Virus genome (UHGV): UHGV-0207246
Length of the DNA stretch: 44,163 nucleotides
Reading direction: 5' to 3' (one strand)
Origin: a virus
The position numbers and the translations under genes were made by a program. The notes under the pieces were generated by a model. It was not told the DNA's origin. It saw nothing but the letters and a program-made list of their open reading frames with translations, and made no database searches. Below, piece by piece: positions 1 to 44,163 of the stretch. The number at the start of each line of letters is the position of its first letter. Positions within the stretch are counted from its first letter, which is position 1.

Positions 1-387
1 ATGAATCTTAAAGCAACTGTCGTAGCAGGAGCATGTTTCGTCATCCTGGCTTACGCACACGGCATCTACCAGTACCGCATCGGCTGGAACGAAGGCCGCG
101 CTAATCTCGTTTCGCAGCAACAGCAGAAATCACAGGCCGAGCTGGTAAAGAAAACACAACGGCAGCAGCAGGACGAATCGAAGGCCGCCGCCGCTGACAA
201 CGAAGGCAAGACGAAATCAGAGGTGATTACCCGTGAAGTCGTTAAGTACATTAGAACGCCTGGTCGCAGCGTGTGCACTTTTGACCCTGAGCGCGTGCAG
301 CTCAAGTCCCGCGCCGTCGCAAACGCCAATTCCATCCCCGGATATGACAATGATGCAGCCGCCGTGCAAGCTGGCGCTGCCAAGTAG
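1..387 (+). CDS. i-spanin (Rz-like) candidate: N-terminal transmembrane anchor, Q/K/E-rich coiled-coil periplasmic domain, single Cys
   Basis: ORF track; N-terminal hydrophobic segment VVAGACFVILAYA then charged coiled-coil-like region; overlapped by a lipoprotein ORF in another frame; RBS AAGGAGA at window end 44154-44160 precedes ATG at 1. Confidence 0.55.
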   Translation: MNLKATVVAGACFVILAYAHGIYQYRIGWNEGRANLVSQQQQKSQAELVKKTQRQQQDESKAAAADNEGKTKSEVITREVVKYIRTPGRSVCTFDPERVQLKSRAVANANSIPGYDNDAAAVQAGAAK

Positions 388-502
388 CGACGCCGATGAG
401 GATTTGGCTATCGACGTTCAGAACGCCGAATGTGTACGGCAACTGAGGCTGAAAGTGTTCATGTTGCAGGATTACGTGAGGAACATAACAAATGCCGACT
501 AA
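233..502 (+). CDS. o-spanin (Rz1-like) candidate lipoprotein, overlapping the i-spanin gene in a different frame
   Basis: Signal peptide with lipobox LSAC followed by Pro-rich segment SSSPAPSQTPIPSP and a Cys; begins inside and extends past the 1..387 ORF (overlapped spanin architecture). Confidence 0.5.
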   Translation: MKSLSTLERLVAACALLTLSACSSSPAPSQTPIPSPDMTMMQPPCKLALPSSDADEDLAIDVQNAECVRQLRLKVFMLQDYVRNITNAD

Positions 503-620
503 ACCGTTCAGTTTAGAAGACCTTAAACACCAGAAACTTAAGAACGCTATCAAGGCTATTGCCAACCCGGTTAAGCGGGAATCTTTGTATCGCAACCGTA
601 AGCTGTGGCGGGGTAGTTGA
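492..620 (+). CDS. hypothetical small basic protein (42 aa)
   Basis: ATG at 492 with GAGGAA about 12 nt upstream; 43 codons hand-translated MPTKPFSLEDLKHQKLKNAIKAIANPVKRESLYRNRKLWRGS; below ORF-track threshold. Confidence 0.25.
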   Translation: MPTKPFSLEDLKHQKLKNAIKAIANPVKRESLYRNRKLWRGS

Positions 621-717
621 GTAAATTATTCCAGGTTGCAACATAATCAGTAATAATTTATTCTTGACATGTAAATCCGGGTGGCCCGGGTTCCAACGTC
701 CAGGGGACATACTGACT

Positions 718-1419
718 ATGAATCGTTTTTTACGTTATCCGTTCCGGGAAGAAGCTGGGGTAGAAGATAAAGCCGGTGGCGGTGGCGCGCCGAAAATGTT
801 CACCGCTGAAGAAGTTCAGGCGCTGATTGAGAAAGAAGTTGCCGGGCTTAAGGCCAATCAGGAAGCATTGCTGGCGGAGAAGAAAGAAGCCGCTCGCAAA
901 GCAAAAGAGGCCGAAGAAGAACGGCAGCGCGCACACCAGGAGGCGTTAAAAGCCGCAGGTAAGATGGACGAGTTCGAAAAGACGATTCGTAGCCAGTATG
1001 ACCCGGTGTTAGCCGAGAAAGACGGTCGCATCTCCAGAATGGCGGAGCGCATCCTCGGCAGCGAACGTAAAGCGGTGTTAGGCTCTTTCGCAGGTGACTT
1101 TATTACCCCGGAAGCAGTGGACATCCTTGCGCCGTTCGTCAAGACTGAGTTCGAAGGTGACGATGTGGTTACTAAGTTTGTTGGTGCAGACGGAAACGTA
1201 ATCACGACTGACCCGGAACAGTTCCGTAAATATCTGCGTGAACACAAAGCGTTTTCGCATTTGATTAAAGCAAATGCAGCTTCCGGCGGCGGGGCTTCCG
1301 GTAGCAAAGGCGGCGGGGCCGCACCAGCGTTTAAAGACATGAGTGAAGCGGAGCGTTTAGCTCTGTATAAATCGAACCCTGCCGAATTTGAACGGCAACT
1401 TAAAGCCCTGAGGAAATAA
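718..1419 (+). CDS. scaffolding protein candidate
   Basis: Immediately upstream of capsid gene; Ala/Glu/Lys-rich predicted coiled coil (EALLAEKKEAARKAKEAEEERQRAHQEALKAAG); start chosen at first ATG (track ORF begins at an in-frame TTG at 664). Confidence 0.5.
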   Translation: MNRFLRYPFREEAGVEDKAGGGGAPKMFTAEEVQALIEKEVAGLKANQEALLAEKKEAARKAKEAEEERQRAHQEALKAAGKMDEFEKTIRSQYDPVLAEKDGRISRMAERILGSERKAVLGSFAGDFITPEAVDILAPFVKTEFEGDDVVTKFVGADGNVITTDPEQFRKYLREHKAFSHLIKANAASGGGASGSKGGGAAPAFKDMSEAERLALYKSNPAEFERQLKALRK

Positions 1420-1421
1420 TA

Positions 1422-2471
1422 ATGGCAATTACCACTATCGGCGATATCGTAACTGGCAACATCCCGGTCCTGGCGTCTTATATGACCGAGGACCCGGTAG
1501 AAAAAACCGCGTTCTTCCAGTCTGGTATTCTGACCCCGACCCCATACGCCGCCGAGATTGCCCGCGGCCCGTCCAACATCGCTAATATTCCTTTCTGGAA
1601 AGCGATTGATACATCTATCGAGCCAAACTACTCGAACGACGTATACCAGGACATCGCTACCCCGCGTAATGTCCAGACCGGTGAGATGATGGCGCGCGTA
1701 GCTTACCTGAACGAAGGTTTTGGCCAGGCTGACCTGACCGTTGAACTGACCAGCCAGAACCCGCTGCAATCTGTGGCTTCTCGCCTGGATAACTTCTGGC
1801 AGCGCCAGGCGCAACGCCGTCTGATTGCTACTGCGCTTGGCCTGTATAATGACAACGTGGCCGCTACCGACGCATACCACGAGCAGAATGACATGGTAAT
1901 CGACGTGTCATCTACTCTGGGCTTCGACGCGGGCGCGTTCATCGACGCTACCCAGACTATGGGTGATGCTCTGATGGGTAACGGCGGTGAAGTGCTGGGC
2001 GCTATCGCGATGCACAGCTTCGTTTATGCGCAGGCCCGTAAGCAGCAGCTTATTGACTTCATCAAAGACGCCGACAACAACACCATGTTCGCCACCTACC
2101 AGGGCTACCGTGTTATTGTTGACGACAGCATGACCGTAGTCGGTACTGGCCCTAGCCGTAAGTTCATCTCCATCATCTTCGGTAACGGCGCTATCGGTTA
2201 CGGTGAAGGTTCTCCGTCCAACCCGCTGGAATACGAGCGCGAAGCGTCCCGCGGCAATGGCGGCGGCGTTGAAACCCTGTGGACCCGTAAGACCTGGTTG
2301 CTGCACCCACTGGGCTACAGCTTCACCAGTGCGGTAATCACCGGTAACGGTACTGAGACTACCCCGCGCTCTGCTTCATGGCAGGACCTGGCGAACGCCT
2401 CCAACTGGAACCGTGTTGTTGAGCGTAAGCATGTGCCGATTGCCTTCCTGGTAACTGGTGTCGGTGCTTAA
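1422..2471 (+). CDS. major capsid protein
   Basis: 349 aa ORF directly after scaffold, strong RBS GAGGAAATAATA, followed by a strong rho-independent terminator; gene order typical of HK97-fold capsid genes. Confidence 0.75.
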   Translation: MAITTIGDIVTGNIPVLASYMTEDPVEKTAFFQSGILTPTPYAAEIARGPSNIANIPFWKAIDTSIEPNYSNDVYQDIATPRNVQTGEMMARVAYLNEGFGQADLTVELTSQNPLQSVASRLDNFWQRQAQRRLIATALGLYNDNVAATDAYHEQNDMVIDVSSTLGFDAGAFIDATQTMGDALMGNGGEVLGAIAMHSFVYAQARKQQLIDFIKDADNNTMFATYQGYRVIVDDSMTVVGTGPSRKFISIIFGNGAIGYGEGSPSNPLEYEREASRGNGGGVETLWTRKTWLLHPLGYSFTSAVITGNGTETTPRSASWQDLANASNWNRVVERKHVPIAFLVTGVGA

Positions 2472-2487
2472 GGTTAAGCTATAATCG

Positions 2488-2511
2488 AGAGGGACTTCGG
2501 TCCCTCTTTTC
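2488..2511 (+). terminator. rho-independent terminator after capsid gene
   Basis: AGAGGGAC-TTCG-GTCCCTCT hairpin followed by TTTT. Confidence 0.7.
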
Positions 2512-2532
2512 ATTTACTAAGAGGATTCCTCA

Positions 2533-2874
2533 ATGGCAGACGTATTGAAACGACGCATCACCGGCGTCTCCGCTGACGCCCCGGGCGCTAAGATCGACAT
2601 GGCAACTATTTCTCCTGCGTCTTTCTCTTCCGCGCTGGCGGCTACTACCGCAGTGACCGCAGGTGAAACTATGACCCTGACCGTCGCAGTAACTGGCGGC
2701 CTGGAGCCATATTCCTACCAGTGGTACAAGAACAACAACGCTATCGCCGGGGCAAACGCTGCTTCCTATGCGAAGGCGTCCACTACTACCGCCGATTCAG
2801 GCACGTATAAAGTGGTTGTTCACGATGTGTATGGTAATATTATCTCCAGCAGCACCGTAGCAACTGTGTCTTAA
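2533..2874 (+). CDS. Ig-like domain protein (candidate capsid decoration/accessory)
   Basis: Pattern LTVAVTGGLEPYSYQWYKNNNAI...ADSGTYKVVVHDVYGN resembles bacterial Ig-like (I-set/Big) domains; paralogous domain in 42778..43239. Confidence 0.5.
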   Translation: MADVLKRRITGVSADAPGAKIDMATISPASFSSALAATTAVTAGETMTLTVAVTGGLEPYSYQWYKNNNAIAGANAASYAKASTTTADSGTYKVVVHDVYGNIISSSTVATVS

Positions 2875-2910
2875 TACAACAGCCCTTCGGGGCCGTAATA
2901 AGGAAAGGTC

Positions 2911-3090
2911 ATGGCAGATAATTATGTAATCCGAGAAAAGTATACCCACGTTGACATTGTCGATGGTCAGGTGATGCCTGTTCGCGGTGTGGTAGAAGCG
3001 GATGAACTGGTTGCAACCCAACAGGACAACGAAGAAGCGCACAACAACGGCGGCGGTACCAAGCGTCGTCGCCGTAAGTCAGAGGAATAA
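2911..3090 (+). CDS. hypothetical small protein (59 aa) with basic C-terminus GGGTKRRRRKSEE
   Basis: ATG at 2911 with RBS AAGGAAAGG; 60 codons hand-translated; below ORF-track threshold. Confidence 0.4.
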   Translation: MADNYVIREKYTHVDIVDGQVMPVRGVVEADELVATQQDNEEAHNNGGGTKRRRRKSEE

Positions 3091-3093
3091 TTT

Positions 3094-3606
3094 ATGCCGC
3101 TAATCGTGGAAGATGGGTCAATAGTACCTGGCGCTGACAGTTACATTAGTCTGGCTGACGCCCGCGCGTTAGCGGCTAATTATGGTCTGGAGTTGCCGGC
3201 AGACGATACCGCCGCAGAGGTGGCCTTGCGAAACGGCGCTACTTATGTAGGGCTTGCAGAACCGCAGATGTGCGGGCGTCGCGTATCCGCTGAACAGTCT
3301 CTGGCGTACCCTCGCACCGGTGTTACGTTAAACGGGTTCCCTGTCGCGAACAACGCCATTCCGAAACAGGTAATTCTTGCGCAGGTAATCGCCACGGCTA
3401 CATACGGTGCGGGTACTGAGGTTCGGGCTAACTCAGACGGTCGTTCCGTGCAGACTGAGCGTGTAGAGGGTGCAGTGACAGTGACCTACTTCAACAATGG
3501 CGACAGTGGGGCCACAACCGCGATTACCGCGGCGGATGACGCTCTACGCCCGTTACTGTGTGGTGGTCTCAACAATGGCTTCTCGTTTAACGTGTACCGG
3601 GGTTAA
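3094..3606 (+). CDS. head-tail connector/adaptor protein candidate
   Basis: Position between capsid and tail genes; weak resemblance to gp6-like connector N-termini; function inferred mainly from synteny. Confidence 0.4.
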   Translation: MPLIVEDGSIVPGADSYISLADARALAANYGLELPADDTAAEVALRNGATYVGLAEPQMCGRRVSAEQSLAYPRTGVTLNGFPVANNAIPKQVILAQVIATATYGAGTEVRANSDGRSVQTERVEGAVTVTYFNNGDSGATTAITAADDALRPLLCGGLNNGFSFNVYRG

Positions 3607-3608
3607 AA

Positions 3609-4223
3609 ATGGCGAAGACTAAATCAGAGATGTTTACCCTTATCGGAGCGAACCTTCCCGATAACACCACCGGGCTTATCACCCCCGAGAAGTTACGCGA
3701 AGTAATGACACAGATGGCCGACTCACCTATTTACGCCACTCCGGGGGTTAAAGAGGTTGAAGTCCTTCGCGCTGCGTCTACCGTAATACAGGCGCCAACA
3801 GCGACGGACACGGCGTTGCAGTTAACTTTCGGCTCCGCTCAGGGAAGTACATCCGACCCGGTAATGATTAATGCTGCGGGGCTGGTTACGTTCAACGCCG
3901 CGGGTAACTACGCCGTTCGCATCAAGTTACAGGCTGGTCGTACTGGTGCGAGCGGGACGTCTATTCTGCTATCACGCATTTTAATAAACGGCACTCAATA
4001 CGGATCTCCGGCAGCTACGAAACTGGTCAGCGCGGATGTGACCATTCCTATTGAATCCCGCGTCGTTATTAACCCTACCGCAGGTCAGACGTTTGCTGTT
4101 CAGATTATGCGAGATAGCGCCGGAACTAACTTCGGCGGCGTATACCCACAAGCAGCTACTGTAACCGCATGGGGCACCGCGCCATCCGCGCTACTGGTTA
4201 TCTCGAGACTGGAGGCCGCGTAA
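3609..4223 (+). CDS. hypothetical structural protein
   Basis: ORF track; synteny within head-tail joining module. Confidence 0.4.
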   Translation: MAKTKSEMFTLIGANLPDNTTGLITPEKLREVMTQMADSPIYATPGVKEVEVLRAASTVIQAPTATDTALQLTFGSAQGSTSDPVMINAAGLVTFNAAGNYAVRIKLQAGRTGASGTSILLSRILINGTQYGSPAATKLVSADVTIPIESRVVINPTAGQTFAVQIMRDSAGTNFGGVYPQAATVTAWGTAPSALLVISRLEAA

Positions 4224-4321
4224 TGAATAAGTTCTTATGGGGCGCAGTTTTTGGTTTTCTTACCGCGGTAGTCTTGCACAGTTACGGTGTTCTTTTGACG
4301 CTGCAAGAGGTGTTAAAATGA
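4223..4321 (+). CDS. hypothetical small hydrophobic peptide (32 aa)
   Basis: TAATG overlap with upstream stop and ATGA overlap with downstream start; RBS GGAGG 8 nt upstream; MNKFLWGAVFGFLTAVVLHSYGVLLTLQEVLK. Confidence 0.3.
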   Translation: MNKFLWGAVFGFLTAVVLHSYGVLLTLQEVLK

Positions 4322-4677
4322 GCACAGCTTTCAGTAAACGTATGCAAGGCGTTGGTACACGCCTGCTAACCAAATTCGGCAGCACAGTATCTCTAATTCG
4401 TTCCGGCTCGAAAGTGTGGGATGAAGTTCTCGGTGAGTACGTCTGGTCTGATGATGAAGTGCTGCCGTTGAATGCCGTCCCGGTTCCGGTAAACGTGGAA
4501 CGGGTAAACGGTACGACGATTCAGGCCGGTGACGTGATTGTTAAAGCCGATTGCAGTGTCGTTCCGAAGATGGAAGACAAGGTGCAATTTGACGGCGGGC
4601 AATGGTCTGTCGTAGCCATCGAGAAGAAGATGGTTAATGGTGATGTCGTAGCCTACTTTATTCAGGTGAGAAAATGA
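4318..4677 (+). CDS. head completion / head-tail joining protein candidate
   Basis: Start at internal ATG with RBS AGAGGTG; synteny. Confidence 0.4.
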   Translation: MSTAFSKRMQGVGTRLLTKFGSTVSLIRSGSKVWDEVLGEYVWSDDEVLPLNAVPVPVNVERVNGTTIQAGDVIVKADCSVVPKMEDKVQFDGGQWSVVAIEKKMVNGDVVAYFIQVRK

Positions 4678-5069
4678 GTTTCGCGCTTGATGTCTCTAAG
4701 TTCGTCGAAAAGGCGAAGAAGAATCCCGAGAAGGTGATGCGTCAGGTGTCTATCAAGTTGTTTTCCGCTATCATAAAGGCGAGTCCGGTAGATACAGGCC
4801 GATTCCGTATGAACTGGATGGCATCCGGCGGTACTCCTGCTCCCGGAGTTACAGATGCAACGGATAAATCAGGGAACATAGCTACTGGAAACGCTACAAG
4901 TTTCGTGCTGAAAGCCGCTGACTGGCACGAGTTTACGCTGACAAATAACCTGCCGTATGCACAACGGCTGGAGTATGGTTGGTCACAACAGGCGCCAGCC
5001 GGGGTTGTCAGGACTAATATATCGCGTTTCCAGCAACTCATTAATGAAGAAGCCAACAAGGTGAAATGA
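4674..5069 (+). CDS. tail completion / neck protein (HK97 gp10-like)
   Basis: Motif PVDTGRFRMNW resembles the conserved PVDTGRLR motif of HK97 gp10-family proteins; ATGA-coupled to neighbours. Confidence 0.5.
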   Translation: MSFALDVSKFVEKAKKNPEKVMRQVSIKLFSAIIKASPVDTGRFRMNWMASGGTPAPGVTDATDKSGNIATGNATSFVLKAADWHEFTLTNNLPYAQRLEYGWSQQAPAGVVRTNISRFQQLINEEANKVK

Positions 5070-5482
5070 TGGGCTACTTTGAGGACTTAACAAAAGCGTT
5101 CGATGTGCCGCTGGTAGCCTTCGGAACCGCCAACGGCATCAAGGTTGCACTTGAAAACATCGACGCGCCGACGTCAACCGATACCCCGTATCTGGCGAGT
5201 TACATGCTACTCGCGGATACCGAGCAGGCGGATTTGTTCTTCACGGAACAACGCTCTGGTATCTATCAGGTCGACATTAACTACGCATCGGTGAAAGGTA
5301 GCGCGCCAATCAATAAAATGGCAGACTTACTTAACACGGCGTTTAAAGCAGGTAAGTCATTTTCACGTAACGACATCTGCGCCGAGGTTCAATCGGTTAG
5401 CCTGGGGCCGCTGATTGTAGAAAACGGATGGGCCAAACGGCCATTGTCAATTAACTTTATTGCATTCACCAAGAGGCTGTGA
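5066..5482 (+). CDS. tail terminator protein candidate
   Basis: Synteny immediately upstream of major tail protein. Confidence 0.4.
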   Translation: MMGYFEDLTKAFDVPLVAFGTANGIKVALENIDAPTSTDTPYLASYMLLADTEQADLFFTEQRSGIYQVDINYASVKGSAPINKMADLLNTAFKAGKSFSRNDICAEVQSVSLGPLIVENGWAKRPLSINFIAFTKRL

Positions 5483-6651
5483 ATATGGCTACAACTCCTT
5501 TTAAGGGCGCGAATACCGCGCAATTCTATGTGGCGGAAGTGACCCCGGGCGTAACACCGGATAACCCGGTATGGTCGCCGTTGCGCAATACGGGCGGTGT
5601 TCCGGCCATTACCCGCGACACGCTGACCTCCAATGAACTTGACGGCAGCCGTGAAACTACATCCATCCGCACCGGCAACAAGCAGGTTAGCGGAGAATAC
5701 GCTATTGAGCTTAGCTCGAAAAGCCAGGACGACTGGTTAGCCGGGGCTTTAGGCTCTACGTGGCAATCCGGCGTTTCTCTGTCCGGGCTGTCTATTACCG
5801 TCGCACCGGCGGGAAAGACATTCACCCGTGCAGAAGGTAGCTTTATTTCTGACGGCGTTGAAGTGGGGGACTTAATCGCGTTCACCGATTTAACTGGCGA
5901 TAACGCCAAACCGTTTATCGTAACCGAGGTAAGTGCGACAGTTGTCACCGGTGCTGGTACCCAACATACTCTGACCACTGAGACCGCCACTACTGCGGCT
6001 AAAACTGGCGATAAGCTGGAAACCGGTAGCCAGTGTAAGACGTTCTCTATTCTCACCTGGTACAAAGGCCAGTGTGGTGGGGCCGACGCGTACACGCTGA
6101 CCAAAGGCGTGGAAGTTTCTGGCTTCACTATTGAGCAGGCCGTTAACGCGATGGTAACTGGCAGCTTCCCGTTCATCGGTCGCAGTCAGGAGATTCTCGC
6201 CACGCAGCCGACAGGTTCTGATTTCTCCTCTGTCACGTTTGGTGACGAGCCGTTCTCTTCGGTTGACGTTTCTGTGTTCGATGGCTCAACACCGTTGCGC
6301 TGCGACAGCCTGGCCATCACCAACGACAACAGCGCGTCCGCTCAGTTCGAACTCGGCAACACTAACGTGGCGTTTGTGGAGCGTAGCCGCGCGGCTAACA
6401 CCTTCTCTATCTCTGGTAAGCTGTACGACATGGCTATGATTCAGAAGTTTATCAACGAACAGCAGGTAGAGATTAACTCTATTCTGGCGGGGGTAAACGG
6501 GGCTATGTCTTTCAGTTTAAAACGTGCGGAACTGACAGCGGTTACACCTGAGATTGGCGGACCTGAGTCAATCACTCAGTCTATTGAAGGCCAGGCTACT
6601 GGCAACCAGTACCAGTCGTCTATTGTTATTCAGCGTATCACCTACGCATAA
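5479..6651 (+). CDS. major tail (tube) protein
   Basis: 390 aa ORF after neck genes and before chaperone/tape-measure genes; followed by strong terminator. Confidence 0.6.
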   Translation: MNMATTPFKGANTAQFYVAEVTPGVTPDNPVWSPLRNTGGVPAITRDTLTSNELDGSRETTSIRTGNKQVSGEYAIELSSKSQDDWLAGALGSTWQSGVSLSGLSITVAPAGKTFTRAEGSFISDGVEVGDLIAFTDLTGDNAKPFIVTEVSATVVTGAGTQHTLTTETATTAAKTGDKLETGSQCKTFSILTWYKGQCGGADAYTLTKGVEVSGFTIEQAVNAMVTGSFPFIGRSQEILATQPTGSDFSSVTFGDEPFSSVDVSVFDGSTPLRCDSLAITNDNSASAQFELGNTNVAFVERSRAANTFSISGKLYDMAMIQKFINEQQVEINSILAGVNGAMSFSLKRAELTAVTPEIGGPESITQSIEGQATGNQYQSSIVIQRITYA

Positions 6652-6655
6652 AACT

Positions 6656-6679
6656 AAGGCCCCGAAAGGGGCCTTTTCT
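6656..6679. terminator. bidirectional rho-independent terminator
   Basis: AAGGCCCC-GAAA-GGGGCCTT flanked by A-run and T-run between convergent genes. Confidence 0.75.
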
Positions 6680-6909
6680 TACTCATCAATATTGCTTCGG
6701 TATTCCCGTAACTTCTCCAGACTTTCAATTGCTTCCGCTAAGTCTGTTCCGGTATCCTTGTGACCGCGCAGGCCCATACACAACAGCTTCTTCAATGCGT
6801 GCTGTAGCGCCGGGTCACGGATATCGAAAGCACGGAGAACATCATAAACGTCTACTGTCATAGTGCTGCCGTGAATGTTTGTCATTGTTCGGTTGTATTT
6901 TGAAGTCAT
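6679..6909 (-). CDS. DUF3310-like small phage protein
   Basis: Pattern VYDVLRAF...LQHALKKLLCMGLRGHKDTG.DLAEAIESLEKL resembles the DUF3310 family consensus (from memory). Confidence 0.45.
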   Translation of the reverse strand: MTSKYNRTMTNIHGSTMTVDVYDVLRAFDIRDPALQHALKKLLCMGLRGHKDTGTDLAEAIESLEKLREYRSNIDE

Positions 6910-8036
6910 CCCAGCATCTCCGGTGAAATAGTTAAACGTGCGACCTCACCATATTCGGCGCTATAAGTAATTACATTAGCACTGCGGCCCGACATCCATC
7001 CGCCGCGGGAGGCGTAGGCGTCTTTAGCCGCTAAGGTGCGGTGTTGCTCAACAACCATGTTACGGCTTTCTACAATCTTCTGGTGGTGCAGATGGCCTAC
7101 GTGGGCGTAGCTGTAAACACTCTCGCCGAACGCTTTGCGGAACTTGGCAATCATAACCGGTTCGATAGCATCGAAGCGCGATTTATGCCCGTGGTGAAAG
7201 AACAACGTCGTTTTGCCGTGTTGCACCATCTTGTAAACGTCTGGTGACGTATCGACAATCACTCGGCTGTCGTTTGAGTATAAAACCGTGAACATTTCGG
7301 CGAGCCATACAGAGCCTACAGGGTCGTGGTTACCTTGAACTATTAAGAGTTTGACTGTGTGATGTTTAACAAGCGCCATATCGACAACACGACGCACCAT
7401 ACGAATCATGTAGCGAACTAGTTTCTGATAGCGAGTATCGGCGTCTAACACATGACGCGACTCAGGGGTAACGGCATCAAGACTATCGAAGTGCGCGAAG
7501 TCTCCTAGCAGATTAATAACTCCTGTTCCCGCGTCCGGTGCTTTCTGAAACGCCGCGTCGAACCATCGAGAGAACAGGTCTTCTGCAATCTTCATGTCCC
7601 AGTCGTCGCCGCTCTCGTCTGCCCATGCAAGCATACCGAGATGGAAATCAGACACAGTGTAAAGATTGAGAAGTTTATCGTCGCGTTTGGCGCGAGTCGC
7701 TTTAACAGGCGCAACAGGTGTAATCTCTGACTTCATGCCTTCAATTACGGCTTTCATCAACTCGACCTGACGTTCAGCATCGGTGTCAGTCTTAACCCAT
7801 TGCAACTTAGTGTTGCCGAACTCGTCCACCAGGGACGACGTGCCTTTAATCTTGTAGCCGTCCGGCACAAGGTGACTAACGTCGCGCCCGTGGCCTACAC
7901 CTTTCTTAGCCAGCTTCGCTTTACGGATACGAATAACGCGGTCTGAGATGCCGTATTTACGGGCGATATCAATAATCTTCATCCCGGCGTTCAATTCTTC
8001 CTGTAACTGTTCGTCGGTTATTTTCTTCTGGGCCAT
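6906..8036 (-). CDS. N-terminal HTH domain fused to calcineurin-like metallophosphoesterase
   Basis: MPP motifs in order: DFHLG, GDFAHFD, GNHD, GHLHH; N-terminal IIDIARKYGISDRVIRIRKAKL is HTH-like; RBS GAGGAAG. Confidence 0.65.
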   Translation of the reverse strand: MAQKKITDEQLQEELNAGMKIIDIARKYGISDRVIRIRKAKLAKKGVGHGRDVSHLVPDGYKIKGTSSLVDEFGNTKLQWVKTDTDAERQVELMKAVIEGMKSEITPVAPVKATRAKRDDKLLNLYTVSDFHLGMLAWADESGDDWDMKIAEDLFSRWFDAAFQKAPDAGTGVINLLGDFAHFDSLDAVTPESRHVLDADTRYQKLVRYMIRMVRRVVDMALVKHHTVKLLIVQGNHDPVGSVWLAEMFTVLYSNDSRVIVDTSPDVYKMVQHGKTTLFFHHGHKSRFDAIEPVMIAKFRKAFGESVYSYAHVGHLHHQKIVESRNMVVEQHRTLAAKDAYASRGGWMSGRSANVITYSAEYGEVARLTISPEMLG

Positions 8037-8101
8037 GCTTACTTCCTCGTGTTTAGGATTTGTCCTATTTAACCACAGTGCATTCCTTTAAATAAAGGCG
8101 A

Positions 8102-8428
8102 CTATTTACTTTCTGCGCCTATCGCCCACCCTGTCATTACCATTTGCAGACGGGTGGCTGTCAGTAGGCTATAGAAAGCATCTCCGTTTTTCTCTACCGA
8201 ACGTATCACTGTGTAGGTTACGGCCTGCGGGGGTAGGCCCGATTTACCAACCTCTACAGCGGCCTCACACTCGCGAACGGTAGAGTCCTTAAATGCCTTT
8301 ACAATAGTAGGGTCGGCTTTATCGAGAACACCAGAAGTCATAAGAACAGATTCACTAAATACCTGTTCGCACGGAGACCCAAAAGCGGCAAAAGACATAA
8401 ACCCCAGAGCTAATACTAATTTACGCAT
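8102..8428 (-). CDS. secreted/periplasmic protein (signal peptide), function unknown
   Basis: N-terminal MRKLVLALGFMSFAAFGS signal-peptide-like; first gene downstream of an early-type promoter. Confidence 0.5.
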   Translation of the reverse strand: MRKLVLALGFMSFAAFGSPCEQVFSESVLMTSGVLDKADPTIVKAFKDSTVRECEAAVEVGKSGLPPQAVTYTVIRSVEKNGDAFYSLLTATRLQMVMTGWAIGAESK

Positions 8429-8456
8429 AATTATTTCCTCAGTAGGTTACAGGTGA

Positions 8457-8485
8457 ATAGTACCCTATTATATTGGGGTGTGCAA
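8457..8485 (-). promoter_or_regulatory. class I early-type promoter (TTGCAC-17-TACTAT) for the minus-strand island
   Basis: Reverse complement TTGCACACCCCAATATAATAGGGTACTATTCACC matches the 30384-30412 promoter at about 32 of 35 positions; contains AATAG-N4-CTATT inverted repeat. Confidence 0.6.
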
Positions 8486-8592
8486 GTAGTGTGTTAGAAT
8501 AAGTTTGCGCCTAGTGTCGCACACGAAAAGCGGGTGGTTCCCGTCTGGCGCAACACCATCAACCAGTAACCTCTTAACCAAAGGATTAAAGA

Positions 8593-9009
8593 ATGAAACT
8601 TTCTGATTTTTATTTTGCGGACCGCCACGCCGCCGGTACTAAAATGCCTATCCTTCTGCCCAGTGGTAAAGATTCCGGTGAATGGTTGCAGGTCATCGGC
8701 CCCGATTGTGACGCTGGTGTTCGTGCGGGCCGTGCCTACACAACGGCAATTCGACGCCTTACGGAAGAACTTGCGCCATTAGATAAAGAGTGCGAGGCGC
8801 TGAATAACTGGGCGCGCTATAATGATGAGAAGGGCTGGCGGGTGATGGACCTGAACAAGCAGCTTGCCGTGGAAATCGTCACCGGTTGGTCATTCGACGA
8901 ACCATTCAGCAAAGAGGCGCTTGCTAACCTGTTCGACCAGTACAGTGGGTTGGCAGAGGCCGTAGTTAAGCATCACACCGATAGCCGTGAGAAACTCTCG
9001 GAAAAGTAA
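8593..9009 (+). CDS. tail assembly chaperone (gpG-like)
   Basis: Position immediately upstream of tape measure; followed by overlapping ORF in -1 frame. Confidence 0.55.
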   Translation: MKLSDFYFADRHAAGTKMPILLPSGKDSGEWLQVIGPDCDAGVRAGRAYTTAIRRLTEELAPLDKECEALNNWARYNDEKGWRVMDLNKQLAVEIVTGWSFDEPFSKEALANLFDQYSGLAEAVVKHHTDSREKLSEK

Positions 9010-9098
9010 AAGCGCTGTATGAATTTGCGCAATGGTGCTTTGTCGACCGCCACAAACGTAAGCAATTCGACGACATCGCGGCGGGCCACCAGGCGGCT

Positions 9099-9371
9099 TT
9101 GATTGCAATGGGCGTGATTAAAGAACCGCAGATGAAAGAAGCGACGGGGCCGGAATGCCCCGTTTCTCTTATCGACGTGTTCGAGAAATACCGTGCCATT
9201 AAATTCCTACAGCGCGAAACAGATGATACTATCGTTATAATCCCGCGCGATGCGCTCAAATGGCAAGATTTGGTAGCGTTTCGTGATGTCGCCGGTTACG
9301 GCATAAGTTTGTTCGAAGCCGAGGTTATCATGGGCTTAGACGGAATATTTGAGGGCAGAGAAGATGGCTGA
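9099..9371 (+). CDS. tail assembly chaperone extension (gpT-like), probably expressed as a -1 frameshift fusion with 8593..9009
   Basis: -1 frame is open from 8991; shifty A_AAG at 9003-9006 just before the zero-frame stop; classic G/GT arrangement before tape measure. Confidence 0.45.
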   Translation: MIAMGVIKEPQMKEATGPECPVSLIDVFEKYRAIKFLQRETDDTIVIIPRDALKWQDLVAFRDVAGYGISLFEAEVIMGLDGIFEGREDG

Positions 9372-11676
9372 TACGGCTTCCCTAATTGCCAGAGTAAAAA
9401 CAGAAGGCGCTGATGTAGCCGCTAAACAGCTTGACGCTATGGCGGCATCCGCAGACCGTGCGGACACATCCGTAAACAAACTAACGCCGGATGTTAATAA
9501 AGTAAACTCCGCTACGTCTAAAGCGGCTTCTGACGGTTTCGCTAAATTCCGTAACGCCGCCGGGCAGGTAGGCTTCCAGGTGCAGGACATGGTCGTCCAG
9601 TTGCAGTCCGGCACGTCTGCATTCGTAGCAATCGGGCAACAAGGCTCTCAGCTTGCGGGTGCTTTCGGCCCTGGTGGCGCGGTGCTTGGGGCCGTAATTG
9701 CTCTTGCGTCAGCAATCGGTGGTGTCCTGTATAAATCGTTAACCGAAGCAGAAGGCAGTTCAAAAGACCTCGAAGCCGCACAGAAACAGCTAAAAGATAC
9801 TTTCCAGCAAACGGCGTCCGGCTCTCTCGAACTGACAGACGGCCTTATCCAGCTTACCCAAATCAGCAGAGAAGCGGCGGAGACTCAGCTTGCGCTGGCT
9901 AAGGCTAACGCGGACCTTATCGCACAGCAAACAGCTAAAGCTGTTCGTGAGGACGCAGAATCATGGGAGACATGGAAGGCATCCACAGCATCAGCTATCA
10001 GCCAGTACGATGCATTGGTCTCTAAAGGTGCGGATGTAGGCGACACGTTAGAAAAACTCGGTGGCACTTACGAGGGTAACATCGTAGGCGTCAACATGCT
10101 GGCGCAGAATATCGCAGAGCTTAGCAGTAAGTTTGGGGTTAACCGTGACCAGGCGCTGGAGATGATAGCGGCGCAGAGTGCGTTTAACAAAGAGCCAACC
10201 GCCGAGAATGCCCGTCGCATCGCCGATGTGTTTACCGACTGGCTCGGTAATACAAAACAGTTGAACCCGGAACTTATCCGCCTGACCGACAATGCCAACA
10301 AGAACGCCACGGCACTGGAGAACGCGGAGAAGTCCGCAAACGCGGCGGCGGAGGCCCAAAAGAATCTTGGTCGTAACGTCAACTCAACAACGCAGAGATT
10401 CCAGGAACAGAACGAAGCTATCGTCAAAAACCAGCAAATCGCTATCTTAAGTGACCGCGAGCGTATCCGTGCGCAAGCTGAACTGGATAAGCAGGCGTTC
10501 GCTAAACGTGAAGCTGTCACCAAAGAACAGATCGCCGCGTATAATGCTGCGCGTGACACGGAAGCACAACAAGACATCGCTCGCATCGACGCTACCGAAA
10601 AAGCGAAGGCCGACCGCGAGGCCAAATCGAACGAGAAACGGCTGGCGGCACAAGCCAAACGCGAAGAAACGGCGGCTGAACGACAGAAAAAAGCGGCGGA
10701 AGATTTCCTGGCTACTGTCGACCGCACAACCGGAGATGAGATTTCGCGCATTACCGCTGCGGAAGAACAGAAACTGGCGAAACTGGAGGAGTTCAACCGC
10801 GCCGGAACGATAAGCCAGCAGCAGTATGAAAACGCCAAAACTCAAATTATGCTCACAGCCGAGCAGGCCAGACAGGAAGAACTGGATAAGAAAAGAAAAG
10901 AGCAGCAGGAAAAGCAGCAGAAAGGCGAGGACTTCATGGCACAGATTATGGGTCAGAACGCTACTGAGCTTGAGCTTCTCGACATCCAGGAACAGCAGAA
11001 ACTGGAGGTAGCGGATAAGTACCGTGAGCAGGGGCTTATTAGTGAGAAGCAGTACCAGGCGGCGCTTAACGCCATCAATGAGCAGTATGCTACGAAGCGT
11101 GCCGACGCAACGGCAACCGCCTTCGGTAACATGGCTTCAAACATCGGGTCTGCGTTGGGTGAGGCTTCTGGCGCGTATAAGGCATTCGCTATCGTACAGG
11201 CCACTATAGCCACGTACACCGCAGCTATTGAAGCGTATAAGTCAACGGCTGCTATCCCTGTAGTTGGCCCGTTCCTGGCCCCCGTAGCCGCTGCTGCTGC
11301 AGTTGGGGCGGGTATGGCGCAGATTTCCGCCATCAGGTCCGCGCGTGAGCAGGGCGGTCAGTTATCCGCAGGACAGGCTTCCACCATCGCCGAACGCGGT
11401 AAACCCGAAGTTATCATGCCCGCTGGGGCATCGCGTGTGCGCACGGCACAGCAGATGAAAGAAATTATGGGGCAAAACGGGTCTTCTTCCGGCCCATCTA
11501 ATGTTACTATCGTAAATAACACGAGTTCTCAAATTGGCAACGTATCCACCGAACAAGATGATGAAGGCCGTTTGCGTATCATCATCGAGGAGCAGGTGGC
11601 CGCCTCTTTGCAGAACAGCAACAGTAAGATTAGCAAGGCCCGCAAGGCCACAAGAAATGCGCCGGGGTTCAAATAA
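9364..11676 (+). CDS. tail tape measure protein
   Basis: About 770 aa, Ala/Gln/Glu/Lys-rich coiled coil, hydrophobic Gly/Ala-rich segments, located after chaperone pair; start at ATG with RBS GAGGG (track uses upstream TTG). Confidence 0.8.
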   Translation: MADTASLIARVKTEGADVAAKQLDAMAASADRADTSVNKLTPDVNKVNSATSKAASDGFAKFRNAAGQVGFQVQDMVVQLQSGTSAFVAIGQQGSQLAGAFGPGGAVLGAVIALASAIGGVLYKSLTEAEGSSKDLEAAQKQLKDTFQQTASGSLELTDGLIQLTQISREAAETQLALAKANADLIAQQTAKAVREDAESWETWKASTASAISQYDALVSKGADVGDTLEKLGGTYEGNIVGVNMLAQNIAELSSKFGVNRDQALEMIAAQSAFNKEPTAENARRIADVFTDWLGNTKQLNPELIRLTDNANKNATALENAEKSANAAAEAQKNLGRNVNSTTQRFQEQNEAIVKNQQIAILSDRERIRAQAELDKQAFAKREAVTKEQIAAYNAARDTEAQQDIARIDATEKAKADREAKSNEKRLAAQAKREETAAERQKKAAEDFLATVDRTTGDEISRITAAEEQKLAKLEEFNRAGTISQQQYENAKTQIMLTAEQARQEELDKKRKEQQEKQQKGEDFMAQIMGQNATELELLDIQEQQKLEVADKYREQGLISEKQYQAALNAINEQYATKRADATATAFGNMASNIGSALGEASGAYKAFAIVQATIATYTAAIEAYKSTAAIPVVGPFLAPVAAAAAVGAGMAQISAIRSAREQGGQLSAGQASTIAERGKPEVIMPAGASRVRTAQQMKEIMGQNGSSSGPSNVTIVNNTSSQIGNVSTEQDDEGRLRIIIEEQVAASLQNSNSKISKARKATRNAPGFK

Positions 11677-13073
11677 TGAGCGACTTATATTTCCCGCGTA
11701 GCCTTAAGCCCATTGTGTCAAAAGGCTACTCAATGACCAGACGTAACAACGTCTGGAGTGTAGATTTAGCTGGTGGCGGAGTGCGTCAGGGCCGTGACAC
11801 ATATTACGACGTGTTTCCGGTGAGCGTAACCCTGATTACATCCGCAATGGGGCGGCAGGCGTTTCTGTCGTTCCTTGAGAAAGTCGATGGCGGTGCGTCA
11901 AGTTTCTGGATGGCACATGACTTCGGCATGGGTATCGAGGATTACCAGGTAACAATCACGTCAACCATCGCTGAGTCCACCGAAGACGGGATTAACTGGA
12001 CAATTACTTTCACGGCAACCGCTGAGAAATCGCCGTTCCAGGACCTTGAGAACCAGTGCCTGATTAACAATCTGCCAGATTTGTACGGCTGTTACGGGGA
12101 TTGTCTGGGTAGTTTCCTGAAAATATACGCTAACTATGTGACGACGTTCCCGCGCATCTGGAGCAATGAAGGGCCTGCCGGGTATCCACCTATTAACCTT
12201 CTGGCGTCGACTCTTGATAGCCGCATTGTGTATGACGGGCCGCAGGTTTATTACATCAACCGCAACGGCAATCTTGTGCAGTCCGCCGCTAATGAATGGC
12301 CTCTTACGTTTATTGATGGGGTTGCTGTTGGACGTGTTCCGCCGGAATCCGCGTCCAGTAATATCCTGATTAAATCGTCGAAATTATCTGACGCATCGTG
12401 GACTAAAACTAGAGCAACAGTGTCGGATGCAGTTGACGGATTTCTAAACGGTGGTACGTTCTCGCTAGTCCCGAACCAGACAAACGACAGCCATCTCGTA
12501 TATCAATCGGTGTCTTCCGCTTTTGCGGAGGGTGATGTATACACTCTCAGTTACGTTGCTAAGGCCTATGGTTATAATTATGCGAGACTTCGCGCCGCTG
12601 ATGATGCTGGGTTTATCGCGGATTGTGTTGCTAACTTATCGACAGGGGTTATTTACGCAGGCGCCCCCGGCAGCGATATAGCAGAGCTTGGTAATGGTTG
12701 GTATCGATTTACAGAAACGGTAGCTATACGCCAGGGTGGCGCGTCTTCTCTGCTTTTAGCGTCATGGGTGTACAACAACTCCGCCGTTGGTTCATTTGTC
12801 GGTGACGGGGTTAGTGGTATATTAGTGTGCGCGATGCAAATAGAAAAATCACCGTTTGCCACATCGCCGATAGTAACCGACGCATCACCATCCGCACGCC
12901 CTATGGCATCGGCAAAAGTAGTAATGAACGGTGCAACAAGCATTGATATTACATATTCAGACGGCTCTGTGGTAAACGTTCCGTCTGTTGACGGTTACGC
13001 CGCCATCCCTCAAGCAGACTCTGCGTGGGGAAGCAAGTACATCACCCGTATTGATTTTAATGTGGACGGATAA
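11676..13073 (+). CDS. minor tail protein with lambda gpM-like N-terminal domain
   Basis: N-terminal region (YDVFPVSVTL...FLSFLEK.DGG..SFW) resembles gpM family; C-terminal extension. Confidence 0.45.
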   Translation: MSDLYFPRSLKPIVSKGYSMTRRNNVWSVDLAGGGVRQGRDTYYDVFPVSVTLITSAMGRQAFLSFLEKVDGGASSFWMAHDFGMGIEDYQVTITSTIAESTEDGINWTITFTATAEKSPFQDLENQCLINNLPDLYGCYGDCLGSFLKIYANYVTTFPRIWSNEGPAGYPPINLLASTLDSRIVYDGPQVYYINRNGNLVQSAANEWPLTFIDGVAVGRVPPESASSNILIKSSKLSDASWTKTRATVSDAVDGFLNGGTFSLVPNQTNDSHLVYQSVSSAFAEGDVYTLSYVAKAYGYNYARLRAADDAGFIADCVANLSTGVIYAGAPGSDIAELGNGWYRFTETVAIRQGGASSLLLASWVYNNSAVGSFVGDGVSGILVCAMQIEKSPFATSPIVTDASPSARPMASAKVVMNGATSIDITYSDGSVVNVPSVDGYAAIPQADSAWGSKYITRIDFNVDG

Positions 13074-13076
13074 CTT

Positions 13077-13592
13077 ATGAGTCAGGAATCAGTAGAAGCA
13101 GCCTACCGCCGTAAGTTGGCCTCAAACCCCGACGGCGAGATGGACTACATCACGTTGCAAATCAGCCACCCGTTGTTGTCGAAGACGTACTATCTTGTGC
13201 GCGGGCTACAGGAACTTACCGCAACACTGGAGACAGGCGAAATTATCACGTTCGAGCCAACCCCGATGGAGGCGTCGGGAGCCGCTAACAACAGTGATAT
13301 GGACCAGACGACGACGTTTACTTTACCGGATATTCTCAATCAACTGGATGATGAGATGGATAAAATCCCGATGAGTAACACCGAGTTGCCGAAGTTCGTC
13401 TTCCGCCGTTACGTCAGTACCGACCTGTCTTATCCGGCTGACGGTCCTGTCGGGTACGAGTTACAGGCCATCAACCAGGAGAAAGGCGAGTTCTCCGCGG
13501 ATGTCGGTACGCCTATGCTGAACCAACGAAGCACTGGTATACTGATGACACCTAAAGAGATACCGTTATTACGCGGCCTGTTGACCACATGA
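13077..13592 (+). CDS. minor tail protein (gpL-like) candidate
   Basis: Synteny M-L-K-J. Confidence 0.4.
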   Translation: MSQESVEAAYRRKLASNPDGEMDYITLQISHPLLSKTYYLVRGLQELTATLETGEIITFEPTPMEASGAANNSDMDQTTTFTLPDILNQLDDEMDKIPMSNTELPKFVFRRYVSTDLSYPADGPVGYELQAINQEKGEFSADVGTPMLNQRSTGILMTPKEIPLLRGLLTT

Positions 13593-13954
13593 ATATTAAC
13601 GACTACACGGGCATACCTTACGACTTTCGCAAACGCAATTGCTGGCATCACGTGCGCATTGTCCGCGCGGATGCCGGGTTAGAAACACCGGCGTTCGACG
13701 TTACAAACCCAACGGCGATTAACGAAGCGTTTGACGAAGGACATCGCAACACGAAGGGGCTTACAAAAATTGATAAGCCCGAAAACTTCTGTGCGGTGTT
13801 GATGGGGTATCACCGCGGCGGTCGTATCGTGTGGCATGCAGGAGTTTACTTCGACGGGATGGTGAGTCATTGTGAGCTTGCTTCTCGCCAGGTACGGCTT
13901 GACAGGCTGGCGGACCTCAGAGACACGTACACGGAGATTGAATTTTGGCGATAA
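13589..13954 (+). CDS. tail assembly protein (gpK-like) with NlpC/P60-like Cys-His motifs
   Basis: Motifs RNCWHHV and HAGVYFDGMVSHC; synteny. Confidence 0.4.
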   Translation: MNINDYTGIPYDFRKRNCWHHVRIVRADAGLETPAFDVTNPTAINEAFDEGHRNTKGLTKIDKPENFCAVLMGYHRGGRIVWHAGVYFDGMVSHCELASRQVRLDRLADLRDTYTEIEFWR

Positions 13955-16503
13955 TCTTGCACTACACGCGAAACGCGGAAGGCGCTTTCGCCCGTACAAA
14001 ACACGTCGGGATGCCGATGGAGTTTGTCGTTAACCGTATCCCGGACGGCGTGCCGGTGCGCGTCTACCTCGGCGAGATTGGCGATGATACAGACGTAACG
14101 GACGACTTCGATGCGCTTAAAGACGAGGACGCCGTGTACCACATTATTGAGGGAGCGGGTAGCGGGGCGCTTGGTGCCGTTAGTAAGGTATTTGGTTTTA
14201 TCCTTAAGCCAATTGCCAAGTTGTTCGGCCTTAACACAGCCACCAACGCCAACTACACGGCGACTAACAACCAGACAACATCACCAAATAACAGCCTCAC
14301 AGACCGCTCCAACAAACCACGCCCTTACGAGCGCTCTTATGACATCTGCGGGACTGTACAGACAATCCCTAACGACCTGATGCAGACGTATAAGGCGTTC
14401 AACTCCACCGGTGCTTTGCTGGAGTATTCATACTACGACGCAGGGCGCGGGCATCTGTATATTGAGGCCGATGGCGTCACGGAAGGTGACACCCTGATAA
14501 GCGACATCACAGGTTCCTCTGTTGCCGTGTATGCGCCGTATACGTCGCCGAACAACACCACATCTCCGCAACTACAAATCGGCGACGTCATTGACCAGAA
14601 ACTCTATGTGACATACTCCAACGACGACGTTGACGGTATTGTACTGAAAGCTCCAAACGACATTGGGGCTAACCCAAGCGCCGACGGGAAAGTTCGTTAT
14701 GACTCGTCAACTAAAATAGGCTACATATATGATAGCTCTGGGGATTCCGCCTTCACCGAGTTTCTTAACGTCGGAGACATCGCGGTCTTAACTGAATTTT
14801 GGGTTAAGGACGTTGCCGTTTTAGACGGGGAGTTTGAAGTGCTTTACGTGGACGATTTTGAGGTGAGAATAGCTACAGGTGGCACTAACCAATGGCCTAA
14901 CCTCGGAAGCACCACCTACAACCTGACCGAGCAATCAATCACGTTTATCGGGCCCAAAGACACTTATGAACCATCGCTTTCGGACTGGTACTACATGGTG
15001 CGCGGAGAAGTTGACCGGGTGCTAGTTAACGTTGCGGGGCAAAATGGCCTCTACAAATACGACGGCGGCTATAACCGCACCAGCGTAACTGTAGAACTCC
15101 AGTACCAGATGATTGACTCTCAGCGTAACCCTTTGAGCGGCATTTACACGGTACGGGCTACAATTACTGGTAATAGCACGGATTACGTCGGTACGTCTAT
15201 CTACGGGCAATTGCCGACCGCGTCTCGTTTCCGCGCCCGTATGCGCCGTATAACGAATTTCGATAAGGACTACGACGGTACAGTAAGTGACGAGATAACC
15301 TTCATCAACCTGTACGGGCAATCACTAGACACCACCCCGCACTACGGCAACAGAACTACCGTACATTGCGCACGTAAACAGACGCCGCGGGCCGCCAGTA
15401 TCGATAACCCTGAACTGCGCATGATTGCGACCGAGATGTGCTACAAATACCTCGGCAATGGGGTATTCGATACAGTAATGACACCGAACACGCAAGCCGT
15501 ACAATCTCTAATTCGACTGGCGCGCGACCCCGCAGTAGGCAATCTGGAACTGACAACGGCAAACATGGACAAGTTACTTGCTGTGCAGGAAGAAATTGAG
15601 TCCTATTTCGGAAGTGAATTAGCAGGGCAATTCTGCTACACGTTCGACGACTATGACACAACCATGCAGGACATCGTTCAGACCATAGCGGAAGCCGTGT
15701 TCTGTACCGCGTACCGTAAAGGTGCGGATATTATGCTGCGATTCGACCGTCCTGTCGCGGGGCCTGAAATGGTGTTCACCCACCGCAGTAAGACGACGGG
15801 TACGGAGAAATGGACCCGCACGTTCAACGATTCGACAACCTACGATAGCCTGTCGTTCTCGTACATCGACCCGTATACTAACGTACAGGAGACAATTTAT
15901 ATCCCGGAAGAACTCGGTGCAAACACCGAGGAATACGAATCGAAGGGCGTGCGCAACTACCAACAGGCATATTGGCTGGCATGGCGTCGCTACCAGCGCA
16001 ACGCGTTAAGTAAAGTTGTCGTAGAGTTCGAAGCTACAGAAGAAGGCGCTCTCGCTACACCCGGCGGTGTAATCAGCGTGGTTAAGGGCTCCCGCATCGC
16101 CCCGCAGGATGGTTATGTTGTTGCCGTTAACGGGCTTACACTTACACTATCTCAGCCGGTTACGTTTACCCCGGGCGACGACCACTCCATTATCCTCAAG
16201 AAGCGCGACGGCTCTGTGCAGAGTATCTCTGTTATCAAAGGAAGCCACGACCGCGAAGTGATTATGCTCTCCGCACCGGAGGAGGCAATCTACACGGGGA
16301 ATAGTGCGCTAAAAACTGAGTTTTCATTCGGCAACGAAGCAAGGCATAATGCTCAGAAGATAGTTGTTTCTTCAATCGACCCCGGCGACGACCGCACGGT
16401 CAAGATTACGGGCTACAACTATGATGACGGATTCTATAAATACGACGGCGTCGCGCCATACGGCAGCGGTTTCTCCGACGGATTCAGCAATGGTTTTAAT
16501 TAA
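13945..16503 (+). CDS. tail tip / host specificity protein (gpJ-like)
   Basis: 852 aa ORF after gpK-like gene; TTG start with RBS GGAG; start codon uncertain. Confidence 0.55.
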   Translation: MAIILHYTRNAEGAFARTKHVGMPMEFVVNRIPDGVPVRVYLGEIGDDTDVTDDFDALKDEDAVYHIIEGAGSGALGAVSKVFGFILKPIAKLFGLNTATNANYTATNNQTTSPNNSLTDRSNKPRPYERSYDICGTVQTIPNDLMQTYKAFNSTGALLEYSYYDAGRGHLYIEADGVTEGDTLISDITGSSVAVYAPYTSPNNTTSPQLQIGDVIDQKLYVTYSNDDVDGIVLKAPNDIGANPSADGKVRYDSSTKIGYIYDSSGDSAFTEFLNVGDIAVLTEFWVKDVAVLDGEFEVLYVDDFEVRIATGGTNQWPNLGSTTYNLTEQSITFIGPKDTYEPSLSDWYYMVRGEVDRVLVNVAGQNGLYKYDGGYNRTSVTVELQYQMIDSQRNPLSGIYTVRATITGNSTDYVGTSIYGQLPTASRFRARMRRITNFDKDYDGTVSDEITFINLYGQSLDTTPHYGNRTTVHCARKQTPRAASIDNPELRMIATEMCYKYLGNGVFDTVMTPNTQAVQSLIRLARDPAVGNLELTTANMDKLLAVQEEIESYFGSELAGQFCYTFDDYDTTMQDIVQTIAEAVFCTAYRKGADIMLRFDRPVAGPEMVFTHRSKTTGTEKWTRTFNDSTTYDSLSFSYIDPYTNVQETIYIPEELGANTEEYESKGVRNYQQAYWLAWRRYQRNALSKVVVEFEATEEGALATPGGVISVVKGSRIAPQDGYVVAVNGLTLTLSQPVTFTPGDDHSIILKKRDGSVQSISVIKGSHDREVIMLSAPEEAIYTGNSALKTEFSFGNEARHNAQKIVVSSIDPGDDRTVKITGYNYDDGFYKYDGVAPYGSGFSDGFSNGFN

Positions 16504-16515
16504 AGAGGACTCTAT

Positions 16516-18471
16516 ATGTCAAGCGGATGCGGTGACGTTTTAAGCCTGGCGGATTTACAAACCGCCAAGAAACACCAAATTTTTGAAGCTGAAGTTATCA
16601 CCGGTAAATCTGGTGGTGTCGCAGGTGGCGCTGATATTGATTACGCAACAAACCAGGTTACAGGACAGACACAGAAGACGCTCCCGGCGGTGTTACGTGA
16701 CGCTGGGTTTTCTCCTGTGTCGTGGGACTTCTCTACCGGCGGTACGTTAACTGTTAATGACCGCGACAAAGTTGTCTACGACCCCGTAAGTGAAACATGG
16801 TATTCGTACGTAGGTGCACTTCCTGTTACAGTTCCCGCTGGTTTTAACCCAGTAGGAAACGCTGACTGGAAACCTCGGACAGACCCTAATTTGAGAGAAG
16901 ATTTGGCCAGCATAGATGGCTTAAGTTTGGTATACCTCCCGAGCTACGATGATTTGCGCGCGTATTCTGGCCCGGCAACATATCTGTATGTCAGAGGCCG
17001 TAGCGCTGGAGCAACAATGGCTGGCGGATGGTTTAGCGTAATTTCAGGCGATGCTACAACGCAAGATGATGATGGGACCGTTTTAGTAGATGCAATCAAT
17101 CGGAGATGGGGCCGCGTATTTAATGGGGTTTTACTCCCAGAATGGTTTGGGGCCGATCCATCAGGTACCTCAGATTGCACGAGTGCTTTTAATAAGTGTT
17201 TTGCGTCTGCAAAAGGAAAAGAAGTAAGGCTCGGTGGTAAGTATAAATTCCTTAGCCCTATTGTAGTTGACTACGAGGACCAATATAGCCTCAAGGTGAT
17301 AGGTACTGGAAGTTCAAACCATAAGAGCGGCGCGAAGACAGATAACTACTGTTATCTTGATTTTGATGATATTCCAGAAAACTCAAGAGCTTTAACATTC
17401 AAAGGTGTTAGAGGGCTTACCTTAAATGATTTCCATATATCACACCGTAAAGTTAGCCCATCACTATCAGTTGCGTTATGGGTTACGCAACTTGATAACT
17501 TTAAAATTGATGGTGTAACTATCGATTCAAATTCTGGCCCGGCCGGGCAGGGTATGCGTTTCGGCGAGTCTGGAGGAGAAGACTGTGCCTTCATGGGTTC
17601 GGTGGATAACTGTAAAATATGGATGCACGGAGGAGGCCCGGCGGTTGCCGTACAACCTCTATGTACATCCATAACATTTAAAAACTGCTACCAAATTGGG
17701 GGCTACTACTACTTCCAGAGCTGCATTTATACCTCCATGGTAACCTGCGCTTCAGAAGGAAGCGAGGTAAAAGGTTATGGCTATGTTCTGTATGCCGTAA
17801 AAGGGTTTACAGCTATAAACTGTGCGGGCGAAGCCAATAAAAACGGGGTGTTCTATATTTCTAATGGCTCTAGTAATGTAGAAATACTCTCTCCTTTTGG
17901 TGCAGGTAATAACACAGGCAATACAGCAGTAGCTGGTGCGCTTGTTTTGGTGGATGGCAGTGGTGGGTATAATGCTAATATTCATATAGATAATCCAGTA
18001 AGCCTGACCCCAGGTTCAAACGCACAGCATGATATTGGTTTTCTTTCGGCCAATAAAAACATGAGTGTCACAAACGTGTACGCAGAAAACCTACTGAAAG
18101 GTATTGGTGGTGAATCTTCGTGGGCGGCTTCAAACCTCAGCCTTAGTGGAGACCTCTCTCAAAGAGATTTCACGTTCACCATCCCAGGTTGGACGGTAAC
18201 ATCTCCAGTGATGAGTGGGAAGTATATTCGCAGCGGTAAGCGTGTTGATTTTACACTCACCGTGAGTGGTAACTCCCTATCAACATCGCTTGGTATAAGC
18301 TTTATACAACTTCCATTTGGTACATTATCGGCACAAACTGTCTGCTCCGTAGCCAGTACTACTGGAAATAGCTTTGGTAGCGCGGTTATAGATAGCACTG
18401 GCAAAATATTTGTACCAACAACCTCGGGGGCGTCTGGGATTATAATTTCTGGGTCTATCCTTACGCTGTAA
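16516..18471 (+). CDS. tailspike / receptor-binding protein with pectate-lyase-like beta-helix (depolymerase candidate)
   Basis: Motif LLPEWFGADPSGTSDCTSAFNKCFASAKGKEV typical of pectate lyase superfamily beta-helix tailspikes; last gene of structural module. Confidence 0.6.
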   Translation: MSSGCGDVLSLADLQTAKKHQIFEAEVITGKSGGVAGGADIDYATNQVTGQTQKTLPAVLRDAGFSPVSWDFSTGGTLTVNDRDKVVYDPVSETWYSYVGALPVTVPAGFNPVGNADWKPRTDPNLREDLASIDGLSLVYLPSYDDLRAYSGPATYLYVRGRSAGATMAGGWFSVISGDATTQDDDGTVLVDAINRRWGRVFNGVLLPEWFGADPSGTSDCTSAFNKCFASAKGKEVRLGGKYKFLSPIVVDYEDQYSLKVIGTGSSNHKSGAKTDNYCYLDFDDIPENSRALTFKGVRGLTLNDFHISHRKVSPSLSVALWVTQLDNFKIDGVTIDSNSGPAGQGMRFGESGGEDCAFMGSVDNCKIWMHGGGPAVAVQPLCTSITFKNCYQIGGYYYFQSCIYTSMVTCASEGSEVKGYGYVLYAVKGFTAINCAGEANKNGVFYISNGSSNVEILSPFGAGNNTGNTAVAGALVLVDGSGGYNANIHIDNPVSLTPGSNAQHDIGFLSANKNMSVTNVYAENLLKGIGGESSWAASNLSLSGDLSQRDFTFTIPGWTVTSPVMSGKYIRSGKRVDFTLTVSGNSLSTSLGISFIQLPFGTLSAQTVCSVASTTGNSFGSAVIDSTGKIFVPTTSGASGIIISGSILTL

Positions 18472-18476
18472 CAATG

Positions 18477-18500
18477 AAAAGGCCCCAAACGGGGCCTTTT
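18477..18500. terminator. bidirectional rho-independent terminator
   Basis: AAAAGGCCCC-AAAC-GGGGCCTTTT between convergent modules. Confidence 0.75.
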
Positions 18501-18502
18501 CT

Positions 18503-18640
18503 CTACTCTTCTGATAACTTCTCAAGTACAAACGCCAGTTGCGCATTAGCGGCGTCTCTTTGCTGGCGTAGTCGTAGAACCTCCTCCTCGAGTTCCTTGA
18601 TACGTTTTTGCAATGCTGGAATCGGGGCTATGATGTTCAT
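18503..18640 (-). CDS. hypothetical small coiled-coil protein (45 aa)
   Basis: ATGA overlap with helicase stop; hand-translated MNIIAPIPALQKRIKELEEEVLRLRQQRDAANAQLAFVLEKLSEE. Confidence 0.3.
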   Translation of the reverse strand: MNIIAPIPALQKRIKELEEEVLRLRQQRDAANAQLAFVLEKLSEE

Positions 18641-20061
18641 TTCTTACCTCGTCTCTTCATGTAATTAAGCAACTCTTCCTGCACCGATTTCTTCTCGTCA
18701 GTACGCGCGGCAACAACCTCATCAAGCGTGTCTTTAGCAACGATATGATAGAGGAACACCGGGCGCTCGTGGCCCGCCTGTTTCTGGCGGACCGGGCCAA
18801 TACGCTCGACAACCTGCAAATAGTGCTCAAGGTTCCAGCCTTGCGAAATAAACGCCAGATGATGTCCGCCGTCCTGCAAATTCAAACCATGCCCCGCTGA
18901 CGCGGGGTGCACGCATAAGATTTCGATTTCGCCACGGTTCCACGCTTCCATCTGCTTATTGCCCTTAACACCTTTGGCGAACGCCTGCGCCTGCGGGAAC
19001 CGCTTAAGGATACGTTCCAGTTCGTGCTTGAACTGATAAGCCACAAGCAGCGGCGCACCCTGTAACTCCTCAACAATCGACTCGAGCGCATCCAGTTTCG
19101 TGTCGTGCACTCTCTCCCAGTCTTTGGTTGCTTCGCCATCCGGCCCGGACACATATACGGCACCGGATGCAATCTGCAGGCACTTCGACGTCTTCGCCGC
19201 CGCGTTAGCCGCTTCAACTTCCCCGCTCTCCAGTTCCGCAAATAATTTTTCCTCCATATCAATGTACGCCTGACGCGCCTTCTTCGGCAGGTCGATTTCA
19301 ACCGGTACAATAATCGGCGCTTCACAACCAAACCACTCGGCGGCGTCAATCGTAAGGCTGATGTCTTTCATCTTCTGATGAATCTCGTTATCAGCCCCCG
19401 GGCGTGCGTGATATTCACGGGCCATAGCTGATTTGCCTTTCTGCACCGAGTTAAACCAGCGGTCGGTGAATGCCGTGTACGATGAGCCGAGGCGCTCGCC
19501 TGCGTCGATAAACCAGTTCTGCCCCCACAGGTCTTTGAGGCCGTTTGGTGATGGTGTGCCGGTGAGGTTAATAAAACGCTTAACCTTACCGAACGCCACT
19601 TTACTAAGCGCCTTTGCTCGCTTGCTGCCACCAGAACGGCTACGGAACGATTTCAGCTTCGTGCTTTCATCGGCAACGATAACCGTAAAAGGCCAGTCGT
19701 CTTTGCCGTAGTAGTCAATCAGCCACTCGATAACTTCGTAGTTCGTGCACACCACATTAGCGTCAGACTCCAGCGCCGCGATGCGGCGCTTCTCCGAACC
19801 CGTTGCATCGACGACACGCAGACACGGGAAACCCCACTTAGTTTGTTCTGCGGGCCACGTACCTGACGCAACACGTAAAGGGGCGAGGATTAACACGCGG
19901 TCCTCTTCCGTAAGCTGCCCGTTGCGGAACAGGCGGTTTAATGCCCACAGTACGCTGCCAGTCTTCCCGGCACCCATGCTCGCCCATATGTTGCAGCGAT
20001 GGTGTTGCAACATGAACGAAGTCATGAGCTTCTGATATTCGCGCCTTTGAAACTTACTCAT
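18637..20061 (-). CDS. SNF2/DEAD-box family DNA helicase
   Basis: Walker A GAGKTG and DExx-like box ADESTKLK; 474 aa. Confidence 0.7.
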   Translation of the reverse strand: MSKFQRREYQKLMTSFMLQHHRCNIWASMGAGKTGSVLWALNRLFRNGQLTEEDRVLILAPLRVASGTWPAEQTKWGFPCLRVVDATGSEKRRIAALESDANVVCTNYEVIEWLIDYYGKDDWPFTVIVADESTKLKSFRSRSGGSKRAKALSKVAFGKVKRFINLTGTPSPNGLKDLWGQNWFIDAGERLGSSYTAFTDRWFNSVQKGKSAMAREYHARPGADNEIHQKMKDISLTIDAAEWFGCEAPIIVPVEIDLPKKARQAYIDMEEKLFAELESGEVEAANAAAKTSKCLQIASGAVYVSGPDGEATKDWERVHDTKLDALESIVEELQGAPLLVAYQFKHELERILKRFPQAQAFAKGVKGNKQMEAWNRGEIEILCVHPASAGHGLNLQDGGHHLAFISQGWNLEHYLQVVERIGPVRQKQAGHERPVFLYHIVAKDTLDEVVAARTDEKKSVQEELLNYMKRRGKK

Positions 20062-20249
20062 TTTGCCACCAGAACTAACTCTTTACGCCCGAACGCTGTA
20101 ACATTGCCTGTTACATCTTCGATAACCAGTTTACCGTTTGACTCGACGAACACCGTATCAACGGCAACAGGCTGGCGGGTCTTAACGTTGAAAATCATGT
20201 CGCCAGGTACGATGTCACGTGCTGGTTTACGGTCATATTCGTATTTCAT
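20058..20249 (-). CDS. hypothetical protein
   Basis: ORF track; ATGA-coupled to helicase; first gene after class II promoter. Confidence 0.4.
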   Translation of the reverse strand: MKYEYDRKPARDIVPGDMIFNVKTRQPVAVDTVFVESNGKLVIEDVTGNVTAFGRKELVLVAK

Positions 20250-20279
20250 CTATCAATTCCTTATATTGTTGGTGTAGGG

Positions 20280-20564
20280 CTAACTATAATAGTTCGCTAT
20301 TAGGTCGTCAACCTGTTTGAACGACCCGACGACAAAAACATTCGCACCACGTTTACGCATCCGCTCATGCTCTCGTAACTGGTGTGGGTCAGGCTTCGTG
20401 CTTTCGTCTTTCTTCACCTCGACGAACCAGACGATGCCGCCCGGGAGAATTACCAGCAGGTCGGGAGCGCCGGAGCGCCCCTCATAAGACAGTTTACGGA
20501 CGAGGCCCCCGATGGCCTCGAATCGCTCTTTTGCGTATTTCTGTATTTTTCCTTCCGGGGTCAT
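20280..20564 (-). CDS. VRR-NUC domain nuclease (PD-(D/E)XK)
   Basis: Motif GAPDLLVILPGGIVWFVEVKK; start set at ATG (track begins at upstream TTG). Confidence 0.55.
   Translation of the reverse strand: MTPEGKIQKYAKERFEAIGGLVRKLSYEGRSGAPDLLVILPGGIVWFVEVKKDESTKPDPHQLREHERMRKRGANVFVVGSFKQVDDLIANYYS
20283..20311 (-). promoter_or_regulatory. class II promoter (TTGACG-17-TATAGT)
   Basis: Reverse complement TTGACGACCTAATAGCGAACTATTATAGT; near-identical spacer to promoters at 24601 and 26753; lies within 3' end of upstream CDS. Confidence 0.6.
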
Positions 20565-20713
20565 GAGCGCAGAACCCAAGTTATAAATGCCCCGCCCAGA
20601 ACGGCAACGCCAACAAACTTAAAGAACAGGCCGTAACAGAACATCGCAGCTATTCCCGCGCCGAGTAACAGTGCGAGCATGGTTACTATGGTCCAAAATA
20701 CAAACTTTGTCAT
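20561..20713 (-). CDS. small membrane protein (50 aa, two hydrophobic segments)
   Basis: RBS GAGGGG; ATGA overlap with VRR-NUC start; hand-translated MTKFVFWTIVTMLALLLGAGIAAMFCYGLFFKFVGVAVLGGAFITWVLRS. Confidence 0.4.
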   Translation of the reverse strand: MTKFVFWTIVTMLALLLGAGIAAMFCYGLFFKFVGVAVLGGAFITWVLRS

Positions 20714-20795
20714 AATACACACCCCTCACGTTTCGTATGTTCAGTACCGCAGCGCGGACAGATTCGACAGTCTTCTTCATAAAACCAGTAGATTT

Positions 20796-20927
20796 TCATT
20801 CCAGCACCCACAGATAAATTGCGATGAACATGCCCAATATGGCAACCATCATGCCGTATTGACCCTCGTGACAGTAGACACCGGCAGCAAATCCCGCCAG
20901 TACCGCGATAATCAGTTTACTTGGCAT
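20796..20927 (-). CDS. small membrane protein (43 aa)
   Basis: RBS AAGGAG 9 nt upstream; hand-translated MPSKLIIAVLAGFAAGVYCHEGQYGMMVAILGMFIAIYLWVLE. Confidence 0.35.
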   Translation of the reverse strand: MPSKLIIAVLAGFAAGVYCHEGQYGMMVAILGMFIAIYLWVLE

Positions 20928-21612
20928 CTCTACATTCTCCTTCAGGCCACCTATTAGGAAAAGACGGTATATGTGAAACTTCTCTCGCCGCTTTTATTCT
21001 TTTAATGGCGGGACCTATCTCCGTGACCATTTCAATGAATGTAAACCGGTGTCCTCTGGTAAGATTACATGTCTGACAACAAGAAACGCAGTTAGATACT
21101 ATGTGCCCGCTTGTATTATCTATGCGGTCTACCCCGACTTTTGTAGTGCTTCCGCAATAATGGCATGGCTGTGATATTAGTTTAATAACGCTTTCCAGTG
21201 TTAAATCGCAGATAAGCCCTTTTCCTGAATCTGCTCTTTTGTATCCTAACAAAAGCGCGTACGCCCGCGTCCTTTGGTCCTTATTCACCAGTTCCCTGCG
21301 TTGCTTGTTGAGACACTCCCGGCAATCTTTCCTGATATGAGAGCCATTACTTTTATTTCCTTTCCTGAAGTTTTCCTCTGTTAAAGGTTTTACCTCCCCA
21401 CACTTTCTGCATTTAACAGGCTTCCCAGTGAAAACATACCAAGGGCTTTCTCGTCTGGATTTACCTTGTAATTTAAGTTTTTCGTCATACTTTTCCTTCC
21501 TGTTAGCATTTACACACTCTTTACACCAGCGTTGCAGCCCGAGGCGCGTTGACTTTGAAAAATACTCTGTAGTCGCCGGTTTATCTTCGCCGCATCTTGA
21601 ACACTTTTTCAT
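20917..21612 (-). CDS. HNH homing endonuclease with two N-terminal Cys4 zinc-ribbon repeats
   Basis: Repeats CSRCGEDKP...CKEC and CRKCGEVKP...CREC then HNH core CHYCG...DRIDNTSGH...CN; start at ATG with RBS GGAG. Confidence 0.7.
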   Translation of the reverse strand: MKKCSRCGEDKPATTEYFSKSTRLGLQRWCKECVNANRKEKYDEKLKLQGKSRRESPWYVFTGKPVKCRKCGEVKPLTEENFRKGNKSNGSHIRKDCRECLNKQRRELVNKDQRTRAYALLLGYKRADSGKGLICDLTLESVIKLISQPCHYCGSTTKVGVDRIDNTSGHIVSNCVSCCQTCNLTRGHRFTFIEMVTEIGPAIKRIKAAREVSHIPSFPNRWPEGECRDAK

Positions 21613-21623
21613 TAATAACTCCA

Positions 21624-21658
21624 AAAAAAAATACCGACATAGCCATTATATCGGTATT
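21624..21658 (-). terminator. rho-independent terminator downstream of DNA polymerase
   Basis: On minus strand ATACCGA-loop-TCGGTAT followed by T9. Confidence 0.5.
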
Positions 21659-21672
21659 TACATTTTCTACAA
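21645..21672 (-). promoter_or_regulatory. candidate promoter for HNH gene (TTGTAG-16-TATAAT)
   Basis: Perfect TATAAT on minus strand located in the loop of the terminator hairpin. Confidence 0.35.
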
Positions 21673-21689
21673 CGTATTTCCTAAATCTA

Positions 21690-23861
21690 CTACTTGGCGT
21701 ATCTGTACATTTCGCTACCTTCTGCTACAAGAGGGAACCCCTCCGCCCATTCCGGCAATTCGCACATCAACCGCTCAAGCTCTGCTACATTGTATTCCGG
21801 TGAATCTGGTGTCTCGCAGATAATCTCATCGTGTACGTGAAGTACAATCGGGTAGCCGTTTGCTTCTACGTTCAGCAGGGCATTAGCCAGCAAATCACGG
21901 CACAATGCCTGAGTGCAGTTTTCCACCAGTTTACCCGAGTAGGTGTACTGGAACCCCCACTGACGGGTTAGCTGATTTTCGCCCTGGTACTTAATGCGCA
22001 CGTTAGTAGACACTTTTCCATCTTCGTCTGTTTCTTTCGACACGCTCAACCCGACGCCTGGATAAGACATAACGCGACCAGACGGCAACGTCATGCGCAG
22101 CCACCAACCGGCGACTTTGTTGCCGTTGTTATCTGTCTCCACGTTGCGCGAAAACTTAACGCCACGCGGCCCTGCGGTGAACTCTTTACCTGGGTTGCGG
22201 ATAGCCGCCATAGCCGCGTCTTCAATATCGCGCCAGAATTGGACTATTGCAGGATTAGCTTCCCGGTACATGCGCTTTAAAGCGTCACAGGTGCGCCAAA
22301 CTTTCTTATCAAGGATATATGAGGGTCGGTCATCTTTTTCACCAGGACGTGGTGGTCGCTTGGCTTCCTGAATACGCGCCCATTCGTATCCGCGTGCGGT
22401 AGCGGCCCAAATATGGTCCGGGAATGTACCGTCTAAAGTGTTAGTCATGTCATTCAAATCAAGACCTAAGTTTTTAGCAAACGTGACGAAAGCACCGACG
22501 CCCCCCGCGTAGCCGAGTCCCAGAACCATTGCTTTGGCTATTTGTCTTTGGTCCTTTGTTACGGCTTCATATGCAACATTGAACACCGTTGATGCGAGTT
22601 TCTTATACACATCAACCCCGTTTACAAATACTTCGATTAAATCGTCTTCACCCGCCAGCCACGCAAGCCCGCGACCCTCAACGTTAGAGTAATCGGCGAC
22701 GACAAACTTATGCCCTGCTTCCGGTATGATGCAACTGCGAACCGTCGATGCCGTTAGCTTGGCTACGTCAAATCGGCGGTGCGCACGGCCCTTAAGTAAC
22801 GCAGAAATGCCTTTATCCAGTTCATCATCATGATAGTACCCGCGCGCCAGGTTCTGCGGCTGGAAGCCTTTACCGGCAAATCGTAATGTACGCTTAGCTC
22901 CACCATACTGTATGCAACCGCGTCGGCGGTCGTCCGAAGAGCGGCCCAGCAGCAGCGGGGTATATTTCGTTGACGCTGTTGACGCGGCCCCGAGGCGCAT
23001 TTCGATAATCATCCGGGCGTCGTCCGGTAAATCATCATCTGCCAACAGGTCGTTAAGCGTCGACTTCTGTGCATTGTGTATGCGGTGCGCGGGCGAAAGT
23101 TCACGCAGAATCGGAAGGAAGTCTTTACCGGTAAGCGAGCCGCCATATTTACGTTGAGCTTCTTCCTGTAACTGTGCCTTGTGCTTCTCTACGGCTTCAA
23201 TCGCGGCTTCCGCCAGTGCGACGTCAACCTTAAATCCGCGGTCGTTGATTAACTGGTCAAGTTCCAGTACACGGTCTTCGAACTCGGAGTTACCCCAACG
23301 CGGCAGCTTATGGAAGACTTCACGCATCGCAGTGATGTCGCTCACGGCGTACTTGATGAACAGCGCCCACTCATCCGGGTGCGTTTCAGCAGTGTAGCGG
23401 CGGATTTTGTAGTTCTTCGGTGTCGGTTTAGAAAAACGCTGAATAAGCGCTTTGCCTCGTTTGTCTTTCGCGTTGTCTGCGGACACGCCAAGCACTTCAC
23501 ACAGCGCATCAAGAGAACCCGGCAGCGCGTGACGAAACGCCCAAATCATCGTATCGATAGTGTTGCTTACCGGAATATCAAAGCCCCAGCAATGCTTCAT
23601 GACGAGCCTGTCGAACATTGAGCCATTGTGCCACACCATCTTAATGCGACTGTTTGGCTTAACCAGACGGCGCAGTGCGCGGTGCAAATCCCCCGGCATG
23701 TCGCTGCCGTCTGTGCAATCCCATACCTGTACAGGCTCGTCATCAAAAGCATAGGTACAGATAAGCACTTCGGTAGTCGGGTGTTCGGCGTAAGCATAGG
23801 AGCCGAATTTCTTTAAATCGGCTTCGGAGAATGTTTCAAAGTCTAAGAACAGGTAACTCAT
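21690..23861 (-). CDS. family A DNA polymerase with 3'-5' exonuclease domain
   Basis: Exo I FLDFETFS; Pol motif A DYSNVEGR, motif B RQIAKAMVLGLGYAGG, motif C LHVHDEI. Confidence 0.85.
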   Translation of the reverse strand: MSYLFLDFETFSEADLKKFGSYAYAEHPTTEVLICTYAFDDEPVQVWDCTDGSDMPGDLHRALRRLVKPNSRIKMVWHNGSMFDRLVMKHCWGFDIPVSNTIDTMIWAFRHALPGSLDALCEVLGVSADNAKDKRGKALIQRFSKPTPKNYKIRRYTAETHPDEWALFIKYAVSDITAMREVFHKLPRWGNSEFEDRVLELDQLINDRGFKVDVALAEAAIEAVEKHKAQLQEEAQRKYGGSLTGKDFLPILRELSPAHRIHNAQKSTLNDLLADDDLPDDARMIIEMRLGAASTASTKYTPLLLGRSSDDRRRGCIQYGGAKRTLRFAGKGFQPQNLARGYYHDDELDKGISALLKGRAHRRFDVAKLTASTVRSCIIPEAGHKFVVADYSNVEGRGLAWLAGEDDLIEVFVNGVDVYKKLASTVFNVAYEAVTKDQRQIAKAMVLGLGYAGGVGAFVTFAKNLGLDLNDMTNTLDGTFPDHIWAATARGYEWARIQEAKRPPRPGEKDDRPSYILDKKVWRTCDALKRMYREANPAIVQFWRDIEDAAMAAIRNPGKEFTAGPRGVKFSRNVETDNNGNKVAGWWLRMTLPSGRVMSYPGVGLSVSKETDEDGKVSTNVRIKYQGENQLTRQWGFQYTYSGKLVENCTQALCRDLLANALLNVEANGYPIVLHVHDEIICETPDSPEYNVAELERLMCELPEWAEGFPLVAEGSEMYRYAK

Positions 23862-23878
23862 TATTTTCGACCCTTAGT

Positions 23879-23901
23879 AAAAAGGCCCAATGAAGGGCCT
23901 T
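23879..23901 (-). terminator. rho-independent terminator
   Basis: AAGGCCC-TTCATT-GGGCCTT then T5 on minus strand. Confidence 0.55.
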
Positions 23902-23920
23902 AGTTAAATTGATTCAGATA

Positions 23921-24547
23921 TTAGCGGCGACGACGCTCGCGGCGCGGTGCTTCATCTTCTTCGTCGTCTTCCAGGTCATTGACGCTTGCAGCGACTTTAG
24001 AACCGCCAAACGCTTTACCTTCACCAACGTATTTAATCGCCAGCAGGTTAACACCGAGGACTTTGTATTTCTGACTGAACCAGATTTCGACGCTTACGTT
24101 AGCAACGCAGCCGCTGTAAACCTGTTCGCCTTCAATCTGTTCACCGTCTACATTGAAGTCCTGTTCTACCTGAGTCTCACCTTTTTTAGAGGTTACAATC
24201 AGTGGCTGTTTCTGTGCCTTCGCTTTGAAGTAGAAGCCTTCCGGGAAGTCTTCAAACGGATTGTCGCGCTCGGCGATGTCTTTAATCGCGCATTTATCCA
24301 TGTGCTTACCTTCGCCGTAGTTGGACTTCATCCACTTCTCGGCGGCGGCTGCACCTAATGCTTCTTCAACTACAGCGTAGACTGTGTCGTAGAGCGCATC
24401 GATTTGCGCGTGGTCAGACGGCAGGATGATAGTTGCGCTATACTGACCTTTAGTGATTGAGCCATCATCGTTTTCACGGTCTTTTTCGCGTTCGAATACG
24501 TTAACCCAAGCAGTGTTTACTTTACGCAGATTTAATTTCAGTCCCAT
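23921..24547 (-). CDS. SSB-like protein (DUF2815-like) candidate
   Basis: Acidic C-terminal region; position between Cas4-like nuclease and PolA resembles the DUF2800-DUF2815-PolA arrangement (recalled, not searched). Confidence 0.4.
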   Translation of the reverse strand: MGLKLNLRKVNTAWVNVFEREKDRENDDGSITKGQYSATIILPSDHAQIDALYDTVYAVVEEALGAAAAEKWMKSNYGEGKHMDKCAIKDIAERDNPFEDFPEGFYFKAKAQKQPLIVTSKKGETQVEQDFNVDGEQIEGEQVYSGCVANVSVEIWFSQKYKVLGVNLLAIKYVGEGKAFGGSKVAASVNDLEDDEEDEAPRRERRRR

Positions 24548-24600
24548 CTTGATTTCTCGCTTTTAAGTTTACTCCGGGAACCGCCCGGCCAGTGATTAGA

Positions 24601-24629
24601 ACTATAATAGCTTACTATTCAGGTGTCAA
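24601..24629 (-). promoter_or_regulatory. class II promoter (TTGACA-17-TATAGT)
   Basis: Reverse complement TTGACACCTGAATAGTAAGCTATTATAGT. Confidence 0.65.
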
Positions 24630-24633
24630 CACT

Positions 24634-25908
24634 TTATTCTAAATCTTCTTCACTAACCTGATCCCACTCAGGACGTTTGTCGTCTGCCGTTGCGACACAT
24701 GGTGCGCCTGGCTTACGGGTAATAAAGTCTTTCAGTTCTTCTTCCGGTATAACTTTAACCGCTTCGGTGGGCGTCATGAGAACTACCTTTTGCAGCATAG
24801 TACCGTACTTCTCGAATACTGCATCGGTATCTTTCCACGCACGATTACCCGGGCGACCCTCAACCAGTTTGTACCCTGGAACTTTCTTACCGGAATGCAA
24901 CGCGGCAGCCATAGCTTTCTCAACCTTGTCGATGTGCTGGCGCAGCATCGGCAACTTCTCATACTCAGCTACGAGTTGCTCAGGAGTGAGTTCCAGCGCA
25001 AAGTCGTCCTCCAGTTCTTCCGCCAGTACGGAATTAACCGTCTTTGTACGCGCGGCGCATTGTTCCGAGAACCTACACCACTGACAACCATCGACCGACG
25101 GCCTGAAGTCCGACGCTTTCAGGTTCTTCTTACCGCGGAAATAAGCATCAAGCGCTAACAGCGCGCGTTTCTGTGCGAACTTAGCGAACAGTTCCAGACC
25201 TTCAACCGAGATGTCCCACTCCGACGCACCGCCCGCGTATGGCTGGAAGATGACCAGACGAACCACGGTGATGTTATAACGTCTCTTGAGTCGGCGATAA
25301 ACACCAAGAGCGTAAAGCATAAGCTGTTTGTTTTCTTTCGCTTCGACGCGATGCCGTCCTGTTTTCAGGTCTGTGATATTAAGTATAAATTCGTCTGTAT
25401 TTGCTTTTTCTAGCACGGCAACAAGGTCAGCGGTTCCGAACGTCTCTAAATCATCCTCCTCGCCTTCTTCACCATCAGCGGGTACTTTGTAGCCAGGATG
25501 TAGCACCTGAGTAAGATTTACGCGCATCTCGAGCTTGGCATAAGTCGCTACGTCGATAATCGCTTTGCAGTAGTCGGTGTACTTGCGCACCTGCTCAATC
25601 ATGTCCGCCGTAATCAGTACCGCGCCTTTCATAGGACTGATTAGCGCCTTAATCTGGCCTTTACCCTCATCCAGCACGTAAGCACCTACTTCGCGCTCTA
25701 ACGGCAACGCAGTGCCTTTGATGTACTGGTTTAAGTGCATCTCAGCTATGGTGTGCATAGCCGTTCCTAATACGGCGGCTTTACCTGACGTGTTAGGAAT
25801 ATCTTTTTCACAGGCCAGTGATGCACTGCACGCCAGCCACTTTTTAGCACCAGACGGCGACAGTAAGGCGTGCACATCGTTATTGCCGCCGCGTTCCTTT
25901 AAAATCAT
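24634..25908 (-). CDS. PD-(D/E)XK nuclease, Cas4/RecB-like (DUF2800-like) with C-terminal Cys cluster
   Basis: Motifs ITDLKTG, QLMLYA, C-terminal CQWCRFSEQC; start at ATG with RBS GGGAGAG, ATGA-coupled to upstream gene. Confidence 0.6.
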   Translation of the reverse strand: MILKERGGNNDVHALLSPSGAKKWLACSASLACEKDIPNTSGKAAVLGTAMHTIAEMHLNQYIKGTALPLEREVGAYVLDEGKGQIKALISPMKGAVLITADMIEQVRKYTDYCKAIIDVATYAKLEMRVNLTQVLHPGYKVPADGEEGEEDDLETFGTADLVAVLEKANTDEFILNITDLKTGRHRVEAKENKQLMLYALGVYRRLKRRYNITVVRLVIFQPYAGGASEWDISVEGLELFAKFAQKRALLALDAYFRGKKNLKASDFRPSVDGCQWCRFSEQCAARTKTVNSVLAEELEDDFALELTPEQLVAEYEKLPMLRQHIDKVEKAMAAALHSGKKVPGYKLVEGRPGNRAWKDTDAVFEKYGTMLQKVVLMTPTEAVKVIPEEELKDFITRKPGAPCVATADDKRPEWDQVSEEDLE

Positions 25909-26177
25909 ACCCTGCTCTCCCACTGGTCAATTAAATGTCGTGTCTTATGGTCGCAGTGCATAGCCCACCCATACATCGACTCGAAGACATAAAAGTCAGG
26001 TTTGGCGAAAGTCGTGCGCTTAATATGTGACACGTGGCGGCCTATGTCTTTAGGCCGTGGCACTTTGCCTAAGTACGCCATCTCTTCCATCTGGTGCGCA
26101 CCGGACGGCGCACGCAACAGCCATAGCGCATCTGTGTTATCCCGCCTGTCAACGGCGCGGTAGAGTTGGTAAATCAT
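25905..26177 (-). CDS. hypothetical protein
   Basis: ORF track; ATGA coupling. Confidence 0.4.
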   Translation of the reverse strand: MIYQLYRAVDRRDNTDALWLLRAPSGAHQMEEMAYLGKVPRPKDIGRHVSHIKRTTFAKPDFYVFESMYGWAMHCDHKTRHLIDQWESRV

Positions 26178-26220
26178 AATTCCGACCCTCAGTTAAAGCG
26201 GCCTGAAGGCCGCCAGATAA

Positions 26221-26721
26221 TTATTCTTCTTCGAAATACTTGTTCTTGATCGCCGTCAGGCGTTCCAGGTACTCTGCCAGGTCTTCATCTTTAATCGCGG
26301 CAATCTTCATCTTCTTACCGGTGAACTCTTCCAGCAGTTCGTCAGAATCGTCGCACGCGGCATCGCTTGGACCTTCGTTAATCGCATCGTCGATAGCCTG
26401 AATCTGGTCCCGAAGAGACTGGTAATCGACTTCTTCTTTCTCTTCTTCCGGCTCTGGCGTAGGCTCCTCTGCTTTAGCTTTACGCGGCTTGCGTTTAGGC
26501 TTCTCGTCTTCCGCCGGTTTAGTGTCGACGATGTTTTCACCTTCGACCGGGATTTCTTTTGTTGCTTCTTCGGTGCACTCGGCTACCGCTTCTTTGGCAT
26601 ACACTACCGTCTCTACTTCCAGCGGCGCGGCAACCTGAACAACCTGTTTCACACTGTTCGCAGCAATCAGTTCATGCGCAACTACGAAACGTTCCAGTAA
26701 TTTCAGAAATTGTTCTAACAT
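26221..26721 (-). CDS. highly acidic protein (candidate DNA mimic / host takeover factor)
   Basis: First gene after strong class II promoter, RBS GAGGAGAG; E/D-rich with KPKRKPRKAKAEE linker. Confidence 0.5.
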   Translation of the reverse strand: MLEQFLKLLERFVVAHELIAANSVKQVVQVAAPLEVETVVYAKEAVAECTEEATKEIPVEGENIVDTKPAEDEKPKRKPRKAKAEEPTPEPEEEKEEVDYQSLRDQIQAIDDAINEGPSDAACDDSDELLEEFTGKKMKIAAIKDEDLAEYLERLTAIKNKYFEEE

Positions 26722-26752
26722 TTGTTTCTCTCCTCTCGTTTGGTATGGGCTA

Positions 26753-26781
26753 ACTATAATAGCGAACTATTCACATGTCAA
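26753..26781 (-). promoter_or_regulatory. class II promoter (TTGACA-17-TATAGT)
   Basis: Perfect -35, 17 bp spacer TGTGAATAGTTCGCTAT, -10 TATAGT, about 30 nt upstream of ATG. Confidence 0.7.
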
Positions 26782-26845
26782 TGGGTTTTTCTAAAATAAT
26801 TAATATGGTACTATTCGCATATCAACTAACTAAGGAGTAATTGAT

Positions 26846-27061
26846 ATGCAACCCTCTGAACTAGGCATCCGTGTAGAACAACGCCGCAAAGAACTCGGCA
26901 TCTCCCAGCGCCGTCTGGCTGTCCTGGCTGGCGTTTCACAGGGCGCGATTAACCAGCTGGCACTTGGGGTAACTCAGGACGTCCGCCCGGCAACGCTGTT
27001 TAAACTGGCGGAAGTGCTGGAAGTAGACGCCAAGTGGCTGGCGTTCGGTGAAGGGGCTTAA
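26846..27061 (+). CDS. XRE-family helix-turn-helix transcriptional regulator (Cro/CI-like)
   Basis: HTH ISQRRLAVLAGVSQGAINQLALG; RBS TAAGGAG; isolated plus-strand gene with its own terminator. Confidence 0.7.
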   Translation: MQPSELGIRVEQRRKELGISQRRLAVLAGVSQGAINQLALGVTQDVRPATLFKLAEVLEVDAKWLAFGEGA

Positions 27062-27078
27062 AGCCCCTTTCTTTTTTA
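27052..27078 (+). terminator. rho-independent terminator
   Basis: GGGGC-TTAAA-GCCCC followed by TTTCTTTTTT. Confidence 0.7.
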
Positions 27079-27079
27079 C

Positions 27080-29299
27080 CTATTCCAAATCCTCTTCTGT
27101 CACTACCAGCATTTCATTCGGTTCGTATATTGTCTTCGGTCTTAGTCTATCCCCTATTCTTTCAGGTATACGATACGTTCTCGGTACTACTTCGCCATTA
27201 GCATCACAGCCTAGCATTAGTTCACCATCTTTCAGCATTTTATCAAGATGGGTGTTAGTCACAGAAAAGTCACCGGAACGGGCAACTATCTGCTGCTGAG
27301 TAAAACCGCGACCTGTGTCATCTGACTGTTGCAGGTCTTCCAGTGCCGAAAGTATTGACTCCTTCCTTACTTCATCCTTCCCACGTTTTACGGCATTCTT
27401 TACGTTTTCTTTACCTTCCTTTGCCAGCCCTTCTTCGCGCTCTTTCTCCTCGTCGGTTTTGAACGGCTCGAAGCCCCACGGCATCAGCACAAGTGCCTTA
27501 TGCGGCTCAGGAAGGTCCAGGTTTACGATTGTGCCGTATTCTTCTGTGCTACCCAGGAACTCAACAGCACGGTATTCTTTCGGCGGCGGGGCTTCACGGA
27601 ACTGTACAGACTCAAGCACCATGCCGACGGTTTTCTGTTGAGGCCCGTGCTTAAATTTCGAGTGGTATACGTTTATCTGGCGGTCGGTAGCGCGTTCGAT
27701 TGTCAGCTCGACGTCGACACCTGCATACAGTGCCCCGCTGCCACGGGCTTTCTTTCCACCCTTCGGCGTATGGTGGACAACGCCCACCGCGGCTTTAGTC
27801 GCATCACGTACTTCTTTCAGGATGGCGATAACTTTACCCATACCGATTGCCGTGGACGAACTGTTCTCGTCGAACTTATCAATCGTCAGGGCTAGCGTCT
27901 GGTTAAGGGTATCAAACGCGACCACCCCAATTGGCTCATCGCCAGCAGTTTCACGCATTAACTTAATCAGGCTTTTCAGTTTTCCGACTTCGCCCATATC
28001 GATAACATGTACATAATCTTTACCTTCCTCGCCATATTTAGCCGCTAGCGCATCAATACGTGTACGTGTAGCTGCACCGCCTTCGCCATCGATATAGAAA
28101 TGGTGGCAACGCTGGGTATCCGCCCCTGCAAACCGGTATCCGGCGGCGCTCAGGTACATCATCCCCAGCGTATAGAATGATTTGTACGTACCAGATTCAC
28201 CGACAATATCCCATATGCAATCTGACGGCATGTACCCCTCAACGACGAAATCAGCCTTTACCGGTTCCGGTAGCTCGTCCTCTTCTGAGCCCTCGTCTTC
28301 CAGGTCGTCGAGGCTGCAAGTTACTGGATCCTCGTTCTCTGTGCGGTGTAGTTCTTCAATCTCTTCTTCCGGTAAATCAGGTAGAGCCGCACGAATGCTG
28401 TTAATGCTGATAGGTTGCTTATCTACGTTAAGCTCGTCGGGTAGGCCACACATACGCAGGGCCAAATGCTGCCTACGGTTAAGCTCGGTGCAAGCGCCGT
28501 TGTTTGTATGCTGGCAGACAAAGCGAACTTCTTTACCGTCGAGCATGATGCTGGTGGAGCCCTTGCCTGTATGCAGATGTTCGTTAGGGCATGGCACTTC
28601 GTACCCGCGACCAGAAGATAAGACGTCAAGGCCAAGCTCGGCTTCGCAGAAATGCGCTATATCTGCGTTAAGCCCATGCTCATCGGCGGCAAGTGTCTTA
28701 GCTTCGCGTTTACGCAACCCCATCTCTTCGGCTTTCTTGATGTACCGCTCGGCACGGATAACACGCCCTTCTGTAACCGTTATCTTCGACTCTCTATGTG
28801 GCAGGTAGATGAGGCGGTTGCCATCTTCCGTGCAGTGGTCGCGCAATGCTTCGTCTATTTCTAACTCTGCACAAATAGCCCGTTGAACCATCCACGCGTC
28901 GTTAGAGTTAAACGGCGTGCGAGCCGGTACGAGAACGCGGAAGGCGTAATCACCGTTTTTACACGCATGTTGATGCGATGCCGTTGTGTGCAGAATATTG
29001 AAGAACGGTGCGATCTTGAATTTGCGGGTAAGGTCGCGGTACTGAGTACGGTTTAGATGGTCGAAGTCGAACTTAACCACACTGTCTTCCAGAATAGCGT
29101 TTTTACGGCGGCCACCAACAGGCGCAATAGCTTTCTGTTTAATCTTGGCAGCGTCGTACTCTTCTTTAGTCCATGACGGGTCCACGGACAAACGCTTTGA
29201 TGTATCACAGACATACTCTACGAACTGCTCCAGCGGCATTTCACGCGCTACAGGGTTTTTATCGAATGTGTTACGCAGCGTTGCAAAAACAATATTCAT
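27080..29299 (-). CDS. DNA primase/helicase (primase-polymerase-like N-terminus, RecA/DnaB-like ATPase C-terminus)
   Basis: N-terminal DFDHL; Walker A-like GESGTYKS and Walker B-like IGVVAFDTL. Confidence 0.65.
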   Translation of the reverse strand: MNIVFATLRNTFDKNPVAREMPLEQFVEYVCDTSKRLSVDPSWTKEEYDAAKIKQKAIAPVGGRRKNAILEDSVVKFDFDHLNRTQYRDLTRKFKIAPFFNILHTTASHQHACKNGDYAFRVLVPARTPFNSNDAWMVQRAICAELEIDEALRDHCTEDGNRLIYLPHRESKITVTEGRVIRAERYIKKAEEMGLRKREAKTLAADEHGLNADIAHFCEAELGLDVLSSGRGYEVPCPNEHLHTGKGSTSIMLDGKEVRFVCQHTNNGACTELNRRQHLALRMCGLPDELNVDKQPISINSIRAALPDLPEEEIEELHRTENEDPVTCSLDDLEDEGSEEDELPEPVKADFVVEGYMPSDCIWDIVGESGTYKSFYTLGMMYLSAAGYRFAGADTQRCHHFYIDGEGGAATRTRIDALAAKYGEEGKDYVHVIDMGEVGKLKSLIKLMRETAGDEPIGVVAFDTLNQTLALTIDKFDENSSSTAIGMGKVIAILKEVRDATKAAVGVVHHTPKGGKKARGSGALYAGVDVELTIERATDRQINVYHSKFKHGPQQKTVGMVLESVQFREAPPPKEYRAVEFLGSTEEYGTIVNLDLPEPHKALVLMPWGFEPFKTDEEKEREEGLAKEGKENVKNAVKRGKDEVRKESILSALEDLQQSDDTGRGFTQQQIVARSGDFSVTNTHLDKMLKDGELMLGCDANGEVVPRTYRIPERIGDRLRPKTIYEPNEMLVVTEEDLE

Positions 29300-29424
29300 T
29301 TCTTTTTCTCCGCACGTTCTAAGGCTTCCTGCATACGGCGCATTGCGCGGTTCATCTTTACCGGTGCGAAGAAATCAGCGCCGTGTTTCTGGCGGCGTAG
29401 CTGTGGAACTATCAACTTTGTCAT
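29296..29424 (-). CDS. hypothetical small basic protein (42 aa)
   Basis: RBS AAGGA; ATGA overlap with primase start; hand-translated MTKLIVPQLRRQKHGADFFAPVKMNRAMRRMQEALERAEKKK. Confidence 0.3.
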   Translation of the reverse strand: MTKLIVPQLRRQKHGADFFAPVKMNRAMRRMQEALERAEKKK

Positions 29425-29493
29425 TGTATAATCCTTGTGCTTACTTTGATGATTTGTACTTTAACCCCGACGTTCTGGCGTTGGGGTTTCTTT

Positions 29494-29784
29494 TCACCGT
29501 TTAGCCAACTCTTCCAGCAAATTTTTATACTCTTCAAAATATTCCTCGACCAAATCGTCGCCGAAATAGAAGTCGATATACTCGATATTATCTCCTACGT
29601 TAAGCGATGCCGACATGGTGCTTAGTTGGCGTAAGCTAATTAGCTTCATTTCTGTTTCTACGCAGAAAGGCCGGTAGGTATCAAGGTGACAAGAGATATT
29701 GAAACATAAGGCGAACTCTCCCGCCACGGTGTGGACCATATACACTTCGTTTTCTGCTTTATTGTGGAAAATTACACCTTTCAT
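29494..29784 (-). CDS. hypothetical protein
   Basis: ORF track; ATGA-coupled downstream of HTH gene. Confidence 0.4.
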   Translation of the reverse strand: MKGVIFHNKAENEVYMVHTVAGEFALCFNISCHLDTYRPFCVETEMKLISLRQLSTMSASLNVGDNIEYIDFYFGDDLVEEYFEEYKNLLEELAKR

Positions 29785-29963
29785 TTCACGTTCTCCTTAA
29801 TCCACGCTTCAACTTTATTTCGATCAAATGTACCGGGTAAACGGCGACCCATAACCTTAATACAACAATCCGGGAATTTACCACTGCGCAACCAGTTATT
29901 AATTGTCTGACGTGTTACCCCGATACGTTCGGCGACTTCATTCTGTGTCATGTAATGCTGCAT
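29781..29963 (-). CDS. small HTH DNA-binding protein (AlpA/excisionase-like fold)
   Basis: MTQNEVAERIGVTRQTINNWLRSGKFP; first gene of leftward operon. Confidence 0.55.
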   Translation of the reverse strand: MQHYMTQNEVAERIGVTRQTINNWLRSGKFPDCCIKVMGRRLPGTFDRNKVEAWIKENVK

Positions 29964-29995
29964 TTTTTATATCTCCTGTTTGTTTAGTGAAACCG

Positions 29996-30024
29996 AGTAT
30001 AGGATAGCGGGAATGTAAAAGCAA
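29996..30024 (-). promoter_or_regulatory. leftward promoter (TTGCTT-17-TATACT)
   Basis: Minus strand TTGCTTTTACATTCCCGCTATCCTATACT, about 35 nt upstream of ATG with RBS AGGAGA. Confidence 0.55.
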
Positions 30025-30061
30025 CCAATCCCTGCAATATTTAATCTTTACAAAAAAGTTA

Positions 30062-30091
30062 TTGAAAGTTCTTGACTCATGTTTGTATAAT
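30062..30091 (+). promoter_or_regulatory. rightward promoter (TTGAAA-18-TATAAT) of a non-coding unit
   Basis: Perfect -10 TATAAT, -35 TTGAAA with 18 bp spacer; no ORF before the terminator at 30291. Confidence 0.55.
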
Positions 30092-30118
30092 GGTTTTGGG
30101 ACTTGTATGTATTACGGA

Positions 30119-30150
30119 GTTGACGAACCCTCCCCGAGGGATTCGTCAAC
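30119..30150. repeat. 32-bp near-perfect palindrome GTTGACGAACCCTCCCCGAGGGATTCGTCAAC
   Basis: Outer arms GTTGACGAA/TTCGTCAAC and inner arms CCCTC/GAGGG. Confidence 0.8.
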
Positions 30151-30290
30151 CCCTCCCAGACAGCTGAGATGCTTGCCTTGGGGTTTAAGGATAAGTGTAT
30201 CTAAATCTCATTTAAAGAAGTAACCAGCTGAAATATCTACTGTTTCTTCCTATGCCGTAGATTCGCAACCGTAAAAATGTAACGATTATT

Positions 30291-30318
30291 GGGCAGGCTT
30301 AAGGCCTGCCCTTTAGTT
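30291..30318 (+). terminator. rho-independent terminator
   Basis: GGGCAGGC-TTAAG-GCCTGCCC followed by TTTAGTT. Confidence 0.6.
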
Positions 30319-30383
30319 ACCAAGTAATAAGAATAAAGGCACAACCTTCCCCGAAGAATCACAACGGCAACGTAACTATTCTC

Positions 30384-30412
30384 TTGCGCACCCCAACATA
30401 ATAGGATACTAT
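30384..30412 (+). promoter_or_regulatory. class I early-type promoter (TTGCGC-17-TACTAT)
   Basis: TTGCGCACCCCAACATAATAGGATACTAT; conserved leader to RBS GAGGAG. Confidence 0.6.
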
Positions 30413-30445
30413 TCACTTATCGAAACGAGACAGAGGAGTGGGGTT

Positions 30446-30643
30446 ATGTTTAAGAAGGGTCAGTTGGCTAGGGATATAGGTACAGGGCTTTTAGTTCAGG
30501 TTGTCAGCGAGCCTATTAATATTGAATCTGAATTTAAAGGATTCTTGCCTGTTAAAACTGTTACAGGTTCATGGATAGCGTATCGCAAGCCATCCGATTT
30601 AGAACTCATCGGCAACAATTTTAAATTCAAAGGGGCGAAGTGA
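30446..30643 (+). CDS. hypothetical early protein
   Basis: ORF track; RBS GAGGAG. Confidence 0.45.
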   Translation: MFKKGQLARDIGTGLLVQVVSEPINIESEFKGFLPVKTVTGSWIAYRKPSDLELIGNNFKFKGAK

Positions 30644-30882
30644 TGGAAGAATTAATTTGTGTGAAAAGTAAATTAGCTGAGTTCAAGCCGGGAAGTTCAT
30701 ATGTCGGCTATTCAACACCTGATTACGATTATGTAATAGATGAAACAGGAAGCGAATGGGTAGTTGACCAGTTCGGGGACGACGAATTCGGGGTGTTCGA
30801 TGGTGGACTGAAAGCTTCATTCACAACGGCATCGAATCATGATGCTCGCGCCGACGACTCTGAGGGAGGTTGCCGTGAATAA
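30640..30882 (+). CDS. hypothetical acidic early protein
   Basis: ORF track; ATGA coupling. Confidence 0.45.
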   Translation: MMEELICVKSKLAEFKPGSSYVGYSTPDYDYVIDETGSEWVVDQFGDDEFGVFDGGLKASFTTASNHDARADDSEGGCRE

Positions 30883-30942
30883 TTACCCGTTCATTTTAAT
30901 CATCAGCTCCGTTTATGTGGTGCACGCGCTGTGGGGTTTGGT

Positions 30943-31143
30943 GTGAGCAAGTGGGTTAAGTGTAGTGAGCGGATGCCGTGCTGCGAGCCGGGTAGGTGGT
31001 CAAAAGATGTTATTGCACTAAGTGATACCGGGGATGTGTTCCGTCTAGCCTGTCAAGGTGAATACTGGCAAAGAACGTCAGCATTCGTTGAATCCGGTTC
31101 CGAAAAAGTGGTTGCATGGATGCCGTTTCCCGAGGAGGACTAA
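30943..31143 (+). CDS. DUF551-like protein (paralog 1)
   Basis: (M)SKWVKCSERMP...VVAWMPFPEED parallels paralog MSKWIKCSEQMP...THWRKLPKPP; GTG start inferred from paralog alignment. Confidence 0.5.
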   Translation: MSKWVKCSERMPCCEPGRWSKDVIALSDTGDVFRLACQGEYWQRTSAFVESGSEKVVAWMPFPEED

Positions 31144-31146
31144 GTT

Positions 31147-31290
31147 ATGAGAGAAGCATTCGAACGGTGGGCTGTCGTCGAGGGTCTGCCGGTTAACAAA
31201 GGTTCAAAGAAAGAGTACCTGAACGTTAAGACGCGTCTAGCGTGGCGGGCGTGGAAAGCTGGTGTGCAAGCTGTGATGAATACGAGGTGA
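31147..31290 (+). CDS. hypothetical small protein (47 aa)
   Basis: Strong RBS GAGGAGGA; hand-translated MREAFERWAVVEGLPVNKGSKKEYLNVKTRLAWRAWKAGVQAVMNTR. Confidence 0.4.
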   Translation: MREAFERWAVVEGLPVNKGSKKEYLNVKTRLAWRAWKAGVQAVMNTR

Positions 31291-31293
31291 GAT

Positions 31294-31494
31294 ATGAGTA
31301 AGTGGATTAAGTGCAGTGAGCAGATGCCCGCTCCTTTCTCTCATGTACTTGTGACTGATGGGGGAGAGGTTGAGATTAAATGGTTCGATGATGATTCGGA
31401 TGAGTGGGATAGTTGGGATGAATTCAACTCTGTCATAGACAACGAGGATATAACGCACTGGAGGAAATTGCCTAAACCGCCGAAACTGGTGTAA
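31294..31494 (+). CDS. DUF551-like protein (paralog 2)
   Basis: ORF track; RBS GAGGTGAG; C-terminal W..LP.PP motif. Confidence 0.5.
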   Translation: MSKWIKCSEQMPAPFSHVLVTDGGEVEIKWFDDDSDEWDSWDEFNSVIDNEDITHWRKLPKPPKLV

Positions 31495-31629
31495 CAGGTC
31501 AATAGGTTACTATTTGACTGAGTGACTTACGCTGCTACACAGCAGCGTACAACTTTAGATTAGTGTCGTCAAAAAGCGACACTTTCACCGAACGCAACAA
31601 TAGAAGCGATTATTGCAGGAGATGCAACA

Positions 31630-31800
31630 ATGAAACTGAATGACATCGTGACCTGGGCCGGTAGAAACGGAAAAAAGCGATTCGGGCTTATTGTTGCGTC
31701 AGACGGCAACAAGTACCGGGTTATGAGGTGGCGTCAGTTGGCACGACGCCCGAGGTACTATTGGATTCGCGGCGAACAATTATCGTTAAAACACCAATAA
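31630..31800 (+). CDS. hypothetical small basic protein (56 aa)
   Basis: ATG with RBS AGGAG; hand-translated MKLNDIVTWAGRNGKKRFGLIVASDGNKYRVMRWRQLARRPRYYWIRGEQLSLKHQ. Confidence 0.3.
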   Translation: MKLNDIVTWAGRNGKKRFGLIVASDGNKYRVMRWRQLARRPRYYWIRGEQLSLKHQ

Positions 31801-31807
31801 AATTTAT

Positions 31808-31836
31808 TTGCACACTAAGATAGAATAGGCTACTAT
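31808..31836 (+). promoter_or_regulatory. class I-type promoter variant (TTGCAC-17-TACTAT)
   Basis: TTGCACACTAAGATAGAATAGGCTACTAT; downstream leader ACAAACGAGAGGAGAG parallels the 30413-30445 leader. Confidence 0.55.
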
Positions 31837-31867
31837 TCATTTACACAAACGAGAGGAGAGACGGAAG

Positions 31868-32035
31868 ATGAAAGAAGTAACTAAAGATGAGTTTTTCAGC
31901 ACAGTAGAAGGTCTTATGTATCACATGGTTATTAATGCGGGTACGCCAGAGTCTATCTACATAGATAGCGGTAATAATCTTGTCGCTAAAGCAACATGGG
32001 GTTACCCGGAAACTTTGTATGAGGTTGCGCAATGA
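31868..32035 (+). CDS. hypothetical small protein (55 aa)
   Basis: RBS GAGAGGAGAG; ATGA overlap with next gene. Confidence 0.4.
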   Translation: MKEVTKDEFFSTVEGLMYHMVINAGTPESIYIDSGNNLVAKATWGYPETLYEVAQ

Positions 32036-32259
32036 CCCCCGCAAAAGCACGTGCGCTGTTACGCCGCAAGGGGATTCTCGATGAGGTGGACATCCTTGTA
32101 GAGAGATACGGCATCCACATGATAGGTCGCCAGTCGAAAGGTGATATGCGTTGGATGGCGGGTATCCCTGGTACGCCAGGCGTGTCATACGGCGACACAT
32201 TAACCCATGCGGTCCATACTTACATTATTGAGTCGGTGTTAGGGGAAACCAATGAGTAA
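32032..32259 (+). CDS. hypothetical protein
   Basis: ORF track. Confidence 0.45.
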   Translation: MTPAKARALLRRKGILDEVDILVERYGIHMIGRQSKGDMRWMAGIPGTPGVSYGDTLTHAVHTYIIESVLGETNE

Positions 32260-32608
32260 CAAAAACGAAGTATTCGAGTACCTGATTGACCGGCTACGGC
32301 AGCAGGTAATTAACAACCCATACAAACAACAGTGTGAAGACCTGGCGCATGAGGTGCAGTCACTTAAGAATCAGTTACGTGATGCTTCGGTGCAGATTAA
32401 GGAGCTACATCTGGCGCTGGTTAAGGCCGCCGGTGATGTAGAGGCTTACAAACTTATCCGCAAGGGTGGGTACGTCAATGGCGGTCGGCGATATGTAGTA
32501 GGTGAGCACGGGCTGGAGCAATCCGGTTGCCAAATAGGTGAGCATGATTGGGTGTTAGACGCCGACGAGGATTATTTTGTGTGCCGCAGATGTGGGGAAA
32601 CGACATGA
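32252..32608 (+). CDS. hypothetical protein with coiled coil and C-terminal Cys pair (zinc-ribbon-like)
   Basis: ORF track; C-terminal CQIGEHDW...CRRCG. Confidence 0.45.
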   Translation: MSNKNEVFEYLIDRLRQQVINNPYKQQCEDLAHEVQSLKNQLRDASVQIKELHLALVKAAGDVEAYKLIRKGGYVNGGRRYVVGEHGLEQSGCQIGEHDWVLDADEDYFVCRRCGETT

Positions 32609-32808
32609 CCAGCATCTTATTTATATGGGTACTGTCCGCGGGCCAGATGCAACTCGCGGCAGCAGAAACGTTTTACTCGATGGAGGCGTGCCAGTCAGCG
32701 GCACGTGCCACAGAGAACTCGCACTTCCTGTTTCAGGGCGACAAGCCCAACGATTCAGAGGTACGCGCTATCTGCTCACCCAAGCGACTTGGTAAACAGG
32801 AGAAGTGA
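32605..32808 (+). CDS. small secreted protein (signal peptide)
   Basis: ATGA-coupled start; N-terminus MTSILFIWVLSAGQMQLAAA. Confidence 0.4.
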   Translation: MTSILFIWVLSAGQMQLAAAETFYSMEACQSAARATENSHFLFQGDKPNDSEVRAICSPKRLGKQEK

Positions 32809-32810
32809 TT

Positions 32811-33065
32811 ATGGTACAGAGATATAACGCTTCATATAACGACTATTATGAAAACGATGCCGGTGAGTTTGTAAGTTATGAAGACTATGCGAAACTCGAA
32901 GCAGATTTTAAGGCGTACAAAGCCTCTGCTTACATGGTTGCAGAGCAGTATGCGGGGGTAATTAAGGAACTCGAAGCCGAGTTACAGAAATACAAAGACC
33001 AGTTCCCGGATTACGTCGAGTGCGCGAACTGTGGGTCAGTTACACATGTGGAAGAGGTGGAGTGA
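32811..33065 (+). CDS. hypothetical protein with C-terminal CxxC
   Basis: ATG with RBS AGGAGAAG (track ORF begins at upstream GTG 32805). Confidence 0.4.
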   Translation: MVQRYNASYNDYYENDAGEFVSYEDYAKLEADFKAYKASAYMVAEQYAGVIKELEAELQKYKDQFPDYVECANCGSVTHVEEVE

Positions 33066-33370
33066 TGGTTGACGCGTATATCTATTGGAGCGGGATAGCT
33101 TTTAATTTCACCCTTGTCGCCGCGTTTCTTTGGGCGCTTTGGTGTTGGGTACTATTCCCTGCTGTAGAAGCCGCCAGCATGGCACGGTACTACAGAAGAC
33201 TCGGGAAAGTGCACAGGATTAAAGTGCACAACTGGTTCAGGCTCTTCCTCGCTAACTACGAATTGTTTGGGCGCACGTTCACAGCGCAGCGGTGTGCCTA
33301 CGGATACTGGGAAGGAGTGGGGCAATGGGTCGTATTTCCTGCGGAGGATGAGAATGAGCCTCGCAACTGA
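33065..33370 (+). CDS. small membrane protein
   Basis: TGATG overlap; hydrophobic segment IAFNFTLVAAFLWALWCWVLFPAV. Confidence 0.4.
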   Translation: MVDAYIYWSGIAFNFTLVAAFLWALWCWVLFPAVEAASMARYYRRLGKVHRIKVHNWFRLFLANYELFGRTFTAQRCAYGYWEGVGQWVVFPAEDENEPRN

Positions 33371-33647
33371 CATCCTGAAAAGAAGCGGCCTTGCGCCGCT
33401 GTCACCGAGAGCGAACACCAGGATATACAAGCGCCGAGGTAACGCGCTGTACCCTGAGATTCAGGCCAGACGCAAAGCTGTCCGCGCCTGTGGGTTCCAG
33501 AACGGGAAGGCCGTGAATCTGGGTGAGTTCAAGACAAAGGAACGCGCAGCAATCGCTAACCGGCTATTTAATTACTGGAAATCGCTGGGATACGAGGATA
33601 TTCCAACGAAACCGCAGAGACGACAATACATCTGGAGACATAAATGA
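33354..33647 (+). CDS. AP2-like DNA-binding domain protein candidate
   Basis: Motif NGKAVNLGEFKTKERAAIANRLFNYWKSLGY resembles AP2-type domains; RBS GGAGG. Confidence 0.35.
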   Translation: MSLATDILKRSGLAPLSPRANTRIYKRRGNALYPEIQARRKAVRACGFQNGKAVNLGEFKTKERAAIANRLFNYWKSLGYEDIPTKPQRRQYIWRHK

Positions 33648-34084
33648 CGACTATCGCGTTTGACGGAAAGACAATGGCATGTGACACGCGTGTTGTGTGC
33701 GGGAGTAACTGTTACAACACAGACACGAAGATATACGAGAACGATTTTGCTGTTATCGGGGTGGCTGGTGATGCGGGGGTAGGGGATATTCTCGTTGGTG
33801 ACCGAGGAATTTTAGTGCCAAAGCGCTATGACTTCGATTTCGAAGCTCTGGTGTTCGTGAAAGACACAGAAAAGGTGTACAAAGTCGCGTTTTATAAATC
33901 GTGGGATTGTGCACTTAGTTCAGTTATTCCGGTTGCCGATAGTTTTTCAGCCGTGGGGTCTGGTTCTCCTTATGCACTGGCAGCTATGGAATGTGGATAC
34001 TCGGCACACGGTGGTGTAGCCGTTGCGTCGAAGTTCGACACTAACACCGGCGGCAAGATTATTACCAAACAACTATTAGGATAA
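33644..34084 (+). CDS. HslV/proteasome beta-subunit-like Ntn hydrolase peptidase
   Basis: N-terminal MTTI (Thr nucleophile after Met removal), IGVAGDAGVGD and SAVGSGSPYALAAME paralleling E. coli HslV motifs. Confidence 0.5.
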   Translation: MTTIAFDGKTMACDTRVVCGSNCYNTDTKIYENDFAVIGVAGDAGVGDILVGDRGILVPKRYDFDFEALVFVKDTEKVYKVAFYKSWDCALSSVIPVADSFSAVGSGSPYALAAMECGYSAHGGVAVASKFDTNTGGKIITKQLLG

Positions 34085-34143
34085 TTCCTAACCGTGGTAT
34101 CCTCCAGTTACTGCATACTTAATACGCACCTGGAGGATTCATC

Positions 34144-34452
34144 TTGGATAAATTTACTGAAACAGTGACAGGCTGGCTTCTGGCTGCCGCACTAGCCGGT
34201 GGGGTAATCGGACTACGACAACATAAGTCCGTTATTTCTGGCCCTATCGACGGCTTCTGCTTTATCGCTACTGGCTTCACTTGTGCCGTATTTGGCGCAC
34301 CTCTCGCAGCTCAATGGTTCGGTATCACTGGCGACCGTGAAATCGCTGGCCTGGGCTTCATTATCGCTATTCTCTGGATGCCTATCTATTCCCGTCTCTC
34401 TGGTATCGTCGCCGGAGAATACATTGCACGTCGAGGAGGCACAGATGAATGA
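34144..34452 (+). CDS. holin candidate (three hydrophobic segments)
   Basis: TTG start after RBS GGAGGA; membrane protein directly upstream of second membrane protein and endolysin. Confidence 0.5.
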   Translation: MDKFTETVTGWLLAAALAGGVIGLRQHKSVISGPIDGFCFIATGFTCAVFGAPLAAQWFGITGDREIAGLGFIIAILWMPIYSRLSGIVAGEYIARRGGTDE

Positions 34453-34717
34453 GCTATTCTGGTTCGGCGGTATGCTGGTAATAGGAGGCACATCGCTGTT
34501 TAATGTATATCACCCCAGCGTGGACGACGGGTTATTCGGTCGGGTGCTCTATATCCTGACTGCCATCGTCTGTGCTGCCGGATGTATACACCTGTTACAG
34601 AGCAGCATGTCACCAACGCTGCCTGAGACGTTAATCACATTAGTTGCGCTGCGTCAGATTCGTCAGGCGTGGCTGTCATACGGAGGACATAAGCGTGTCT
34701 CGAAACATTTCAGATAA
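34445..34717 (+). CDS. second lysis membrane protein (holin/antiholin candidate)
   Basis: Two hydrophobic segments; overlaps holin stop and endolysin start. Confidence 0.45.
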   Translation: MNELFWFGGMLVIGGTSLFNVYHPSVDDGLFGRVLYILTAIVCAAGCIHLLQSSMSPTLPETLITLVALRQIRQAWLSYGGHKRVSKHFR

Positions 34718-35180
34718 TGGATTGCATTTTACCGCCGCGTTCGAGGGATTCCGCGGTACCGCGTATCGCGCTACCCCAAATGAGAAGTACCTGACTATAG
34801 GCTACGGTCACTACGGGCCAGACGTAACACCAGGTAAGACCATCACCCCGGGGCAAGGCCTCCTGTTACTGAACCGTGATATGGCTAAGGCCGTAGCTGC
34901 GGTTGATGCAGCGGCGCACCATTCACTGACACAGGCGCAGTTCGACGCAGTGTGTGACCTGGTGTATAACGCTGGCGCTGGCGTGATTGCGTCTACTACG
35001 GGCACAGGCAAGGCACTGCGTTCTGGTGATACTGCAACACTGCGGGCTAAGCTGGCACTGTTCATCAACCAGAACGGCAAACCACTACTTGGCCTGCGTC
35101 GCCGTACAGCCGGGCGGCTGGCATTGTTCAACGGTAAACCGTGGCAGGAGGCGGAGGCTATTGGGAGGGCTGTTAAATGA
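34695..35180 (+). CDS. endolysin, GH24-type lysozyme
   Basis: Motif TAAFEGFRGTAYRATPNEKYLTIGYGHYG; GTG start after RBS GGAGGA. Confidence 0.7.
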   Translation: MSRNISDNGLHFTAAFEGFRGTAYRATPNEKYLTIGYGHYGPDVTPGKTITPGQGLLLLNRDMAKAVAAVDAAAHHSLTQAQFDAVCDLVYNAGAGVIASTTGTGKALRSGDTATLRAKLALFINQNGKPLLGLRRRTAGRLALFNGKPWQEAEAIGRAVK

Positions 35181-35308
35181 TGGACGAATACGAAGGCGTT
35201 TAGTAAACTTATCCCTACGCTGCTTGTGCTTGCATACTAAGCCCCGGTAAACCCGAAGCAGCAGCCCAAGCGGTGGAGACTGCGTAGGGTTCAGGGGCTT
35301 ATGACCGA

Positions 35309-35339
35309 AACCCGGACCGCGAATCCGGGTTTTATTTTA
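35309..35339 (+). terminator. rho-independent terminator
   Basis: CCCGGA-CCGCGAA-TCCGGG then TTTTATTTT. Confidence 0.6.
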
Positions 35340-35413
35340 CCAATTGACACCTGAGACTAATCCGACGATACTTAAATCACCTCCTGTTCCATCCATCTGC
35401 TCTCCAGTTTTAT

Positions 35414-35445
35414 CCCGGCCCTGACCCAGCCGGGATTTTTTTTTA
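35414..35445 (+). terminator. rho-independent terminator (second, tandem)
   Basis: CCCGGC-CCTGACCCA-GCCGGG then ATTTTTTTTT. Confidence 0.65.
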
Positions 35446-35466
35446 TCTGTTTTCTGTAATGACTAG

Positions 35467-35495
35467 TTGACTATTACCTTAGACCCTATTATATT
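35467..35495 (+). promoter_or_regulatory. promoter (TTGACT-17-TATATT)
   Basis: TTGACTATTACCTTAGACCCTATTATATT; shares the CCCTATTATATT core with class I elements. Confidence 0.55.
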
Positions 35496-35529
35496 TACTC
35501 CATCGACAATGAGAACGGAGTAGAGAGAA

Positions 35530-35679
35530 ATGAAAATCACAGATATCGAAGCATTCAAAGACGCGCAACTGATGGCACGCATTGCCGTTAGTAATCTGAG
35601 CAGTAGCATTCCAGCGGACGCGTTCTGGTTCGCTGCGATGCAGACCATGAAGGCCGCTTATGCAGGAGAGAAGAAATGA
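35530..35679 (+). CDS. hypothetical small protein (49 aa)
   Basis: RBS GGAGTAGAGAGAA; ATGA coupling. Confidence 0.35.
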   Translation: MKITDIEAFKDAQLMARIAVSNLSSSIPADAFWFAAMQTMKAAYAGEKK

Positions 35680-35873
35680 AAGTTAAAGCCGCTAAAATTC
35701 TCTGGTTAGCCGCCCTTGACTATGTGACAGAGGGTAAAGTGTACGATGTATACAACCCGACAGCTACTGGTTTCGGTTATATAGTCGCCGACGACGACTG
35801 CGATATTTTCATAGACTTTGGTAACGATGAAGGTGATGGTTTCCACGGCGTTAAATGGGAGGTTGTAGAATGA
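35676..35873 (+). CDS. hypothetical protein
   Basis: ORF track. Confidence 0.45.
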   Translation: MKVKAAKILWLAALDYVTEGKVYDVYNPTATGFGYIVADDDCDIFIDFGNDEGDGFHGVKWEVVE

Positions 35874-36028
35874 GCGAACAAGGTCAGGTAAGCCAACCAT
35901 TACGAGTAGGCCGTAAAGTCAGTCACACCCCGTTCCCGACACGCGAGGAACTGATGAAACGTAACAGTTTCCCGGGGCCGGACAAGAACAAGTATCTCAA
36001 TCGCATGTGGGGAGAGCGTAAAGAATGA
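35870..36028 (+). CDS. hypothetical small protein (52 aa)
   Basis: ATGA overlaps at both ends. Confidence 0.35.
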   Translation: MSEQGQVSQPLRVGRKVSHTPFPTREELMKRNSFPGPDKNKYLNRMWGERKE

Positions 36029-36261
36029 CCGACCGCGAATACGAAAAGATGATGGTTGAGGCTGTTAACAGCGGCGTAGACATAAGCCACGTGATGCACG
36101 TCCTGAATACTAAAATCGCGGTAGCCGAGCAAATGGTAGAGTCGCTTTATGAGACACGCCGTGAACTGATTAACCGCTTCAACCTAAATAAGGGGCGCAC
36201 TATTTCTGATGATTTCGATGGAGATTACCGAAATGGCGATTTTTATGAGGGGGCTGAATAA
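36025..36261 (+). CDS. hypothetical protein
   Basis: ORF track. Confidence 0.45.
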   Translation: MTDREYEKMMVEAVNSGVDISHVMHVLNTKIAVAEQMVESLYETRRELINRFNLNKGRTISDDFDGDYRNGDFYEGAE

Positions 36262-36399
36262 TGCCTAAAATAACAATCGCATCACTTGAGCGTCGTATTA
36301 TGGTGCTTGAGTCGGAGAAATAGACGTTAGGCGGGCAACTGTCAATTAATGGCGAGTTTCAACTGGAGGCGTTTAAATTGTTGCTTGAACGCATGAAGA

Positions 36400-36582
36400 A
36401 TGAAAGCGCCTGAGCCAGTAGTTATCGATGGCGTCCTGTGGAAGCCCTACTCGGTTAACCACATCGACGCCGACGGGAAGAAGTTTAGTTTCTACATTTT
36501 TGCAATTAGCCGTGAGCACGCCGCGTGTGTGGTTGACGATATACGAGAAACGGCGTGGCTTGGTGATGAGATAGTGTGGTAA
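36400..36582 (+). CDS. hypothetical protein
   Basis: ORF track. Confidence 0.4.
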   Translation: MKAPEPVVIDGVLWKPYSVNHIDADGKKFSFYIFAISREHAACVVDDIRETAWLGDEIVW

Positions 36583-36584
36583 GT

Positions 36585-36755
36585 ATGTTCAGTGATATCA
36601 ACGCAGCAATCGAAGAAGCAATCTGGCGTCGCTACAACGGCGAGCAACAACGGCACTTCTGCCTCGTGCAACGAGGTAACATGGTTGCCGTAGTACAGGA
36701 CCGCGATAACAAATACCCGAATGCGATGTGGACAACGAGGAATTTCTTAGGATGA
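36585..36755 (+). CDS. hypothetical small protein (56 aa)
   Basis: Hand-translated MFSDINAAIEEAIWRRYNGEQQRHFCLVQRGNMVAVVQDRDNKYPNAMWTTRNFLG; ATGA overlap with next gene. Confidence 0.3.
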   Translation: MFSDINAAIEEAIWRRYNGEQQRHFCLVQRGNMVAVVQDRDNKYPNAMWTTRNFLG

Positions 36756-36988
36756 TTACCAGCATTCCGAACCTGATTAAAGAATTCGGCACGATGGCGG
36801 AGACATGCCGACAAACCGGCATCAACGAAATGACGATTGCGAAGTACAGCAAAGACGTGAACTGCGAGCGCCACGTAATTTATAACAACCGTCTGATGAC
36901 GCACGTTAAGACAAGCCCGGTGTTATTCACGCGCCGGGGTATCACTAAAACAGAGCAACGTATCACTAAAGAGGGGAGAGGGGAATGA
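36752..36988 (+). CDS. hypothetical protein
   Basis: ATG with RBS GAGGAA (track begins at upstream GTG 36728). Confidence 0.4.
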   Translation: MITSIPNLIKEFGTMAETCRQTGINEMTIAKYSKDVNCERHVIYNNRLMTHVKTSPVLFTRRGITKTEQRITKEGRGE

Positions 36989-37134
36989 TTGAGTTTGATG
37001 ATGTTTTATTTGAGGAATACCACGGAATGGTGTTTTTGACCGTGATGTACGGTGTTTACTCAAAGTCCTTTAACGGGTTTTCGGAAGCAGATTGCATAAA
37101 TCAATTACTGCAATGGGTGGCAAGCCGAAAATAA
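36985..37134 (+). CDS. hypothetical small protein (49 aa)
   Basis: RBS GGGGAGAGGGGA; ATGA coupling. Confidence 0.35.
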   Translation: MIEFDDVLFEEYHGMVFLTVMYGVYSKSFNGFSEADCINQLLQWVASRK

Positions 37135-37144
37135 CCACACCACA

Positions 37145-37168
37145 AGCCCTCTACGGAGGGCTTTTCTG
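37145..37168 (+). terminator. rho-independent terminator
   Basis: AGCCCTC-TACG-GAGGGCT then TTTTCTGT. Confidence 0.6.
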
Positions 37169-37202
37169 TACATCCCGCCTAATACCCCTATATAATCCCT
37201 TT

Positions 37203-37245
37203 AGACGCGTAGGGCGCGTCTGGTGCGCTCTGATGGTCAGACGCA
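37203..37245. repeat. interlocking inverted repeats built on GACGC/GCGTC just upstream of terS (candidate pac/terminase recognition or regulatory site)
   Basis: AGACGCG-TAGGG-CGCGTCT and CGTCTG...CAGACG within 43 bp, preceded by TATAAT at 37191-37196. Confidence 0.3.
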
Positions 37246-37261
37246 TATGCAAGGGGATTCT

Positions 37262-37774
37262 ATGAAGCTGAAACTTAAGCAGCCATCACCAGAGGTGGTG
37301 CAAGCTGCACATGAAGAAGCTGTTAGCGCAAACCGTCGCCGTAAACGACCGCGCGGTAAACAGAGCCTTTATCAATCATCCCGTAATTCCGCCGCGTTGT
37401 GGGACCCGGACTATTGCGACGAATTGATTCGTTTCTTCGACCGCACGTCGTGGGAACTTGTACCTACGTCTAAGGGTGACGAACGCCCCCTTATTCAGGA
37501 TAAGCCGCCGTCATTGGCCCGCTTTGCCTTACACATCGGCGTCACTATCCCGATTATTAAGCTGTGGTTGCGCGAGATTCCAGCATTTGCGGAAGCCTAT
37601 GAAACAGCACAGGCGCTGGAAGAGGCGTATTTCACTGAGACAGGGGCTGCGGGTATCTCCGCTACGTTTGCTGCCGCGAAACTGGGGCTGAATAAGAAAG
37701 AAGAATCGACTGGCGAGGGTTCTGAACCTATCGAGATTCGTTTTGTTAAGGCTGTTAAACCGGGGGTGGAGTAA
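37262..37774 (+). CDS. terS: terminase small subunit
   Basis: About 170 aa gene immediately upstream of and overlapping the large terminase; RBS AAGGGGA. Confidence 0.55.
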   Translation: MKLKLKQPSPEVVQAAHEEAVSANRRRKRPRGKQSLYQSSRNSAALWDPDYCDELIRFFDRTSWELVPTSKGDERPLIQDKPPSLARFALHIGVTIPIIKLWLREIPAFAEAYETAQALEEAYFTETGAAGISATFAAAKLGLNKKEESTGEGSEPIEIRFVKAVKPGVE

Positions 37775-39009
37775 TGGATATCCCATTAACCGAACCCCAA
37801 CAAGACTTTGTATTCAGCACAAAAACACATCCGGCTATTGTCGCAGGACTGGGGGCGGGTAAGTCCCGCGCGGCAACGATGCGCCTTTTGTATCTTATGT
37901 TGCGCGAGCGCGGGATAAACACCCTGTACACCATGCCTACGTATGACCTGTTGAAGCTGCGCGCCATCCCTGGTGTGGTTGATGACCTGAATATGATGGG
38001 GCTTAAGTATGACCTCAACAAATCGGAATACAGTATCCACGTTAAGGGGTACGGTACTATGTTTTTCAGGTCATACGACAACCCGAACCGTCTAATCGCT
38101 TTTGAAGTAGCCCATTCTGTCGCCGATGAACTTGACGTTCTTACTAAAGAACAGGCGTCTCTGGTGTGGCGTAAAATTTCAGAGCGTACCCGACAGCCTT
38201 GCAGAGGGGGTAACAGTATTGCCGCTGTGACTACCCCTGACCAGGGATTCTCTGGATTTGTGTATGACTATTGGGTCACTAACGCTGACAGTTCTACGGA
38301 ACTGATTAAGGCGTCTACATTGTCGAACCCATATTTACCTGACGGCTACGTCGAACAGATACGCAGGAACTACGATGCGGCTTTAGCCGATATGTATATC
38401 AACGGTGAATTTGTCAGTTTGACTGCTAATAAGGTGTATCACTATTTCAAACGAAGCACCCATGACTCCACTCGCACCTTGCGGAACGGAGATGCGCTCC
38501 ACATAGGGCTGGACTTTAATATTGGTGGATGTTGCGCCACCGTGAGCGTTATCGAAGACGGCAACCCGACGGTTGTTGATGAGTTTGTCAGCCATAATAC
38601 CGACGACTTCGTCAATAATGTCAGGATACGGTATCCAGGCCATACGGTTACGGTTTACCCTGACGCGTCTGGTCGCTCAGGCCACACTAACGCATCATTA
38701 TCCGACATAGGTATCATCGAAAAGGCCGGCTTACGCGTTAACGCTCCAAGTAAGAACCCATTCGTTAAAGACAGAATAAACGCGGTTAACGCTCTTTTGT
38801 CGCATAGCCGTTTGAGGGTTAACACTTCAAAATGCCCTAAACTAACGCAGTCACTGGAGACGCAGGGGTATAACGATAATGGTGAACCAGAGAAGTTTAA
38901 AACCCACCCGGCGATTGACGACTGGAACGACAGTTTAGGCTATTGTATGCATAGGTTGTTCCCTGTTGTTCGCCCTGTTATCAATACACCAGTTCGTTTC
39001 GCACTTTAA
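37774..39009 (+). CDS. terL: terminase large subunit
   Basis: Walker A-like GLGAGKS near N-terminus; position between terS and portal. Confidence 0.7.
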   Translation: MDIPLTEPQQDFVFSTKTHPAIVAGLGAGKSRAATMRLLYLMLRERGINTLYTMPTYDLLKLRAIPGVVDDLNMMGLKYDLNKSEYSIHVKGYGTMFFRSYDNPNRLIAFEVAHSVADELDVLTKEQASLVWRKISERTRQPCRGGNSIAAVTTPDQGFSGFVYDYWVTNADSSTELIKASTLSNPYLPDGYVEQIRRNYDAALADMYINGEFVSLTANKVYHYFKRSTHDSTRTLRNGDALHIGLDFNIGGCCATVSVIEDGNPTVVDEFVSHNTDDFVNNVRIRYPGHTVTVYPDASGRSGHTNASLSDIGIIEKAGLRVNAPSKNPFVKDRINAVNALLSHSRLRVNTSKCPKLTQSLETQGYNDNGEPEKFKTHPAIDDWNDSLGYCMHRLFPVVRPVINTPVRFAL

Positions 39010-39021
39010 GAGGATTATTCA

Positions 39022-40491
39022 ATGTTAACTATGAACGGTCAGAATCAGGGTGTTAAGACTAAACACCGGGAATGGCTGCATCACTTCGATAAATGGCAGA
39101 AGGTACGCCATGCGCTGGAGGGCGACCTTATTCGCTATCTGCGTAACGTTGGGAAGAACGAACCTGACCCGACCTATGCGGCCCAACGGCAGGAAGAGTA
39201 CGAGAACGGCGCTATCTGCTACAACTTCACCAAACGTACCCTGGCCGGGATGGTTGGTAGCGTCATGCGCAAAGACCCAGAGCAGATTATACCTCCTGAA
39301 ATGGAGTACCTGCTGCGTAATGCCGACGGTTCCGGTGTCGGGCTGTGGCAGCACGCTCAGGATTCTTTGATGGAGATTGACTCGGTGGGCCGTGGGGGGC
39401 TGCTGGTGGACGCGCCGGAGACAGCAGCAGCAACGGCGGCAGAACAGAACGCGGGGCTATTAAACCCGGTCATTGCATTCTACACTGCAGAGAACATCAT
39501 CAACTGGCGGCTGACCCGCGTCGGCTCAGTGAACCGTGTGACGATGGTCGTATTGCGCGAGGTGTGGGAATACTCAGAACCAGGCGCAGAGTTTGAAACA
39601 AAGTTCGGGGAGCAATACCGTGTTCTCGATTTGATTGAAGGCCGTTACCGTCAGCGCATTTACCGCTTCGATGCTGAAGGCGGTGCTCAGGATGAAGTAA
39701 TCGAAATCTTCCCGGAACTTGGCGAACAGTTACGCGGTAAAATACCGTTCACTTTTATTGGGGCAAGCAACAATGACGCAACCATTGACGACGCACCTTT
39801 GCTGCCGTTGGCTGAGCTTAATATCGGGCATTTCCGCAACAGTGCGGACAATGAGGAATCCAGTTTCGTCGTAGGTCAGCCTACTCTGTTCATCGCCCCG
39901 GGCGAGAACATGAGCATGGAACAGTGGAAAGAAGCCAACCCTCACGGCGTACGCATGGGGTCGCGCTCGGGTCATAACATCGGTTACGGCGGCAATGCGT
40001 TTCTGGTTCAGGCGGAGGAGAACAACCTCGCTAAACAGAATATGCTGGATAAAGAGAACCAGGCCATTCAGATTGGTGCGCAGCTTATCACCCCGACGCA
40101 GCAAATCACCGCTGAATCTGCCCGTCTGCAACGCGGGGCGGATACGTCCGTTATGGCAACAATCGCACGTAACGTAAGTATGGCGTATACCGATGCGTTG
40201 CGCTGGGTAGCGGCGATGCTGGGACTGCGGGAAGACACAGAGATTGAGTTCAAGCTGAATATGGAGTTCTTCTTGCAACCTATGACTGCTCAGGACCGCG
40301 CACAGTGGATGGCGGATATTAACGCCGGCCTGTTACCCGCTACTGCTTACTACGCGGCATTGCGTAAGGCTGGTGTAACTGACTGGACTGACGAGGACAT
40401 TCAGAACGCTATCGAGGATGCACCACTGCCGTTAGGCGCTGTCACTCAGGCGGCGGGGGAGATTCCGCAGTCGGCGCAGCAACAGGAGTAA
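39022..40491 (+). CDS. portal protein
   Basis: 489 aa ORF directly after terL and before head morphogenesis gene. Confidence 0.65.
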   Translation: MLTMNGQNQGVKTKHREWLHHFDKWQKVRHALEGDLIRYLRNVGKNEPDPTYAAQRQEEYENGAICYNFTKRTLAGMVGSVMRKDPEQIIPPEMEYLLRNADGSGVGLWQHAQDSLMEIDSVGRGGLLVDAPETAAATAAEQNAGLLNPVIAFYTAENIINWRLTRVGSVNRVTMVVLREVWEYSEPGAEFETKFGEQYRVLDLIEGRYRQRIYRFDAEGGAQDEVIEIFPELGEQLRGKIPFTFIGASNNDATIDDAPLLPLAELNIGHFRNSADNEESSFVVGQPTLFIAPGENMSMEQWKEANPHGVRMGSRSGHNIGYGGNAFLVQAEENNLAKQNMLDKENQAIQIGAQLITPTQQITAESARLQRGADTSVMATIARNVSMAYTDALRWVAAMLGLREDTEIEFKLNMEFFLQPMTAQDRAQWMADINAGLLPATAYYAALRKAGVTDWTDEDIQNAIEDAPLPLGAVTQAAGEIPQSAQQQE

Positions 40492-40493
40492 AG

Positions 40494-40518
40494 AAAAAGG
40501 CCCCTTTCGGGGCCTTAG
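40494..40518. terminator. bidirectional rho-independent terminator
   Basis: AAAAAGGCCCC-TTTC-GGGGCCTT then AGTTTTATT. Confidence 0.7.
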
Positions 40519-40520
40519 TT

Positions 40521-40733
40521 TTATTCATGTGTCGCTGCTCTGAAATTAAGTTCTTCACGAGGGATAAAACCTCTATCAGTTTTCACATAACAAGTTGTGT
40601 AACTATACATTACCTCTCTGCCTGTGACATCTCCGTAGTTCTCACACCCGTGTTTATCTAAGCTACGTACACCAGCAGCAATTACCAGTGAAACTGCCAG
40701 TGTCGTCAATACCGCGATAATTAATTCTTTCAT
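40521..40733 (-). CDS. small exported/membrane-anchored Cys-containing protein (70 aa)
   Basis: N-terminal hydrophobic MKELIIAVLTTLAVSLVIAAG; driven by class I early-type promoter. Confidence 0.45.
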   Translation of the reverse strand: MKELIIAVLTTLAVSLVIAAGVRSLDKHGCENYGDVTGREVMYSYTTCYVKTDRGFIPREELNFRAATHE

Positions 40734-40766
40734 CTTTAAATCCCTTATCTCTCGTTTCGATAGCTG

Positions 40767-40795
40767 AATAGTACCCTATTATATTGGTGTCTGCA
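40767..40795 (-). promoter_or_regulatory. class I early-type promoter (TTGCAG-17-TACTAT)
   Basis: Reverse complement TTGCAGACACCAATATAATAGGGTACTAT; same region may carry a rightward TCGATA-17-TATATT promoter. Confidence 0.55.
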
Positions 40796-40840
40796 AATAT
40801 TATTTTTATGCGTTACACTGGCGATACTACAGGAGGGCAT

Positions 40841-42778
40841 ATGAGCTTACTTACATCCCTAATCAGCCACCAGATATGGCTGCAACGCACCGCATCCGGC
40901 GAAGTGAAAGACCTCACACCGTTCATTCAGGAGATGCGGGATGAAATCAAACGGCAGGTGCTGTTATTCGGTGACGACGGGCGAAGCACTGCGCGACTGA
41001 ATAAATTGTTACGCGACCTAGAAGAAGCACTGACAGGACTTACGGGTGACTGGCAAACAAAGCTGACAGAAGACCTTAAGGACCTGGCGGCGTATGAGGC
41101 TGAGTGGAATGTAAAGACACTCACGGCCAACGTCAACGCTGAATTTGTTACGCCTACTGCCGAACAGGTGTGGGCCGCTGCCGAGTTTCAGCCTCTGTCG
41201 TTAAGCGACAAGCCAGTAGATTTCACTAAGCTGATGGGTGGCTGGGGTGAAACAGAAGTATCGCGCCTGGTAACTGGCGTTAAGATGGGCTTTGTTCAGG
41301 GTCAAACCACACGGCAGATTGTTAAGAATGTTGTAGGCGCTGGCGGACTGGCCGACATCTCTGAGCGTAACGCCGCTACCGTAATACGTACGGCGCTGGC
41401 TCACGTATCCAACGAAGCCCGTAACGAGACGTACCGCCAGAACGACGACATCATCGAGAAATACGAGTGGGTGTCAACGCTGGACAGCCGTACCAGTACA
41501 ACGTGTTTCACGGCTGAAACAGAATTAGCGCCCATCGCGGGGATGGACGCGGTAATGCGCGGACTCTATTCAGGAAAAATCTTTACCATCGAACTTTCCA
41601 ACGGCGAGAAGTTCAGTGGCACCCCGAAACACCCTGTACTCACGCAATACGGATGGACTCCGCTTGATGAACTCGATCCAACTAAGCATGTCTTGTATAC
41701 CACTGTTGACAAAGTGACTGTGCTCGAAACAGTGAAGAACATAAACATGCCAGCCAGAGCGGATTATATTTTTAATACGCTCGCTGATTTCCCCATCAGG
41801 AAAATGGTAAGCACGAGTCCCGCGGCAACAGATTTCTATGGCGATGGAGTGGGACTCAATGGCAAAATCGACATTGTACGGGCCGATTGCAAACTGCGGA
41901 ACTACGTCCACGCCAGCGGAATTAAACAATTCAAAAGCGAGGGTTTCAGTCTTATTCATAGCGCCGCTTTGCTGTCGGACGATAGCTCTGGCGATTTTCT
42001 CCTCCGGGGTGAATGTCCTGTGAGTGTGCCCGCGCTTAGCGAGGCCAAGTGTTTTGACCATAGAATAGAAAACTGTTTTGCTTACTTGGGTCCTTCTTAT
42101 GCACTCAATAGGCGGGACGCCGGACTCGAACAATTCTATAGCCCTTTTTTGATTCAAAATGGTGTCGTTAGAAACCCAACCACGGGGTCGATCATGCATG
42201 AGTCCGAGCTTCTTGAGAAATGTTGTTACCGTGGTGGTAGTGACGCCGTAATTCTTGGCTATGATGCTGGCGGGAGTGCCATCTCGGTACAAAGAACAAA
42301 TATCATCCGCATAAGCGTCGAGTTTAGAACGTGCCATGTTTATACCCTCTCTAGTAGTCAAGGATATTATACAGCAGGTAGTGCGATAGTCAAGAATTGC
42401 AGGGCCAGAGACGGAATGACGTGGGAAATTGGAAAAGGGCCGATGCCGCCAGCGCATCCGAATTGCAGAAGTACCACGGCCCCGGTGATTAGCTCGGAGT
42501 TCGACTTCCTTGATAAAGGCGCAAAACGCGCGGCACGCGGGGCGGACGGCGGTACTCAGGTAAGCGCGGACACAACCTACTACGAGTTCCTTAAACAACA
42601 GCCCGCATGGTTTCAGGACCAGGCGCTCGGCCCTGTTCGCGGTAAGATTTTCCGTAACAGCGGTATATCACCAGAGGAGTTTCGCGTAATATCTGTAGAT
42701 GGTTTTGGGCGTCCGCTCACGCTTAAGCAGATGGCGGAACTCGATAAACGTGTTGCTGATTATCTGAAAGGGGAATAA
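40841..42778 (+). CDS. head morphogenesis protein (Mu F / SPP1 gp7-like) containing a 298-codon intein
   Basis: RBS AGGAGGG; extein motif LDSRTSTT | C RARDGMTWEIGKGPMPPAHPNCRS is contiguous only after removing residues 241-538 of the track ORF. Confidence 0.6.
   Translation: MSLLTSLISHQIWLQRTASGEVKDLTPFIQEMRDEIKRQVLLFGDDGRSTARLNKLLRDLEEALTGLTGDWQTKLTEDLKDLAAYEAEWNVKTLTANVNAEFVTPTAEQVWAAAEFQPLSLSDKPVDFTKLMGGWGETEVSRLVTGVKMGFVQGQTTRQIVKNVVGAGGLADISERNAATVIRTALAHVSNEARNETYRQNDDIIEKYEWVSTLDSRTSTTCFTAETELAPIAGMDAVMRGLYSGKIFTIELSNGEKFSGTPKHPVLTQYGWTPLDELDPTKHVLYTTVDKVTVLETVKNINMPARADYIFNTLADFPIRKMVSTSPAATDFYGDGVGLNGKIDIVRADCKLRNYVHASGIKQFKSEGFSLIHSAALLSDDSSGDFLLRGECPVSVPALSEAKCFDHRIENCFAYLGPSYALNRRDAGLEQFYSPFLIQNGVVRNPTTGSIMHESELLEKCCYRGGSDAVILGYDAGGSAISVQRTNIIRISVEFRTCHVYTLSSSQGYYTAGSAIVKNCRARDGMTWEIGKGPMPPAHPNCRSTTAPVISSEFDFLDKGAKRAARGADGGTQVSADTTYYEFLKQQPAWFQDQALGPVRGKIFRNSGISPEEFRVISVDGFGRPLTLKQMAELDKRVADYLKGE
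41570..42337 (-). CDS. antisense gene inside the intein: tandem HTH DNA-binding repeats plus DUF559 (Vsr-like PD-(D/E)XK) endonuclease, candidate homing endonuclease
   Basis: IGPYNVDFA...IAIEI...GWHVYVL pattern matches DUF559 (GGYRLDFA...LAVEVDG...GWRVLRF); HTH segments ASIIAKNYGVTTTTVTTFLKKLGL and IECIRRTQVSKTVFYSMVKTLGL; RBS GAGGG 7 nt before ATG. Confidence 0.55.
   Translation of the reverse strand: MARSKLDAYADDICSLYRDGTPASIIAKNYGVTTTTVTTFLKKLGLMHDRPRGWVSNDTILNQKRAIELFESGVPPIECIRRTQVSKTVFYSMVKTLGLAKRGHTHRTFTPEEKIARAIVRQQSGAMNKTETLAFELFNSAGVDVVPQFAIGPYNVDFAIESHSIAIEICCRGTRAYHFPDGEISERIKNIIRSGWHVYVLHCFEHSHFVNSGIQDMLSWIEFIKRSPSVLREYRVFRGATELLAVGKFDGKDFS
42366..42393 (-). promoter_or_regulatory. 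promoter for the antisense endonuclease gene (TTGACT-16-TATAAT), encoded within intein blocks F/G
   Basis: Minus strand TTGACTATCGCACTACCTGCTGTATAAT about 30 nt upstream of the antisense ATG. Confidence 0.5.
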
Positions 42779-43239
42779 TGATGGGCTTTTTCAAAGTAAC
42801 TGACGTACCGTCGCGTCGCGTAGTCCAGTACGCCCGTGTGTCTGGCTCCGGTGAGAACGTGGTATTTATTGAAGATGAAAGTGTACTCGGTACACCTGTA
42901 GACGATATGCCGTTTGCAGATAAAACTGGTATTGCGCTACCGACCGCAGGTATGCTTTACGAGATTCCGTATCTGGCAGACGCTGGAGACGTGTATTTCT
43001 CTGCGCAACCGCAGGATACCGAACTGACAGACGGCAGCGCGACTCTCACTGTCGAAGTTAAGGCTGGTAAAGCGCCATATGTGCTGACCTGGTACAAAGA
43101 CGGTAAGGAAGTGGTAAACGCACCTGAAGAGGCTTTGTCTCTGACGGTTAATGCAGTCGGTGAATACTTCGTCAAGGTTACCGATGCCGATGGCGTAGAG
43201 GCCTTCAGTAAAGCGGCGAAGGTCACTAAGCCAGAATGA
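42778..43239 (+). CDS. Ig-like domain protein (paralogous domain to 2533..2874)
   Basis: ATLTVEVKAGKAPYVLTWYKDGKEV...VGEYFVKVTDADG parallels LTVAVTGGLEPYSYQWYKNNNAI...SGTYKVVVHDVYG. Confidence 0.5.
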   Translation: MMGFFKVTDVPSRRVVQYARVSGSGENVVFIEDESVLGTPVDDMPFADKTGIALPTAGMLYEIPYLADAGDVYFSAQPQDTELTDGSATLTVEVKAGKAPYVLTWYKDGKEVVNAPEEALSLTVNAVGEYFVKVTDADGVEAFSKAAKVTKPE

Positions 43240-43240
43240 T

Positions 43241-43272
43241 AAAAGGCCCCGTATGGGGCCCTAGTTTTATTT
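43241..43272. terminator. bidirectional rho-independent terminator
   Basis: AAAAGGCCCC-GTAT-GGGGCC then AGTTTTATTT. Confidence 0.65.
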
Positions 43273-43788
43273 AAATCGCGCAGGCATTAACACCATAAAG
43301 GCCGTGTTTGAAAATAGTATTTTACATCCTCTGGTTTGGTCCTGGAAATCGAAACGAGCAATTTCATTTTTGTATGCCTTAGAAATCTTGTACGCGTCTG
43401 CCAAATAACGCAGGGTGAACCCTATACTATCGACAACACCCGGTGTGATGTGCGCCACGCGTCTCCAGTCAGGAAAGTTTCCTTCTACAACATCTACCGG
43501 AAGTGTACATATAAGCGCACGATTATCGTCATAGAAAGATACACTGCCGTTGTCGTGGTTTACCTCCGCGTAGTTAAATTTAGAAGGCTCTCTCCCTTTG
43601 ATGTCTATGAGAGTCCCTTTCTCAACGTTGGTCTTCACATTGTCGCAGAACAATCTATGACCGTCCGTAGACACTATCAATCCTTCAGGGTCTATGTAAA
43701 AAGCGTTCAAATAGTAGCGAACATCATTTTTAGCCCTGCATATTTTCGCCCCTACATACGCAGGGAAAGTAATTACTGTAGTAACCAT
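43267..43788 (-). CDS. hypothetical protein (173 aa) expressed from class I early-type promoter
   Basis: ORF track; RBS AGGAGATGAAAA. Confidence 0.5.
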   Translation of the reverse strand: MVTTVITFPAYVGAKICRAKNDVRYYLNAFYIDPEGLIVSTDGHRLFCDNVKTNVEKGTLIDIKGREPSKFNYAEVNHDNGSVSFYDDNRALICTLPVDVVEGNFPDWRRVAHITPGVVDSIGFTLRYLADAYKISKAYKNEIARFDFQDQTRGCKILFSNTAFMVLMPARFK

Positions 43789-43815
43789 TTTTCATCTCCT
43801 GTTTAAATTAACTGA

Positions 43816-43844
43816 ATAGTACCCTGTTATGTTGGTGTGCGCAA
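43816..43844 (-). promoter_or_regulatory. class I early-type promoter (TTGCGC-17-TACTAT)
   Basis: Reverse complement TTGCGCACACCAACATAACAGGGTACTAT. Confidence 0.55.
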
Positions 43845-43898
43845 ACTATTTATTTACGTATTCCAGTTATTCCACCGAATTGTAAATGTTAGAATAAA

Positions 43899-43912
43899 CT
43901 ATTCGAATAGTT
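43899..43912. repeat. perfect 14-bp palindrome ACTATTCGAATAGT abutting a -35 element
   Basis: Uses the same CTATT/AATAG pentamer found in the promoter families. Confidence 0.7.
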
Positions 43913-43939
43913 GACTTTTCACTAAAAATATGATAAGCT
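43911..43939 (+). promoter_or_regulatory. rightward promoter (TTGACT-17-TAAGCT with TGn extended -10)
   Basis: TTGACTTTTCACTAAAAATATGATAAGCT. Confidence 0.45.
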
Positions 43940-43945
43940 CCACCT

Positions 43946-44147
43946 GAGCTTGTGAAGTATGAACAAGCGACCGCGGCGCGGGCAGGTAACGGAGCGGGAC
44001 GTAAGTCCTGAGTGTAGTTACGCTGACGCGTTCGGAAGGGCCATACTCTATTGCTTGTGTAAAAAGTAACTGGTTTACTGAGATTACGCCGTTTCTATGT
44101 TTAAATGATAAGGACTAGCGCCCCGCTTTAAGGCGGGGCTTTACTTA
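43946..44147 (+). ncRNA. candidate non-coding transcript or structured leader (about 200 nt)
   Basis: No ORF over 10 codons between promoter 43911-43939 and terminator 44120-44147. Confidence 0.3.
44120..44147 (+). terminator. rho-independent terminator/attenuator upstream of the spanin RBS
   Basis: GCCCCGCT-TTAA-GGCGGGGC then TTTACTT. Confidence 0.55.
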
Positions 44148-44163
44148 TCGAGAAAGGAGAAAC

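Follow-up and report, generated by a model that had tools for sequence, protein, structure and literature searches.

A putative homing-endonuclease cassette in the last codons of a phage DNA polymerase gene carries a predicted terminator hairpin with a candidate internal promoter

The window analysed here, which is the whole 44,163-nucleotide stretch of UHGV virus genome UHGV-0207246, belongs to an E. coli phage and contains a free-standing endonuclease gene on the 3′ side of the gene for a family-A DNA polymerase. Comparison with related phages suggests that this gene belongs to a selfish, mobile homing-endonuclease cassette inserted in the last few codons of the polymerase gene, and that the cassette carries a terminator hairpin holding its own promoter. 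We assign a probability of roughly 60% to this reading, which draws on comparative sequence analysis. One short hairpin would then probably perform two tasks, both stopping incoming transcription and holding the endonuclease promoter. The arrangement varies devices already known from phage T4 and does not amount to a new principle.

The minus-strand endonuclease open reading frame (ORF) begins at an ATG at position 21612 and is preceded by a Shine–Dalgarno sequence (Table 1). An automatic ORF list puts the start at a TTG at position 21624, which is unlikely to be the real start codon because it sits inside a T-run. As originally predicted, the gene lies between the DNA polymerase gene and a nuclease gene, with three small ORFs preceding the latter, and the encoded protein has two zinc-ribbon repeats, whose cysteine pairs are C4/C7..C30/C33 and C68/C71..C97/C100. 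A dN/dS value of 0.019, obtained against a 95%-identical copy, indicates that the protein is under strong purifying selection. On its 3′ side, the endonuclease stop codon overlaps a resident gene for a 43-amino-acid protein in the same manner as the polymerase stop codon does in phages that lack the HNH gene.

Table 1 Features of the polymerase–endonuclease region, in window coordinates
Feature	Position	Strand	Remarks
DNA polymerase gene, family A	23861..21690	−	
Replacement polymerase 3′ end	21690..21716	−	Cassette-borne codons S-E-M-Y-R-Y-A-K and TAG stop
Inserted cassette, ~780 bp	20928..21707	−	Absent from HNH-less Kagunavirus relatives
Repeat R1, conserved box GGAAATACG	21673..21681	−	Directly 5′ of the −35; invariant columns in 17 spacers
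−35-like hexamer TTGTAG	21667..21672	−	GTTG core invariant in 17/17 aligned spacers
Repeat R2, GTAAATACCG	21661..21652	−	R1 box recurring ~19 nt downstream; base of hairpin 5′ arm
Hairpin, putative intrinsic terminator stem	21629..21659	−	13-bp stem including one G·U pair, 5-nt loop, −13.6 kcal/mol
−10 hexamer TATAAT	21645..21650	−	Hairpin apex, 16 nt downstream of the −35
Predicted transcription start	21637..21640	−	~7 nt after the −10, in hairpin 3′ arm; inferred from geometry
T9 run (U9 in RNA)	21623..21631	−	First three T paired within the stem
Shine–Dalgarno GGAG	21619..21622	−	6 nt upstream of endonuclease ATG
Endonuclease gene, 231 amino acids	20917..21612	−	Zinc ribbons, residues 1–48 and 65–109; PacI-like His-Me finger domain, ~113–213
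Resident 43-amino-acid gene, membrane-like protein	20796..20927	−	ATG 20927..20925; 11-nt overlap with endonuclease stop
VRR-NUC nuclease gene	20579..20280		Separated from the endonuclease gene by three small ORFs

The edges of the cassette are visible in alignments with the HNH-less phages XY1, Snoke and K1G, which place the left junction just after GCAGAAGGT. An identical cassette end lies within a Snoke-like flank in the genome labelled L035. Because GCCAAGTA is present at both ends, the boundaries can be placed only to within a few nucleotides. With a GC content of 41.7%, compared with 50.4% for the window, the cassette ranks among the lowest 2% of same-size windows. It brings along a substitute polymerase 3′ end that is followed by a second in-frame TAG (21689..21687), and the corresponding DNA of the HNH-less phages K1G and XY1 reads ..GAAGG..TATGCYAAGTAAACTG.. 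at this place. The substitute end also has TAC in place of TAT. In HNH-less phages a small downstream gene overlaps the polymerase stop, and this recoding abolishes its start codon.

At the opposite junction, the last three to four endonuclease codons and the stop (..GCC AAG TAA) are the original end of the resident polymerase gene. The idea that the whole C-terminal tail of the endonuclease is a polymerase relic was rejected, because homologues share the tail motif ..PSFPNR(W/Y).. and only those last codons are thus resident sequence. With the substitute C-terminal codons and double stops, the polymerase would stay complete after insertion, and the in-frame junction with the original polymerase codons would allow the next phage gene to keep its overlapping start. 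Should the element function as proposed, it would illustrate how a selfish nuclease gene can insert into the middle of an essential phage operon at small cost. The cassette would mend the interrupted gene with a spare polymerase C-terminus, shield itself from strong transcription arriving from upstream and restart transcription of its own gene and those that follow, all within the 77 nucleotides that separate the polymerase and endonuclease genes in the cassette.

The spacer between the two genes can fold into a hairpin that reads, from position 21659 to 21629, AAATACCGATATA-ATGGC-TATGTCGGTATTT. A stable stem-loop followed at once by U9 agrees with the pattern expected of an intrinsic terminator, whose U tract has 7–9 nucleotides, but the stem contains only three G-C pairs and the loop is larger than typical. 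Termination may be partial, given the small number of G-C pairs. Genomes lacking the HNH gene have no such hairpin after the polymerase gene. Between lineages that have it, the stems vary by compensatory and G·U changes yet always pair, with predicted energies from −13 to −25 kcal/mol. In a structural alignment, pairing extends to 98.9% of cells and five pairs have changed on both sides; the alignment was fitted to a covariance model, a procedure biased towards pairing. None of 500 shuffles reaches this level, and slid controls give 36–64%. A covariance model made from relatives matches positions 21621..21681 of the window with 30 bits (E = 1.4e-4), and did not recover the elements of Dhillonvirus or of lineage L029.

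A T-rich tail follows the hairpin in all sampled copies but L011, whose T tract is poor. In L018-type Dhillonvirus stems, four of the nine pairs are G·U pairs, which form only in the sense-strand RNA. RNAalifold found no structure in a MAFFT alignment of the spacers because the stems are out of register there, a problem solved by the covariance model. Rfam yielded only STnc240, whose 27 bits fall short of the gathering score of 55. IMG/VR contains no exact match to the 31-nucleotide hairpin; its copy of the element carries a TATAGT variant of the apex hexamer.

The original prediction also held that a perfect TATAAT lies 16 bp downstream of TTGTAG, within the loop of this hairpin. The hexamers and their spacing are exactly as described; the placement in the loop holds for the last two nucleotides of TATAAT, whereas the first four lie in a weak upper stem when pairing is maximal. 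The hexamer is wholly in the loop in L010, L014 and L026 if the stem is limited to nine core pairs; for L010 and L014, both RNAfold and a composite scan give a stem that is one pair longer and reaches into the hexamer. Within the 44-kb window, the pattern TTG-N3-(16..18)-TATAAT occurs three times against 0.85 expected, and the other two occurrences are obvious strong promoters. The composite of promoter, long stem and T-run is unique to this site in the window scan.

The same layout recurs in seven diverged lineages, each with a TTG, a gap of 16–17 nucleotides, a TAnnnT-type hexamer at the hairpin apex and a T-rich tail (weak in the L011 copy). This recurrence, together with the covariation of the stems, lends support at the comparative level to the original proposal that a promoter within a terminator hairpin lets the endonuclease be expressed independently while read-through is blocked. 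The apex hexamers TATAAT, TATAGT, TATTGT, TATACT, TATTAT and CATTAT all follow the TTG at that distance, and across an alignment of 17 spacers neither GTTG nor the last T of the −10 hexamer varies. A cassette copy in L034/L015 has TATAGT through a change at position 21646. The L023 lineage has neither the hairpin nor a comparable promoter.

These observations have to be weighed against an alternative that we regard as unlikely, namely that the hairpin is a terminator or attenuator only and throttles a promoterless endonuclease gene, whose expression, like that of T4 mobE, would depend on transcription reading through from the polymerase operon. TATAAT would then have arisen incidentally in an AT-rich loop, and the GTTG box would have a different function or be a remnant of a duplication of sequence following the polymerase stop. 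The T4 gene is a precedent, being promoterless and having a terminator that is found only in mobE-containing phages. Moreover, compared with a sigma-70 consensus of TTGACA and TATAAT set 16–18 nucleotides apart, the candidate site matches at 6/6 positions of the −10 and, with a spacer of 16 nucleotides, at just 3/6 positions of the −35 (TTG), and it was not listed by our promoter scan because the scan demands at least 4/6 per hexamer. JLBYU60-type Dhillonvirus elements have the hairpin and no −35 at the right distance, and the TTG of L018-type Dhillonvirus lies within an 18-nucleotide duplicate of the resident post-stop sequence that is also present in the HNH-less phage PTXU06. A shuffled spacer gives the loose promoter pattern with a probability of 0.05–0.19 per lineage, and the lineages, having common ancestry, do not provide independent tests of hexamer conservation.

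Against this alternative, A2 and T6 of the apex hexamer are kept in 7/7 lineages and T1 in 6/7 while the stems have changed wholly, and the TTG stands 16–17 nucleotides upstream in all seven. A/T-rich loops of 5–10 nucleotides are likewise unusual for terminators, which typically have 4-nucleotide loops (PMC2988022). Furthermore, one of only two substitutions in 824 nucleotides between cassette copies converts TATAAT into TATAGT, and the latter is the −10 hexamer of the strongest promoters of this phage.

For the preferred reading, in which the hairpin holds a promoter, we infer termination at the hairpin and initiation at the TATAAT promoter. RNA polymerase coming from the polymerase gene would transcribe the whole spacer, and the hairpin and U9 of the sense RNA would act as an intrinsic terminator. 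Host sigma-70 RNA polymerase, in turn, would bind the spacer at TTGTAG and at the apical TATAAT, and would initiate inside the 3′ arm, giving a transcript without the 5′ arm. Such a transcript could not form the terminator and would continue through the gene for the endonuclease to the small, translationally coupled genes. In this way the element would insulate the nuclease gene from the strong promoters of the replication operon, and would provide a weak promoter to this gene and to downstream genes that would otherwise be silenced. A literature search returned neither a description of the terminator–promoter element nor transcript maps for these phages. If it works as proposed, such a compact unit, in which a promoter is nested within a terminator, would be useful in phage genome engineering, and Kagunaviruses already serve as synthetic-biology chassis.

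Two kinds of precedent come from T4, in which homing-endonuclease genes have promoters inside inhibitory hairpins (PMC2988022) and mobE brings a terminator that mobE-less phages lack (PMC2790892). As is true for I-TevI, I-TevII, I-TevIII, segB and Aeh1 mobE (PMC2988022), the endonuclease gene in the window lies inside a host transcription unit. The proposed control is also similar, in that the hairpin forms only on transcripts derived from upstream, whereas transcripts from the gene’s own promoter lack part of the hairpin and escape (PMC2988022). In contrast to the T4-family arrangement, the GGAG of the present gene lies outside the hairpin, 3′ of both hairpin and U tract, and RNA folding predicts similar unpaired probabilities for GGAG in long and short transcripts. 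Because the hairpin carries U9, the block here would be transcription termination, unlike that of the T4-family hairpins. The geometry is therefore alike and the step that is blocked differs. The promoters differ as well, those of the T4 family being T4 middle or late promoters whereas the one described here looks like a host sigma-70 promoter.

The resemblance to T4 mobE (PMC2790892) concerns the insertion as a whole. Both are free-standing HNH-family endonuclease genes between two genes of a DNA-metabolism operon, both arrive with a terminator (a putative one in the window) that is absent in endonuclease-less relatives, and downstream expression is restored by a promoter in T4 (that of nrdB) and would be so in the window. 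However, mobE itself has no promoter, its terminator lies inside the 5′ end of its ORF, and nrdB is compensated by a promoter of its own, located apart from the terminator at the mobE 3′ end. In the cassette described here, the predicted terminator and promoter share the same 31 nucleotides, upstream of the ORF.

Mobility of the cassette is indicated by its distribution. Comparison with relatives lacking the insertion, which had been proposed as a check of the original prediction, finds the cassette missing in XY1, Snoke and K1G; the empty sites are intact, with an overlap between the polymerase stop and the 43-amino-acid gene. Rather than being conserved at this site in all relatives, the gene is present in 4 of 456 Kagunavirus-related phage records, and a homologue occupies the same place in 26 of 158 Dhillonvirus records. 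Among the Kagunavirus-related carriers, cassettes are 99.6–100% identical and their flanks about 90% identical. The identical tracts have sharp edges (20719..21752 relative to Bas72; 20914..21737 relative to L034), are 0.8–1.0 kb long in a background of about 90% identity, have boundaries as close as 14–30 nucleotides beyond the cassette junctions and include the replacement polymerase end. This pattern, read from sequence comparison, is that of recent lateral transfer of the cassette. Its sporadic occurrence at a precise locus, outside any intron or intein, and these tracts of lateral spread agree with the original description of the gene as a free-standing insertion of homing type, and the endonuclease presumably cleaves polymerase alleles that lack the HNH gene. 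The idea is directly testable, since there are isolates that carry the cassette (Bas72-74, KMB35) and others that lack it (Bas70, Bas76, K1G).

It is improbable that the gene is instead a non-selfish accessory nuclease of the replication or recombination module that is inherited vertically and often lost. This view would fit the strong purifying selection on the protein and the constant location of the gene next to the polymerase gene in the replication module, where homologues reside in at least three phage groups, and cleavage of HNH-less alleles is itself a prediction. However, loss alone cannot yield near-identical cassettes with sharp boundaries in genomes that are about 90% identical, and the rarity of the gene in both sets of records, the unusually low GC content of the cassette and the recoded duplicate of the polymerase end that it carries all argue for a mobile element.

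The nuclease domain was assigned mainly by structure modelling. Each zinc ribbon is modelled as a beta-ribbon plus a helix, and the remainder of the protein includes the beta-beta-alpha-metal fold of the HNH/His-Me finger superfamily. The canonical catalytic histidine at the end of the first beta strand (the ‘DH’ motif) is missing, and this position is occupied by Arg163 (VDRID), which is nearly invariant in the family. D165, N174, N183, C150, C153, C179 and C182 are invariant or nearly so, and correspond to the metal-binding Asp/Asn residues and a structural Cys4 zinc site (CxxC..CxxC). A search of PDB sequences produced marginal matches only, and the fold was established through the structure model. 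Pfam gave no match at E ≤ 0.01 and none of relevance up to E ≤ 10, with no score above the gathering thresholds of HNH, HNH_3, HNH_5 and Endonuclease_7, and NCBIfam gave no match. The sole family-profile match is to PHROG 1035, ‘endonuclease VII’ (1.3e-29).

The motif GVDRxD..G(H/Y)..N..C..CN..(K/R)..F..EM..G.AI is common to the endonuclease and PacI, which belongs to His-Me finger ‘group 20’ (PDB 3m7k/3ldy; PMC5714182). Both proteins have Cys4 zinc sites and both lack the canonical catalytic histidine on the first beta strand. In PacI, a tyrosine of the omega-loop takes over the catalytic role of this histidine (PMC5714182, PMC4081073). His170 of the phage endonuclease aligns with the GY motif that bears this tyrosine, and some homologues have tyrosine here. 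The phage protein differs from PacI by having His170 in place of the catalytic tyrosine and two zinc ribbons in place of the PacI N-terminal region, and by its genetic setting, which is a polymorphic site of a virulent siphophage rather than a bacterial chromosome. Zinc-ribbon HNH endonucleases encoded beside phage terminase/cos genes (PMC3592412) are also small phage proteins that combine zinc-ribbon modules with an HNH-superfamily domain. However, those proteins have canonical H-N-H residues, are encoded beside packaging genes and assist terminase, whereas the present endonuclease is PacI-like, is encoded in the replication module and behaves as a mobile insertion.

The kinship with PacI bears on one further reading of the hairpin, which we consider very improbable: that the inverted repeat is a DNA operator where a dimeric regulator binds a palindrome over the −10 and represses the promoter, the T-run being incidental. 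This regulator could be the PacI-like endonuclease, acting much as I-TevI does in autorepression. I-TevI does repress its own promoter through an overlapping operator, PacI, the closest structural relative, cuts the palindrome TTAAT|TAA as a Type IIP homodimer, a small inverted repeat lies next to the −10 in the phage’s own strong promoters, and the direct repeats R1 and R2 flank the −35 upstream of a gene for a protein with two zinc ribbons; yet the G·U pairs of the stems (those of L018-type Dhillonvirus, and also those of the window and L009) are A·C mismatches on the other strand, so that the stems are not DNA palindromes, the arms vary between lineages while pairing is kept, and the T-rich tail is present in every sampled copy except L011. 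A convincing similarity between promoter and empty site, of the I-TevI style, is likewise missing. The resemblance that was considered amounts to a shared TTGTAG in Kagunavirus and to nothing in L010, and was treated as chance.

Homologues with 42–64% identity occur in Cornellvirus-like metagenomic phages (L009–L016) and in Dhillonvirus-like phages (Sodalis phage SO-1 gp37, JLBYU60 gp40, Envy/Gluttony/Sloth and SECphi18), in all cases directly 3′ of the DNA_pol_A gene. They share with the window the protein family, the post-polymerase position, a sporadic distribution and, in most cases, the architecture of the spacer. The L016 homologue likewise has its stop joined to the last codons of the resident polymerase. 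The stem sequences are unlike that of the window, JLBYU60 has no copy of the −35, and L010, L014 and L016 retain a second, native promoter-in-hairpin after the endonuclease gene. A literature search found no published analysis of these homologues, whose annotations go no further than hypothetical protein, endonuclease VII or restriction endonuclease.

A broader interpretation, which we offer tentatively, is that the 31-nucleotide hairpin is a portable two-way transcription insulator in which the same nucleotides serve as terminator for incoming transcription and as −10 for outgoing transcription. It would have long co-evolved with an undescribed clade of PacI-like homing endonucleases, having histidine for the PacI tyrosine and two zinc ribbons, that has specialised in the terminal codons of family-A polymerase genes across at least three groups of siphophages (Kagunavirus, Cornellvirus-like and Dhillonvirus). 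On this interpretation, the promoter half of the element may have arisen by duplication of sequence following the polymerase stop, and R1 and R2, which covary between lineages, might be an operator for the two zinc ribbons through which the endonuclease regulates its own expression. The comparisons define a PacI-like nuclease clade with a narrow, conserved predicted target region at the 3′ end of phage polA, and its members may be rare-cutting enzymes worth characterising.

The endonuclease ORF lies within a replication module, between the polymerase and nuclease genes as originally predicted, with three small ORFs preceding the VRR-NUC gene. A search with the surrounding 4 kb matched 456 records of phages, all of them siphophages of the Guernseyvirinae type; Escherichia coli Kagunavirus phages (Bas72–74, KMB35, K1G and others) match best, at ~90% identity. 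In XY1, Snoke and K1G, which have no endonuclease gene, the stop of the polymerase gene and the start of a 43-aa gene overlap, with nothing between them (..TAT GCY AAG TAA / ATG CYA AGT AAA..). At this overlap, the window, Bas72, Bas73, Bas74 and KMB35 carry an insertion of ~780 bp (20928..21707), here called the cassette. When the cassette by itself was the query of a sensitive nucleotide search, only those four phages were found, all at identities of at least 99.6%. Thus, comparison with relatives upholds the proposed free-standing insertion: the empty site is intact in XY1, Snoke and K1G, and the gene, rather than being conserved in all relatives, is present in only 4 of the 456 matching phage records.

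Sequence identity to Bas72 and KMB35 is essentially 100% over 20719..21752, versus ~90% outside this tract. Two metagenomic contigs (L034 and L015) share an identical tract, 20914..21737, with two mismatches and dense divergence in the flanks. The copy on another contig (L035), which has a Snoke-like flank, is 95% identical to the cassette and is older. At 41.7%, against 50.4% over the whole window, the GC content of the cassette is in the lowest 2% for stretches of its size. The region is very probably a mobile cassette.

At the left junction, the final eight polymerase residues (SEMYRYAK) are encoded by replacement codons from the cassette, which also brings two stops (TAG TAG, 21692..21687, minus strand), and a TAT-to-TAC change abolishes the ATG that formerly overlapped the polymerase end. 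At the right junction, the endonuclease ORF reads without a frame change into the resident ..GCC AAG TAA, so the 43-aa gene still has an 11-nt overlap, with the endonuclease in place of the polymerase. A matching arrangement occurs in a Cornellvirus-like metagenomic phage (L016), in which the endonuclease ends ..ACC AAA TAA TATTTGACT..; at the equivalent site of FSL SP-031, which has no endonuclease gene, the polymerase ends ..GCC AAA TAA TATTTGACT... The insertion target codes for the C-terminal residues of the polymerase, which are conserved (..RY[AR]K-stop); this would be the kind of site that homing endonucleases favour.

Features of the window (minus strand) and of the native Cornellvirus element
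Feature	Position	Strand	Remark
Module before polymerase: DUF2800/PD-(D/E)XK nuclease, Enc34-type ssDNA-binding protein		minus	upstream of polymerase
Family-A DNA polymerase gene	23861..21690	minus	
−35-like TTGTAG	21672..21667	minus	exactly 16 nt upstream of TATAAT
Hairpin AAATACCGATATA/ATGGC/TATGTCGGTATTT	21659..21629	minus	−13.6 kcal/mol
−10 TATAAT	21650..21645	minus	hairpin apex
Module after polymerase: endonuclease ORF, three small ORFs, VRR-NUC nuclease, SNF2 helicase		minus	
Native promoter-in-hairpin, L010	4712-4770		
Native promoter-in-hairpin, L014	1565-1625		
Native promoter-in-hairpin, L016	3194-3255		
Native promoter-in-hairpin, L070 (FSL SP-031)	1260-1327		
Native promoter-in-hairpin, L071 (Shemara)	1410-1481		

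The likely ORF encodes 231 aa from an ATG at 21612 behind GGAG. Public annotations and gene calls contain over-extended upstream starts (KMB35 8990-9721, JLBYU60 2971-3603, L011 3469-4230) whose ORFs take in the hairpin or spacer; MK(x)C is the start that is conserved. The two predicted zinc-ribbon repeats are recovered as CxxC..CxxC pairs that are modelled as zinc ribbons, with a helix after each. Pfam and NCBIfam searches with the protein gave no match; PHROG 1035 (‘endonuclease VII’) matches it (1.3e-29). Its motif VGVDRIDNTSGHIVSN..C..CN aligns with LGVDRSDSFEGYSPQN..C..CN of PacI, a member of a His-Me finger group, mostly viral, in which an omega-loop Tyr stands in for the missing canonical catalytic His (PMC5714182, PMC4081073). 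In the endonuclease, the canonical position is Arg163, and His170 aligns with the Tyr-bearing GY motif of PacI, where some homologues have Tyr. The name HNH therefore stands at the superfamily level, with ‘PacI-like’ the closer description, and we hold this nuclease fold assignment with high confidence. The protein differs from its 95%-identical copy by 34 synonymous and 3 non-synonymous codons (dN/dS 0.019); judged by these codons, purifying selection is strong.

Protein and locus searches of phage records, IMG/VR and metagenomes yielded homologues at 42–64% identity; wherever the context was long enough to tell, the homologue lies immediately 3′ of a DNA_pol_A gene, in a similar replication module. 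The gene is present in 26 of 158 Dhillonvirus records; PTXU06, WF5505 and HK578, which lack it, have 4–31 nt between the polymerase and the next gene and no hairpin. As judged from these loci, the PacI-like endonucleases are a new clade whose putative target is the 3′ end of phage polA. Literature searches found no paper on this clade or on the promoter-hairpin element, and the BASEL paper reporting Bas72–74 does not discuss the element.

Between the TAG TAG and the endonuclease gene, the spacer reads, on the minus strand, ATTTAGGAAATACG-TTGTAG-AAAATGTAAATACCGA-TATAAT-GGCTATGTCGGTATTTTTTTTT-GGAG-TTATTA-ATG. Its hairpin has no counterpart on the minus strand of the replication cluster: no other canonical terminator-like site there has a long T-run. 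The original prediction of TTGTAG 16 bp upstream of a perfect TATAAT is correct, and its placement of TATAAT in the loop is partly so: with full pairing, two bases lie in the loop and four in the weak upper stem, so ‘at the apex’ is more accurate. The −35 agrees with the consensus in TTG alone, and the site is therefore unlisted by a promoter scan. TTG-N3-(16–18)-TATAAT occurs three times in the 44-kb window, the other two being evident strong promoters. A composite scan, requiring promoter-like hexamers whose −10 sits at the apex of a hairpin with 8 bp or more, returned three sites in the window versus ~1.2 expected by chance, and only the endonuclease-spacer site combines a long stem with a T-run.

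Two side features accompany this spacer. A direct repeat, GGAAATACG / GTAAATACCG, brackets the −35 (21681-21673 and 21661-21652, minus strand). Its copies change together, to CGGAAA/CGGAAA in L029 and Dhillonvirus and AGAATAC/AGAATGC in L026; in Dhillonvirus the repeat results from an 18-nt duplication of sequence after the polymerase stop. The region 21622-21689 (minus) also gives a sub-threshold match to STnc240, an enterobacterial sRNA family in Rfam (27 bits versus a gathering score of 55, E 0.16), which is probably mere terminator-like similarity.

Spacer architecture across lineages
Lineage	−35	Spacing	−10	Stem	T tract
Window	TTGTAG	16 nt	TATAAT	AAATACCGATATA / TATGTCGGTATTT	T9
L034	as window	16 nt	TATAGT	as window	as window
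L010	TTGTAG	16 nt	TATAAT	GAATACAGG / CCTGTATTC	T7
L014, L016, L037	TTGCTG	16 nt	TATAAT	GAGTACAGG / CCTGTACTC	T8-10
L009	TTGTAG	17 nt	TATTGT	CGGGAGTATAGG / CCTGTACTCCCG	tail TTTTCTTT
L011	TTGCAG	17 nt	TATTGT	CGGGAGTATAG / CTGTACTCCCG	poor T tract
L029	TTGTGG	16 nt	TATACT	AAACTCTGATA / TATCAGAGTTT	T8
L026	TTGAAG	17 nt	TATTAT = whole loop	AATGCGGGC / GCTCGCATT	T-rich
Dhillonvirus, L018-type	TTGCTT	17 nt	CATTAT	ACGTTGGGC / GTCTGGCGT	tail TTTTCTTTTT

As aligned here, the architecture of the spacer is conserved and its sequence is not. Invariant columns in a plain alignment of 17 spacers include GTTG at the −35 and the final T in the −10 hexamer. A covariance model built from the L009–L016 group of Cornellvirus-like phages alone recovers the elements of L026 and of the window (21621..21681, 30 bits, E 1.4e-4). 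In the structural alignment, 98.9% of cells are paired and both partners vary at 5 of the 12 pairs, values that none of 500 shuffles reached; because the alignment was fitted to the model these figures lean towards pairing, although the contrast with slid controls (36–64%) is still large. Several stems need G·U pairs, and since these can form in the sense-strand RNA alone, they favour an RNA hairpin over a DNA operator. A loose TTG-16/17-TAnnnT, which has a probability of 0.05–0.19 per lineage of arising anywhere in a shuffled spacer, is present in 7 of 7 lineages at a constant place relative to the hairpin. There are exceptions: in JLBYU60-type Dhillonvirus the hairpin directly follows the polymerase stop and there is no −35 element, and L023 has a 37-nt spacer without a hairpin. 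In L018-type genomes, the extra 18 nt is a diverged duplicate of the post-stop sequence (TAGCGGAAAYGTTG..), also found in PTXU06, and is the source of the TTG.

The window cassette and the L034/L015 copy differ at only two of 824 nt, one of them 21646 (TATAAT to TATAGT); the variant retains the key −10 positions and gains a G-C pair that makes the hairpin more stable (−14.6 to −16.5 kcal/mol, flanked fold).

These comparisons support interpretation of the element as a putative terminator with an internal promoter. The hairpin probably functions as an RNA hairpin or terminator, and we place the probability that the internal promoter is functional at roughly 0.55–0.6. Incoming transcripts of the polymerase gene would fold into the hairpin, followed by U9, and terminate, at least partly. 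A sigma-70 RNA polymerase at TTGTAG/TATAAT would start ~7 nt past the hexamer (near 21638), within the 3′ arm, and, because such RNA could not form the hairpin, would read on into the endonuclease and coupled small genes. In phages without the endonuclease gene, genes downstream of the polymerase would be reached from promoters upstream of it, so the cassette promoter would also repair the polarity of its own terminator; the next strong promoter downstream of the cassette is at 20311..20283. Beyond the hairpin and hexamer conservation, we infer these steps.

In T4-family phages, promoters of mobile elements are placed such that their transcripts lack an inhibitory hairpin, as for I-TevI, I-TevII, I-TevIII, segB and Aeh1 mobE, and I-TevI is autorepressed (PMC2988022). 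For T4 mobE, a terminator is found only in mobE-carrying phages, and a separate promoter compensates (PMC2790892). The window element merges both ideas in one 31-nt hairpin, although it would use termination whereas the T4 hairpin-promoter genes use ribosome-binding-site occlusion. Its ribosome-binding site lies outside the hairpin and is predicted to be equally accessible in long and short transcripts, so it is not the T4 translational version. The element is a variation on known homing-endonuclease regulation, attached to a new PacI-like clade.

L010, L014 and L016 have a further promoter-in-hairpin after the endonuclease gene (TTGACT-17-TATCTT, its hexamer straddling the apex). In FSL SP-031 and Shemara, Cornellvirus members without the endonuclease gene, this native element is the spacer after the polymerase gene. 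Its stem has 12–14 bp including G·U pairs, with a T tract in L010 only. Phages of this subfamily therefore seem to have a habit of putting a −10 at the tip of a hairpin, and the cassette either shares this habit or copied it.

Among promoter-like sites of the replication cluster, the three strongest (26781-26753, 24629-24601 and 20311-20283, minus strand) share the extended motif TTGAC(A/G)..(G/T)AATAG-N4-CTATTATAGT. A small inverted repeat, AATAG/CTATT, adjoins the −10 within their promoter spacers and may be an operator or phage-specific promoter signature.

Other polymorphisms were observed in the window. At ~20057, between the genes for the helicase and a 63-aa protein, it is without a ~0.8-kb DNA cytosine methyltransferase gene found in Bas72, Bas74, KMB35 and K1G, a second presence/absence polymorphism in the replication module. 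About 150 nt at 20567-20715, spanning a 53-aa ORF region between the 43-aa and VRR-NUC genes, is missing from Bas72 and KMB35 and present in Bas74. The polymerase gene appears to be mosaic, with a ~300-nt patch (22428-22718) at ~62% identity to Bas72/KMB35 versus 80–99% in adjacent parts. Most of the tailspike gene (16516-18471, plus strand) is ~40–50% identical to Bas72/KMB35 versus ~90% for its neighbours, which looks like a receptor-binding domain swap.

Follow-up and report, generated by a model that had tools for sequence, protein, structure and literature searches.

The stretch of DNA analysed here (the window, 44,163 nucleotides) comes from a Kagunavirus (Guernseyvirinae) Escherichia siphophage, and its best megablast match is phage vB_EcoS_HSE2, with 94% identity. 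The open reading frame under study lies on the minus strand between a divergent regulator gene and a set of replication and recombination genes, and is referred to below as the acidic gene (Table 1). It is a real, conserved gene. Its product (18.7 kDa at full length) contains 32 Glu and 12 Asp residues (26.5%) and 22 Lys and Arg residues (13% basic), has a net charge of -22 and a pI of 4.4, and ranks first for acidity among the 73 ORFs of at least 80 amino acids in the window. The Glu/Asp-rich composition reported in an earlier note on this DNA is thus borne out, and so is the lysine-rich linker, since the stretch EKPKRKPRKAKA occupies residues 73-84 (nt 26470-26505) inside a segment that is predicted to be disordered. 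The product is 100% identical to gp012 of vB_EcoS_HSE2, which is annotated as 'hypothetical protein', and it is matched by approximately 1,900 clusters at the 90% identity level. Synonymous sites in the acidic gene vary freely while the amino acids are held, indicating purifying selection on the protein.

Table 1. Positions of the acidic gene, its parts, its expression signals and the neighbouring genes in the window
Feature	Position	Strand	Remarks
Acidic-protein CDS	26221..26721	minus	ATG start, 166 aa, TAA stop
N-terminal helix, codons 1-23, MLEQFLKLLERFVVAHELIAANS	26653..26721	minus	predicted amphipathic; near-invariant across Guernseyvirinae
Disordered linker, codons 24-98	26428..26652	minus	pLDDT <50; alternating acidic and basic stretches; sequence varies among relatives
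Basic cluster KPKRKPRKAK, codons 74-83	26473..26502	minus	inside the acidic linker
Three-helix C-domain, codons 99-166	26224..26427	minus	pLDDT ~90; net charge -12; ends in KYFEEE
Sigma-70-type promoter TTGACA-17-TATAGT	26781..26753	minus	11/12 match; 31 nt before the ATG
Shine-Dalgarno GAGAGGAG (AGGAG)	26730-26737	minus	8 nt from the ATG
HTH_3 (Cro/CI-type) regulator, 71 aa	26846..27061	plus	divergent from the acidic gene
orf90 (PHROG 4965, unknown function)	25905..26177	minus	next gene after the acidic gene
DUF2800 / PD-(D/E)XK (Cas4-like) exonuclease	24634..25923	minus	
Enc34-type (gp2.5-like, former DUF2815) ssDNA-binding/annealing protein (SSB)	23921..24547	minus	
Family A DNA polymerase (PolA)	21690..23861	minus	
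Helicase-primase, AAA_25 domain	27080..29299	minus	upstream, same strand as the acidic gene

Dozens of phage records name this protein the '13.88 kDa late protein', a label that may be traced to a 123-aa entry of Salmonella phage MB78 (BFVD Q9T1Z8) and that does not match the full-length size. It is a propagated name, not a characterisation. Searches of the literature on MB78, on the '13.88 kDa late protein', on Kagunavirus anti-defence and on Jerseyvirus escape mutants turned up no characterisation of the acidic protein, which is an uncharacterised, ordinary-looking core gene product.

The promoter of the acidic gene had been described as perfect and as the strongest of its class. Its -10 hexamer, TATAGT, reduces the match to 11 of 12 positions, and it is not unique, because the same hexamers with the same spacing recur at 24629..24601 (minus), within the 86-nt gap ahead of the gp2.5-like SSB gene. 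At least two internal promoters of equal quality are therefore present in the replication cluster. Further 11/12 sites are found at 30062 (plus) and 42393 (minus); the chance expectation for sites of this grade is, by our own estimate, approximately 0.6 per 88 kb. The ribosome-binding site, which had also been called strong, is an AGGAG-type Shine-Dalgarno sequence conserved throughout the relatives: a GGAG-type sequence is kept ahead of the acidic gene in all those examined. The promoter is kept only in the Kagunavirus subset that shares the local arrangement of the window.

The divergent promoter region that separates the acidic gene from the HTH gene contains two 25-nt direct repeats (26757-26781 and 26801-26825), which are 80% identical and 44 nt apart; the first of them overlaps the core of the acidic-gene promoter. 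The HTH protein could use the repeats as operators, or they could represent a tandem weaker promoter (TTGATA-17-TAATTA). A hairpin past the stop codon of the acidic gene was considered as an attenuating terminator and rejected, as it is not significant (z = -1.7) and is without a U-tract. Elsewhere in the window, a 20-nt GC-rich palindrome, AAGGCCCCGAAAGGGGCCTT, occurs twice (6656-6675 and 40497-40516) as a hairpin resembling a bidirectional terminator, with a third, close variant at 43243-43262.

The placement of the acidic gene at the head of the replication operon holds for the transcription unit of exonuclease, SSB and polymerase, but not for the helicase-primase, whose gene is located upstream on the same strand. 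An SNF2 helicase gene is also found among the neighbours in the window. The module formed by the genes for DUF2800, the gp2.5-like SSB and PolA has been recognised in published work (PMC8093625), and four uncharacterised proteins are listed in the replication module of Enc34 (PMC5686142).

The acidic gene is present in practically every Guernseyvirinae genome. In a tblastn search, 445 phage records carry the acidic protein at 60% identity or above, versus 448 for the adjacent exonuclease. Judged from this distribution, it belongs to the fixed core of the replication module and is not a variable accessory gene. The order HTH gene / acidic gene, (orf90), DUF2800, gp2.5-like SSB and PolA is kept in all the distant Guernseyvirinae-like loci sampled (20 IMG/VR loci together with Serratia phage Otaku and Salmonella phage TS6), and the divergent pairing of the HTH and acidic genes is kept in most relatives examined, distant ones included. 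In the distant relatives (loci L004, L005 and L056-L074) the helicase-primase gene lies on the other strand and shares an operon with the HTH gene. Across the distant loci, identity falls to about 30% in the helicase-primase, 54% in the exonuclease, 48% in the SSB and 64% in the polymerase. A search for related loci with the exonuclease alignment returned just the same two lineages.

Some local variation is seen among close relatives. In phage Bas73 (locus L001, 5881-6340), two small same-strand ORFs take the place of the divergent HTH gene. HNH homing-endonuclease genes occupy the gap between the exonuclease and SSB genes in HSE2 (L075, 9184-9675) and that between the SSB and polymerase genes in EM1 (L002, 164-637); they are absent from the window (cf. 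24548-24633) and represent an insertion polymorphism. The window SSB ends in DLEDDEEDEAPRRERRRR, where the acidic tail usual for such proteins is capped by an unusual, arginine-rich tip at which an acidic partner could dock.

An AlphaFold2 model of the acidic protein, built on an alignment of 59 sequences, consists of three parts: a helix at residues 2-23 (pLDDT ~80), a disordered segment at 27-90 (<50), and a three-helix bundle at 100-163 (~90). The predicted disorder covers about 65 residues, or 40% of the protein. The net charge is distributed unevenly, with -1 in the N-terminal helix, -9 in the linker and -12 in the C-domain, and over the family the total net charge ranges from -11 to -25. 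No enzyme fold, DNA-mimic fold or DNA-binding fold was found for the modelled protein, and in a fold comparison the C-domain matched generic bundles only.

The three parts are conserved in different ways. The N-terminal helix, with the consensus MLxxFLxLLERFVVAHELIAANS, is almost invariant even where overall identity is only 31-42%, and its conservation across the distant lineages (~90-100%) is far above that of any phage replication protein. A DNA or RNA element concealed within the invariant first 23 codons was considered and rejected, because the synonymous positions vary freely: four different codons are seen at Ala15 and four at Ala20, and codons of both serine families at Ser23. The linker (residues 24-98) is unalignable between family members, yet it is acidic in every case, and every member has at least five Lys or Arg residues in some 10-residue window of it. 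In some relatives the basic cluster contains AT-hook cores of the RGRP or RGR type (PKRGRKP in Otaku and AKRGRPAK in P0169). The C-domain is moderately conserved, with a family ending K-Y-[YF]-E-x-E, and its conserved residues include D99, L103, R104, I107, G117, S119, D124, D127, L129, D145, D147, K161, Y162, E164 and E166. In three metagenomic homologues (P0168, P0252 and P0264) the C-terminal three-helix domain is duplicated in tandem; these natural variants suggest that the number of C-domains matters.

The acidic protein matches a single family, PHROG 3127, to which no function is assigned (E = 3.3e-68; residues 1-166 align with profile positions 1-177 of 178). There is no match in Pfam-A (hmmscan, E up to 10), the families for Ocr (PF08684) and ArdA (PF07275) included, and no significant match in NCBIfam or PADLOC. 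Queries of PDB sequences with the single sequence, the full-length profile and the C-domain profile gave no match, and comparison of the family alignment with lambda Bet by hhalign was negative. When 1.84 billion representatives were searched exhaustively with HMMER, 29 clusters reached an E-value of 0.001 or below. Almost all of these are family members or fragments, and the two non-family matches that were inspected are spurious (repeat or eukaryotic). With so few clusters among so many representatives, the family is narrow. The OB fold and acidic tail that define SSBs of the gp2.5/Enc34 type are not seen in the model, which is all-helical apart from the disorder, and homology to any named replication accessory family was not found among the profile and sequence databases searched.

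Beyond the Guernseyvirinae, counterparts were sought by position and layout, namely directly upstream of the DUF2800 exonuclease gene, on the same strand, and with an N-terminal helix, a disordered linker and a small helical C-domain. This arrangement is found in the window, in all Guernseyvirinae-like and Dhillonvirus loci, and in Scapp, APSE-2, Vibrio phage 1.093.O, iEPS5, MA12, Sano and phi2958PVL. The Dhillonvirus proteins (SSL-2009a orf51 and HK578 gp44; PHROG 3127, E = 3e-51) have a clearly homologous C-domain and a diverged N-terminal helix, identical at 11 of 23 positions. Serratia phage Scapp gp055 also matches PHROG 3127 (E = 2.4e-11), being 30% acidic with a net charge of -17. When a C-domain HMM was run against 523 ORFs from seven distant loci, the top match was APSE-2 P53 (E = 3.4e-4), followed by Vibrio phage 1.093.O gp70, a borderline match (E = 0.045) of neutral charge.

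The remaining proteins share the layout and are positional and architectural analogues only: Chi-like phage iEPS5 gp70, an unannotated ORF of Pectobacterium phage MA12, Xylella phage Sano gp74, which has a canonical AT-hook (PKRGRGRPAG), and Staphylococcus phage phi2958PVL JP016, whose gene overlaps the exonuclease gene by 4 nt. Homology of the Chi-like, Sano, MA12, PVL and Xfas53 proteins could not be demonstrated: with the C-domain HMM and one iteration their scores are not significant and are similar to those of a reversed-profile control. The MA12 ORF (L164, 3527-3928, plus) lies just upstream of the DUF2800 gene and encodes 133 aa; it resembles the Chi-like gp70 in having a helix, a T/K-rich linker and a helical C-domain with an acidic tail.

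A conserved short helix, a linker constrained in composition and free in sequence, and an acidic domain that can be doubled, in a protein with no enzyme fold, are features that together favour a non-enzymatic adaptor. We tentatively infer that the acidic protein is an abundant accessory that acts as a tether or adaptor of the DUF2800, gp2.5-like SSB and PolA module, a role that may involve oligomerisation; our confidence in any particular partner is much lower. The N-terminal helix would self-associate or dock on a partner, the acidic C-domain would recognise a basic surface on one of the module proteins (exonuclease, SSB/annealase or polymerase), and the basic patch of the linker may contact DNA weakly. 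Acting in this way, the tether would link DNA synthesis to end resection and annealing. The same slot in the cassette is kept across the Guernseyvirinae, and homologues occur in Dhillonvirus, Scapp and APSE-2, both of which support this reading. The earlier note had offered an SSB-interacting factor as its fallback; a replication-associated role fits the conserved synteny and is favoured, and an interaction specifically with the SSB is one of several candidate contacts. Counting against a tether are the Vibrio counterpart, which is not acidic, and the scores of the reversed-profile control, which equal those of the more distant slot proteins. Given the Vibrio counterpart, acidity may be a feature of the lineage rather than the functional core.

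The proposed adaptor may be compared with the acidic C-terminal tails of T7 gp2.5, T7 gp4 and bacterial SSB, which likewise are flexible, acidic and non-enzymatic elements with an aromatic and acidic end (KYFEEE in the present case). The acidic protein is encoded inside a gp2.5-type replication module, where basic patches on the polymerase or the SSB could serve as its docking sites. Unlike these tails, it is a gene product in its own right, which has an N-terminal helix of its own together with a folded three-helix domain and lacks an OB fold.

A broader form of the adaptor proposal is also conceivable, although we consider it somewhat unlikely in its entirety. The acidic protein would be the Guernseyvirinae version of an unrecognised fourth component of the duf2800-gp2.5-polA cassette, a cassette found in phages from Staphylococcus to Xylella. 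In lambda Red-beta, the C-terminal domain forms a three-helix bundle to which lambda Exo and the SSB tail bind; as an oligomeric flexible tether, the acidic protein would supply in trans the docking domain that annealases of the Red-beta/RecT type carry in cis, and would physically couple exonuclease, annealase and polymerase. Together with orf90, it could shape the sensing of phage DNA ends by systems of the RecBCD/OLD type.

Considerably more than a thousand sequenced phages replicate by means of the duf2800-gp2.5-polA cassette, among them therapeutic candidates (Kagunavirus, Jerseyvirus, Dhillonvirus and Chi-like phages) and staphylococcal prophages, and several conserved small proteins of the cassette are still without a known role. 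Recognition of the acidic protein as a fixed cassette component, and not as a host-specific, exchangeable gene for counter-defence, steers experiments toward replication and recombination, and stops an Ocr-like annotation based on composition only. Should it prove to tether exonuclease, annealase and polymerase, a missing piece in the organisation of gp2.5-type recombination-dependent replication would be supplied.

Since the N-terminal helix is conserved beyond any phage replication protein, and this across Enterobacterales hosts, a conserved host partner would also fit. For example, the acidic C-domain and the linker might act as a nucleic-acid mimic that sequesters RecBCD or a nucleoid protein (H-NS, HU) and so protects the linear replication and recombination intermediates produced by the neighbouring exonuclease and annealase, but we regard this as unlikely. 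The strong negative charge and the location at the head of a recombination operon, comparable to lambda gam-bet-exo, are consistent with such a decoy, and like lambda Gam and T7 gp5.9, which inhibit RecBCD, the acidic protein is acidic, helical and encoded beside phage recombination genes. In contrast to them, it has a different architecture and shows no profile similarity (the probability for Gam in hhalign is 0.07%), it matches no fold of known mimics, 40% of it is predicted to be disordered, and it contains a basic cluster. The Vibrio counterpart is charge-neutral, and the N-terminal helix is only about half conserved in the Dhillonviruses (the 11 of 23 positions given above) despite the same host, which runs counter to a host target.

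The OLD defence of P2, which fires upon RecBCD inhibition, bears on the host decoy in both directions. Sensitivity to P2 OLD is variable in Kagunaviruses and robust in Dhillonviruses, no RecBCD inhibitor is known in either, and one OLD escaper of HK578 carries a deletion within the divergent promoter region that adjoins gp44, the homologue of the acidic gene. However, the coding-region OLD escaper of this operon points to the neighbouring gene: a 1-nt deletion (frameshift) in HK578 gp43 leads to escape from P2 OLD defence (recent preprint), and gp43 is the homologue of orf90 (31% over 88 aa, E = 7e-10), not of the acidic gene. This makes orf90 a candidate trigger of OLD or a candidate RecBCD-related factor, one that HK578 at least can do without.

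It is rather improbable that the acidic protein is a DNA-bound organiser, which would bind AT-rich DNA (an origin or the divergent promoter region) through its AT-hook-like basic patch and then bring in replication proteins, or else modulate the neighbouring HTH regulator or the RNA polymerase of the host. The presence of a basic cluster in every family member, the RGRP/RGR cores of Otaku, P0169 and the Sano analogue, and the conserved features of the locus (the divergent HTH_3 pairing and the direct repeats over the promoter) speak for such binding. Against it, the window protein lacks the R-G-R-P core, and RGR or GRP is found in just 3 of the 69 family sequences; the net charge throughout the family is unfavourable to DNA binding, no DNA-binding fold was found, and the phi2958PVL analogue, which overlaps the exonuclease gene, is far from the repressor region.

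The lead reading of the earlier note, an Ocr/ArdA-like anti-restriction or anti-BREX DNA mimic, is very hard to sustain. The acidic protein is like T7 Ocr (gp0.3) and ArdA in that it is very acidic, small (similar to ArdA in length) and probably abundant, as its strong promoter and ribosome-binding site suggest. Ocr and ArdA, however, are compact folded dimers with few basic residues, whereas the acidic protein has no sequence or structural similarity to either, is a fixed core gene product of the replication module, and in the structure prediction that the earlier note had proposed as a check is modular and mostly disordered, with a dense basic cluster, rather than a compact mimic.

Restriction data for related phages point in the same direction. 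The Kagunaviruses of the BASEL collection carry copies that are 93% (Bas70_0047) and 92% (Bas73_0049) identical to the window protein. The published plating data cover neither BREX nor many other defence systems, which leaves some room for an anti-BREX function; with respect to restriction, the Kagunaviruses Bas70-76 'display a high sensitivity to RM systems' (PMC11990801). Phages with these copies are restricted 10^3- to 10^5-fold by the type I systems EcoKI and EcoCFT_I, and by type II and type III systems as well. Strong type I restriction of Bas70 in spite of such similar copies argues against anti-restriction, the related phages serving here as a proxy, and an anti-restriction role for type I R-M is largely refuted. 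The efficiencies of plating of Bas70 are 1.3e-5 and 5e-6 on EcoKI, 1e-3 and 4e-4 on EcoCFT_I, and about 1e-5 to 1e-6 on the type II and type III systems, and type I recognition sites number 2-4 per genome in Bas71-74, a count that does not include Bas70 (PMC11990801 S1 Data).

Follow-up and report, generated by a model that had tools for sequence, protein, structure and literature searches.

The operators of phage 434 (OR and OL) are 14-bp sites of the form ACAA-N6-TTGT in which the outer bases are conserved and the centre is not, and 434-type Cro and CI dimers classically recognise 14-bp dyads of this kind. In other phages one small regulator serves many dispersed short sites located on or just downstream of promoters, as with P1 C1, the L5 gp71 "stoperators" and N15 CB; these regulators serve to maintain lysogeny, through sites that are mostly asymmetric. 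A third group of small helix-turn-helix (HTH) proteins comprises the restriction-modification (R-M) controller proteins such as C.AhdI and C.BclI, which act as dimers and regulate their own expression by binding to palindromic boxes that cover the promoter of their gene.

Here we compare with these systems a 71-aa HTH protein encoded on a 44,163-base stretch of phage DNA, hereafter the window. The window belongs to the genus Kagunavirus (Guernseyvirinae) and represents an E. coli phage. A 2-kb nucleotide query centred on the gene matched 446 phage records, with Escherichia phage vB_EcoS_HSE2 on top (96.7% identity) followed by many Kagunavirus isolates at about 91% identity; given that the genomes of these relatives measure 41-45 kb, the window is about one genome long. 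Such phages have been described as strictly lytic small siphoviruses (PMC9825357; PMC9787291; PMC11990801), and Kagunavirus is listed among the phage groups that "remained largely understudied" (BASEL paper, PMC11990801). Searching the literature, we found no account of the transcription programme of Kagunavirus or Jerseyvirus, no Guernseyvirinae transcriptomics and no functional study of this gene, about which the Golestan paper is silent. From sequence comparison and structure prediction, we consider it probable that the gene encodes an orphan, single-domain repressor of the 434 Cro type that, in this strictly lytic Kagunavirus, regulates its own gene and represses the promoters of early and replication genes. 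The locus contains the following features.

26221-26721, minus strand: divergent neighbour gene, 166 aa, PHROG 3127, no recognisable domain
26781 to 26753, minus strand: leftward promoter TTGACA-17-TATAGT, 11 of 12 consensus positions in the promoter scan
26758-26771: O1, AATAGCGAACTATT, perfect palindrome AATAG-CGAA-CTATT at -25 to -12 of the leftward promoter, filling its spacer
26770-26797: alternative promoter candidate for the Cro-like gene, TTCACA-16-TAAAAT
26802-26815: O2, AATATGGTACTATT, palindrome with one mismatch, AATAT-GGTA-CTATT, overlapping the -10 of the Cro-like gene itself
26806-26814, plus strand: likely promoter of the Cro-like gene, extended -10 TGgTACTAT without a good -35
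26832-26837, plus strand: Shine-Dalgarno sequence AAGGAG, 8 nt 5′ of the ATG
26846-27061, plus strand: Cro-like HTH gene, ATG start, 71 aa, single-domain HTH_3
residues 31-39 of the Cro-like protein (approximate): recognition helix, SQGAINQLA
27050-27077, plus strand: intrinsic terminator, hairpin at 27050-27070 and T-tract to 27077
27080-29299, minus strand: primase-helicase gene, convergent with the Cro-like gene
29781-29963, minus strand: second HTH protein, 60 aa, HTH_17, Xis/MerR-like, 3 kb from the Cro-like gene

The preliminary description had reported an XRE-family HTH gene with a strong ribosome binding site and its own intrinsic terminator, standing alone on the plus strand within about 11 kb of minus-strand genes, and each of these elements was recovered. 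Judged by sequence variation, the gene is real and under strong purifying selection: across 31 distinct Kagunavirus alleles pN/pS is about 0.05 (pS 0.22, pN 0.012), and the recognition helix shows synonymous variation at nearly all codons with a single amino-acid variant, G33S. The AAGGAG is kept in every genus examined (Kagunavirus, Jerseyvirus and Cornellvirus). A word-indexed homologue search returned only relatives of at least 78% identity, all of them on phage-sized contigs.

The terminator hairpin is GC-rich, has 8-9 bp, contains the stop codon and is followed by TTTCTTTTTT, with a predicted free energy of -15.2 kcal/mol; the same terminator is annotated in relatives. Read on the minus strand the hairpin lacks a U-tract, so that the terminator looks unidirectional and should not stop leftward transcription. 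A leader hairpin at 26817-26849 (-12.2 kcal/mol, z -1.6), which could mask the ATG, was not taken as a regulatory element because it is weaker in other Kagunaviruses and would be transcribed only in part from the likely start site.

Both the greedy ORF map and the annotations of two relatives delimit a minus-strand block at 18637-29963 (11.3 kb), in which the Cro-like gene is the sole credible plus-strand gene. The order of the 166-aa gene, the Cro-like gene and the primase-helicase gene is kept in all eight genomes compared. The description of the gene as "lone" holds for Kagunavirus and Jerseyvirus but fails in six other Guernseyvirinae genomes (VSiA, AH01, TS33, phiEap-2, VLCpiS11a and Tsm2), where the next gene downstream, on the same strand, encodes a homologous primase-helicase (30-31% identity) and the Cro-like gene opens a rightward operon that diverges from the replication operon running leftward. 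A primase-helicase on the opposite strand is found only in Kagunavirus and Jerseyvirus, co-transcribed with lineage-specific HTH_17 and 96-aa genes. As the strand of the primase-helicase differs by lineage, the isolation of the Cro-like gene results from a lineage-specific inversion or replacement.

The protein matches Pfam HTH_3 over residues 11-65 (47.2 bits against a cutoff of 23, E 2.3e-12), passes the HTH_19 and HTH_31 thresholds as well and matches PHROG "transcriptional regulator/repressor" families. This domain accounts for most of the 71 residues, and the protein carries neither a C-terminal oligomerisation domain nor an S24 peptidase domain. Its best sequence match in the PDB is phage 434 Cro, also 71 aa and aligned over the full length (E 5e-7), followed by the N-terminal domain of the 434 repressor and by P22 C2. 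The AF2 model (pLDDT 79.8) contains five helices, at residues 5-17, 21-28, 32-39, 48-57 and 62-66, with the HTH formed by helices 2 and 3, and Foldseek matched it to 434 Cro, the 434 repressor and SinR with probability 1.00 (TM 0.72-0.76), as well as to P22 C2, C.AhdI and CapH-N. GenBank entries label the orthologue variously as "transcriptional repressor", "CRO" or "Cro", "XRE family regulator", "HTH protein" or "DNA-binding protein", and its nearest relatives beyond the subfamily are the Cro and CI proteins of temperate enterobacterial phages (Sf101 Cro, phiP27, Stx1 phage CI). "Cro-like", the term already used in the preliminary description, is thus a fair structural description of the 71-aa protein.

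The resemblance to 434 Cro extends from the length and the five-helix HTH_3 fold (38-41% identity) to a conserved glutamine at the start of the recognition helix, Q28 in 434 Cro and Q32 at the aligned position of the window protein. It extends further to the putative operators, which are 14-bp dyads with conserved outer bases and a non-conserved centre and which overlap divergent promoters, one of them covering the gene's own promoter. Unlike in 434, the arms read AATAG, the sites are spread over about ten promoters genome-wide as opposed to two operator clusters, and the phage is a virulent Guernseyvirinae siphovirus and not a lambdoid phage, lacking a cI partner, a tripartite OR, PRM and lysogeny.

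Two putative operators between back-to-back promoters, together with a protein resembling 434 Cro, are what one would expect of a true bistable Cro/CI-type switch between lytic growth and a repressed state, lysogenic or carrier, and the preliminary description had suggested a Cro-type switch. The second component of such a switch was not found: neither the window nor the annotated relatives contain a second Cro/CI-type HTH protein, a CI-like or S24-peptidase protein or an integrase. The 166-aa protein encoded divergently was considered as a CI analogue and rejected, having no HTH, S24 or other Pfam match and no PDB match. The Cro-like gene thus neither diverges from a cI gene with common operators nor resides in a temperate phage; its region is present as a prophage in 0 of 5,426 complete E. 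coli genomes, and in most of the subfamily it simply heads a primase-helicase operon. In agreement with the published description of these phages as strictly lytic (PMC9825357; PMC9787291), the earlier impression of an otherwise lytic phage therefore stands, and a bistable switch is scarcely credible. Without a partner or opposing CI-type repressor, the Cro-like gene is not a lysis/lysogeny switch.

Two other types of small HTH regulator were also ruled out. R-M controller proteins resemble the window protein in size and fold class (Foldseek TM 0.71-0.72 for C.AhdI and C.BclI), but their identity to it is lower (21-28%), the operator sequence and layout differ and there are no adjacent R-M genes; the Cro-like gene lies between those for the 166-aa protein and the primase-helicase, is monocistronic and ends at a terminator of its own. 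The XRE antitoxins HipB, HigA and MqsA have a similar HTH_3 fold and gave weak matches only. A type II toxin-antitoxin antitoxin was dismissed on gene arrangement, with the terminator right after the stop codon and no same-strand neighbour or co-transcribed toxin gene.

The palindrome AATAG-N4-CTATT, already named in the preliminary description, is strongly overrepresented in the window. Base composition predicts 0.04 exact copies, and we found eight; allowing up to one mismatch gave 15 against an expected 1.1, and in 100 shuffles the count never came to 15. Of the exact copies, seven are intergenic and the eighth (20288) falls in the last codons of a gene, within a promoter; overall, the copies are all at intergenic promoters or gene ends. 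In addition to O1 and O2, the following sites were assigned.

8456-8469: exact; overlapping face-to-face promoters TTGCAC-17-TACTAT (minus strand) and GTTACA-17-TATATT (plus strand)
20288-20301: exact; spacer of minus-strand TTGACG-17-TATAGT, before a 63-aa gene and the helicase gene
24606-24619: exact; spacer of minus-strand TTGACA-17-TATAGT, before the SSB and DNA polymerase genes
30400-30413: exact; -19 to -6 of plus-strand TTGCGC-17-TACTAT, before the first small rightward gene (30446)
31501-31514: exact; intergenic, with a weak promoter assignment
31824-31837: exact; -19 to -6 of a plus-strand promoter (TTTGCA/TGCACA ... TACTAT), before the gene at 31868
35462-35475: one mismatch, ACTAG-TTGA-CTATT; over the -35 of TTGACT-17-TATATT (35467-35495)
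40767-40780: exact; face-to-face promoters, TACTAT type (minus strand) and TCGATA-17-TATATT (plus strand)
43815-43828: one mismatch; on minus-strand promoter TTGCGC...TACTAT, before the leftward gene starting at 43788
43906-43919: one mismatch, AATAG-TTGA-CTTTT; over TTGACT, a hexamer resembling a -35, close to the window's right end

These sites fall into three classes according to the position of the dyad. In class A (20288, 24606 and 26758, all minus strand) the arrangement is TTGACA-N4-palindrome-ATAGT with the dyad at -25 to -12, and the promoters are those of three leftward replication operons; the one at 26781, which was correctly described before as a divergent promoter/operator, drives the genes leftward from 26721 for the 166-aa protein, a 90-aa protein and a PD-(D/E)XK nuclease. 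Class B (8456 and 40767 and 43815 on the minus strand, 30400 and 31824 on the plus strand) combines TTGCRC-17-TACTAT with a dyad at -19 to -6, followed by a short leader with GAGGAG and then the gene start. O2 has class B geometry, and at the position of the Cro-like gene's promoter Jerseyvirus has TTGCGT-17-TACTAT. Class C comprises the two one-mismatch sites at 35462 and 43906, where the dyad covers a TTGACT -35 hexamer; the promoter at 35467-35495 lies upstream of small genes and the terminase operon. With the palindrome on about ten promoters across the genome, the reach of the putative regulator appears to go well past the intergenic region next to its gene. The Cro-like gene is flanked by two of the sites, one of them over its own -10. 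Near 30,000, where the promoter of the HTH_17 operon is one member of a strong divergent pair, the dyad is absent.

The motif was found with PHIRE in phage fBC-Eco01 and published, in the form tgAATAGTa-ccTATTat-T, as the promoter of a "phage-encoded RNA polymerase" (PMC9825357), which raises the alternative that the palindrome has no dedicated reader protein and is a mere promoter element, or arises incidentally where divergent -10 boxes overlap. Such an origin would fit the overlap of the right arm with the -10 at most sites, and the sites at 8456 and 40767 do serve the promoters of both strands. Since the right arm CTATT abuts or forms part of most -10 boxes, promoter function could explain part of its conservation. 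We nevertheless judge this alternative very improbable, as no phage RNA polymerase is found in the annotations of the relatives and the dyad occupies at least three registers relative to the -10, which vary by promoter type (-25 to -12, -19 to -6 and -40 to -27). A register that differs between promoter types identifies the palindrome as a separate module and not as a promoter part read by RNA polymerase. Moreover, the left arm is invariant in spacer positions that sigma-70 does not read, while the centre drifts. Collectively, these sequence patterns argue that the palindrome is a protein-binding module.

The conservation pattern is operator-like. Upstream regions were taken from 34 Kagunavirus loci, of which 33 came from IMG/VR. 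Across O1, O2 and five orthologous sites the arms hardly vary, and those of O1 (27 distinct Kagunavirus sequences) and O2 never change. Variation is seen instead in the centre N4 (CGAA, CTAA, TGAA, CAAA, CGAG) and in the flank towards the -35, including 1-bp indels, and the five other sites follow this pattern too. The candidate operators are thus 14-bp dyads over promoters with operator-like conservation.

Accounting for these observations, the Cro-like protein is the reader that we favour, and its binding to the AATAG-N4-CTATT dyad seems reasonably likely; we infer both this binding and repression through it. According to this model, host sigma-70 RNA polymerase would transcribe the Cro-like gene from a weak extended -10 promoter, producing a monocistronic mRNA of about 250 nt that would end at the gene's own terminator. 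The Cro-like protein would bind as a dimer to the 14-bp site, which has the length and dyad geometry of the 434 operators, and because the palindromes overlap the promoter spacer, -10 or -35, a bound dimer would occlude RNA polymerase. At the perfect site O1 this would shut the adjacent strong leftward replication promoter, and at the imperfect O2, a putative autoregulatory site, it would result in negative autoregulation over the gene's own -10. About eight further sites would place the two other replication promoters, the small early gene promoters and the minus-strand island promoters in the same regulon. The net effect would be that early and replication transcription is dampened or shut off on schedule during lytic growth, that is, the lytic-cycle part of the job of lambda or 434 Cro, with neither a CI partner nor lysogeny. 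If every promoter class has a site, including the promoters ahead of the structural operons, a simple "early shut-off" is not obvious and differential affinity must be assumed.

One small regulator with many dispersed short sites on promoters is reminiscent of P1 C1, L5 gp71 and N15 CB. What sets the window apart from those systems is a lytic phage, sites with dyad symmetry and a protein of Cro size.

Comparison across the subfamily bears on which protein reads the palindromes. Pantoea phage AH01, an unclassified member of the Guernseyvirinae, carries five exact copies of AATAC-N4-GTATT, an enrichment of about 150-fold that makes it the top palindrome of this genome, terminators aside. The copies sit on orthologous promoters, including both that flank the AH01 Cro-like gene, and the AH01 recognition helix reads TQGGIGHIV compared with SQGAINQLA in the window. 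A symmetric change of both arms at several promoters is what co-evolution with a dimeric, phage-encoded reader predicts, and it further counts against a mere promoter element.

In Jerseyvirus the core AATAG-N4-CTATT is the same as in Kagunavirus. The Cro-like proteins of the two genera are 52% identical and differ in the recognition helix (SQGAINQ in Kagunavirus, SQSLITH in Jerseyvirus), and the Jerseyvirus sites beside the Cro-like gene are degenerate (AATCG-N4-CTATT and ATTAC-N4-CTATT). Further away, TS33 and phiEap-2 have asymmetric hybrid sites only. The Cornellvirus VSiA has the Cro-like gene, and no AATAG- or AATAC-type site was found on its promoters; a PHIRE-like whole-genome repeat scan (16-mers, at most three mismatches) gave only GC-rich coding noise, and inspection of its upstream regions by eye revealed no convincing common dyad.

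This distribution leaves room for another reader of the palindromes. It might be the HTH_17 protein of 60 aa, a host regulator, or a phage protein that has escaped recognition, with the 166-aa neighbour as one candidate. The Cro-like protein itself would then only regulate its own gene through some other site, or act on something other than the phage genome. AATAG-N4-CTATT and the HTH_17 protein occur in precisely the same two genera, with 82% identity between the HTH_17 proteins while the Cro-like recognition helix differs, and both this protein and the AATAG palindromes are missing from Cornellvirus. The 166-aa neighbour, for its part, is universal in the subfamily and uncharacterised. We regard a reader other than the Cro-like protein as unlikely. 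No HTH_17 homologue was found in the complete genomes of AH01, TS33 and VSiA, and yet AH01 has a clear AATAC-N4-GTATT regulon. The palindrome is absent from the HTH_17 promoter region, in contrast to the two sites flanking the Cro-like gene, and proteins of the HTH_17/Xis type usually bind direct repeats, which counts against HTH_17 as the reader of a dyad. As for the remaining candidates, no DNA-binding signature is seen in the 166-aa protein, the symmetric G to C change in AH01 would be left unexplained by a host factor, and none of the 28 other small ORFs of the window (30 were scanned in all with Pfam) encodes a DNA-binding domain.

The genus-specific arms can be read in another way, namely that the Cro-like protein acts mainly on other genomes, either silencing superinfecting relatives (homotypic exclusion, or "immunity") or binding prophage or host operators, with regulation of the phage's own programme being secondary. 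The variation of operator type by genus (AATAG or AATAC) resembles that of immunity specificities in lambdoid phages, and the closest relatives of the protein outside the subfamily are the Cro and CI proteins of temperate enterobacterial phages. However, Kagunavirus and Jerseyvirus infect different hosts with the same core operator, and with sites on the phage's own core promoters self-regulation would be unavoidable if the protein binds at all, which makes a mainly outward role rather improbable. The idea of a hypervariable cassette resembling an immunity region was dropped, since the identity profile against Jerseyvirus Ent1 reflects general mosaicism with no island of divergence at the gene.

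Extending the self-regulatory reading that we prefer, one Cro-sized protein may govern transcription as master regulator throughout an entire subfamily of virulent phages, reading one 14-bp dyad in different registers on nearly every promoter and setting the temporal programme without a phage RNA polymerase, a sigma factor or CI. Its specificity would co-evolve with the full set of operators, whose arms are of the AATAG type in Kagunavirus and Jerseyvirus and of the AATAC type in AH01. We regard this extension as tentative and lean against it; if it were true, there would be "immunity-like" specificity groups among lytic phages, and the protein could also mediate exclusion of superinfecting relatives.

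Both the gene, through its GenBank labels, and the motif (PMC9825357) were known before, separately. What we newly infer from comparing sequences is the connection between the two, the AATAG and AATAC specificity variants and the history of synteny. Kagunavirus and Jerseyvirus are under development for therapy, biocontrol and as chassis for synthetic biology, and the proposed link between gene and palindrome provides a concrete regulon of about ten promoters under one 71-aa protein. It would also set right the published view that the motif is a promoter for a phage RNA polymerase. Furthermore, an annotation as "Cro/repressor" need not mean temperate behaviour here, which bears on the safety assessment of therapeutic phages. 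If binding proves true, the protein and its site would form a compact orthogonal repressor/operator pair, with AH01 as a natural specificity variant.

The Rfam and tRNA scans of the window were both empty. At 26.8 kb nothing was seen in the GC skew, so that an origin of replication at the Cro-like locus finds no support; its turning points, at about 18.5 kb and 30 kb, track the direction of transcription.

When the region spanning window 27080-29963 was compared with six other Guernseyvirinae genomes (L004 and L085-L089), Kagunavirus and Jerseyvirus were the only ones to carry the primase-helicase (27080-29299, minus strand) on the opposite strand, and their copy shares only ~31% identity with the same-strand copies of the six genomes. 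In both lineages it is accompanied by the HTH_17 gene (29781-29963, minus strand) and a 96-aa ORF, neither of which gave a tblastn match in three Cornellvirus loci and a locus of the type of Pantoea phage AH01 (L049); the HTH_17 gene was also looked for in L085-L089 and was not found there. Collectively, the strand difference, the low identity and the lineage-limited accompanying genes indicate an inversion or a module replacement at this region.

In the Jerseyvirus Salmonella phage Ent1, the helicase and DNA polymerase genes (25253-27718 and 28312-31410 of that genome) have annotated inteins. Judged by their length (474 aa and 723 aa), the orthologues in the window are without inteins.

Around the start of the Cro-like gene, the two arms of a 12-nt inverted repeat (GCATATCAACTA / TAATTGATATGC, window 26817-26849) lie on either side of the Shine-Dalgarno sequence, and the start codon falls within the repeat. 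The pairing is perfect in the window, whereas most other Kagunaviruses have one mismatched position. A transcript from the likely start site would contain only part of the repeat.

The region around this gene is also matched by CRISPR spacers. A type I-E array is located next to iap in E. coli strain 2017.09.02CC (NZ_AP025214.2, locus L090), and nine of its spacers were read. Three of these hit the phage within ~1 kb around the Cro-like gene, and a fourth matches elsewhere:

Spacer matches in the window
26047-26078, in the 90-aa gene of the adjacent leftward operon, 2 mismatches
26778-26809, between the operator-like palindromes O1 and O2, 1 mismatch
27010-27041, inside the Cro-like gene, 0 mismatches
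36-67, fourth match, 4 mismatches

This clustering looks like primed adaptation, and it shows that Kagunaviruses are naturally targeted by CRISPR.

Overlapping face-to-face promoter pairs, one promoter per strand, were found at window 8446-8485 and 40757-40800. Since a single AATAG-TACC-CTATT dyad is common to both promoters of each pair, one bound dimer could shut off both directions simultaneously.

At the early divergent region, the top sigma-70 promoter match on the plus strand (TTGAAA-18-TATAAT, 11/12) is followed by ~200 nt without a convincing ORF and then by a strong terminator (30291-30311). Window 30062-30311 (plus strand), for which no Rfam match was obtained, may be a small non-coding RNA.

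Finally, a terminator hairpin, AAGGCCCC-N4-GGGGCCTT, recurs at convergent-gene boundaries:

Copies of the hairpin in the window
6656-6675
18479-18498
23882-23901
40497-40516
43243-43262

The same hairpin is also carried by the Cornellvirus VSiA and by AH01.

Follow-up and report, generated by a model that had tools for sequence, protein, structure and literature searches.

The window, meaning the whole stretch of DNA that we analysed (44,163 nucleotides), is the genome of an E. coli phage of the genus Kagunavirus (Guernseyvirinae). The phage is strictly lytic and has divergent early promoters. Its divergent early operons are separated by an intergenic gap of 482 bp (29964-30445), next to the helicase-primase and polymerase module. 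The protein encoded by the first leftward gene matched Pfam HTH_17 (E = 1.6e-8) and PHROG 66, and its score for the NCBIfam family 'excise' was slightly under the cut-off. Rightward, the gap is followed by a long plus-strand cluster that includes a lysozyme gene (34644-35180), terminase, portal and structural genes recognised by homology to Salmonella phage 5sent1, and several strong internal terminators. The HTH gene was classed as early by RNA-seq in the related phage K1B4 (PMC12645636). The features of the locus are as follows.

29781-29963, minus strand: first leftward gene, encoding a 60-aa HTH_17/excisionase-family DNA-binding protein
29996-30024, minus strand: leftward promoter P_L, read from the sequence as TTGCTT (30024-30019), a 17-nt spacer and TATACT (30001-29996)
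30062-30091, plus strand: rightward promoter P_R, TTGAAA-18-TATAAT, 11/12 matches to the sigma-70 consensus, putative start at ~30098
30098-30318, plus strand: predicted non-coding transcript of ~221 nt, both ends deduced from the sequence
30119-30150, plus strand: 32-nt palindrome, read as an RNA hairpin and extending to 30116-30153
30171-30178, plus strand: hypervariable patch in the RNA of the window's lineage (W-type), reading CCTTGGGG, CCCAACGG, CCTTGTGG or TTTTAGGG in the alignment
30228-30350, no strand assigned: type A 3' cassette, the only widely conserved part, found in Jerseyvirus and Kagunavirus
30291-30318, plus strand: intrinsic-terminator-like hairpin, GGGCAGGCT-TAA-GGCCTGCCC, then TTTAGTT
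30360-30376, no strand assigned: anchor motif CACAACGGCAACGTAAC, directly upstream of the D1-type promoter
30384-30416, plus strand: D1-type promoter of the rightward genes, TTGCGC-17-TACTAT
30446-30643, plus strand: first rightward ORF, 65 aa, PHROG 12538 (function category unknown)

P_L and P_R are arranged back to back, and P_R is among just four 11/12 sigma-70 sites in the 44-kb genome. The hairpin at 30119-30150 (GTTGACGAA CCCTC CCC GAGGG A TTCGTCAAC) has a stem of 14 bp, in which a single A is bulged, and a CCC loop of 3 nt. It occupies +22 to +53 of the transcribed region and does not lie over the promoter. With its flanks, the hairpin had a folding energy of -24.0 kcal/mol (z = -5.5), none of 200 shuffles was as stable, and it ranked first of 11,030 among the 44-nt windows of the plus strand (genome mean -7.7, sd 3.8). 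In the predicted fold, the extended helix is ~16 bp long and the 5' GGGA (30098-30101) pairs with UCCC (30154-30157). The predicted RNA from 30098 to 30318 had a minimum free energy of -77.9 kcal/mol (z = -5.2); its central part was more weakly structured, and an AU-rich 3' stretch at ~30262-30285 was predicted to be single-stranded. The terminator stem-loop (30291-30311) has 9 bp, 7 of them G-C, and is within the five most stable local folds of the genome (44-nt windows). Its U-tract, TTTAGTT, is short and interrupted and does not form a long U-tail (~6 or more U). The terminator pattern was matched 3 times in the region against 2.3 expected, which is the chance level, and consensus-pattern counts in the region were no higher than in shuffles. 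The initial annotation had placed the TTGAAA-18-TATAAT promoter, the 32-nt hairpin and the terminator in this gap, and we found all three exactly where it had put them. The 'class I promoter' that it had set behind the terminator corresponds to the repeated promoter-like motif at 30384-30416, that is, the D1-type promoter.

We asked whether the region codes for protein. The claim that the transcript contains no ORF longer than 11 codons was incorrect: a 38-codon ATG ORF (30107-30223) lies within the predicted transcript, as part of a 53-codon TTG frame (30062-30223). Since the ATG at 30107 reads ATA in 8/8 aligned W-type relatives, this ORF is not a gene. Indels of 1, 2 and 4 nt occur across the relatives and, together with the loss of the start codon, exclude coding. 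Small ORFs have been annotated here in several relatives, with lengths and frames that differ between near-identical phages. We also considered a two-codon mini-ORF, NTG-CCG-stop, and rejected it; it has no Shine-Dalgarno sequence and its start is lost in sequence L030. The start and stop of this mini-ORF vary in a codon-compatible manner.

We compared 42 Guernseyvirinae sequences, consisting of the window and 41 relatives with the full intergenic region. A promoter, a hairpin of -15 to -24 kcal/mol within the first ~100 nt and a terminator-like hairpin were present in 42/42 sequences, and the predicted transcripts of the relatives were 203-289 nt long. The region is a mosaic: its 5' part comes in five modules and its 3' part in three cassettes, which are mutually non-homologous. 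In every other lineage, the same relative position is taken by a TTGACA/TTGACT-16/17-TAAGNT or TAAAAT promoter. Conservation of the palindrome in relatives, on which the initial annotation had let its proposal depend, was found within the lineage but not beyond it: the sequence was exact in 9/9 other W-type genomes checked, and unrelated hairpins replace it in non-W lineages. GenBank OQ696342.1 has the exact palindrome; its name is almost that of phage vB_Eco_K1B4, which has a deposited RNA-seq time course (BioProject PRJNA939978/PRJCA028359; PMC12645636), and the two may be one phage. At the equivalent place, the J and K lineages have an irregular hairpin of ~90 nt; the Jerseyvirus and K1ind1-type hairpin has ~34 bp with internal loops, compared with ~16 bp in the window.

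The window hairpin is invariant in W-type relatives and thus yields no covariation evidence itself; zero changes in 32 nt is marginally unusual at the background substitution rate (estimate, about 0.06). An A30118G change in the adjoining position in phage DUEC01 makes the stem longer. In the J and K lineages, the basal helices vary on both sides (CG:8/UA:8; AU:8/GU:6/GC:2), the apical pair is found as UA4/GU2/GC2, and the K-type apical stems are CCGCC/GGCGG, CCGCUU/AAGCGG and GUUUAACCC/GGGUUAAAC. In the terminator, the eighth base pair is changed from C-G to T-A in five Jerseyvirus sequences, a compensatory change, and loop variants were also seen. Folding energy as proof of a plus-strand RNA was not decisive: it was lower on the plus strand in just 26/40 sequences, which does not favour that strand, and for the W hairpin the minus strand gives a slightly more stable fold than the plus strand. 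Taken together, the promoter, hairpin and terminator exist, are statistically exceptional and are non-coding, and the whole subfamily conserves their architecture, with hairpins that show compensatory changes. What stood of the suggestion that the region gives a small RNA or an RNase III-processed leader is accordingly a non-coding promoter-to-terminator unit, borne out by the 42/42 conservation, the indels and the compensatory changes.

The highly mosaic nature of the region, the consensus-pattern counts at the level of shuffles and the small ORFs annotated in several relatives would also agree with the lack of a dedicated function, the region being either chance or leftover promoter-like and hairpin sequence in a recombination-prone spacer, or a small-protein gene. 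We consider this very improbable. All 42 sequences keep the architecture even though the letters have been replaced, both hairpin and terminator stand far outside the usual range of stability, and pairing is maintained through compensatory changes. The small-protein variant is opposed by the inconsistency of the annotated ORFs between near-identical phages and by the loss of the start codon in the sole ATG ORF of the transcribed strand.

The type A 3' cassette holds ATATCT (30233-30238), TGCCGTAG (30253-30260), the AU-rich stretch, the terminator and ~35 nt beyond. Matches to this block were found in 335 phage records (GenBank), and the cassette is 87.5% identical to Salmonella phage 5sent1, compared with 68-83% for most of the genome. 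The predicted single-stranded stretch is conserved in the alignment. Conservation also runs ~35 nt past the terminator, for which a terminated RNA offers no explanation. In the type B cassette, no U-run adjoins the hairpin. The short motifs TATCT and TGCCGT are all that the three 3' cassettes share, and there is no universal seed. We rejected a genome terminus or pac site in the conserved block. Two Salmonella phage records begin inside it at different positions and others begin elsewhere, which looks like a deposit convention.

Given the HTH gene directly beside the unit and the near-perfect inverted repeat with its 9-bp outer arms, we considered whether the HTH protein, or some other dimeric DNA-binding protein, uses the palindrome as its operator, which would act as a roadblock at +22 to +53 of P_R. 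The initial annotation had offered such a protein-binding site as one reading of the palindrome, and the comparison spoke against it. One-mismatch matches to the half-site numbered 12 against 6.2 +/- 3.1 expected, and the exact half-site occurs in the two arms only. The HTH allele MQHYMTQNEVAE was found with both the W and S modules, whose hairpins are unrelated, and the S module and the K module each occur beside different first genes. Furthermore, the ~90-nt irregular hairpin of the J and K lineages is unlike an operator. A better operator candidate is AATAG-N4-CTATT, which is present in about eight promoters; one copy, AATAG-GATA-CTATT (30400-30413), overlies the -10 element of the D1-type promoter. 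As the palindrome occurs only once and varies independently of the HTH allele beside it, a DNA operator role is unlikely, and we leave this explanation only the slimmest of chances.

The promoters on either side of the unit were also examined. The AGTATA and -35 bases of P_L showed no variation in an alignment of eight lineages, and a promoter scan gave TTGATT-17-TATACT as its Jerseyvirus counterpart. The D1-type promoter is conserved and lies ~30 nt upstream of the first rightward ORF; the -35 element of this downstream promoter is missing in some Jerseyviruses. The D1 motif repeats at 8453-8486, 40750-40796 and 43809-43865, each time ~25-30 nt upstream of a gene start, and the D1-type promoters elsewhere in the genome have no upstream promoter-hairpin-terminator unit. 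A D1-type motif was predicted by PHIRE in phage fBC-Eco01. The anchor CACAACGGCAACGTAAC served as the retrieval pattern, and its presence in every lineage retrieved follows from this. ACGTAA, resembling the anchor, lies upstream of the D1-type promoter at 43809-43865, and the anchor is probably a promoter-associated DNA element. A long-range pairing between TGCCGT (30253) and ACGGCA (30364) was rejected, as sequence L093 has TACCGT without a compensating change. Both motifs are near-universal, and the ACGGCA anchor resembles the upstream element of the next promoter.

The position of the unit at the head of the long plus-strand cluster raises the possibility of a cis-acting leader with regulated read-through, in the style of lambda PR'-tR', in which P_R would be the real promoter of the rightward lysis/morphogenesis cluster. 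The 220-nt RNA would then be a default aborted product, and a phage factor or the hairpin would later make the polymerase terminator-resistant. The several strong terminators inside the cluster, the type B hairpin without its U-run (where read-through is likely), the Jerseyviruses without a -35 element in the downstream promoter and the small HTH protein encoded divergently beside the unit are all consistent with such a leader. No Q-, N- or AlpA-like antiterminator was found with Pfam and PHROGs among the HTH gene and 25 further flanking ORFs, in a search that could miss distant or novel families, and NCBIfam gave no antiterminator family for three window ORFs. The rightward genes possess their own conserved promoter, and the hairpin sequences are wholly different between lineages with the same neighbouring genes, both of which argue against regulated read-through. 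On balance, we regard this leader as a possibility, though not a likely one.

A replication origin acting at the DNA level, activated or primed by transcription as in the T7 primary origin, T4 oriF or ColE1 RNA II, was also weighed; an origin had been among the readings of the initial annotation. Here the P_R transcript would open or prime an AT-rich stretch, and the hairpins would be DNA or RNA structures for initiation. The segment 3' of P_R is AT-rich (30170-30290, 33-37% GC), the replication module adjoins the unit, the palindromes fold equally well on both strands, and the type A block stays conserved across and beyond the terminator. The cumulative GC-skew has its minimum at ~30000; this is not independent evidence of an origin, because the skew switches at exactly the point where gene orientation does. 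We found neither iterons nor repeated boxes. Moreover, the window's helicase-primase allele is carried by both W-type and S-type phages, between which the sequence of the unit is swapped wholesale, and the helices show G-U intermediates, a sign of RNA pairing. We judge an origin to be unlikely.

We searched for the family, the target and the origin of the RNA. Rfam 15 gave no relevant match for the window (E <= 1) or for eight loci with W, S, K and J modules (E <= 5), and ARAGORN found no tRNA or tmRNA. We compared 30040-30390 by blastn with 5,426 complete E. coli genomes and obtained no match; a host or prophage origin was thus rejected among these genomes, and a mimic of E. coli CRISPR repeats (at least 11 nt identity) is ruled out because of the same result. 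Within the phage genome there was no complementarity of at least 13 nt to the RNA, the longest words being 11-12 nt, at the chance level. One candidate, in which RNA 30233-30248 would pair with 29969-29984, the HTH gene's ribosome-binding site (14/16 complementary), was discarded. Its duplex z was ~0, it is absent in J and K, and repeats as good as this one are common in the region. A comparable unit in Dhillonvirus, the nearest helicase-primase relatives outside the subfamily, was rejected as well, as there is no such intergenic region there. In the literature, we found no report of a non-coding RNA in Guernseyvirinae; the sole RNA-seq paper on the subfamily (PMC12645636, phage K1B4) is at gene level.

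We rate as a long shot the idea that the unit encodes an abundant early RNA, present throughout the subfamily, in which a rapidly evolving and freely swapped hairpin cassette would set the specificity against a host RNA-binding, processing or defence protein. Such an RNA would serve as a decoy or in anti-defence, mimicking for instance a Cas6 or RNase III substrate, and would not be a base-pairing regulator. The idea would explain the combination of a conserved structure and position with replaced sequence, and the lack of a base-pairing target.

Considering these results, the unit most likely makes a ~220-nt structured RNA, as judged from sequence comparison, and the best reading is an undescribed early non-coding RNA or an attenuated leader. 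We give about even chances to the view that the region forms an early non-coding transcription unit complete in itself, whose palindrome acts as a hairpin in the RNA and not as a site in the DNA. Under this early RNA model, host sigma-70 RNA polymerase would initiate at ~30098 from P_R soon after infection, and the nascent RNA is predicted to form the GGGA/UCCC pairing and the 16-bp hairpin. Most polymerases would end at 30291-30318 and release a ~220-nt RNA. The terminator may shield the rightward operon, which would be served by its own D1-type promoter at 30384, or attenuate transcription into it. The RNA would accumulate, with the 5' hairpin either stabilising it or serving as a processing or protein-binding site, and it may use the conserved 3' segment to act in trans, or be mainly an attenuated leader. 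We slightly favour a free RNA product, with insulation of the downstream promoter as an additional effect.

Guernseyvirinae (Kagunavirus, Jerseyvirus) are among the most often isolated phages of E. coli and Salmonella and are used in therapy, biocontrol and synthetic-genome work; genome rebooting can be done with the relative UTI-CM001. To our knowledge, their early regulation is unstudied. From the genomes compared, members of the subfamily seem, as a rule, to carry a strongly promoted structured RNA at the centre of the early control region. Current annotation does not show the unit and at times gives small hypothetical proteins in its place. Should the RNA prove real, it would offer a way to influence early gene timing, phage engineering would gain a site to spare or to use, and the unit would be a clean natural case of RNA structural cassettes exchanged modularly. 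If it is merely an attenuated leader, it would be ordinary phage regulation, and the annotation would still be corrected.

The unit resembles several known systems in part. Like the T7 primary origin, T4 oriF/oriG and ColE1 RNA II, it combines a strong promoter and an AT-rich segment with adjacent replication genes and a switch in the sign of GC-skew. Unlike these transcription-dependent origins, the window has no iterons, its skew is confounded by gene orientation, and its helices tolerate G-U, suggesting RNA pairing. It shares with the Hfq-dependent small RNAs of enterobacteria and prophages its own promoter, a structured body and an AU-rich stretch, predicted to be single-stranded, just before a Rho-independent terminator, but differs from them in the UUUAGUU tail, in having no seed common to the three 3' cassettes and in that no target was found. 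The T7 R0.3 leader, which carries an RNase III site, belongs to an early host-polymerase transcript with a long non-coding leader and an irregular hairpin, as is predicted for the unit. An RNase III-type hairpin needs ~20 bp or more; the helix of the window has ~16 bp, and that of the Jerseyvirus and K1ind1-type phages ~34 bp. In contrast to the T7 leader, a terminator and a second promoter lie between the leader of the window and the first gene.

The put RNAs of phage HK022 are cis-acting antiterminator stem-loops close downstream of early promoters. The window similarly has a stable stem-loop in the first ~60 nt of a predicted early sigma-70 transcript, upstream of a terminator. However, put consists of two defined stem-loops with conserved features, whereas the window has one dominant hairpin with a lineage-specific sequence. 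In lambda, PR'-tR' gives a 194-nt leader RNA, '6S', and the equivalent in Stx phages gives the small RNA StxS. The window differs from the lambda system in that no Q-family gene was recognised among the flanking ORFs, the downstream genes are served by a promoter of their own, similarity in sequence or in Rfam is lacking, and the phage is strictly lytic with divergent early promoters. The two are alike in having a strong sigma-70 promoter, a non-coding transcript of ~200 nt and an intrinsic terminator at the head of a lysis/morphogenesis cluster, which in the window are predictions. As StxS illustrates, a terminated leader can double as a trans-acting small RNA.

A search with 601 bases around the unit returned 393 GenBank phage records, all from small siphoviruses of Escherichia and Salmonella, and the top matches were Kagunavirus (Guernseyvirinae) at ~95% identity. 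The window is an essentially complete Kagunavirus genome. Its gene order is common to two annotated relatives: a leftward side with a helicase-primase, two small ORFs and a small HTH gene, then a ~480-bp gap, then many small rightward ORFs. The gap between the divergent operons (29964-30445) and the elements that the initial annotation had placed in it were all located.

30024-29996, minus strand: leftward promoter TTGCTT-17-TATACT, conserved, back to back with P_R
30062-30091: rightward promoter P_R, TTGAAA-18-TATAAT, 11/12 consensus positions
30119-30150: near-perfect 32-nt hairpin/palindrome, 14 base pairs, one bulged A, CCC loop
30291-30311, then TTTAGTT: stem-loop of the intrinsic terminator, predicted from sequence
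30360-30376: anchor, a conserved motif 3' of the terminator, CACAACGGCAACGTAAC
30384-30416: D1-type promoter motif of the rightward genes, TTGCGC-17-TACTAT, past the anchor

The leftward promoter is predicted to drive a 60-aa HTH_17/excisionase-family protein, whose gene is one of four early genes in an RNA-seq study of a related phage (PMC12645636). The helicase-primase (27080-29299, minus) has a mosaic allele over its N-terminal 300 aa: identity reaches at least 95% in just 43 phage records, then falls to ~39% in the next relatives, Dhillonvirus, with Jerseyviruses at ~29%.

Only four sites, P_R among them, reached an 11/12 sigma-70 match in a whole-genome scan. The hairpin with its flanks has a folding energy of -24.0 kcal/mol (z = -5.5) and is the most stable 44-nt window of the + strand (rank 1 of 11,030; genome mean -7.7, sd 3.8). 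The terminator window is within the genome's five most stable, and the predicted 221-nt RNA folds with z = -5.2. In addition, a family of strong, near-identical terminators, AAAAGGCCCC-NNNN-GGGGCCTT(T/A), punctuates the genome (6648-6684, 18476-18507, 23880-23910, 40495-40525 and 43234-43271), with several members within the + strand late cluster.

The earlier statement that the transcript has no ORF longer than 11 codons was wrong, as a 38-codon frame runs from an ATG at 30107 to 30223. This ATG is ATA in 8/8 aligned relatives with the window's 5' module (W-type), one of which has a 2-nt insertion beside it, indicating that the frame is not a gene. Indels of 1 nt and 4 nt occur in the conserved block (phages ER21 and SS5), the terminator loop has single-base indels, and one type of 3' cassette (B) has a 4-nt repeat of variable copy number. 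Some relatives have small ORFs annotated on the minus strand, whose lengths disagree even among near-identical phages; one of these ORFs extends across the terminator and anchor and also the next promoter. The unit is non-coding, and that it is a small coding gene after all, or has no function, is highly improbable.

The complete 291-nt unit was present in only 21/335 matching phage records. In the remainder, mostly Salmonella Jerseyviruses, the match was limited to 30228-30330 or 30253-30330. The block 30228-30386 shares 87.5% identity with Salmonella phage 5sent1, compared with 68-83% over most of the genome. We retrieved 44 distinct intergenic regions from IMG/VR, via the anchor motif, and from GenBank; 42, the window included, were full-length. 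The plan of all 42 has five elements, starting with the leftward promoter and a rightward sigma-70 promoter whose relative position is unchanged. A stable hairpin (-15 to -24 kcal/mol per 44 nt) follows within ~100 nt of the predicted transcript start, then a terminator-like hairpin, and last the anchor (itself the retrieval pattern) with the next promoter. Predicted transcripts span 203-289 nt. The sequence is mosaic, with five unrelated 5' modules (W, that of the window, J, K, S and L) and three unrelated 3' cassettes seen in seven combinations.

Cassette A: GGGCAGGC..GCCTGCCC-TTTAGTT
Cassette B: GGTGCC-TTCG-GGCACC, (CTCA)n repeat before the hairpin, without an adjacent U-run
Cassette C: long stem ending in GTACTCT-TTTAAG

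The (CTCA)n microsatellite (~2 to 6 copies; L002, L019, L030, L065, L073, L085) lies directly upstream of the cassette B hairpin, which no U-run follows, and is C-rich and G-poor, like a Rho-loading site. TGCCGT(A/G) occurs 35-50 nt upstream of the terminator in 38/42 full-length sequences (30253-30260 in the window), the other four having single-base variants. Its complement ACGGCA lies in the anchor in 42/42 (30364-30369), the anchor being the retrieval pattern. Together they bracket the swapped cassettes like a 6-7-bp inverted repeat (loci L002-L087). The two did not covary: in L093 the first reads TACCGT and ACGGCA is intact. Alternatively, the first motif fits a two-codon mini-ORF, ATG/GTG/TTG-CCG-TAG/TAA/TGA, that lacks a Shine-Dalgarno sequence. 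Two Salmonella phage records, NC_073201.1 (dunkel, 5-105) and NC_073202.1 (celemicas, 1-59), start inside the type A block at different bases, probably a deposit convention and not a physical end. In 5sent1 (L088, 39385-39575), a ~1-kb 'gene-free' gap holds an unannotated 41-codon Gly/Trp-rich ORF with an AAGGAGG ribosome-binding site, an ATG at 39397 and a good terminator after it (39550-39571 plus TTTTTGT).

Conservation of the palindrome held within one lineage only. It is exact in nine other W-type sources, the sole nearby change (A30118G, phage DUEC01) making the stem longer; the other 5' modules are unrelated. Given that the W-type lineage is only ~5% divergent, this gives no covariation evidence for the W hairpin. 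Covariation was found elsewhere. J and K types have a common ~90-nt irregular hairpin, in which basal helices are invariant or show two-sided changes (CG:8/UA:8; AU:8/GU:6/GC:2; GC:12/AU:2/UA:2). The apical stem evolves rapidly with pairing kept (K-type CCGCC/GGCGG, CCGCUU/AAGCGG or GUUUAACCC/GGGUUAAAC; J-type pair UA4/GU2/GC2). The type A terminator stem changes from C-G to U-A in five sequences. Since folding energy showed no + strand preference (+ strand favoured in 26/40 sequences), the RNA-level reading would rest on how the promoter and terminator are oriented, on the G-U intermediates, and on the J/K hairpin being long and irregular. The L-type stem CCCCGC/GCGGGG (L020, L061, L064) is, we assume, the same as the type I-E CRISPR repeat stem of E. 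coli and Salmonella, and the J-type apical hairpin GUUCCGC..GCGGAAC (e.g. L004 934-954) presumably resembles a shortened form of it; this likeness could be coincidence in G+C-rich stems.

We considered whether the palindrome is a protein-binding site. Its half-site GTTGACGAA has no other copy in the genome; one HTH allele occurs with both W and S modules, and the first gene differs among S-module genomes and likewise among K-module genomes. An HTH operator is therefore unlikely here, and an operator of any kind is the reading to which we give least credence. AATAG-N4-CTATT is a better candidate for the HTH operator. It occurs at about eight promoter-like sites of two classes in the window.

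8453-8486; 20282-20325; 24600-24643; 26752-26795
26801-26842; 30384-30416; 40750-40796; 43809-43865

In class one (TTGCRC-17-TACTAT, D1-type), the palindrome lies over the -10 region, as at 30384-30416. Further copies at 8453, 40750 and 43809 share 5' untranslated sequence, and each copy lies ~25-30 nt before a gene start. This class precedes the rightward cluster and three minus-strand 'moron'-like genes within the + strand late region (40521-40733, 8102-8428, 43267-43788), the first encoding a 70-aa product resembling a small membrane protein (MKELIIAVLTTLAVSLVIAAG...). In class two (TTGACA-17-TATAGT; minus strand, 20311, 24629, 26781), the palindrome lies in the spacer, before leftward replication genes. 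In the fBC-Eco01 study, PHIRE was used to predict the motif and the sites were termed phage promoters (PMC9825357). The pattern suggests to us a single operator serving a phage regulator, which may be the HTH protein, more than the phage-polymerase promoters stated there. Some Kagunaviruses (L089, Bas70, 746-964; L093; L108) have ~240 additional bp, including a small ORF (MNKATASV...), that separate the D1 promoter from the gene that is usually first in the rightward set (compare window 30417-30446); annotation of this ORF in Bas70 as 'internal head protein' seems unlikely.

The cumulative GC-skew minimum falls at the unit and 30170-30290 is AT-rich, as a transcription-primed origin might show. 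That skew change, though, falls where the genes switch orientation, and no iterons were found; we regard an origin as unlikely. Rfam gave no relevant match for the W, S, K and J modules, the unit holds no tRNA or tmRNA and has no E. coli match, and complementarity to the phage genome did not exceed chance. A candidate pairing with the ribosome-binding site of the HTH gene (14/16) was at chance level, not conserved, and rejected. Our literature search yielded no account of non-coding RNA for Guernseyvirinae; the promoter and terminator appear in one GenBank record, labelled only as predictions.

Among the roles first proposed (small RNA, processed leader or DNA site), the sequence thus favours a non-coding unit. 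Host polymerase would start at ~30098, and the RNA would fold during synthesis, with its 5' end paired and a 16-bp hairpin forming; beyond this, the centre would be less structured and an AU-rich 3' stretch is predicted to stay single-stranded. Most polymerases would stop at 30314-30318, giving a ~220-nt RNA and keeping the strong P_R from running into the next promoter. What the sequence shows is that the elements exist, are rare and non-coding, and have a conserved layout; the ends and amount of the transcript, and all effects beyond it, are inferred. We give an even chance to a non-coding RNA unit with an RNA-level hairpin. A regulated leader like that of lambda PR' is possible but doubtful: the HTH gene and 25 further ORFs flanking the unit yielded no recognisable Q-, N- or AlpA-like protein, and the D1-type motif 3' of the terminator suggests that the rightward operon has its own promoter, independent of P_R. 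Both readings could be true together. In Stx phages, a terminated PR' leader, the small RNA StxS, is also trans-acting.

The unit is widespread, strongly signalled and unannotated, a prediction for which no target was found. The lambda PR'-tR' '6S' leader is closest to it in working. Unlike that system, no Q-family gene was found near the unit and the promoter downstream is independent; unlike Hfq-type small RNAs, the unit lacks a long U-tail. It would be a previously undescribed example of a familiar type of RNA locus, either a phage early non-coding RNA or an attenuated leader.

Follow-up and report, generated by a model that had tools for sequence, protein, structure and literature searches.

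The stretch of DNA analyzed here (the window; 44,163 nucleotides, UHGV virus genome UHGV-0207246) is a complete or near-complete genome of a Kagunavirus-type siphophage of the Guernseyvirinae. On its plus strand lies the gene for a 146-residue protein (MTTIAFDGKTMACDTRVVCGSNCYNTDTKIYENDFAVIGVAGDAGVGDILVGDRGILVPKRYDFDFEALVFVKDTEKVYKVAFYKSWDCALSSVIPVADSFSAVGSGSPYALAAMECGYSAHGGVAVASKFDTNTGGKIITKQLLG), a putative proteasome-like Ntn threonine hydrolase of the PPH family. An earlier note, made from the sequence alone, had described this reading frame as starting with MTTI and carrying two HslV-like motifs. All of these elements are present exactly as quoted: the translation begins with MTTIAFDGK, the motif IGVAGDAGVGD occupies residues 38–48, and SAVGSGSPYALAAME occupies residues 102–116. 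The protein contains neither a signal peptide nor a transmembrane segment.

The ATG of PPH (33644–33646) shares bases with the TGA (33645–33647) of the preceding reading frame in an ATGA arrangement, and the two genes are therefore probably translationally coupled. The preceding gene belongs to phrog_9632 (E=3.1e-54, covering residues 30–126 of a longer open reading frame) and is found as the same 294-nucleotide coding sequence in a relative. It has no match in Pfam, NCBIfam, or PADLOC. By eye, its product has the look of an AP2-type DNA-binding protein.

Two holin genes and an endolysin gene follow directly downstream of PPH, which places the gene just ahead of a lysis cassette, as the earlier note had stated. 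The boundary is marked by a hairpin (AUCCUCCAG/N22/CUGGAGGAU), the 3′ arm of which holds the Shine–Dalgarno sequence (34132–34136) of the TTG-start holin. Folding of the RNA from 34075 to 34160 yields −24.2 kcal/mol (z −3.4), and the hairpin is invariant across Kagunavirus relatives. At the same junction, Jerseyviruses carry a non-homologous, terminator-like structure (a 13-bp hairpin with a T-run) that includes the GGAG of a GTG-start holin. The junction between PPH and the first holin looks like a boundary.

Kagunavirus and Jerseyvirus share the gene order phrog_9632, PPH, holin, holin, endolysin, small genes, terminase, with ∼62% identity between their PPH proteins. In the window phage, PPH is the last gene ahead of a lambda-like late block (holin, holin, endolysin, and then terminase), an arrangement reminiscent of how the lambda late operon begins. 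For the PPH region, the best nucleotide matches show 87–92% identity, and PPH was found in every Guernseyvirinae genome inspected, including two Kagunaviruses that annotate it merely as hypothetical. The TerL of the window is a divergent allele, and the numbers of records for TerL and PPH are thus no gauge of PPH coreness.

Table 1. Features of the PPH locus in the window. Residue counts refer to 146 family representatives.
Feature	Coordinates	Strand	Basis or remark
Upstream gene, phrog_9632, 97 aa	33354..33647	+	Context, outside the enzyme
Ribosome-binding site GGAG	33634..33637	+	6 nt 5′ of the PPH ATG, read from the sequence
CDS, PPH-family proteasome-like Ntn threonine hydrolase (putative)	33644..34084	+	ATG to TAA, 146 aa, stop codon included in the span
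Thr2 codon	33647..33649	+	Predicted nucleophile Thr1 after Met1 removal; T 143/146, S 2/146
Asp14 codon	33683..33685	+	Asp17 of proteasome/HslV; D 143/146, E 3/146
Lys29 codon	33728..33730	+	Lys33; K 146/146, invariant in alignment A1
Gly39-Val-Ala-Gly42	33758..33769	+	Gly39 corresponds to oxyanion-hole Gly47 of the proteasome (Gly45 in HslV); position 39 G 105/146, A 33/146; Gly42 G 144/146
Vestigial H1 (predicted helix 46–50) and loop replacing H1/H2, residues 44–62	33773..33829	+	DSSP, pLDDT, entropy
Gly105-Ser106-Gly107	33956..33964	+	G-S129-G of the proteasome (Ser124 in HslV); G 146/146; S 134/146, T 6/146; G 146/146
Asp132-Thr-Asn-Thr135-Gly136	34037..34051	+	Asp166-x-x-Ser169-Gly170 of proteasome beta; Asp132 D 141/146; Thr135 T 106/146, S 26/146; Gly136 G 136/146
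Hairpin	34099..34138	+	Boundary between PPH and lysis cassette
Lysis cassette (context)	34144..35180	+	phrog_2359, phrog_2508, PF00959/phrog_33703; boundaries by comparison with a relative
First holin, TTG start	34144..34452	+	phrog_2359
Second holin	about 34445..34717	+	phrog_2508
Endolysin, lysozyme family	about 34695..35180	+	PF00959/phrog_33703

Relatives of PPH are present in ∼300 GenBank phage records (tblastn) and form 294 clusters at 90% identity. At 50% identity, 1,479 representatives were obtained (E≤1e-3), most of them 135–155 residues long, and IMG/VR contains 399 confirmed relatives. Pairwise dN/dS values against Kagunavirus relatives range from 0.04 to 0.20, indicating purifying selection. 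Together with the number of homologs, these values put the reading frame far beyond chance. At the level of structure, BFVD holds 39 viral clusters with the PPH fold (E≤1e-3), none of them characterized.

Profile searches, the structure model, and residue conservation agree, so that the assignment of the gene product as a proteasome-like Ntn hydrolase is firmly supported. In PHROGs, phrog_1040 (“peptidase HslV family”) matches residues 1–143 with E=1.7e-34. The Pfam family Proteasome (PF00227) scores 17.8 bits (E=0.0026) against the window protein, which is below the gathering threshold of 22.4, and is matched by 60 of 105 family members at E≤0.01. We regard the sub-threshold score as a limit of sensitivity and not as an exclusion, because the family-profile and structure searches are unambiguous. 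As a single sequence, the protein reaches E values of only 0.1–0.5 for proteasome beta, BPH, and HslV in phmmer searches of the PDB, and it gives trace matches in NCBIfam. A profile of alignment A1 (the query and 104 diverse representatives, 30–41% identical to the query) retrieves archaeal proteasome beta (1.5e-11), beta5i (2.7e-11), Thermotoga HslV (1.7e-10), and BPH (1.9e-9) from the PDB. The matched chains align Thr1 to Thr1, and the match to beta5i also aligns the RD..SGG motif. PPH is about equally far from BPH, proteasome beta, and HslV.

Equivalents of proteasomal Asp17, Lys33, Gly47, Ser129, Asp166, and Ser169 are all present (Table 1). Their conservation was counted over 146 representatives, one from each of as many 50%-identity clusters. 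The threonine proposed from the sequence as the N-terminal nucleophile is retained in nearly all of them, and 136/146 begin with Met-Thr. Methionine aminopeptidase cleaves Met preceding Thr, and removal of Met1 alone would thus expose the predicted nucleophile in these proteins, as in Escherichia coli HslV.

The predicted monomer assumes the alpha-beta-beta-alpha sandwich fold of Ntn hydrolases, in which the beta-sandwich and helices H3 (residues 108–116) and H4 (residues 121–131) are kept. Between strands S4 and S5, the model contains just a five-residue helix (residues 46–50), followed by a loop of lower confidence (pLDDT ∼67 at residues 51–60). Helix H2 is missing, and ∼18 residues of the H1/H2 region of HslV have no counterpart in the alignment. 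The last element of the compact chain is a strand (residues 139–143); the C-terminal S12/H5 is absent. The upstream phrog_9632 protein was considered as an in-trans source of the missing helices and dropped; its gene (cluster c7) is confined to the Guernseyvirinae, and its product appears AP2-like by eye.

These features match those of PPH as described in 2021, with WP_042125023.1 as the published representative (Fuchs et al., PMC8665760). The window protein resembles the described PPH in size (146 versus ∼140 residues), in its origin from a tailed phage or prophage (here of the Kagunavirus type), and in its Group I character (radiating from BPH and related to HslV), BPH being the closest protein of solved structure. 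In both, Thr1, Asp17, Lys33, and Gly47 are kept, H2 and S12/H5 are missing, and an AAA+ partner and an informative gene context are lacking; we found no substantive difference. Compared with the family as a whole, the Guernseyvirinae PPH has an H1 cut to ∼5 residues in the model and a 7-residue insertion (residues 81–87) in a beta hairpin. The family-typical Trp at position 53 (99/146) is an Asp in the window protein.

The other members of the fold are larger. HslV (ClpQ; PDB codes 1m4y and 1e94) comprises ∼175 residues (171–198 in the PDB chains), so that the window protein is indeed shorter, as had been noticed from the sequence. The H1/H2 helices of HslV form the HslU docking surface and the pocket for the HslU C-terminal tail, neither of which is conserved in PPH, and hslV shares an operon with hslU, whereas the PPH gene has no unfoldase partner. 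BPH of beta-proteobacteria (PDB codes 5ovs, 5ovt, and 5ovu; ∼185–200 residues) is a cellular protein, in contrast to the phage-borne PPH; it possesses full H1/H2 helices as well as a long acidic pore loop and assembles into a double heptameric ring. The 20S beta subunits (archaeal, and eukaryotic beta5/beta5i; ∼200 residues) usually have propeptides, require alpha rings, and contain H1/H2 and often H5. PPH also differs in fold from the phage prohead proteases, which are either herpesvirus-assemblin-like (HK97 gp4/T4 gp21) or of the ClpP-like serine type.

The window protein is not an ortholog of HslV, as judged by the lack of an equivalog match, the loss of H2 and most of H1, and an unconserved pocket. 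The HslV equivalog models TIGR03692 and NF003964 gave no match to the window protein at E≤0.01, and a PPH relative scored 18.9 bits against an HslV equivalog with a cut-off of 157.75. In HslV from E. coli and Haemophilus influenzae, the pocket for the HslU C-terminal tail consists of Phe54, Phe57, Ala79/Lys80, and Gln114 (PMC6429459). In PPH, these positions correspond to Asp48, Val51, the absent H2, and Pro96, a mapping that is only approximate because the alignment over the H1/H2 region is unreliable. Of the initial reading as an HslV/proteasome-like Ntn peptidase, the proteasome-like Ntn hydrolase therefore stands: the profile and structure-prediction check that had been suggested returned this fold and no unrelated one. 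The specific kinship to HslV does not hold, given the equidistance to the three groups, the missing equivalog match, and the unconserved pocket.

The family itself is already known; it has a name, a PHROG of its own (1040), and routine labels in GenBank. Close Kagunavirus and Jerseyvirus relatives are labeled “peptidase HslV family protein,” “HslV family peptidase,” “ATP-dependent protease,” or “protease,” and distant members in IMG are labeled “ATP-dependent protease HslVU peptidase subunit” or “20S proteasome alpha/beta subunit.” The gene is therefore not the unusual find that the earlier note took it for, having been described in 2021 (PMC8665760), annotated in relatives, and found to be very widespread. 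For experimental work on any PPH or phage HslV-like protein, our literature search returned nothing beyond the bioinformatic description of 2021 and routine reports of genomes, and it found no gene-essentiality data covering PPH. CiPGr phage seszw, considered as a Guernseyvirinae source of such data, is a Skatevirus instead. A virion preparation of Jerseyvirus T102 included endolysin peptides and is thus uninformative on PPH.

No gene for HslU or another AAA+ unfoldase was found among the window reading frames of ≥110 residues that could be mapped to annotated genes of relatives, in agreement with the partner-less state noted before. Two reading frames of this size have no annotated counterpart. 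The check extended to the first of these (20917–21624), which gives a sub-threshold match to Stc1 only and has no ATPase domain; the second (31841–32200; 119 residues, minus strand) overlaps plus-strand genes. An AAA+ unfoldase is likewise absent from the annotated relatives, and none recurs among 79 IMG/VR loci. The authors of the 2021 description likewise saw no AAA+ partner co-occurring with PPH and found its gene context uninformative (PMC8665760).

We compared the surroundings of PPH across other phages by using the family alignment to retrieve 80 loci from IMG/VR, clustering the neighboring reading frames within ±5 kb, and annotating recurrent clusters and selected neighbors with PHROGs. 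Dereplication at 90% PPH identity left 59 groups. The seven Guernseyvirinae groups all adjoin lysis genes. In at least 27 of the 52 other groups, TerS, TerL, portal, head-morphogenesis, scaffold, major head, or connector genes lie no more than four genes away, whereas a homolog of the Guernseyvirinae endolysin (the sole lysis marker tallied) is found at this distance in two. Five more lie by ribonucleotide reductase, RtcB, or integrase genes, and 18 are unannotated. The adjacency of PPH to lysis genes is thus lineage-specific and restricted to the Guernseyvirinae.

Outside this lineage, PPH tends to be found in or beside the module of late packaging and head genes. One recurrent order is PPH, TerS, TerL, portal; others place PPH between TerS and TerL (L029, L034–36, and L044), between portal and the scaffold and major head protein genes (L074 and L077), or after portal and scaffold and ahead of the major head protein (L080). 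In L051 and L067, and partly in L028, L050, and L071, the order is Ad1, PPH, Hc1, Neck1, tail terminator. A universal partner gene was not found across the PPH loci. The placement near packaging and head genes could stem from co-expression late in infection, from a role in morphogenesis, or simply from insertion sites favored by accessory genes.

The best explanation, to which we assign a probability of roughly 0.65, is that PPH is a threonine peptidase, probably a homo-oligomer, that has no dedicated AAA+ partner and is made around the late transition. By analogy to the established chemistry of proteasome beta and HslV, host methionine aminopeptidase would strip Met1, with no propeptide to be removed, and leave Thr2 as a free N-terminal nucleophile. 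The hydroxyl group of Thr2 would attack the scissile bond, and protons would be relayed by the alpha-amine of the same residue and by Lys29/Asp14. Gly39 would stabilize the oxyanion, and Ser106, Asp132, and Thr135 would brace the site. Substrates of such an enzyme would be peptides or loosely folded proteins.

Independence from AAA+ partners is most likely because the HslU-docking layer (H2 and most of H1) is lost and no unfoldase gene accompanies PPH. For the same loss of the H1/H2 layer, docking to a canonical alpha ring or to HslU is unlikely. In proteasomes, helices H3/H4 mediate the contacts between rings (PMC8665760), and their retention in PPH makes some form of homo-oligomer plausible. 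Isolated proteasome beta subunits are inactive outside the assembled ring (PMC8665760), and without H1/H2 a ring may assemble differently or not at all, which bears on the predicted activity and quaternary structure. The position of PPH before the late block and, in other phages, near packaging and head genes suggests that the protein is probably made near the transition to late infection.

The packaging and head neighborhood could also be read as a sign that PPH is a protease of virion morphogenesis, which trims or removes scaffold, portal, head, or connector proteins in P22/SPP1-type head modules that have no canonical prohead protease. The at least 27 of 52 loci with such genes, the position of PPH between portal and scaffold, scaffold and major head protein, TerS and TerL, or Ad1 and Hc1 in several of them, and a Kagunavirus relative that encodes its scaffold separately and in which no prohead protease is annotated are consistent with this role. 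We nevertheless consider it unlikely. A more far-reaching version, in which PPH is a late, ATPase-independent “mini-proteasome” that acts on virion-assembly proteins and represents an unrecognized class of Ntn-fold morphogenetic proteases, is suggested by recurrent gene placement in unrelated phages only and is decidedly doubtful.

Sequence variation bears on a second alternative, in which PPH would degrade a host protein, for instance a stress regulator or a sensor or effector of immunity, in the course of host takeover or counter-defence. Among 120 close homologs (82–97% identical), the catalytic positions are fixed, whereas residues 48–61 are hypervariable, with a mean entropy of 1.04 compared to 0.35–0.41 elsewhere. 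This surface segment comes in distinct allelic forms, among them GDILVGDRGILVPKRY, GTMLIDCPYILQARPY, and GILLVKDDSILVPKHY; lesser variable spots are residues 18–23 and 34–36. A strictly kept core beneath an allele-like surface is compatible with changing targets, as is an accessory-gene-like spread over many unrelated phages and prophages (PMC8665760). Over residues 44–62, however, dN is 4–10 times higher, but with dS at saturation dN/dS remains under 1, so that we reject positive selection. The pattern indicates that divergent alleles are exchanged, or constraint is relaxed, in the loop replacing H1/H2; relaxed constraint explains the variability equally well. Furthermore, PPH matches no PADLOC or anti-defence family, and our literature search gave no experimental link to counter-defence. 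We judge this role, too, to be improbable.

The same variable segment speaks against a hijack of host unfoldases, in which rings of PPH would dock on host HslU (or ClpX/ClpA) and yield a retargeted ATP-dependent protease. The E. coli and Salmonella hosts encode HslU, PPH is homologous to HslV, and databases call it an “ATP-dependent protease,” although this label reflects annotation transfer and is not evidence. A surface that docks to a host protein would be expected to be conserved, but the segment of PPH that matches the docking surface is its most variable part. In addition, an equivalog match is lacking, H2 is absent and H1 vestigial, and the pocket residues (Phe54, Phe57, Ala79/Lys80, and Gln114) are not conserved. 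The family moreover spans phages whose hosts belong to several phyla (PMC8665760). A hijack is accordingly quite improbable.

The earlier note had suggested that PPH might regulate the timing of lysis. In such a role, the peptidase would process or degrade a lysis protein (holin, antiholin, endolysin, or spanin), which would account for its place just ahead of the cassette. Kagunavirus and Jerseyvirus indeed share the order PPH, holin, holin, endolysin despite the ∼62% identity of their PPH proteins, but the order does not extend beyond the Guernseyvirinae: among the 52 other loci, only two have the endolysin homolog nearby as opposed to at least 27 with packaging, head, or connector genes. 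None of the ten upstream neighbors of PPH examined is a lysis gene, and the terminator-like hairpin of Jerseyviruses parts PPH from the holin. Holins are membrane-bound, and SAR or secreted endolysins are periplasmic, whereas PPH has no signal peptide or transmembrane segment. The proposed link to lysis timing is thus not sustained, and we regard it as very unlikely.

It is also highly improbable that PPH is no protease at all but a sequence-specific transpeptidase or ligase of the connectase kind, another amidohydrolase, or a structural or decoy protein in which catalysis plays no part. The related archaeal connectase, a monomeric ligase and not a protease, nevertheless demonstrates that a proteasome-like fold can serve for ligation, and, lacking the first helix pair, it partly shares the loss of H1/H2 (PMC8665760).

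Two impressions that the locus gives at first sight call for correction. The label “HslV family/ATP-dependent protease” is misleading, because PPH is no HslV ortholog and has lost the HslU-docking layer; the neighboring lysis genes are a trait of one lineage, set against a broader placement at packaging and head genes.

To our knowledge, PPH is the smallest proteasome-like protein. Guernseyvirinae phages are widely proposed for the biocontrol of Salmonella and E. coli. The BASEL collection now includes Kagunaviruses, which makes PPH knock-outs and T2A mutants feasible. Nearly universal in the Guernseyvirinae and with ∼1,500 representatives at 50% identity in metagenomes, PPH constitutes a very widespread putative viral mini-proteasome.

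In unrelated phages from the IMG/VR set, genes for the proteasome-like Ntn threonine peptidase (PPH) lie between TerS and TerL (loci L029, L034-L036, and L044), among the portal, scaffold, and major head protein genes (L074, L077, and L080), or between Ad1 and Hc1 (L028, L050, L051, L067, and L071). Packaging, head, and connector strings that are otherwise tightly conserved are interrupted by PPH genes, and the insertion sites include the usual slot of prohead protease genes.

Several phages, among them Aeromonas phage vB_AceP_PAc (locus L003, 3689-4519), encode PPH-like proteins of about 260-280 aa, in which the PPH-like domain makes up only part of the chain. The matches of 258-279 aa among the viral structure clusters of BFVD belong to the same longer group, and the profile of phrog_1040, the PHROGs family of PPH, spans 277 positions. 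These longer proteins may be 'RPC' relatives with C-terminal extensions.

Within PPH itself, residues 44-62 occur as discrete, strongly diverged alleles, with the rest of the proteins 82-97% identical. Synonymous divergence (dS) is saturated across this segment, which appears to be swapped like a cassette through recombination.

Features of the window discussed here
Feature	Position	Strand	Remark
235-aa ORF	20917-21624	-	
phrog_9632 gene	33354-33647		97 aa; translationally coupled to PPH
PPH residues 44-62	33773-33829		
Sigma-70-like match	34035-34062		TCGACA-16-GATTAT
Hairpin 5' of holin	34099-34138		stable fold; 3' arm sequesters the holin Shine-Dalgarno
Holin start codon	34144		TTG
Large terminase (TerL)	37774-39009		
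Head-morphogenesis ORF	40784-42778		Mu-F / SPP1 gp7-like

The window TerL shares 99.8% identity with its counterpart from Escherichia phage AV104 but only about 39% with most other Guernseyvirinae TerL proteins, including those of relatives that are about 90% identical to the window elsewhere. The packaging module of the window is mosaic. The head-morphogenesis ORF comprises 664 aa, compared with about 347 aa in relatives, and its residues 254-317 give a sub-threshold match to the Pfam family Intein_splicing (E=4.5e-4). The ORF may therefore contain an intein or homing-element insertion. The sole domain match of the 235-aa ORF, to Stc1, is sub-threshold. This ORF is absent from vB_VIPECOMC04, an annotated relative that carries a DNA methyltransferase at this position.

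The gene coupled upstream of PPH is found in Guernseyvirinae only. Its product has no match in Pfam, NCBIfam, or PADLOC; by eye, we spotted a GKxxxLGxFxTxExAA motif that recalls AP2-type DNA-binding domains.

The 3'-terminal part of the PPH coding sequence contains a weak sigma-70-like promoter match (9/12), directly upstream of the hairpin and the holin gene, and such matches are no more numerous than expected by chance. The arms of the hairpin are identical across all Kagunavirus relatives. Jerseyviruses possess a non-homologous, terminator-like hairpin with a 13-bp stem and a T-run, which also contains the GGAG of the holin, followed downstream by a GTG start. The presence of the holin ribosome-binding site within hairpins of both genera (window, L002 at about 3945-4000, and L008-L010) suggests that the lysis cassette is under conserved gating, which would be either translational or transcriptional.

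Follow-up and report, generated by a model that had tools for sequence, protein, structure and literature searches.

Can a homing endonuclease be written on one strand of an intein while the splicing protein is read without interruption from the other? The question is raised by the head-morphogenesis gene of the viral genome UHGV-0207246, a stretch of 44,163 nt (hereafter the window, in whose numbering all coordinates are given). The answer reached here, and judged probable, is that the gene contains a mobile intein with its homing endonuclease written antisense to it.

The host gene and its intein

The host gene (Table 1) matches PHROG 241 (head morphogenesis) at 5e-146, and its matches to Pfam Phage_Mu_F (6.8e-9) and TIGR01641 (2.4e-12) both exceed the cut-offs; orthologues are annotated as "minor head protein with inserted intein". 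The sense open reading frame covers 664 aa from a TTG start, the mechanical start being the TTG at 40784, and the ATG at 40841 is preceded by AGGAGGG. From that ATG to 42778 the sense frame is single and uninterrupted, the host gene and intein not being split in two ORFs, and the C-extein has the conserved motif PPAHPNCRS. The host phage of the window element is an E. coli Kagunavirus.

Table 1. Positions of the features discussed, with the evidence or remark attached to each.
Feature	Position	Strand	Basis or remark
Head-morphogenesis (Mu F / SPP1 gp7-type minor head) precursor gene, intein included	40841..42778	+	PHROG 241, Phage_Mu_F, TIGR01641
Candidate homing unit: intein, 27 nt upstream and 17 nt downstream	41477..42414	.	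Identical or nearly so in five intein-carrying phages
Class-1 intein, 298 codons	41504..42397	+	Cys1 (CFTAETEL) to Lys297-Asn298 (IVKN), then Cys+1 at 42398-42400
Intein block A, CFTAETEL	41504..41527	+	Direct reading; aligns with L006, L007 and L009 inteins
Intein block B, GTPKHPVLT (has T-x-x-H)	41618..41644	+	Aligned relatives; opposite strand reads REYRVFRG
Intein blocks F/G, CHVYTLSSSQGYYTAGSAIVKN	42332..42397	+	Opposite strand: endonuclease start codon, Shine-Dalgarno, predicted promoter
Putative antisense homing-endonuclease gene, 255 aa and TGA stop	41570..42337	-	Intein codon register; conservation, AF2 model, homologues
First helix-turn-helix module, aa 2-43	42209..42334	-	HTH_7, PDB 2lvs_A, model helices
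Second helix-turn-helix module, aa 57-96	42050..42169	-	Model helices; resolvase/transposase HTH structures
Vsr-like (EDxHD-type) nuclease domain, aa 111-226	41660..42007	-	Model fold
Shine-Dalgarno GAGGG, 7 nt before antisense ATG	42345..42349	-	Sense Thr-Leu codons ACC-CTC, block F
Predicted sigma-70-like promoter, TTGACT-16-TATAAT	42366..42393	-	11/12 consensus positions in scan
Terminator-like hairpin, 9 bp, 6 G-C, then UAAUUCUGUUU	41528..41550	-	Scan; 20 nt past antisense stop

A reading made from the window's sequence only had placed Hint splicing blocks at both ends of a 298-codon insert, and had held that its removal restores a Mu F-type motif; it proposed comparison with intein-less homologues as the check. 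Both claims hold, and that comparison defines the insertion point. The intein-less relative K1ind2 reads DSRTSTI/CRVRDG at the junction (slashes mark the insertion point), exactly 41504-42397 being missing, and about 198 of 202 related phage records are without the intein, with exact boundaries. At nucleotide level, the K1ind2-type target runs ...CGCACCAGTACGATT up to the junction and TGCAGGGTCAGAGAC... from it. Two of the phages that carry the intein, fEg-Eco06 and KMB36, are cultured isolates.

Of the residues expected in a class-1 intein, Cys1, T40-P-K-H43 in block B (T-x-x-H), Asn298 and Cys+1 are present. The penultimate His of block G is absent from the window, L006 and L007 inteins, which have Lys297 (IVKN) there, and main-family inteins carry T-H-N. 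Functional inteins with penultimate residues other than His occur, so Lys297 does not exclude class-1 membership. In profile searches, the window sense ORF stayed below the curated cut-offs of Intein_splicing (21.8 bits vs 35.8, E 1.8e-4) and TIGR01445 (17.8 bits vs 24.5, E 4.9e-3), and 59 of 63 related sense ORFs matched Intein_splicing at E<=1e-3. The plus strand encodes a continuous class-1 intein, with Hint lobes at residues 1 to ~93 and ~261 to 298, which is predicted to be spliced at Cys1, Asn298 and Cys+1. The ~170 codons between the lobes are kept stop-free and would serve as a linker only, and because they are stop-free the head-morphogenesis precursor can be translated through the insert and then spliced.

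The opposite-strand protein and the movement of the intein

On the minus strand, in exact codon register with the intein, lies the 255-aa gene that the sequence-only reading had recognised. Its stop, TGA, is read on the sense strand as TCA (Ser23), and its ATG as CAT (His278). The protein combines two helix-turn-helix modules with a nuclease domain of the Vsr/I-Bth0305I type (EDxHD family). Its AF2 model has a mean pLDDT of 90.6 and a Vsr-type nuclease fold, preceded by modular DNA-binding repeats in the form of the two HTH modules. Helices of the first module span residues 2-8, 10-18, 23-30 and 34-43, and PDB 2lvs_A, a tandem HTH protein, matches aa 8-101 at 3.7e-6; helices of the second span 57-71, 76-83 and 87-96, and resolvase and transposase HTH structures were matched. 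The two HTH repeats proposed earlier are therefore present in the model, with Pfam HTH_7 at 1.6e-4 over aa 9-37, below its curated cut-off. At the C-terminus, a beta-hairpin (E233-238/E242-248, pLDDT ~90) includes REYRVFRG, which is written in the bases of block B. Within the motif LREYRV, the Tyr is invariant and Arg-Val nearly invariant in 70 aligned homing-endonuclease relatives, and the four closest share all of the motif unchanged.

The same reading had proposed a DUF559/Vsr-like core. The Vsr-like part holds by model fold, and the DUF559 part does not, Pfam DUF559 not being matched by the antisense protein; as the refuting criterion named by that reading, DUF559 was too narrow, since the Vsr-like fold was found without it. 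REase_MTES_1575 was matched at 7e-4, below its curated cut-off, and the I-Bth0305I profile weakly, at E 0.085. Because the Pfam sequence matches are sub-cut-off, the Vsr-like assignment is based on the model fold together with this weak I-Bth0305I match.

The active site requires closer attention. The nuclease domain retains Glu131, Asp157, Glu168 and Arg187. In 70 aligned relatives Asp157 and Glu168 are invariant, the first aligning with the Mg-binding Asp of I-Bth0305I and the second with its conserved acid, and Glu131 is nearly so (at least 90%). The composite E-D-x-H-D motif is incomplete: Arg175 stands at the general-base His position, and the last Asp aligns near Ser185/Glu186. This His (I-Bth0305I His213, Vsr His69) forms part of a W-H pair in at least 90% of the family; it is replaced by Tyr in L006, Phe in L007 and Ala in Snoke, and the acid aligned with I-Bth0305I Asp222 is absent from L007. 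Nuclease activity in the window lineage is thus not assured, because the general-base His has been replaced. The loss of this His had been overlooked by the sequence-only reading.

The movement of the intein was evaluated in five intein-carrying phages. Only 4 variable sites were found in the 894-nt intein, vs 98 in 663 nt and 74 in 381 nt of the exteins. The intein is 99.6-100% identical in all five, and the exteins differ by 4-14% in all pairs except fEg-Eco06 / BEU35, whose N-exteins are identical. Variation restarts at 41476 and 42415, that is, 17-27 nt off the junctions. On these alignments, the intein has demonstrably spread horizontally in recent times. In a mixed infection, the enzyme would cut the intein-less allele, probably near ...ACGATT/TGCAGG..., and repair from the intein-carrying genome would copy the whole unit together with ~20-30 nt of flank per side. 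DNA cleavage and its target, as well as promoter activity, are predictions; for site-specific cleavage, the indirect evidence is the near-identity of inteins lying in divergent exteins, with short co-conversion tracts. Ectopic homing between similar DNA sites was considered as the origin of the lineage with the DSRTST/C site and was rejected as not robust, the two sites being alike in the window allele and not in K1ind2.

The replaced His and the missing Asp222-aligned acid of L007 would also fit an antisense gene that is real and selected and, in the coliphage lineage, has ceased to cut. Its product would then be a site-specific DNA-binding protein, for instance a regulator or a nuclease partner, and the intein would have spread through ordinary co-infection recombination or with a nuclease supplied in trans. 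We consider this unlikely, though it deserves weight: the invariant Asp157 and Glu168 and the near-invariant Glu131 argue against it, as does purifying selection over the whole nuclease domain, and an identity tract ending so close to the junctions, seen in five divergent phages, is the mark of break-induced homing and not of random mosaicism.

Two open frames and the signals within them

The insert might instead be an ordinary in-frame intein with an endonuclease or other domain of a new kind on its sense strand. The minus-strand ORF would then be a by-product, given that an antisense frame in register is the easiest to leave open, with just three codons to avoid, and that the sense interior has no stop codons. 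We find this very improbable. The chance that the antisense gene avoids TTA, CTA and TCA, the sense-strand stops, is 4e-4 given phage codon usage, and the reciprocal probability for the sense frame is 6e-5. Over the intein interior, identity is 0.42-0.44 for the antisense protein vs 0.23-0.28 for the sense frame, with BLOSUM sums of 359 vs 102, and nucleotide differences concentrate at antisense third codon positions (75/60/110). With a sense-guided alignment as control, the antisense protein was still conserved and the sense interior still was not. The five phage copies are polymorphic at four sites, and at three of these the change is silent in the antisense frame and alters the sense protein. 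The antisense protein, which folds confidently to a known nuclease fold and whose start signals are conserved, has homologues at E 3.5e-77 to 1.7e-10; the sense interior matched no family in profile searches (Pfam, PHROG, NCBIfam), and a search of a 5.8-billion-protein database with the sense intein gave two partial matches only. Purifying selection acts on the antisense protein, its whole nuclease domain included. Both a chance ORF and a sense-strand domain were rejected on the codon-position tests.

The case for the sense interior as linker only, which these comparisons suggest, is an evolutionary one, because the AF2 model of the sense intein is unusable: built from 3 sequences, it reached a pLDDT of 32 and is uninformative about disorder in the interior.

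The double arrangement is also widespread. A related-locus scan with a profile of 59 sequences was carried out, and the family comprises 419 IMG/VR contigs and 1,737 cluster representatives at E<=1e-30. Of 80 viral loci inspected, 79 have an open sense frame, as do L006, L007, L009, L011, L012, Snoke and Gordonia Vivi2. An ordinary in-frame endonuclease intein with an antisense frame broken in relatives, which the sequence-only reading had named as a contrary outcome, is contradicted by the recurrence of the double open frame in relatives at just 26-53% protein identity. Least probable of all is that a free-standing endonuclease once invaded the intein and left a decaying remnant, neither expressed nor needed: antisense ORFs are expected to decay fast once homing stops (bioRxiv 10.1101/2025.01.02.630785) and the arrangement is broken in one relative, L020, but all five phage copies, and relatives down to 26% identity, have the antisense ORF intact, recent polymorphisms are mostly antisense-synonymous, and the start and Shine-Dalgarno are conserved.

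The preferred reading, an endonuclease encoded opposite the intein, would have the enzyme expressed from its own signals. The GAGGG and TTGACT-16-TATAAT elements reported earlier inside blocks F/G are indeed there as sequence. In the predicted promoter, the Val-Lys codons of IVKN supply the -35 element and the Tyr-Tyr codons of GYY the -10 element, and antisense transcription, which may also modulate the head-gene mRNA, is predicted to start near 42359; the GAGG is provided by the Leu codon CTC. Across blocks F/G only 2 of 20 sense third positions differ, vs about half elsewhere. GAGG occurs at equal spacing to the start in L006, L007 and L009, 32 of 37 main-family members have CTC or CTT as the corresponding Leu codon, and the antisense ATG and GAGG are kept in divergent relatives at sense-synonymous sites. 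The predicted promoter is retained in L007, L006 has CATAAT, and in L009, the most distant relative, it is not kept at the same position. At the other end of the gene, the C-terminal beta-hairpin and stop codon are written into blocks A/B. A terminator-like hairpin follows the stop, a weak feature whose fold has a z of -3.19 vs shuffles in the window; local hairpins also occur in the corresponding regions of L006, L007 and L009, none of them significant. A conserved terminator was therefore dropped, the fold being significant in the window only.

Described relatives and a possible shared unit

The sequence-only reading was aware of no described antisense arrangement of this kind. The novelty does not hold, the first reports of such genes dating from 1998. 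Antisense LAGLIDADG genes in inteins (Synechocystis DnaX, Chloroflexus SpoVR-like) are attributed to Gorbalenya (1998) and Gogarten (2002) as cited in bioRxiv 10.1101/2025.01.02.630785. They likewise place an endonuclease ORF on the strand opposite a contiguous intein; the window nuclease is Vsr-like, not LAGLIDADG, and their hosts are cellular. The arrangement of an antisense endonuclease within an intein is rare.

Closer still are the "VSR -1 ORF" inteins of the same 2025 preprint, in which Gosselin, Arsenault and Gogarten described VSR-like genes lying antisense within contiguous inteins, the host proteins being MuF-like minor capsid proteins of Gordonia phages and other actinobacteriophages (bioRxiv 10.1101/2025.01.02.630785). 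By tblastn with the window protein, the MuF genes of Vivi2, Fosterous, Affeca, Angelicage and Malisha were matched at E 7e-12 to 4e-10, and these five are entered as "minor capsid, MuF-like, VSR -1 ORF" in its supplementary table. The published members share with the window an opposite-strand endonuclease ORF in a contiguous intein, an uninterrupted sense frame, homology to the window protein and the host protein family. The window element differs from them in its host, an E. coli Kagunavirus instead of an actinophage, in a protein identity of only 24-30%, in the loss of the general-base His, and in its site, DSRTST/C, which lies 22 codons upstream of the HPN/CRC site of the main family (Snoke, Salmonella phages and Vivi2 included). 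Promoter, ribosome-binding, start and stop signals embedded in the splicing blocks are not discussed in that preprint. No new category is opened here, because homologous elements were described in 2025; what is new is the coliphage members, the second insertion site 22 codons upstream, the signals in splicing-block codons and the loss of the general-base His.

The EDxHD homing-endonuclease family and I-Bth0305I were described by Taylor et al. (2011; PMC3239194) and Dassa et al. (2009; PMC2677866). I-Bth0305I is encoded by a sense-strand gene in a group I intron, whereas the window gene is antisense within a contiguous intein; its His213 aligns with Arg175 of the window protein, at a similarity that is marginal (E 0.085). 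The members described by Dassa and others are free-standing genes between split-intein halves. These fractured genes resemble the window in having a Vsr-like endonuclease gene with its own expression signals within an intein in phage DNA, and differ in that their host gene is two ORFs joined by trans-splicing, whereas the window sense frame is continuous across the endonuclease gene. Invasion of an intein by a free-standing endonuclease is the evolutionary route proposed.

A bolder extension, which we hold only tentatively, is that intein and endonuclease form an obligate two-strand unit and not a chance nesting, and that the coliphage lineage has taken a new site, rebuilt its promoter, remodelled its active site and is still homing. 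Blocks F/G may double as promoter, ribosome-binding site and start, and blocks A/B as hairpin and stop, with codon choice keeping this across hundreds of viral contigs. The coliphage lineage may have moved 22 codons upstream in the same gene, where the penultimate His may have become Lys, creating the -35 element, and the active site may have been remodelled without the canonical His.

The locus illustrates how opposite strands of one DNA can serve two selfish elements over almost 770 bases, the splicing domain and the homing endonuclease each constraining the codons and regulatory signals of the other. It is informative about the way in which inteins gain their endonucleases, and is a strong natural example of long dual coding in antisense. 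The members in E. coli phages, unlike the published actinophage ones, are tractable for studies of splicing, homing and expression from the antisense strand. Although the family is common in viromes, annotation pipelines miss its endonuclease gene, which is unannotated in every GenBank record inspected, including that of the therapeutic-candidate coliphage KMB36.

An antisense gene inside the intein

The window derives from a Kagunavirus-like (Guernseyvirinae) E. coli phage. By megablast its head-morphogenesis gene, which as a mechanical ORF starts with a TTG codon at 40784, matched 202 phage records, Escherichia and Salmonella phages predominating. Full-length coverage of the gene was found in only four of these (fEg-Eco06, vB-Eco-KMB36, BEU35 and Ec1-ASingh), and the remaining ~198 gave a two-piece alignment from which the middle of the gene was absent. 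The insert runs from Cys1 (CFTAETEL) to IVKN, followed by Cys+1, and at this junction the intein-less phage K1ind2 reads DSRTSTI/CRVRDG (slashes mark junctions). The annotation "minor head protein with inserted intein" already exists in two GenBank records, and a 900-bp intein was mentioned for vKMB36 (Arch Virol 2024, PMC11162368); an opposite-strand gene is neither annotated nor mentioned in those two records or that article.

Such a gene, proposed in the sequence-only reading, was confirmed: the ORF shares its codon triplets with the intein, its ATG being the reverse complement of the block-F His278 codon CAT and its TGA stop that of the Ser23 codon TCA. In this in-register overlap either strand is open only when the other avoids TTA, CTA and TCA. 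With Leu and Ser codon usage taken from the phage itself, such avoidance has a probability of 4e-4 in the antisense gene and 6e-5 in the sense codons that it overlaps. The antisense ORF is not a chance ORF. Three close relatives of its product (53%, 45% and 26% identity, E 3.5e-77 to 1.7e-10) were identified in a 5.8-billion-protein database, and each of their metagenomic contigs likewise has an in-register reverse frame that is open throughout, coding for a Hint intein within a Mu F-like protein.

Comparison of the window with one of these relatives (L006) over antisense residues 19-185 showed 75, 60 and 110 differences at antisense codon positions 1, 2 and 3, with identities of 0.44 for the antisense and 0.23 for the sense protein, and BLOSUM62 sums of 359 and 102. 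Realignment guided by the sense protein, a bias opposite to this result, gave identities of 0.42 vs 0.28 and sums of 307 vs 164. Among five phage copies, three of four polymorphisms are antisense-synonymous and alter the sense residue. Since all these tests favour the antisense protein, the intein interior is maintained for it, and the sense frame there is only held open. Over the stretch shared by the endonuclease C-terminus and the N-terminal Hint lobe, both frames are equally conserved (27/11/29 at positions 1/2/3).

Features of the intein locus and of its counterpart in Escherichia phage Snoke
Feature	Coordinates	Strand	Basis
Mu F / SPP1 gp7-type head-morphogenesis gene	40841..42778	+	PHROG 241 5e-146; Pfam Phage_Mu_F 6.8e-9; TIGR01641 2.4e-12
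Intein insert, 894 nt / 298 codons	41504..42397	+	alignment to intein-less K1ind2 gene, exact
Antisense ORF, 255 aa + stop	42337..41570	-	codon triplets shared with intein frame
Putative promoter TTGACT-16-TATAAT	42393..42366	-	11/12 consensus positions
Terminator-like hairpin, then U-rich tract	41528-41550	-	20 nt past antisense stop; z -3.19
Snoke intein, with unannotated antisense Vsr-like ORF	L093 1393-2211	+ (in locus)	in-register sense frame open

A Vsr-like protein and its relatives

Pfam matches to the antisense protein were weak and under cut-offs (HTH_7 1.6e-4, REase_MTES_1575 7e-4). With a 4-sequence profile, the tandem-HTH structure 2lvs_A was matched at 3.7e-6, and the catalytic domain of the homing endonuclease I-Bth0305I (3r3p_A) marginally, with an E value of 0.085 over residues 131-225. 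An AlphaFold2 model with 70 relatives as input (mean pLDDT 90.6, pTM 0.69) places two helical HTH modules before an alpha/beta domain and a C-terminal beta-hairpin. On these matches and this model, the protein is predicted to be a bipartite Vsr-like (EDxHD-type) endonuclease. The presumed general base is His213 in I-Bth0305I and His69 in Vsr (Taylor et al., 2011). This histidine, within a W-H pair, is conserved in at least 90% of the endonuclease family; the position is occupied by Arg175 in the window, and by Tyr, Phe and Ala in L006, in L007 (another of the three relatives) and in Snoke, respectively. In a 70-sequence alignment, Asp157 and Glu168 are invariant and Glu131 nearly so.

A profile search of a word-indexed database found at least 181 family proteins, and a full scan of 1.84 billion representatives found 1,737 at E<=1e-30. 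Nearly all carry the C-terminal tail (R/C)EYRV(I/V)(W/R)GAGE...; the same bases, read as reverse complement, encode intein block B, T-P-x-H-P-V-L-T. Scanning IMG/VR yielded 419 contigs with family matches; of the 80 best loci, 79 had no stop in the in-register reverse frame across the endonuclease match, against a mean of 12 stops in the two other reverse frames. Among 63 long sense ORFs (set A4), Intein_splicing was matched in 59, Phage_Mu_F in 39 and portal fusions in 10, so that the intein-endonuclease unit rides in several head-gene architectures; one of the ten intein-bearing portal-Mu F fusions also has a NUDIX domain.

Most family inteins are located at a site reading PPxHPx/C...THN/CRC (site b), and those of the window, L006 and L007 lie 22 codons upstream, at DSRTST/C...VKN/CRxxDG (site a). 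The record of the Kagunavirus Snoke (MK931441) annotates an intein of 273 aa at site b, at Cys244 of the head gene; the Snoke nuclease also lacks the family histidine (GGGWA). By query match alone, the main family further reached 63 Salmonella phage records, annotated as head-protein or hypothetical-protein.

The novelty claimed in the sequence-only reading does not hold, because antisense Vsr-like inteins were recently described in actinophage MuF-like minor capsid genes (bioRxiv 10.1101/2025.01.02.630785), and the present case is a new, divergent coliphage example of that kind. Five points go further than this literature: enterobacterial hosts, a second insertion site, the family size in viromes, splicing-block codons that would double as putative expression signals, and a histidine-less active site in an element that is apparently still mobile.

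Two other loci are of note. L012 (2800-5799, minus strand; the contig of L090, IMGVR_UViG_3300031576_000021) has two inteins in one Mu F-like gene, the first at a site-a-like position (DDRV/CFLAGTPI...IRVHN/CPVCEY) and the second, which carries the antisense Vsr-like gene, at site b (PPFHPN/CLPGD...THN/CRC). L020 (3983-4852, IMGVR_UViG_3300012005_000094) has the sole broken sense frame across the endonuclease gene among the 80 loci, interrupted by 5 stops; directly upstream lies a contiguous Mu F motif, IHPG-CRC, and the reverse frame keeps a degenerate block-B-like VPNQVVL. The locus may hold either a decayed intein or a free-standing endonuclease gene; in that case it could represent a step by which the arrangement arose or was lost.

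Putative expression signals in the splicing blocks

The anatomy proposed earlier was supported by the K1ind2 boundaries, antisense-frame conservation, the HTH-HTH-Vsr-like model and signals at the predicted positions; promoter activity, translation, splicing and cleavage are inferences. A candidate Shine-Dalgarno GAGGG lies 7 nt upstream of the antisense ATG, and in blocks F/G the sense codons for Val-Lys, Tyr-Tyr and Thr-Leu spell both it and the promoter-like element. Both promoter hexamers are retained in L006, with the variant CATAAT, and in L007; L009, the third relative, retains GAGG and the ATG, and the window's promoter-like element is absent there. Across blocks F/G (60 nt), only 2 of 20 sense third positions differ between subfamily members, vs about half elsewhere, which points to a constraint additional to that from the intein protein.

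Of 37 members of the larger family, 31 have CAT and 6 have CAC as the block-F His codon, read as ATG or GTG on the antisense strand; as the Leu codon, 32 of the 37 have CTC or CTT (antisense GAGG or AAGG). At the end of the intein, I-(I/V)-T-H-N is preferentially written with ATT, ATA or GTA, and ACA. In the last five intein codons plus Cys+1 of main-family loci L013-L092, block G has unusual codons: ATA for 11 of 12 Ile and GTA for 11 of 14 Val. The antisense sequence is consequently TGTTATAAT or TGTTACAAT, which resembles an extended -10 element and precedes the endonuclease start by ~55 nt; this region matches TATAAT at five or more of six positions in 22 of 35 members. In the window lineage this block-G position instead holds a putative -35. 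The penultimate intein residue, the usual His in the main family, is Lys297 in the window (AAG, 42392-42394) and Lys in L006 and L007, and the Val-Lys codons GTC-AAG create the putative antisense -35 hexamer TTGAC. Lys297 may reflect a trade-off of splicing chemistry against endonuclease expression. In sense-strand terms, the terminator-like hairpin falls between blocks A and B; the equivalent fold in relatives was not significant, unlike that of the window.

Mobility of the element

Only 4 of the 894 intein nucleotides vary among the five phages, whose inteins are 99.6-100% identical. In nine of ten phage pairs the N- and C-exteins diverge by ~4-14%, and in the tenth (fEg-Eco06 and BEU35) the N-exteins are identical and the C-extein differs by 6%. 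Taking all five together, 98 of 663 N-extein and 74 of 381 C-extein nucleotides vary, and variation restarts 27 nt before the first intein junction and 17 nt after the second. By megablast, phages with and without the intein are equally close to the window. Such a pattern indicates probable recent homing with short co-conversion tracts, which in turn argues that the intein-endonuclease unit would be active although the histidine is missing.

A 45,080-bp viral contig (L010, IMGVR_UViG_3300045988_006100) encodes an antisense protein 100% identical to that of the window, and either is the window's own genome or brings the carriers of the site-a intein to six. In a 1487-bp NCBI contig (P0121), a predicted 238-aa protein has an unrelated N-terminal part fused to the last 105 residues of the window's intein (100% identical), which are followed by the first C-extein residues; this may be a misassembly, or a recombinant bringing a half-intein into another gene.
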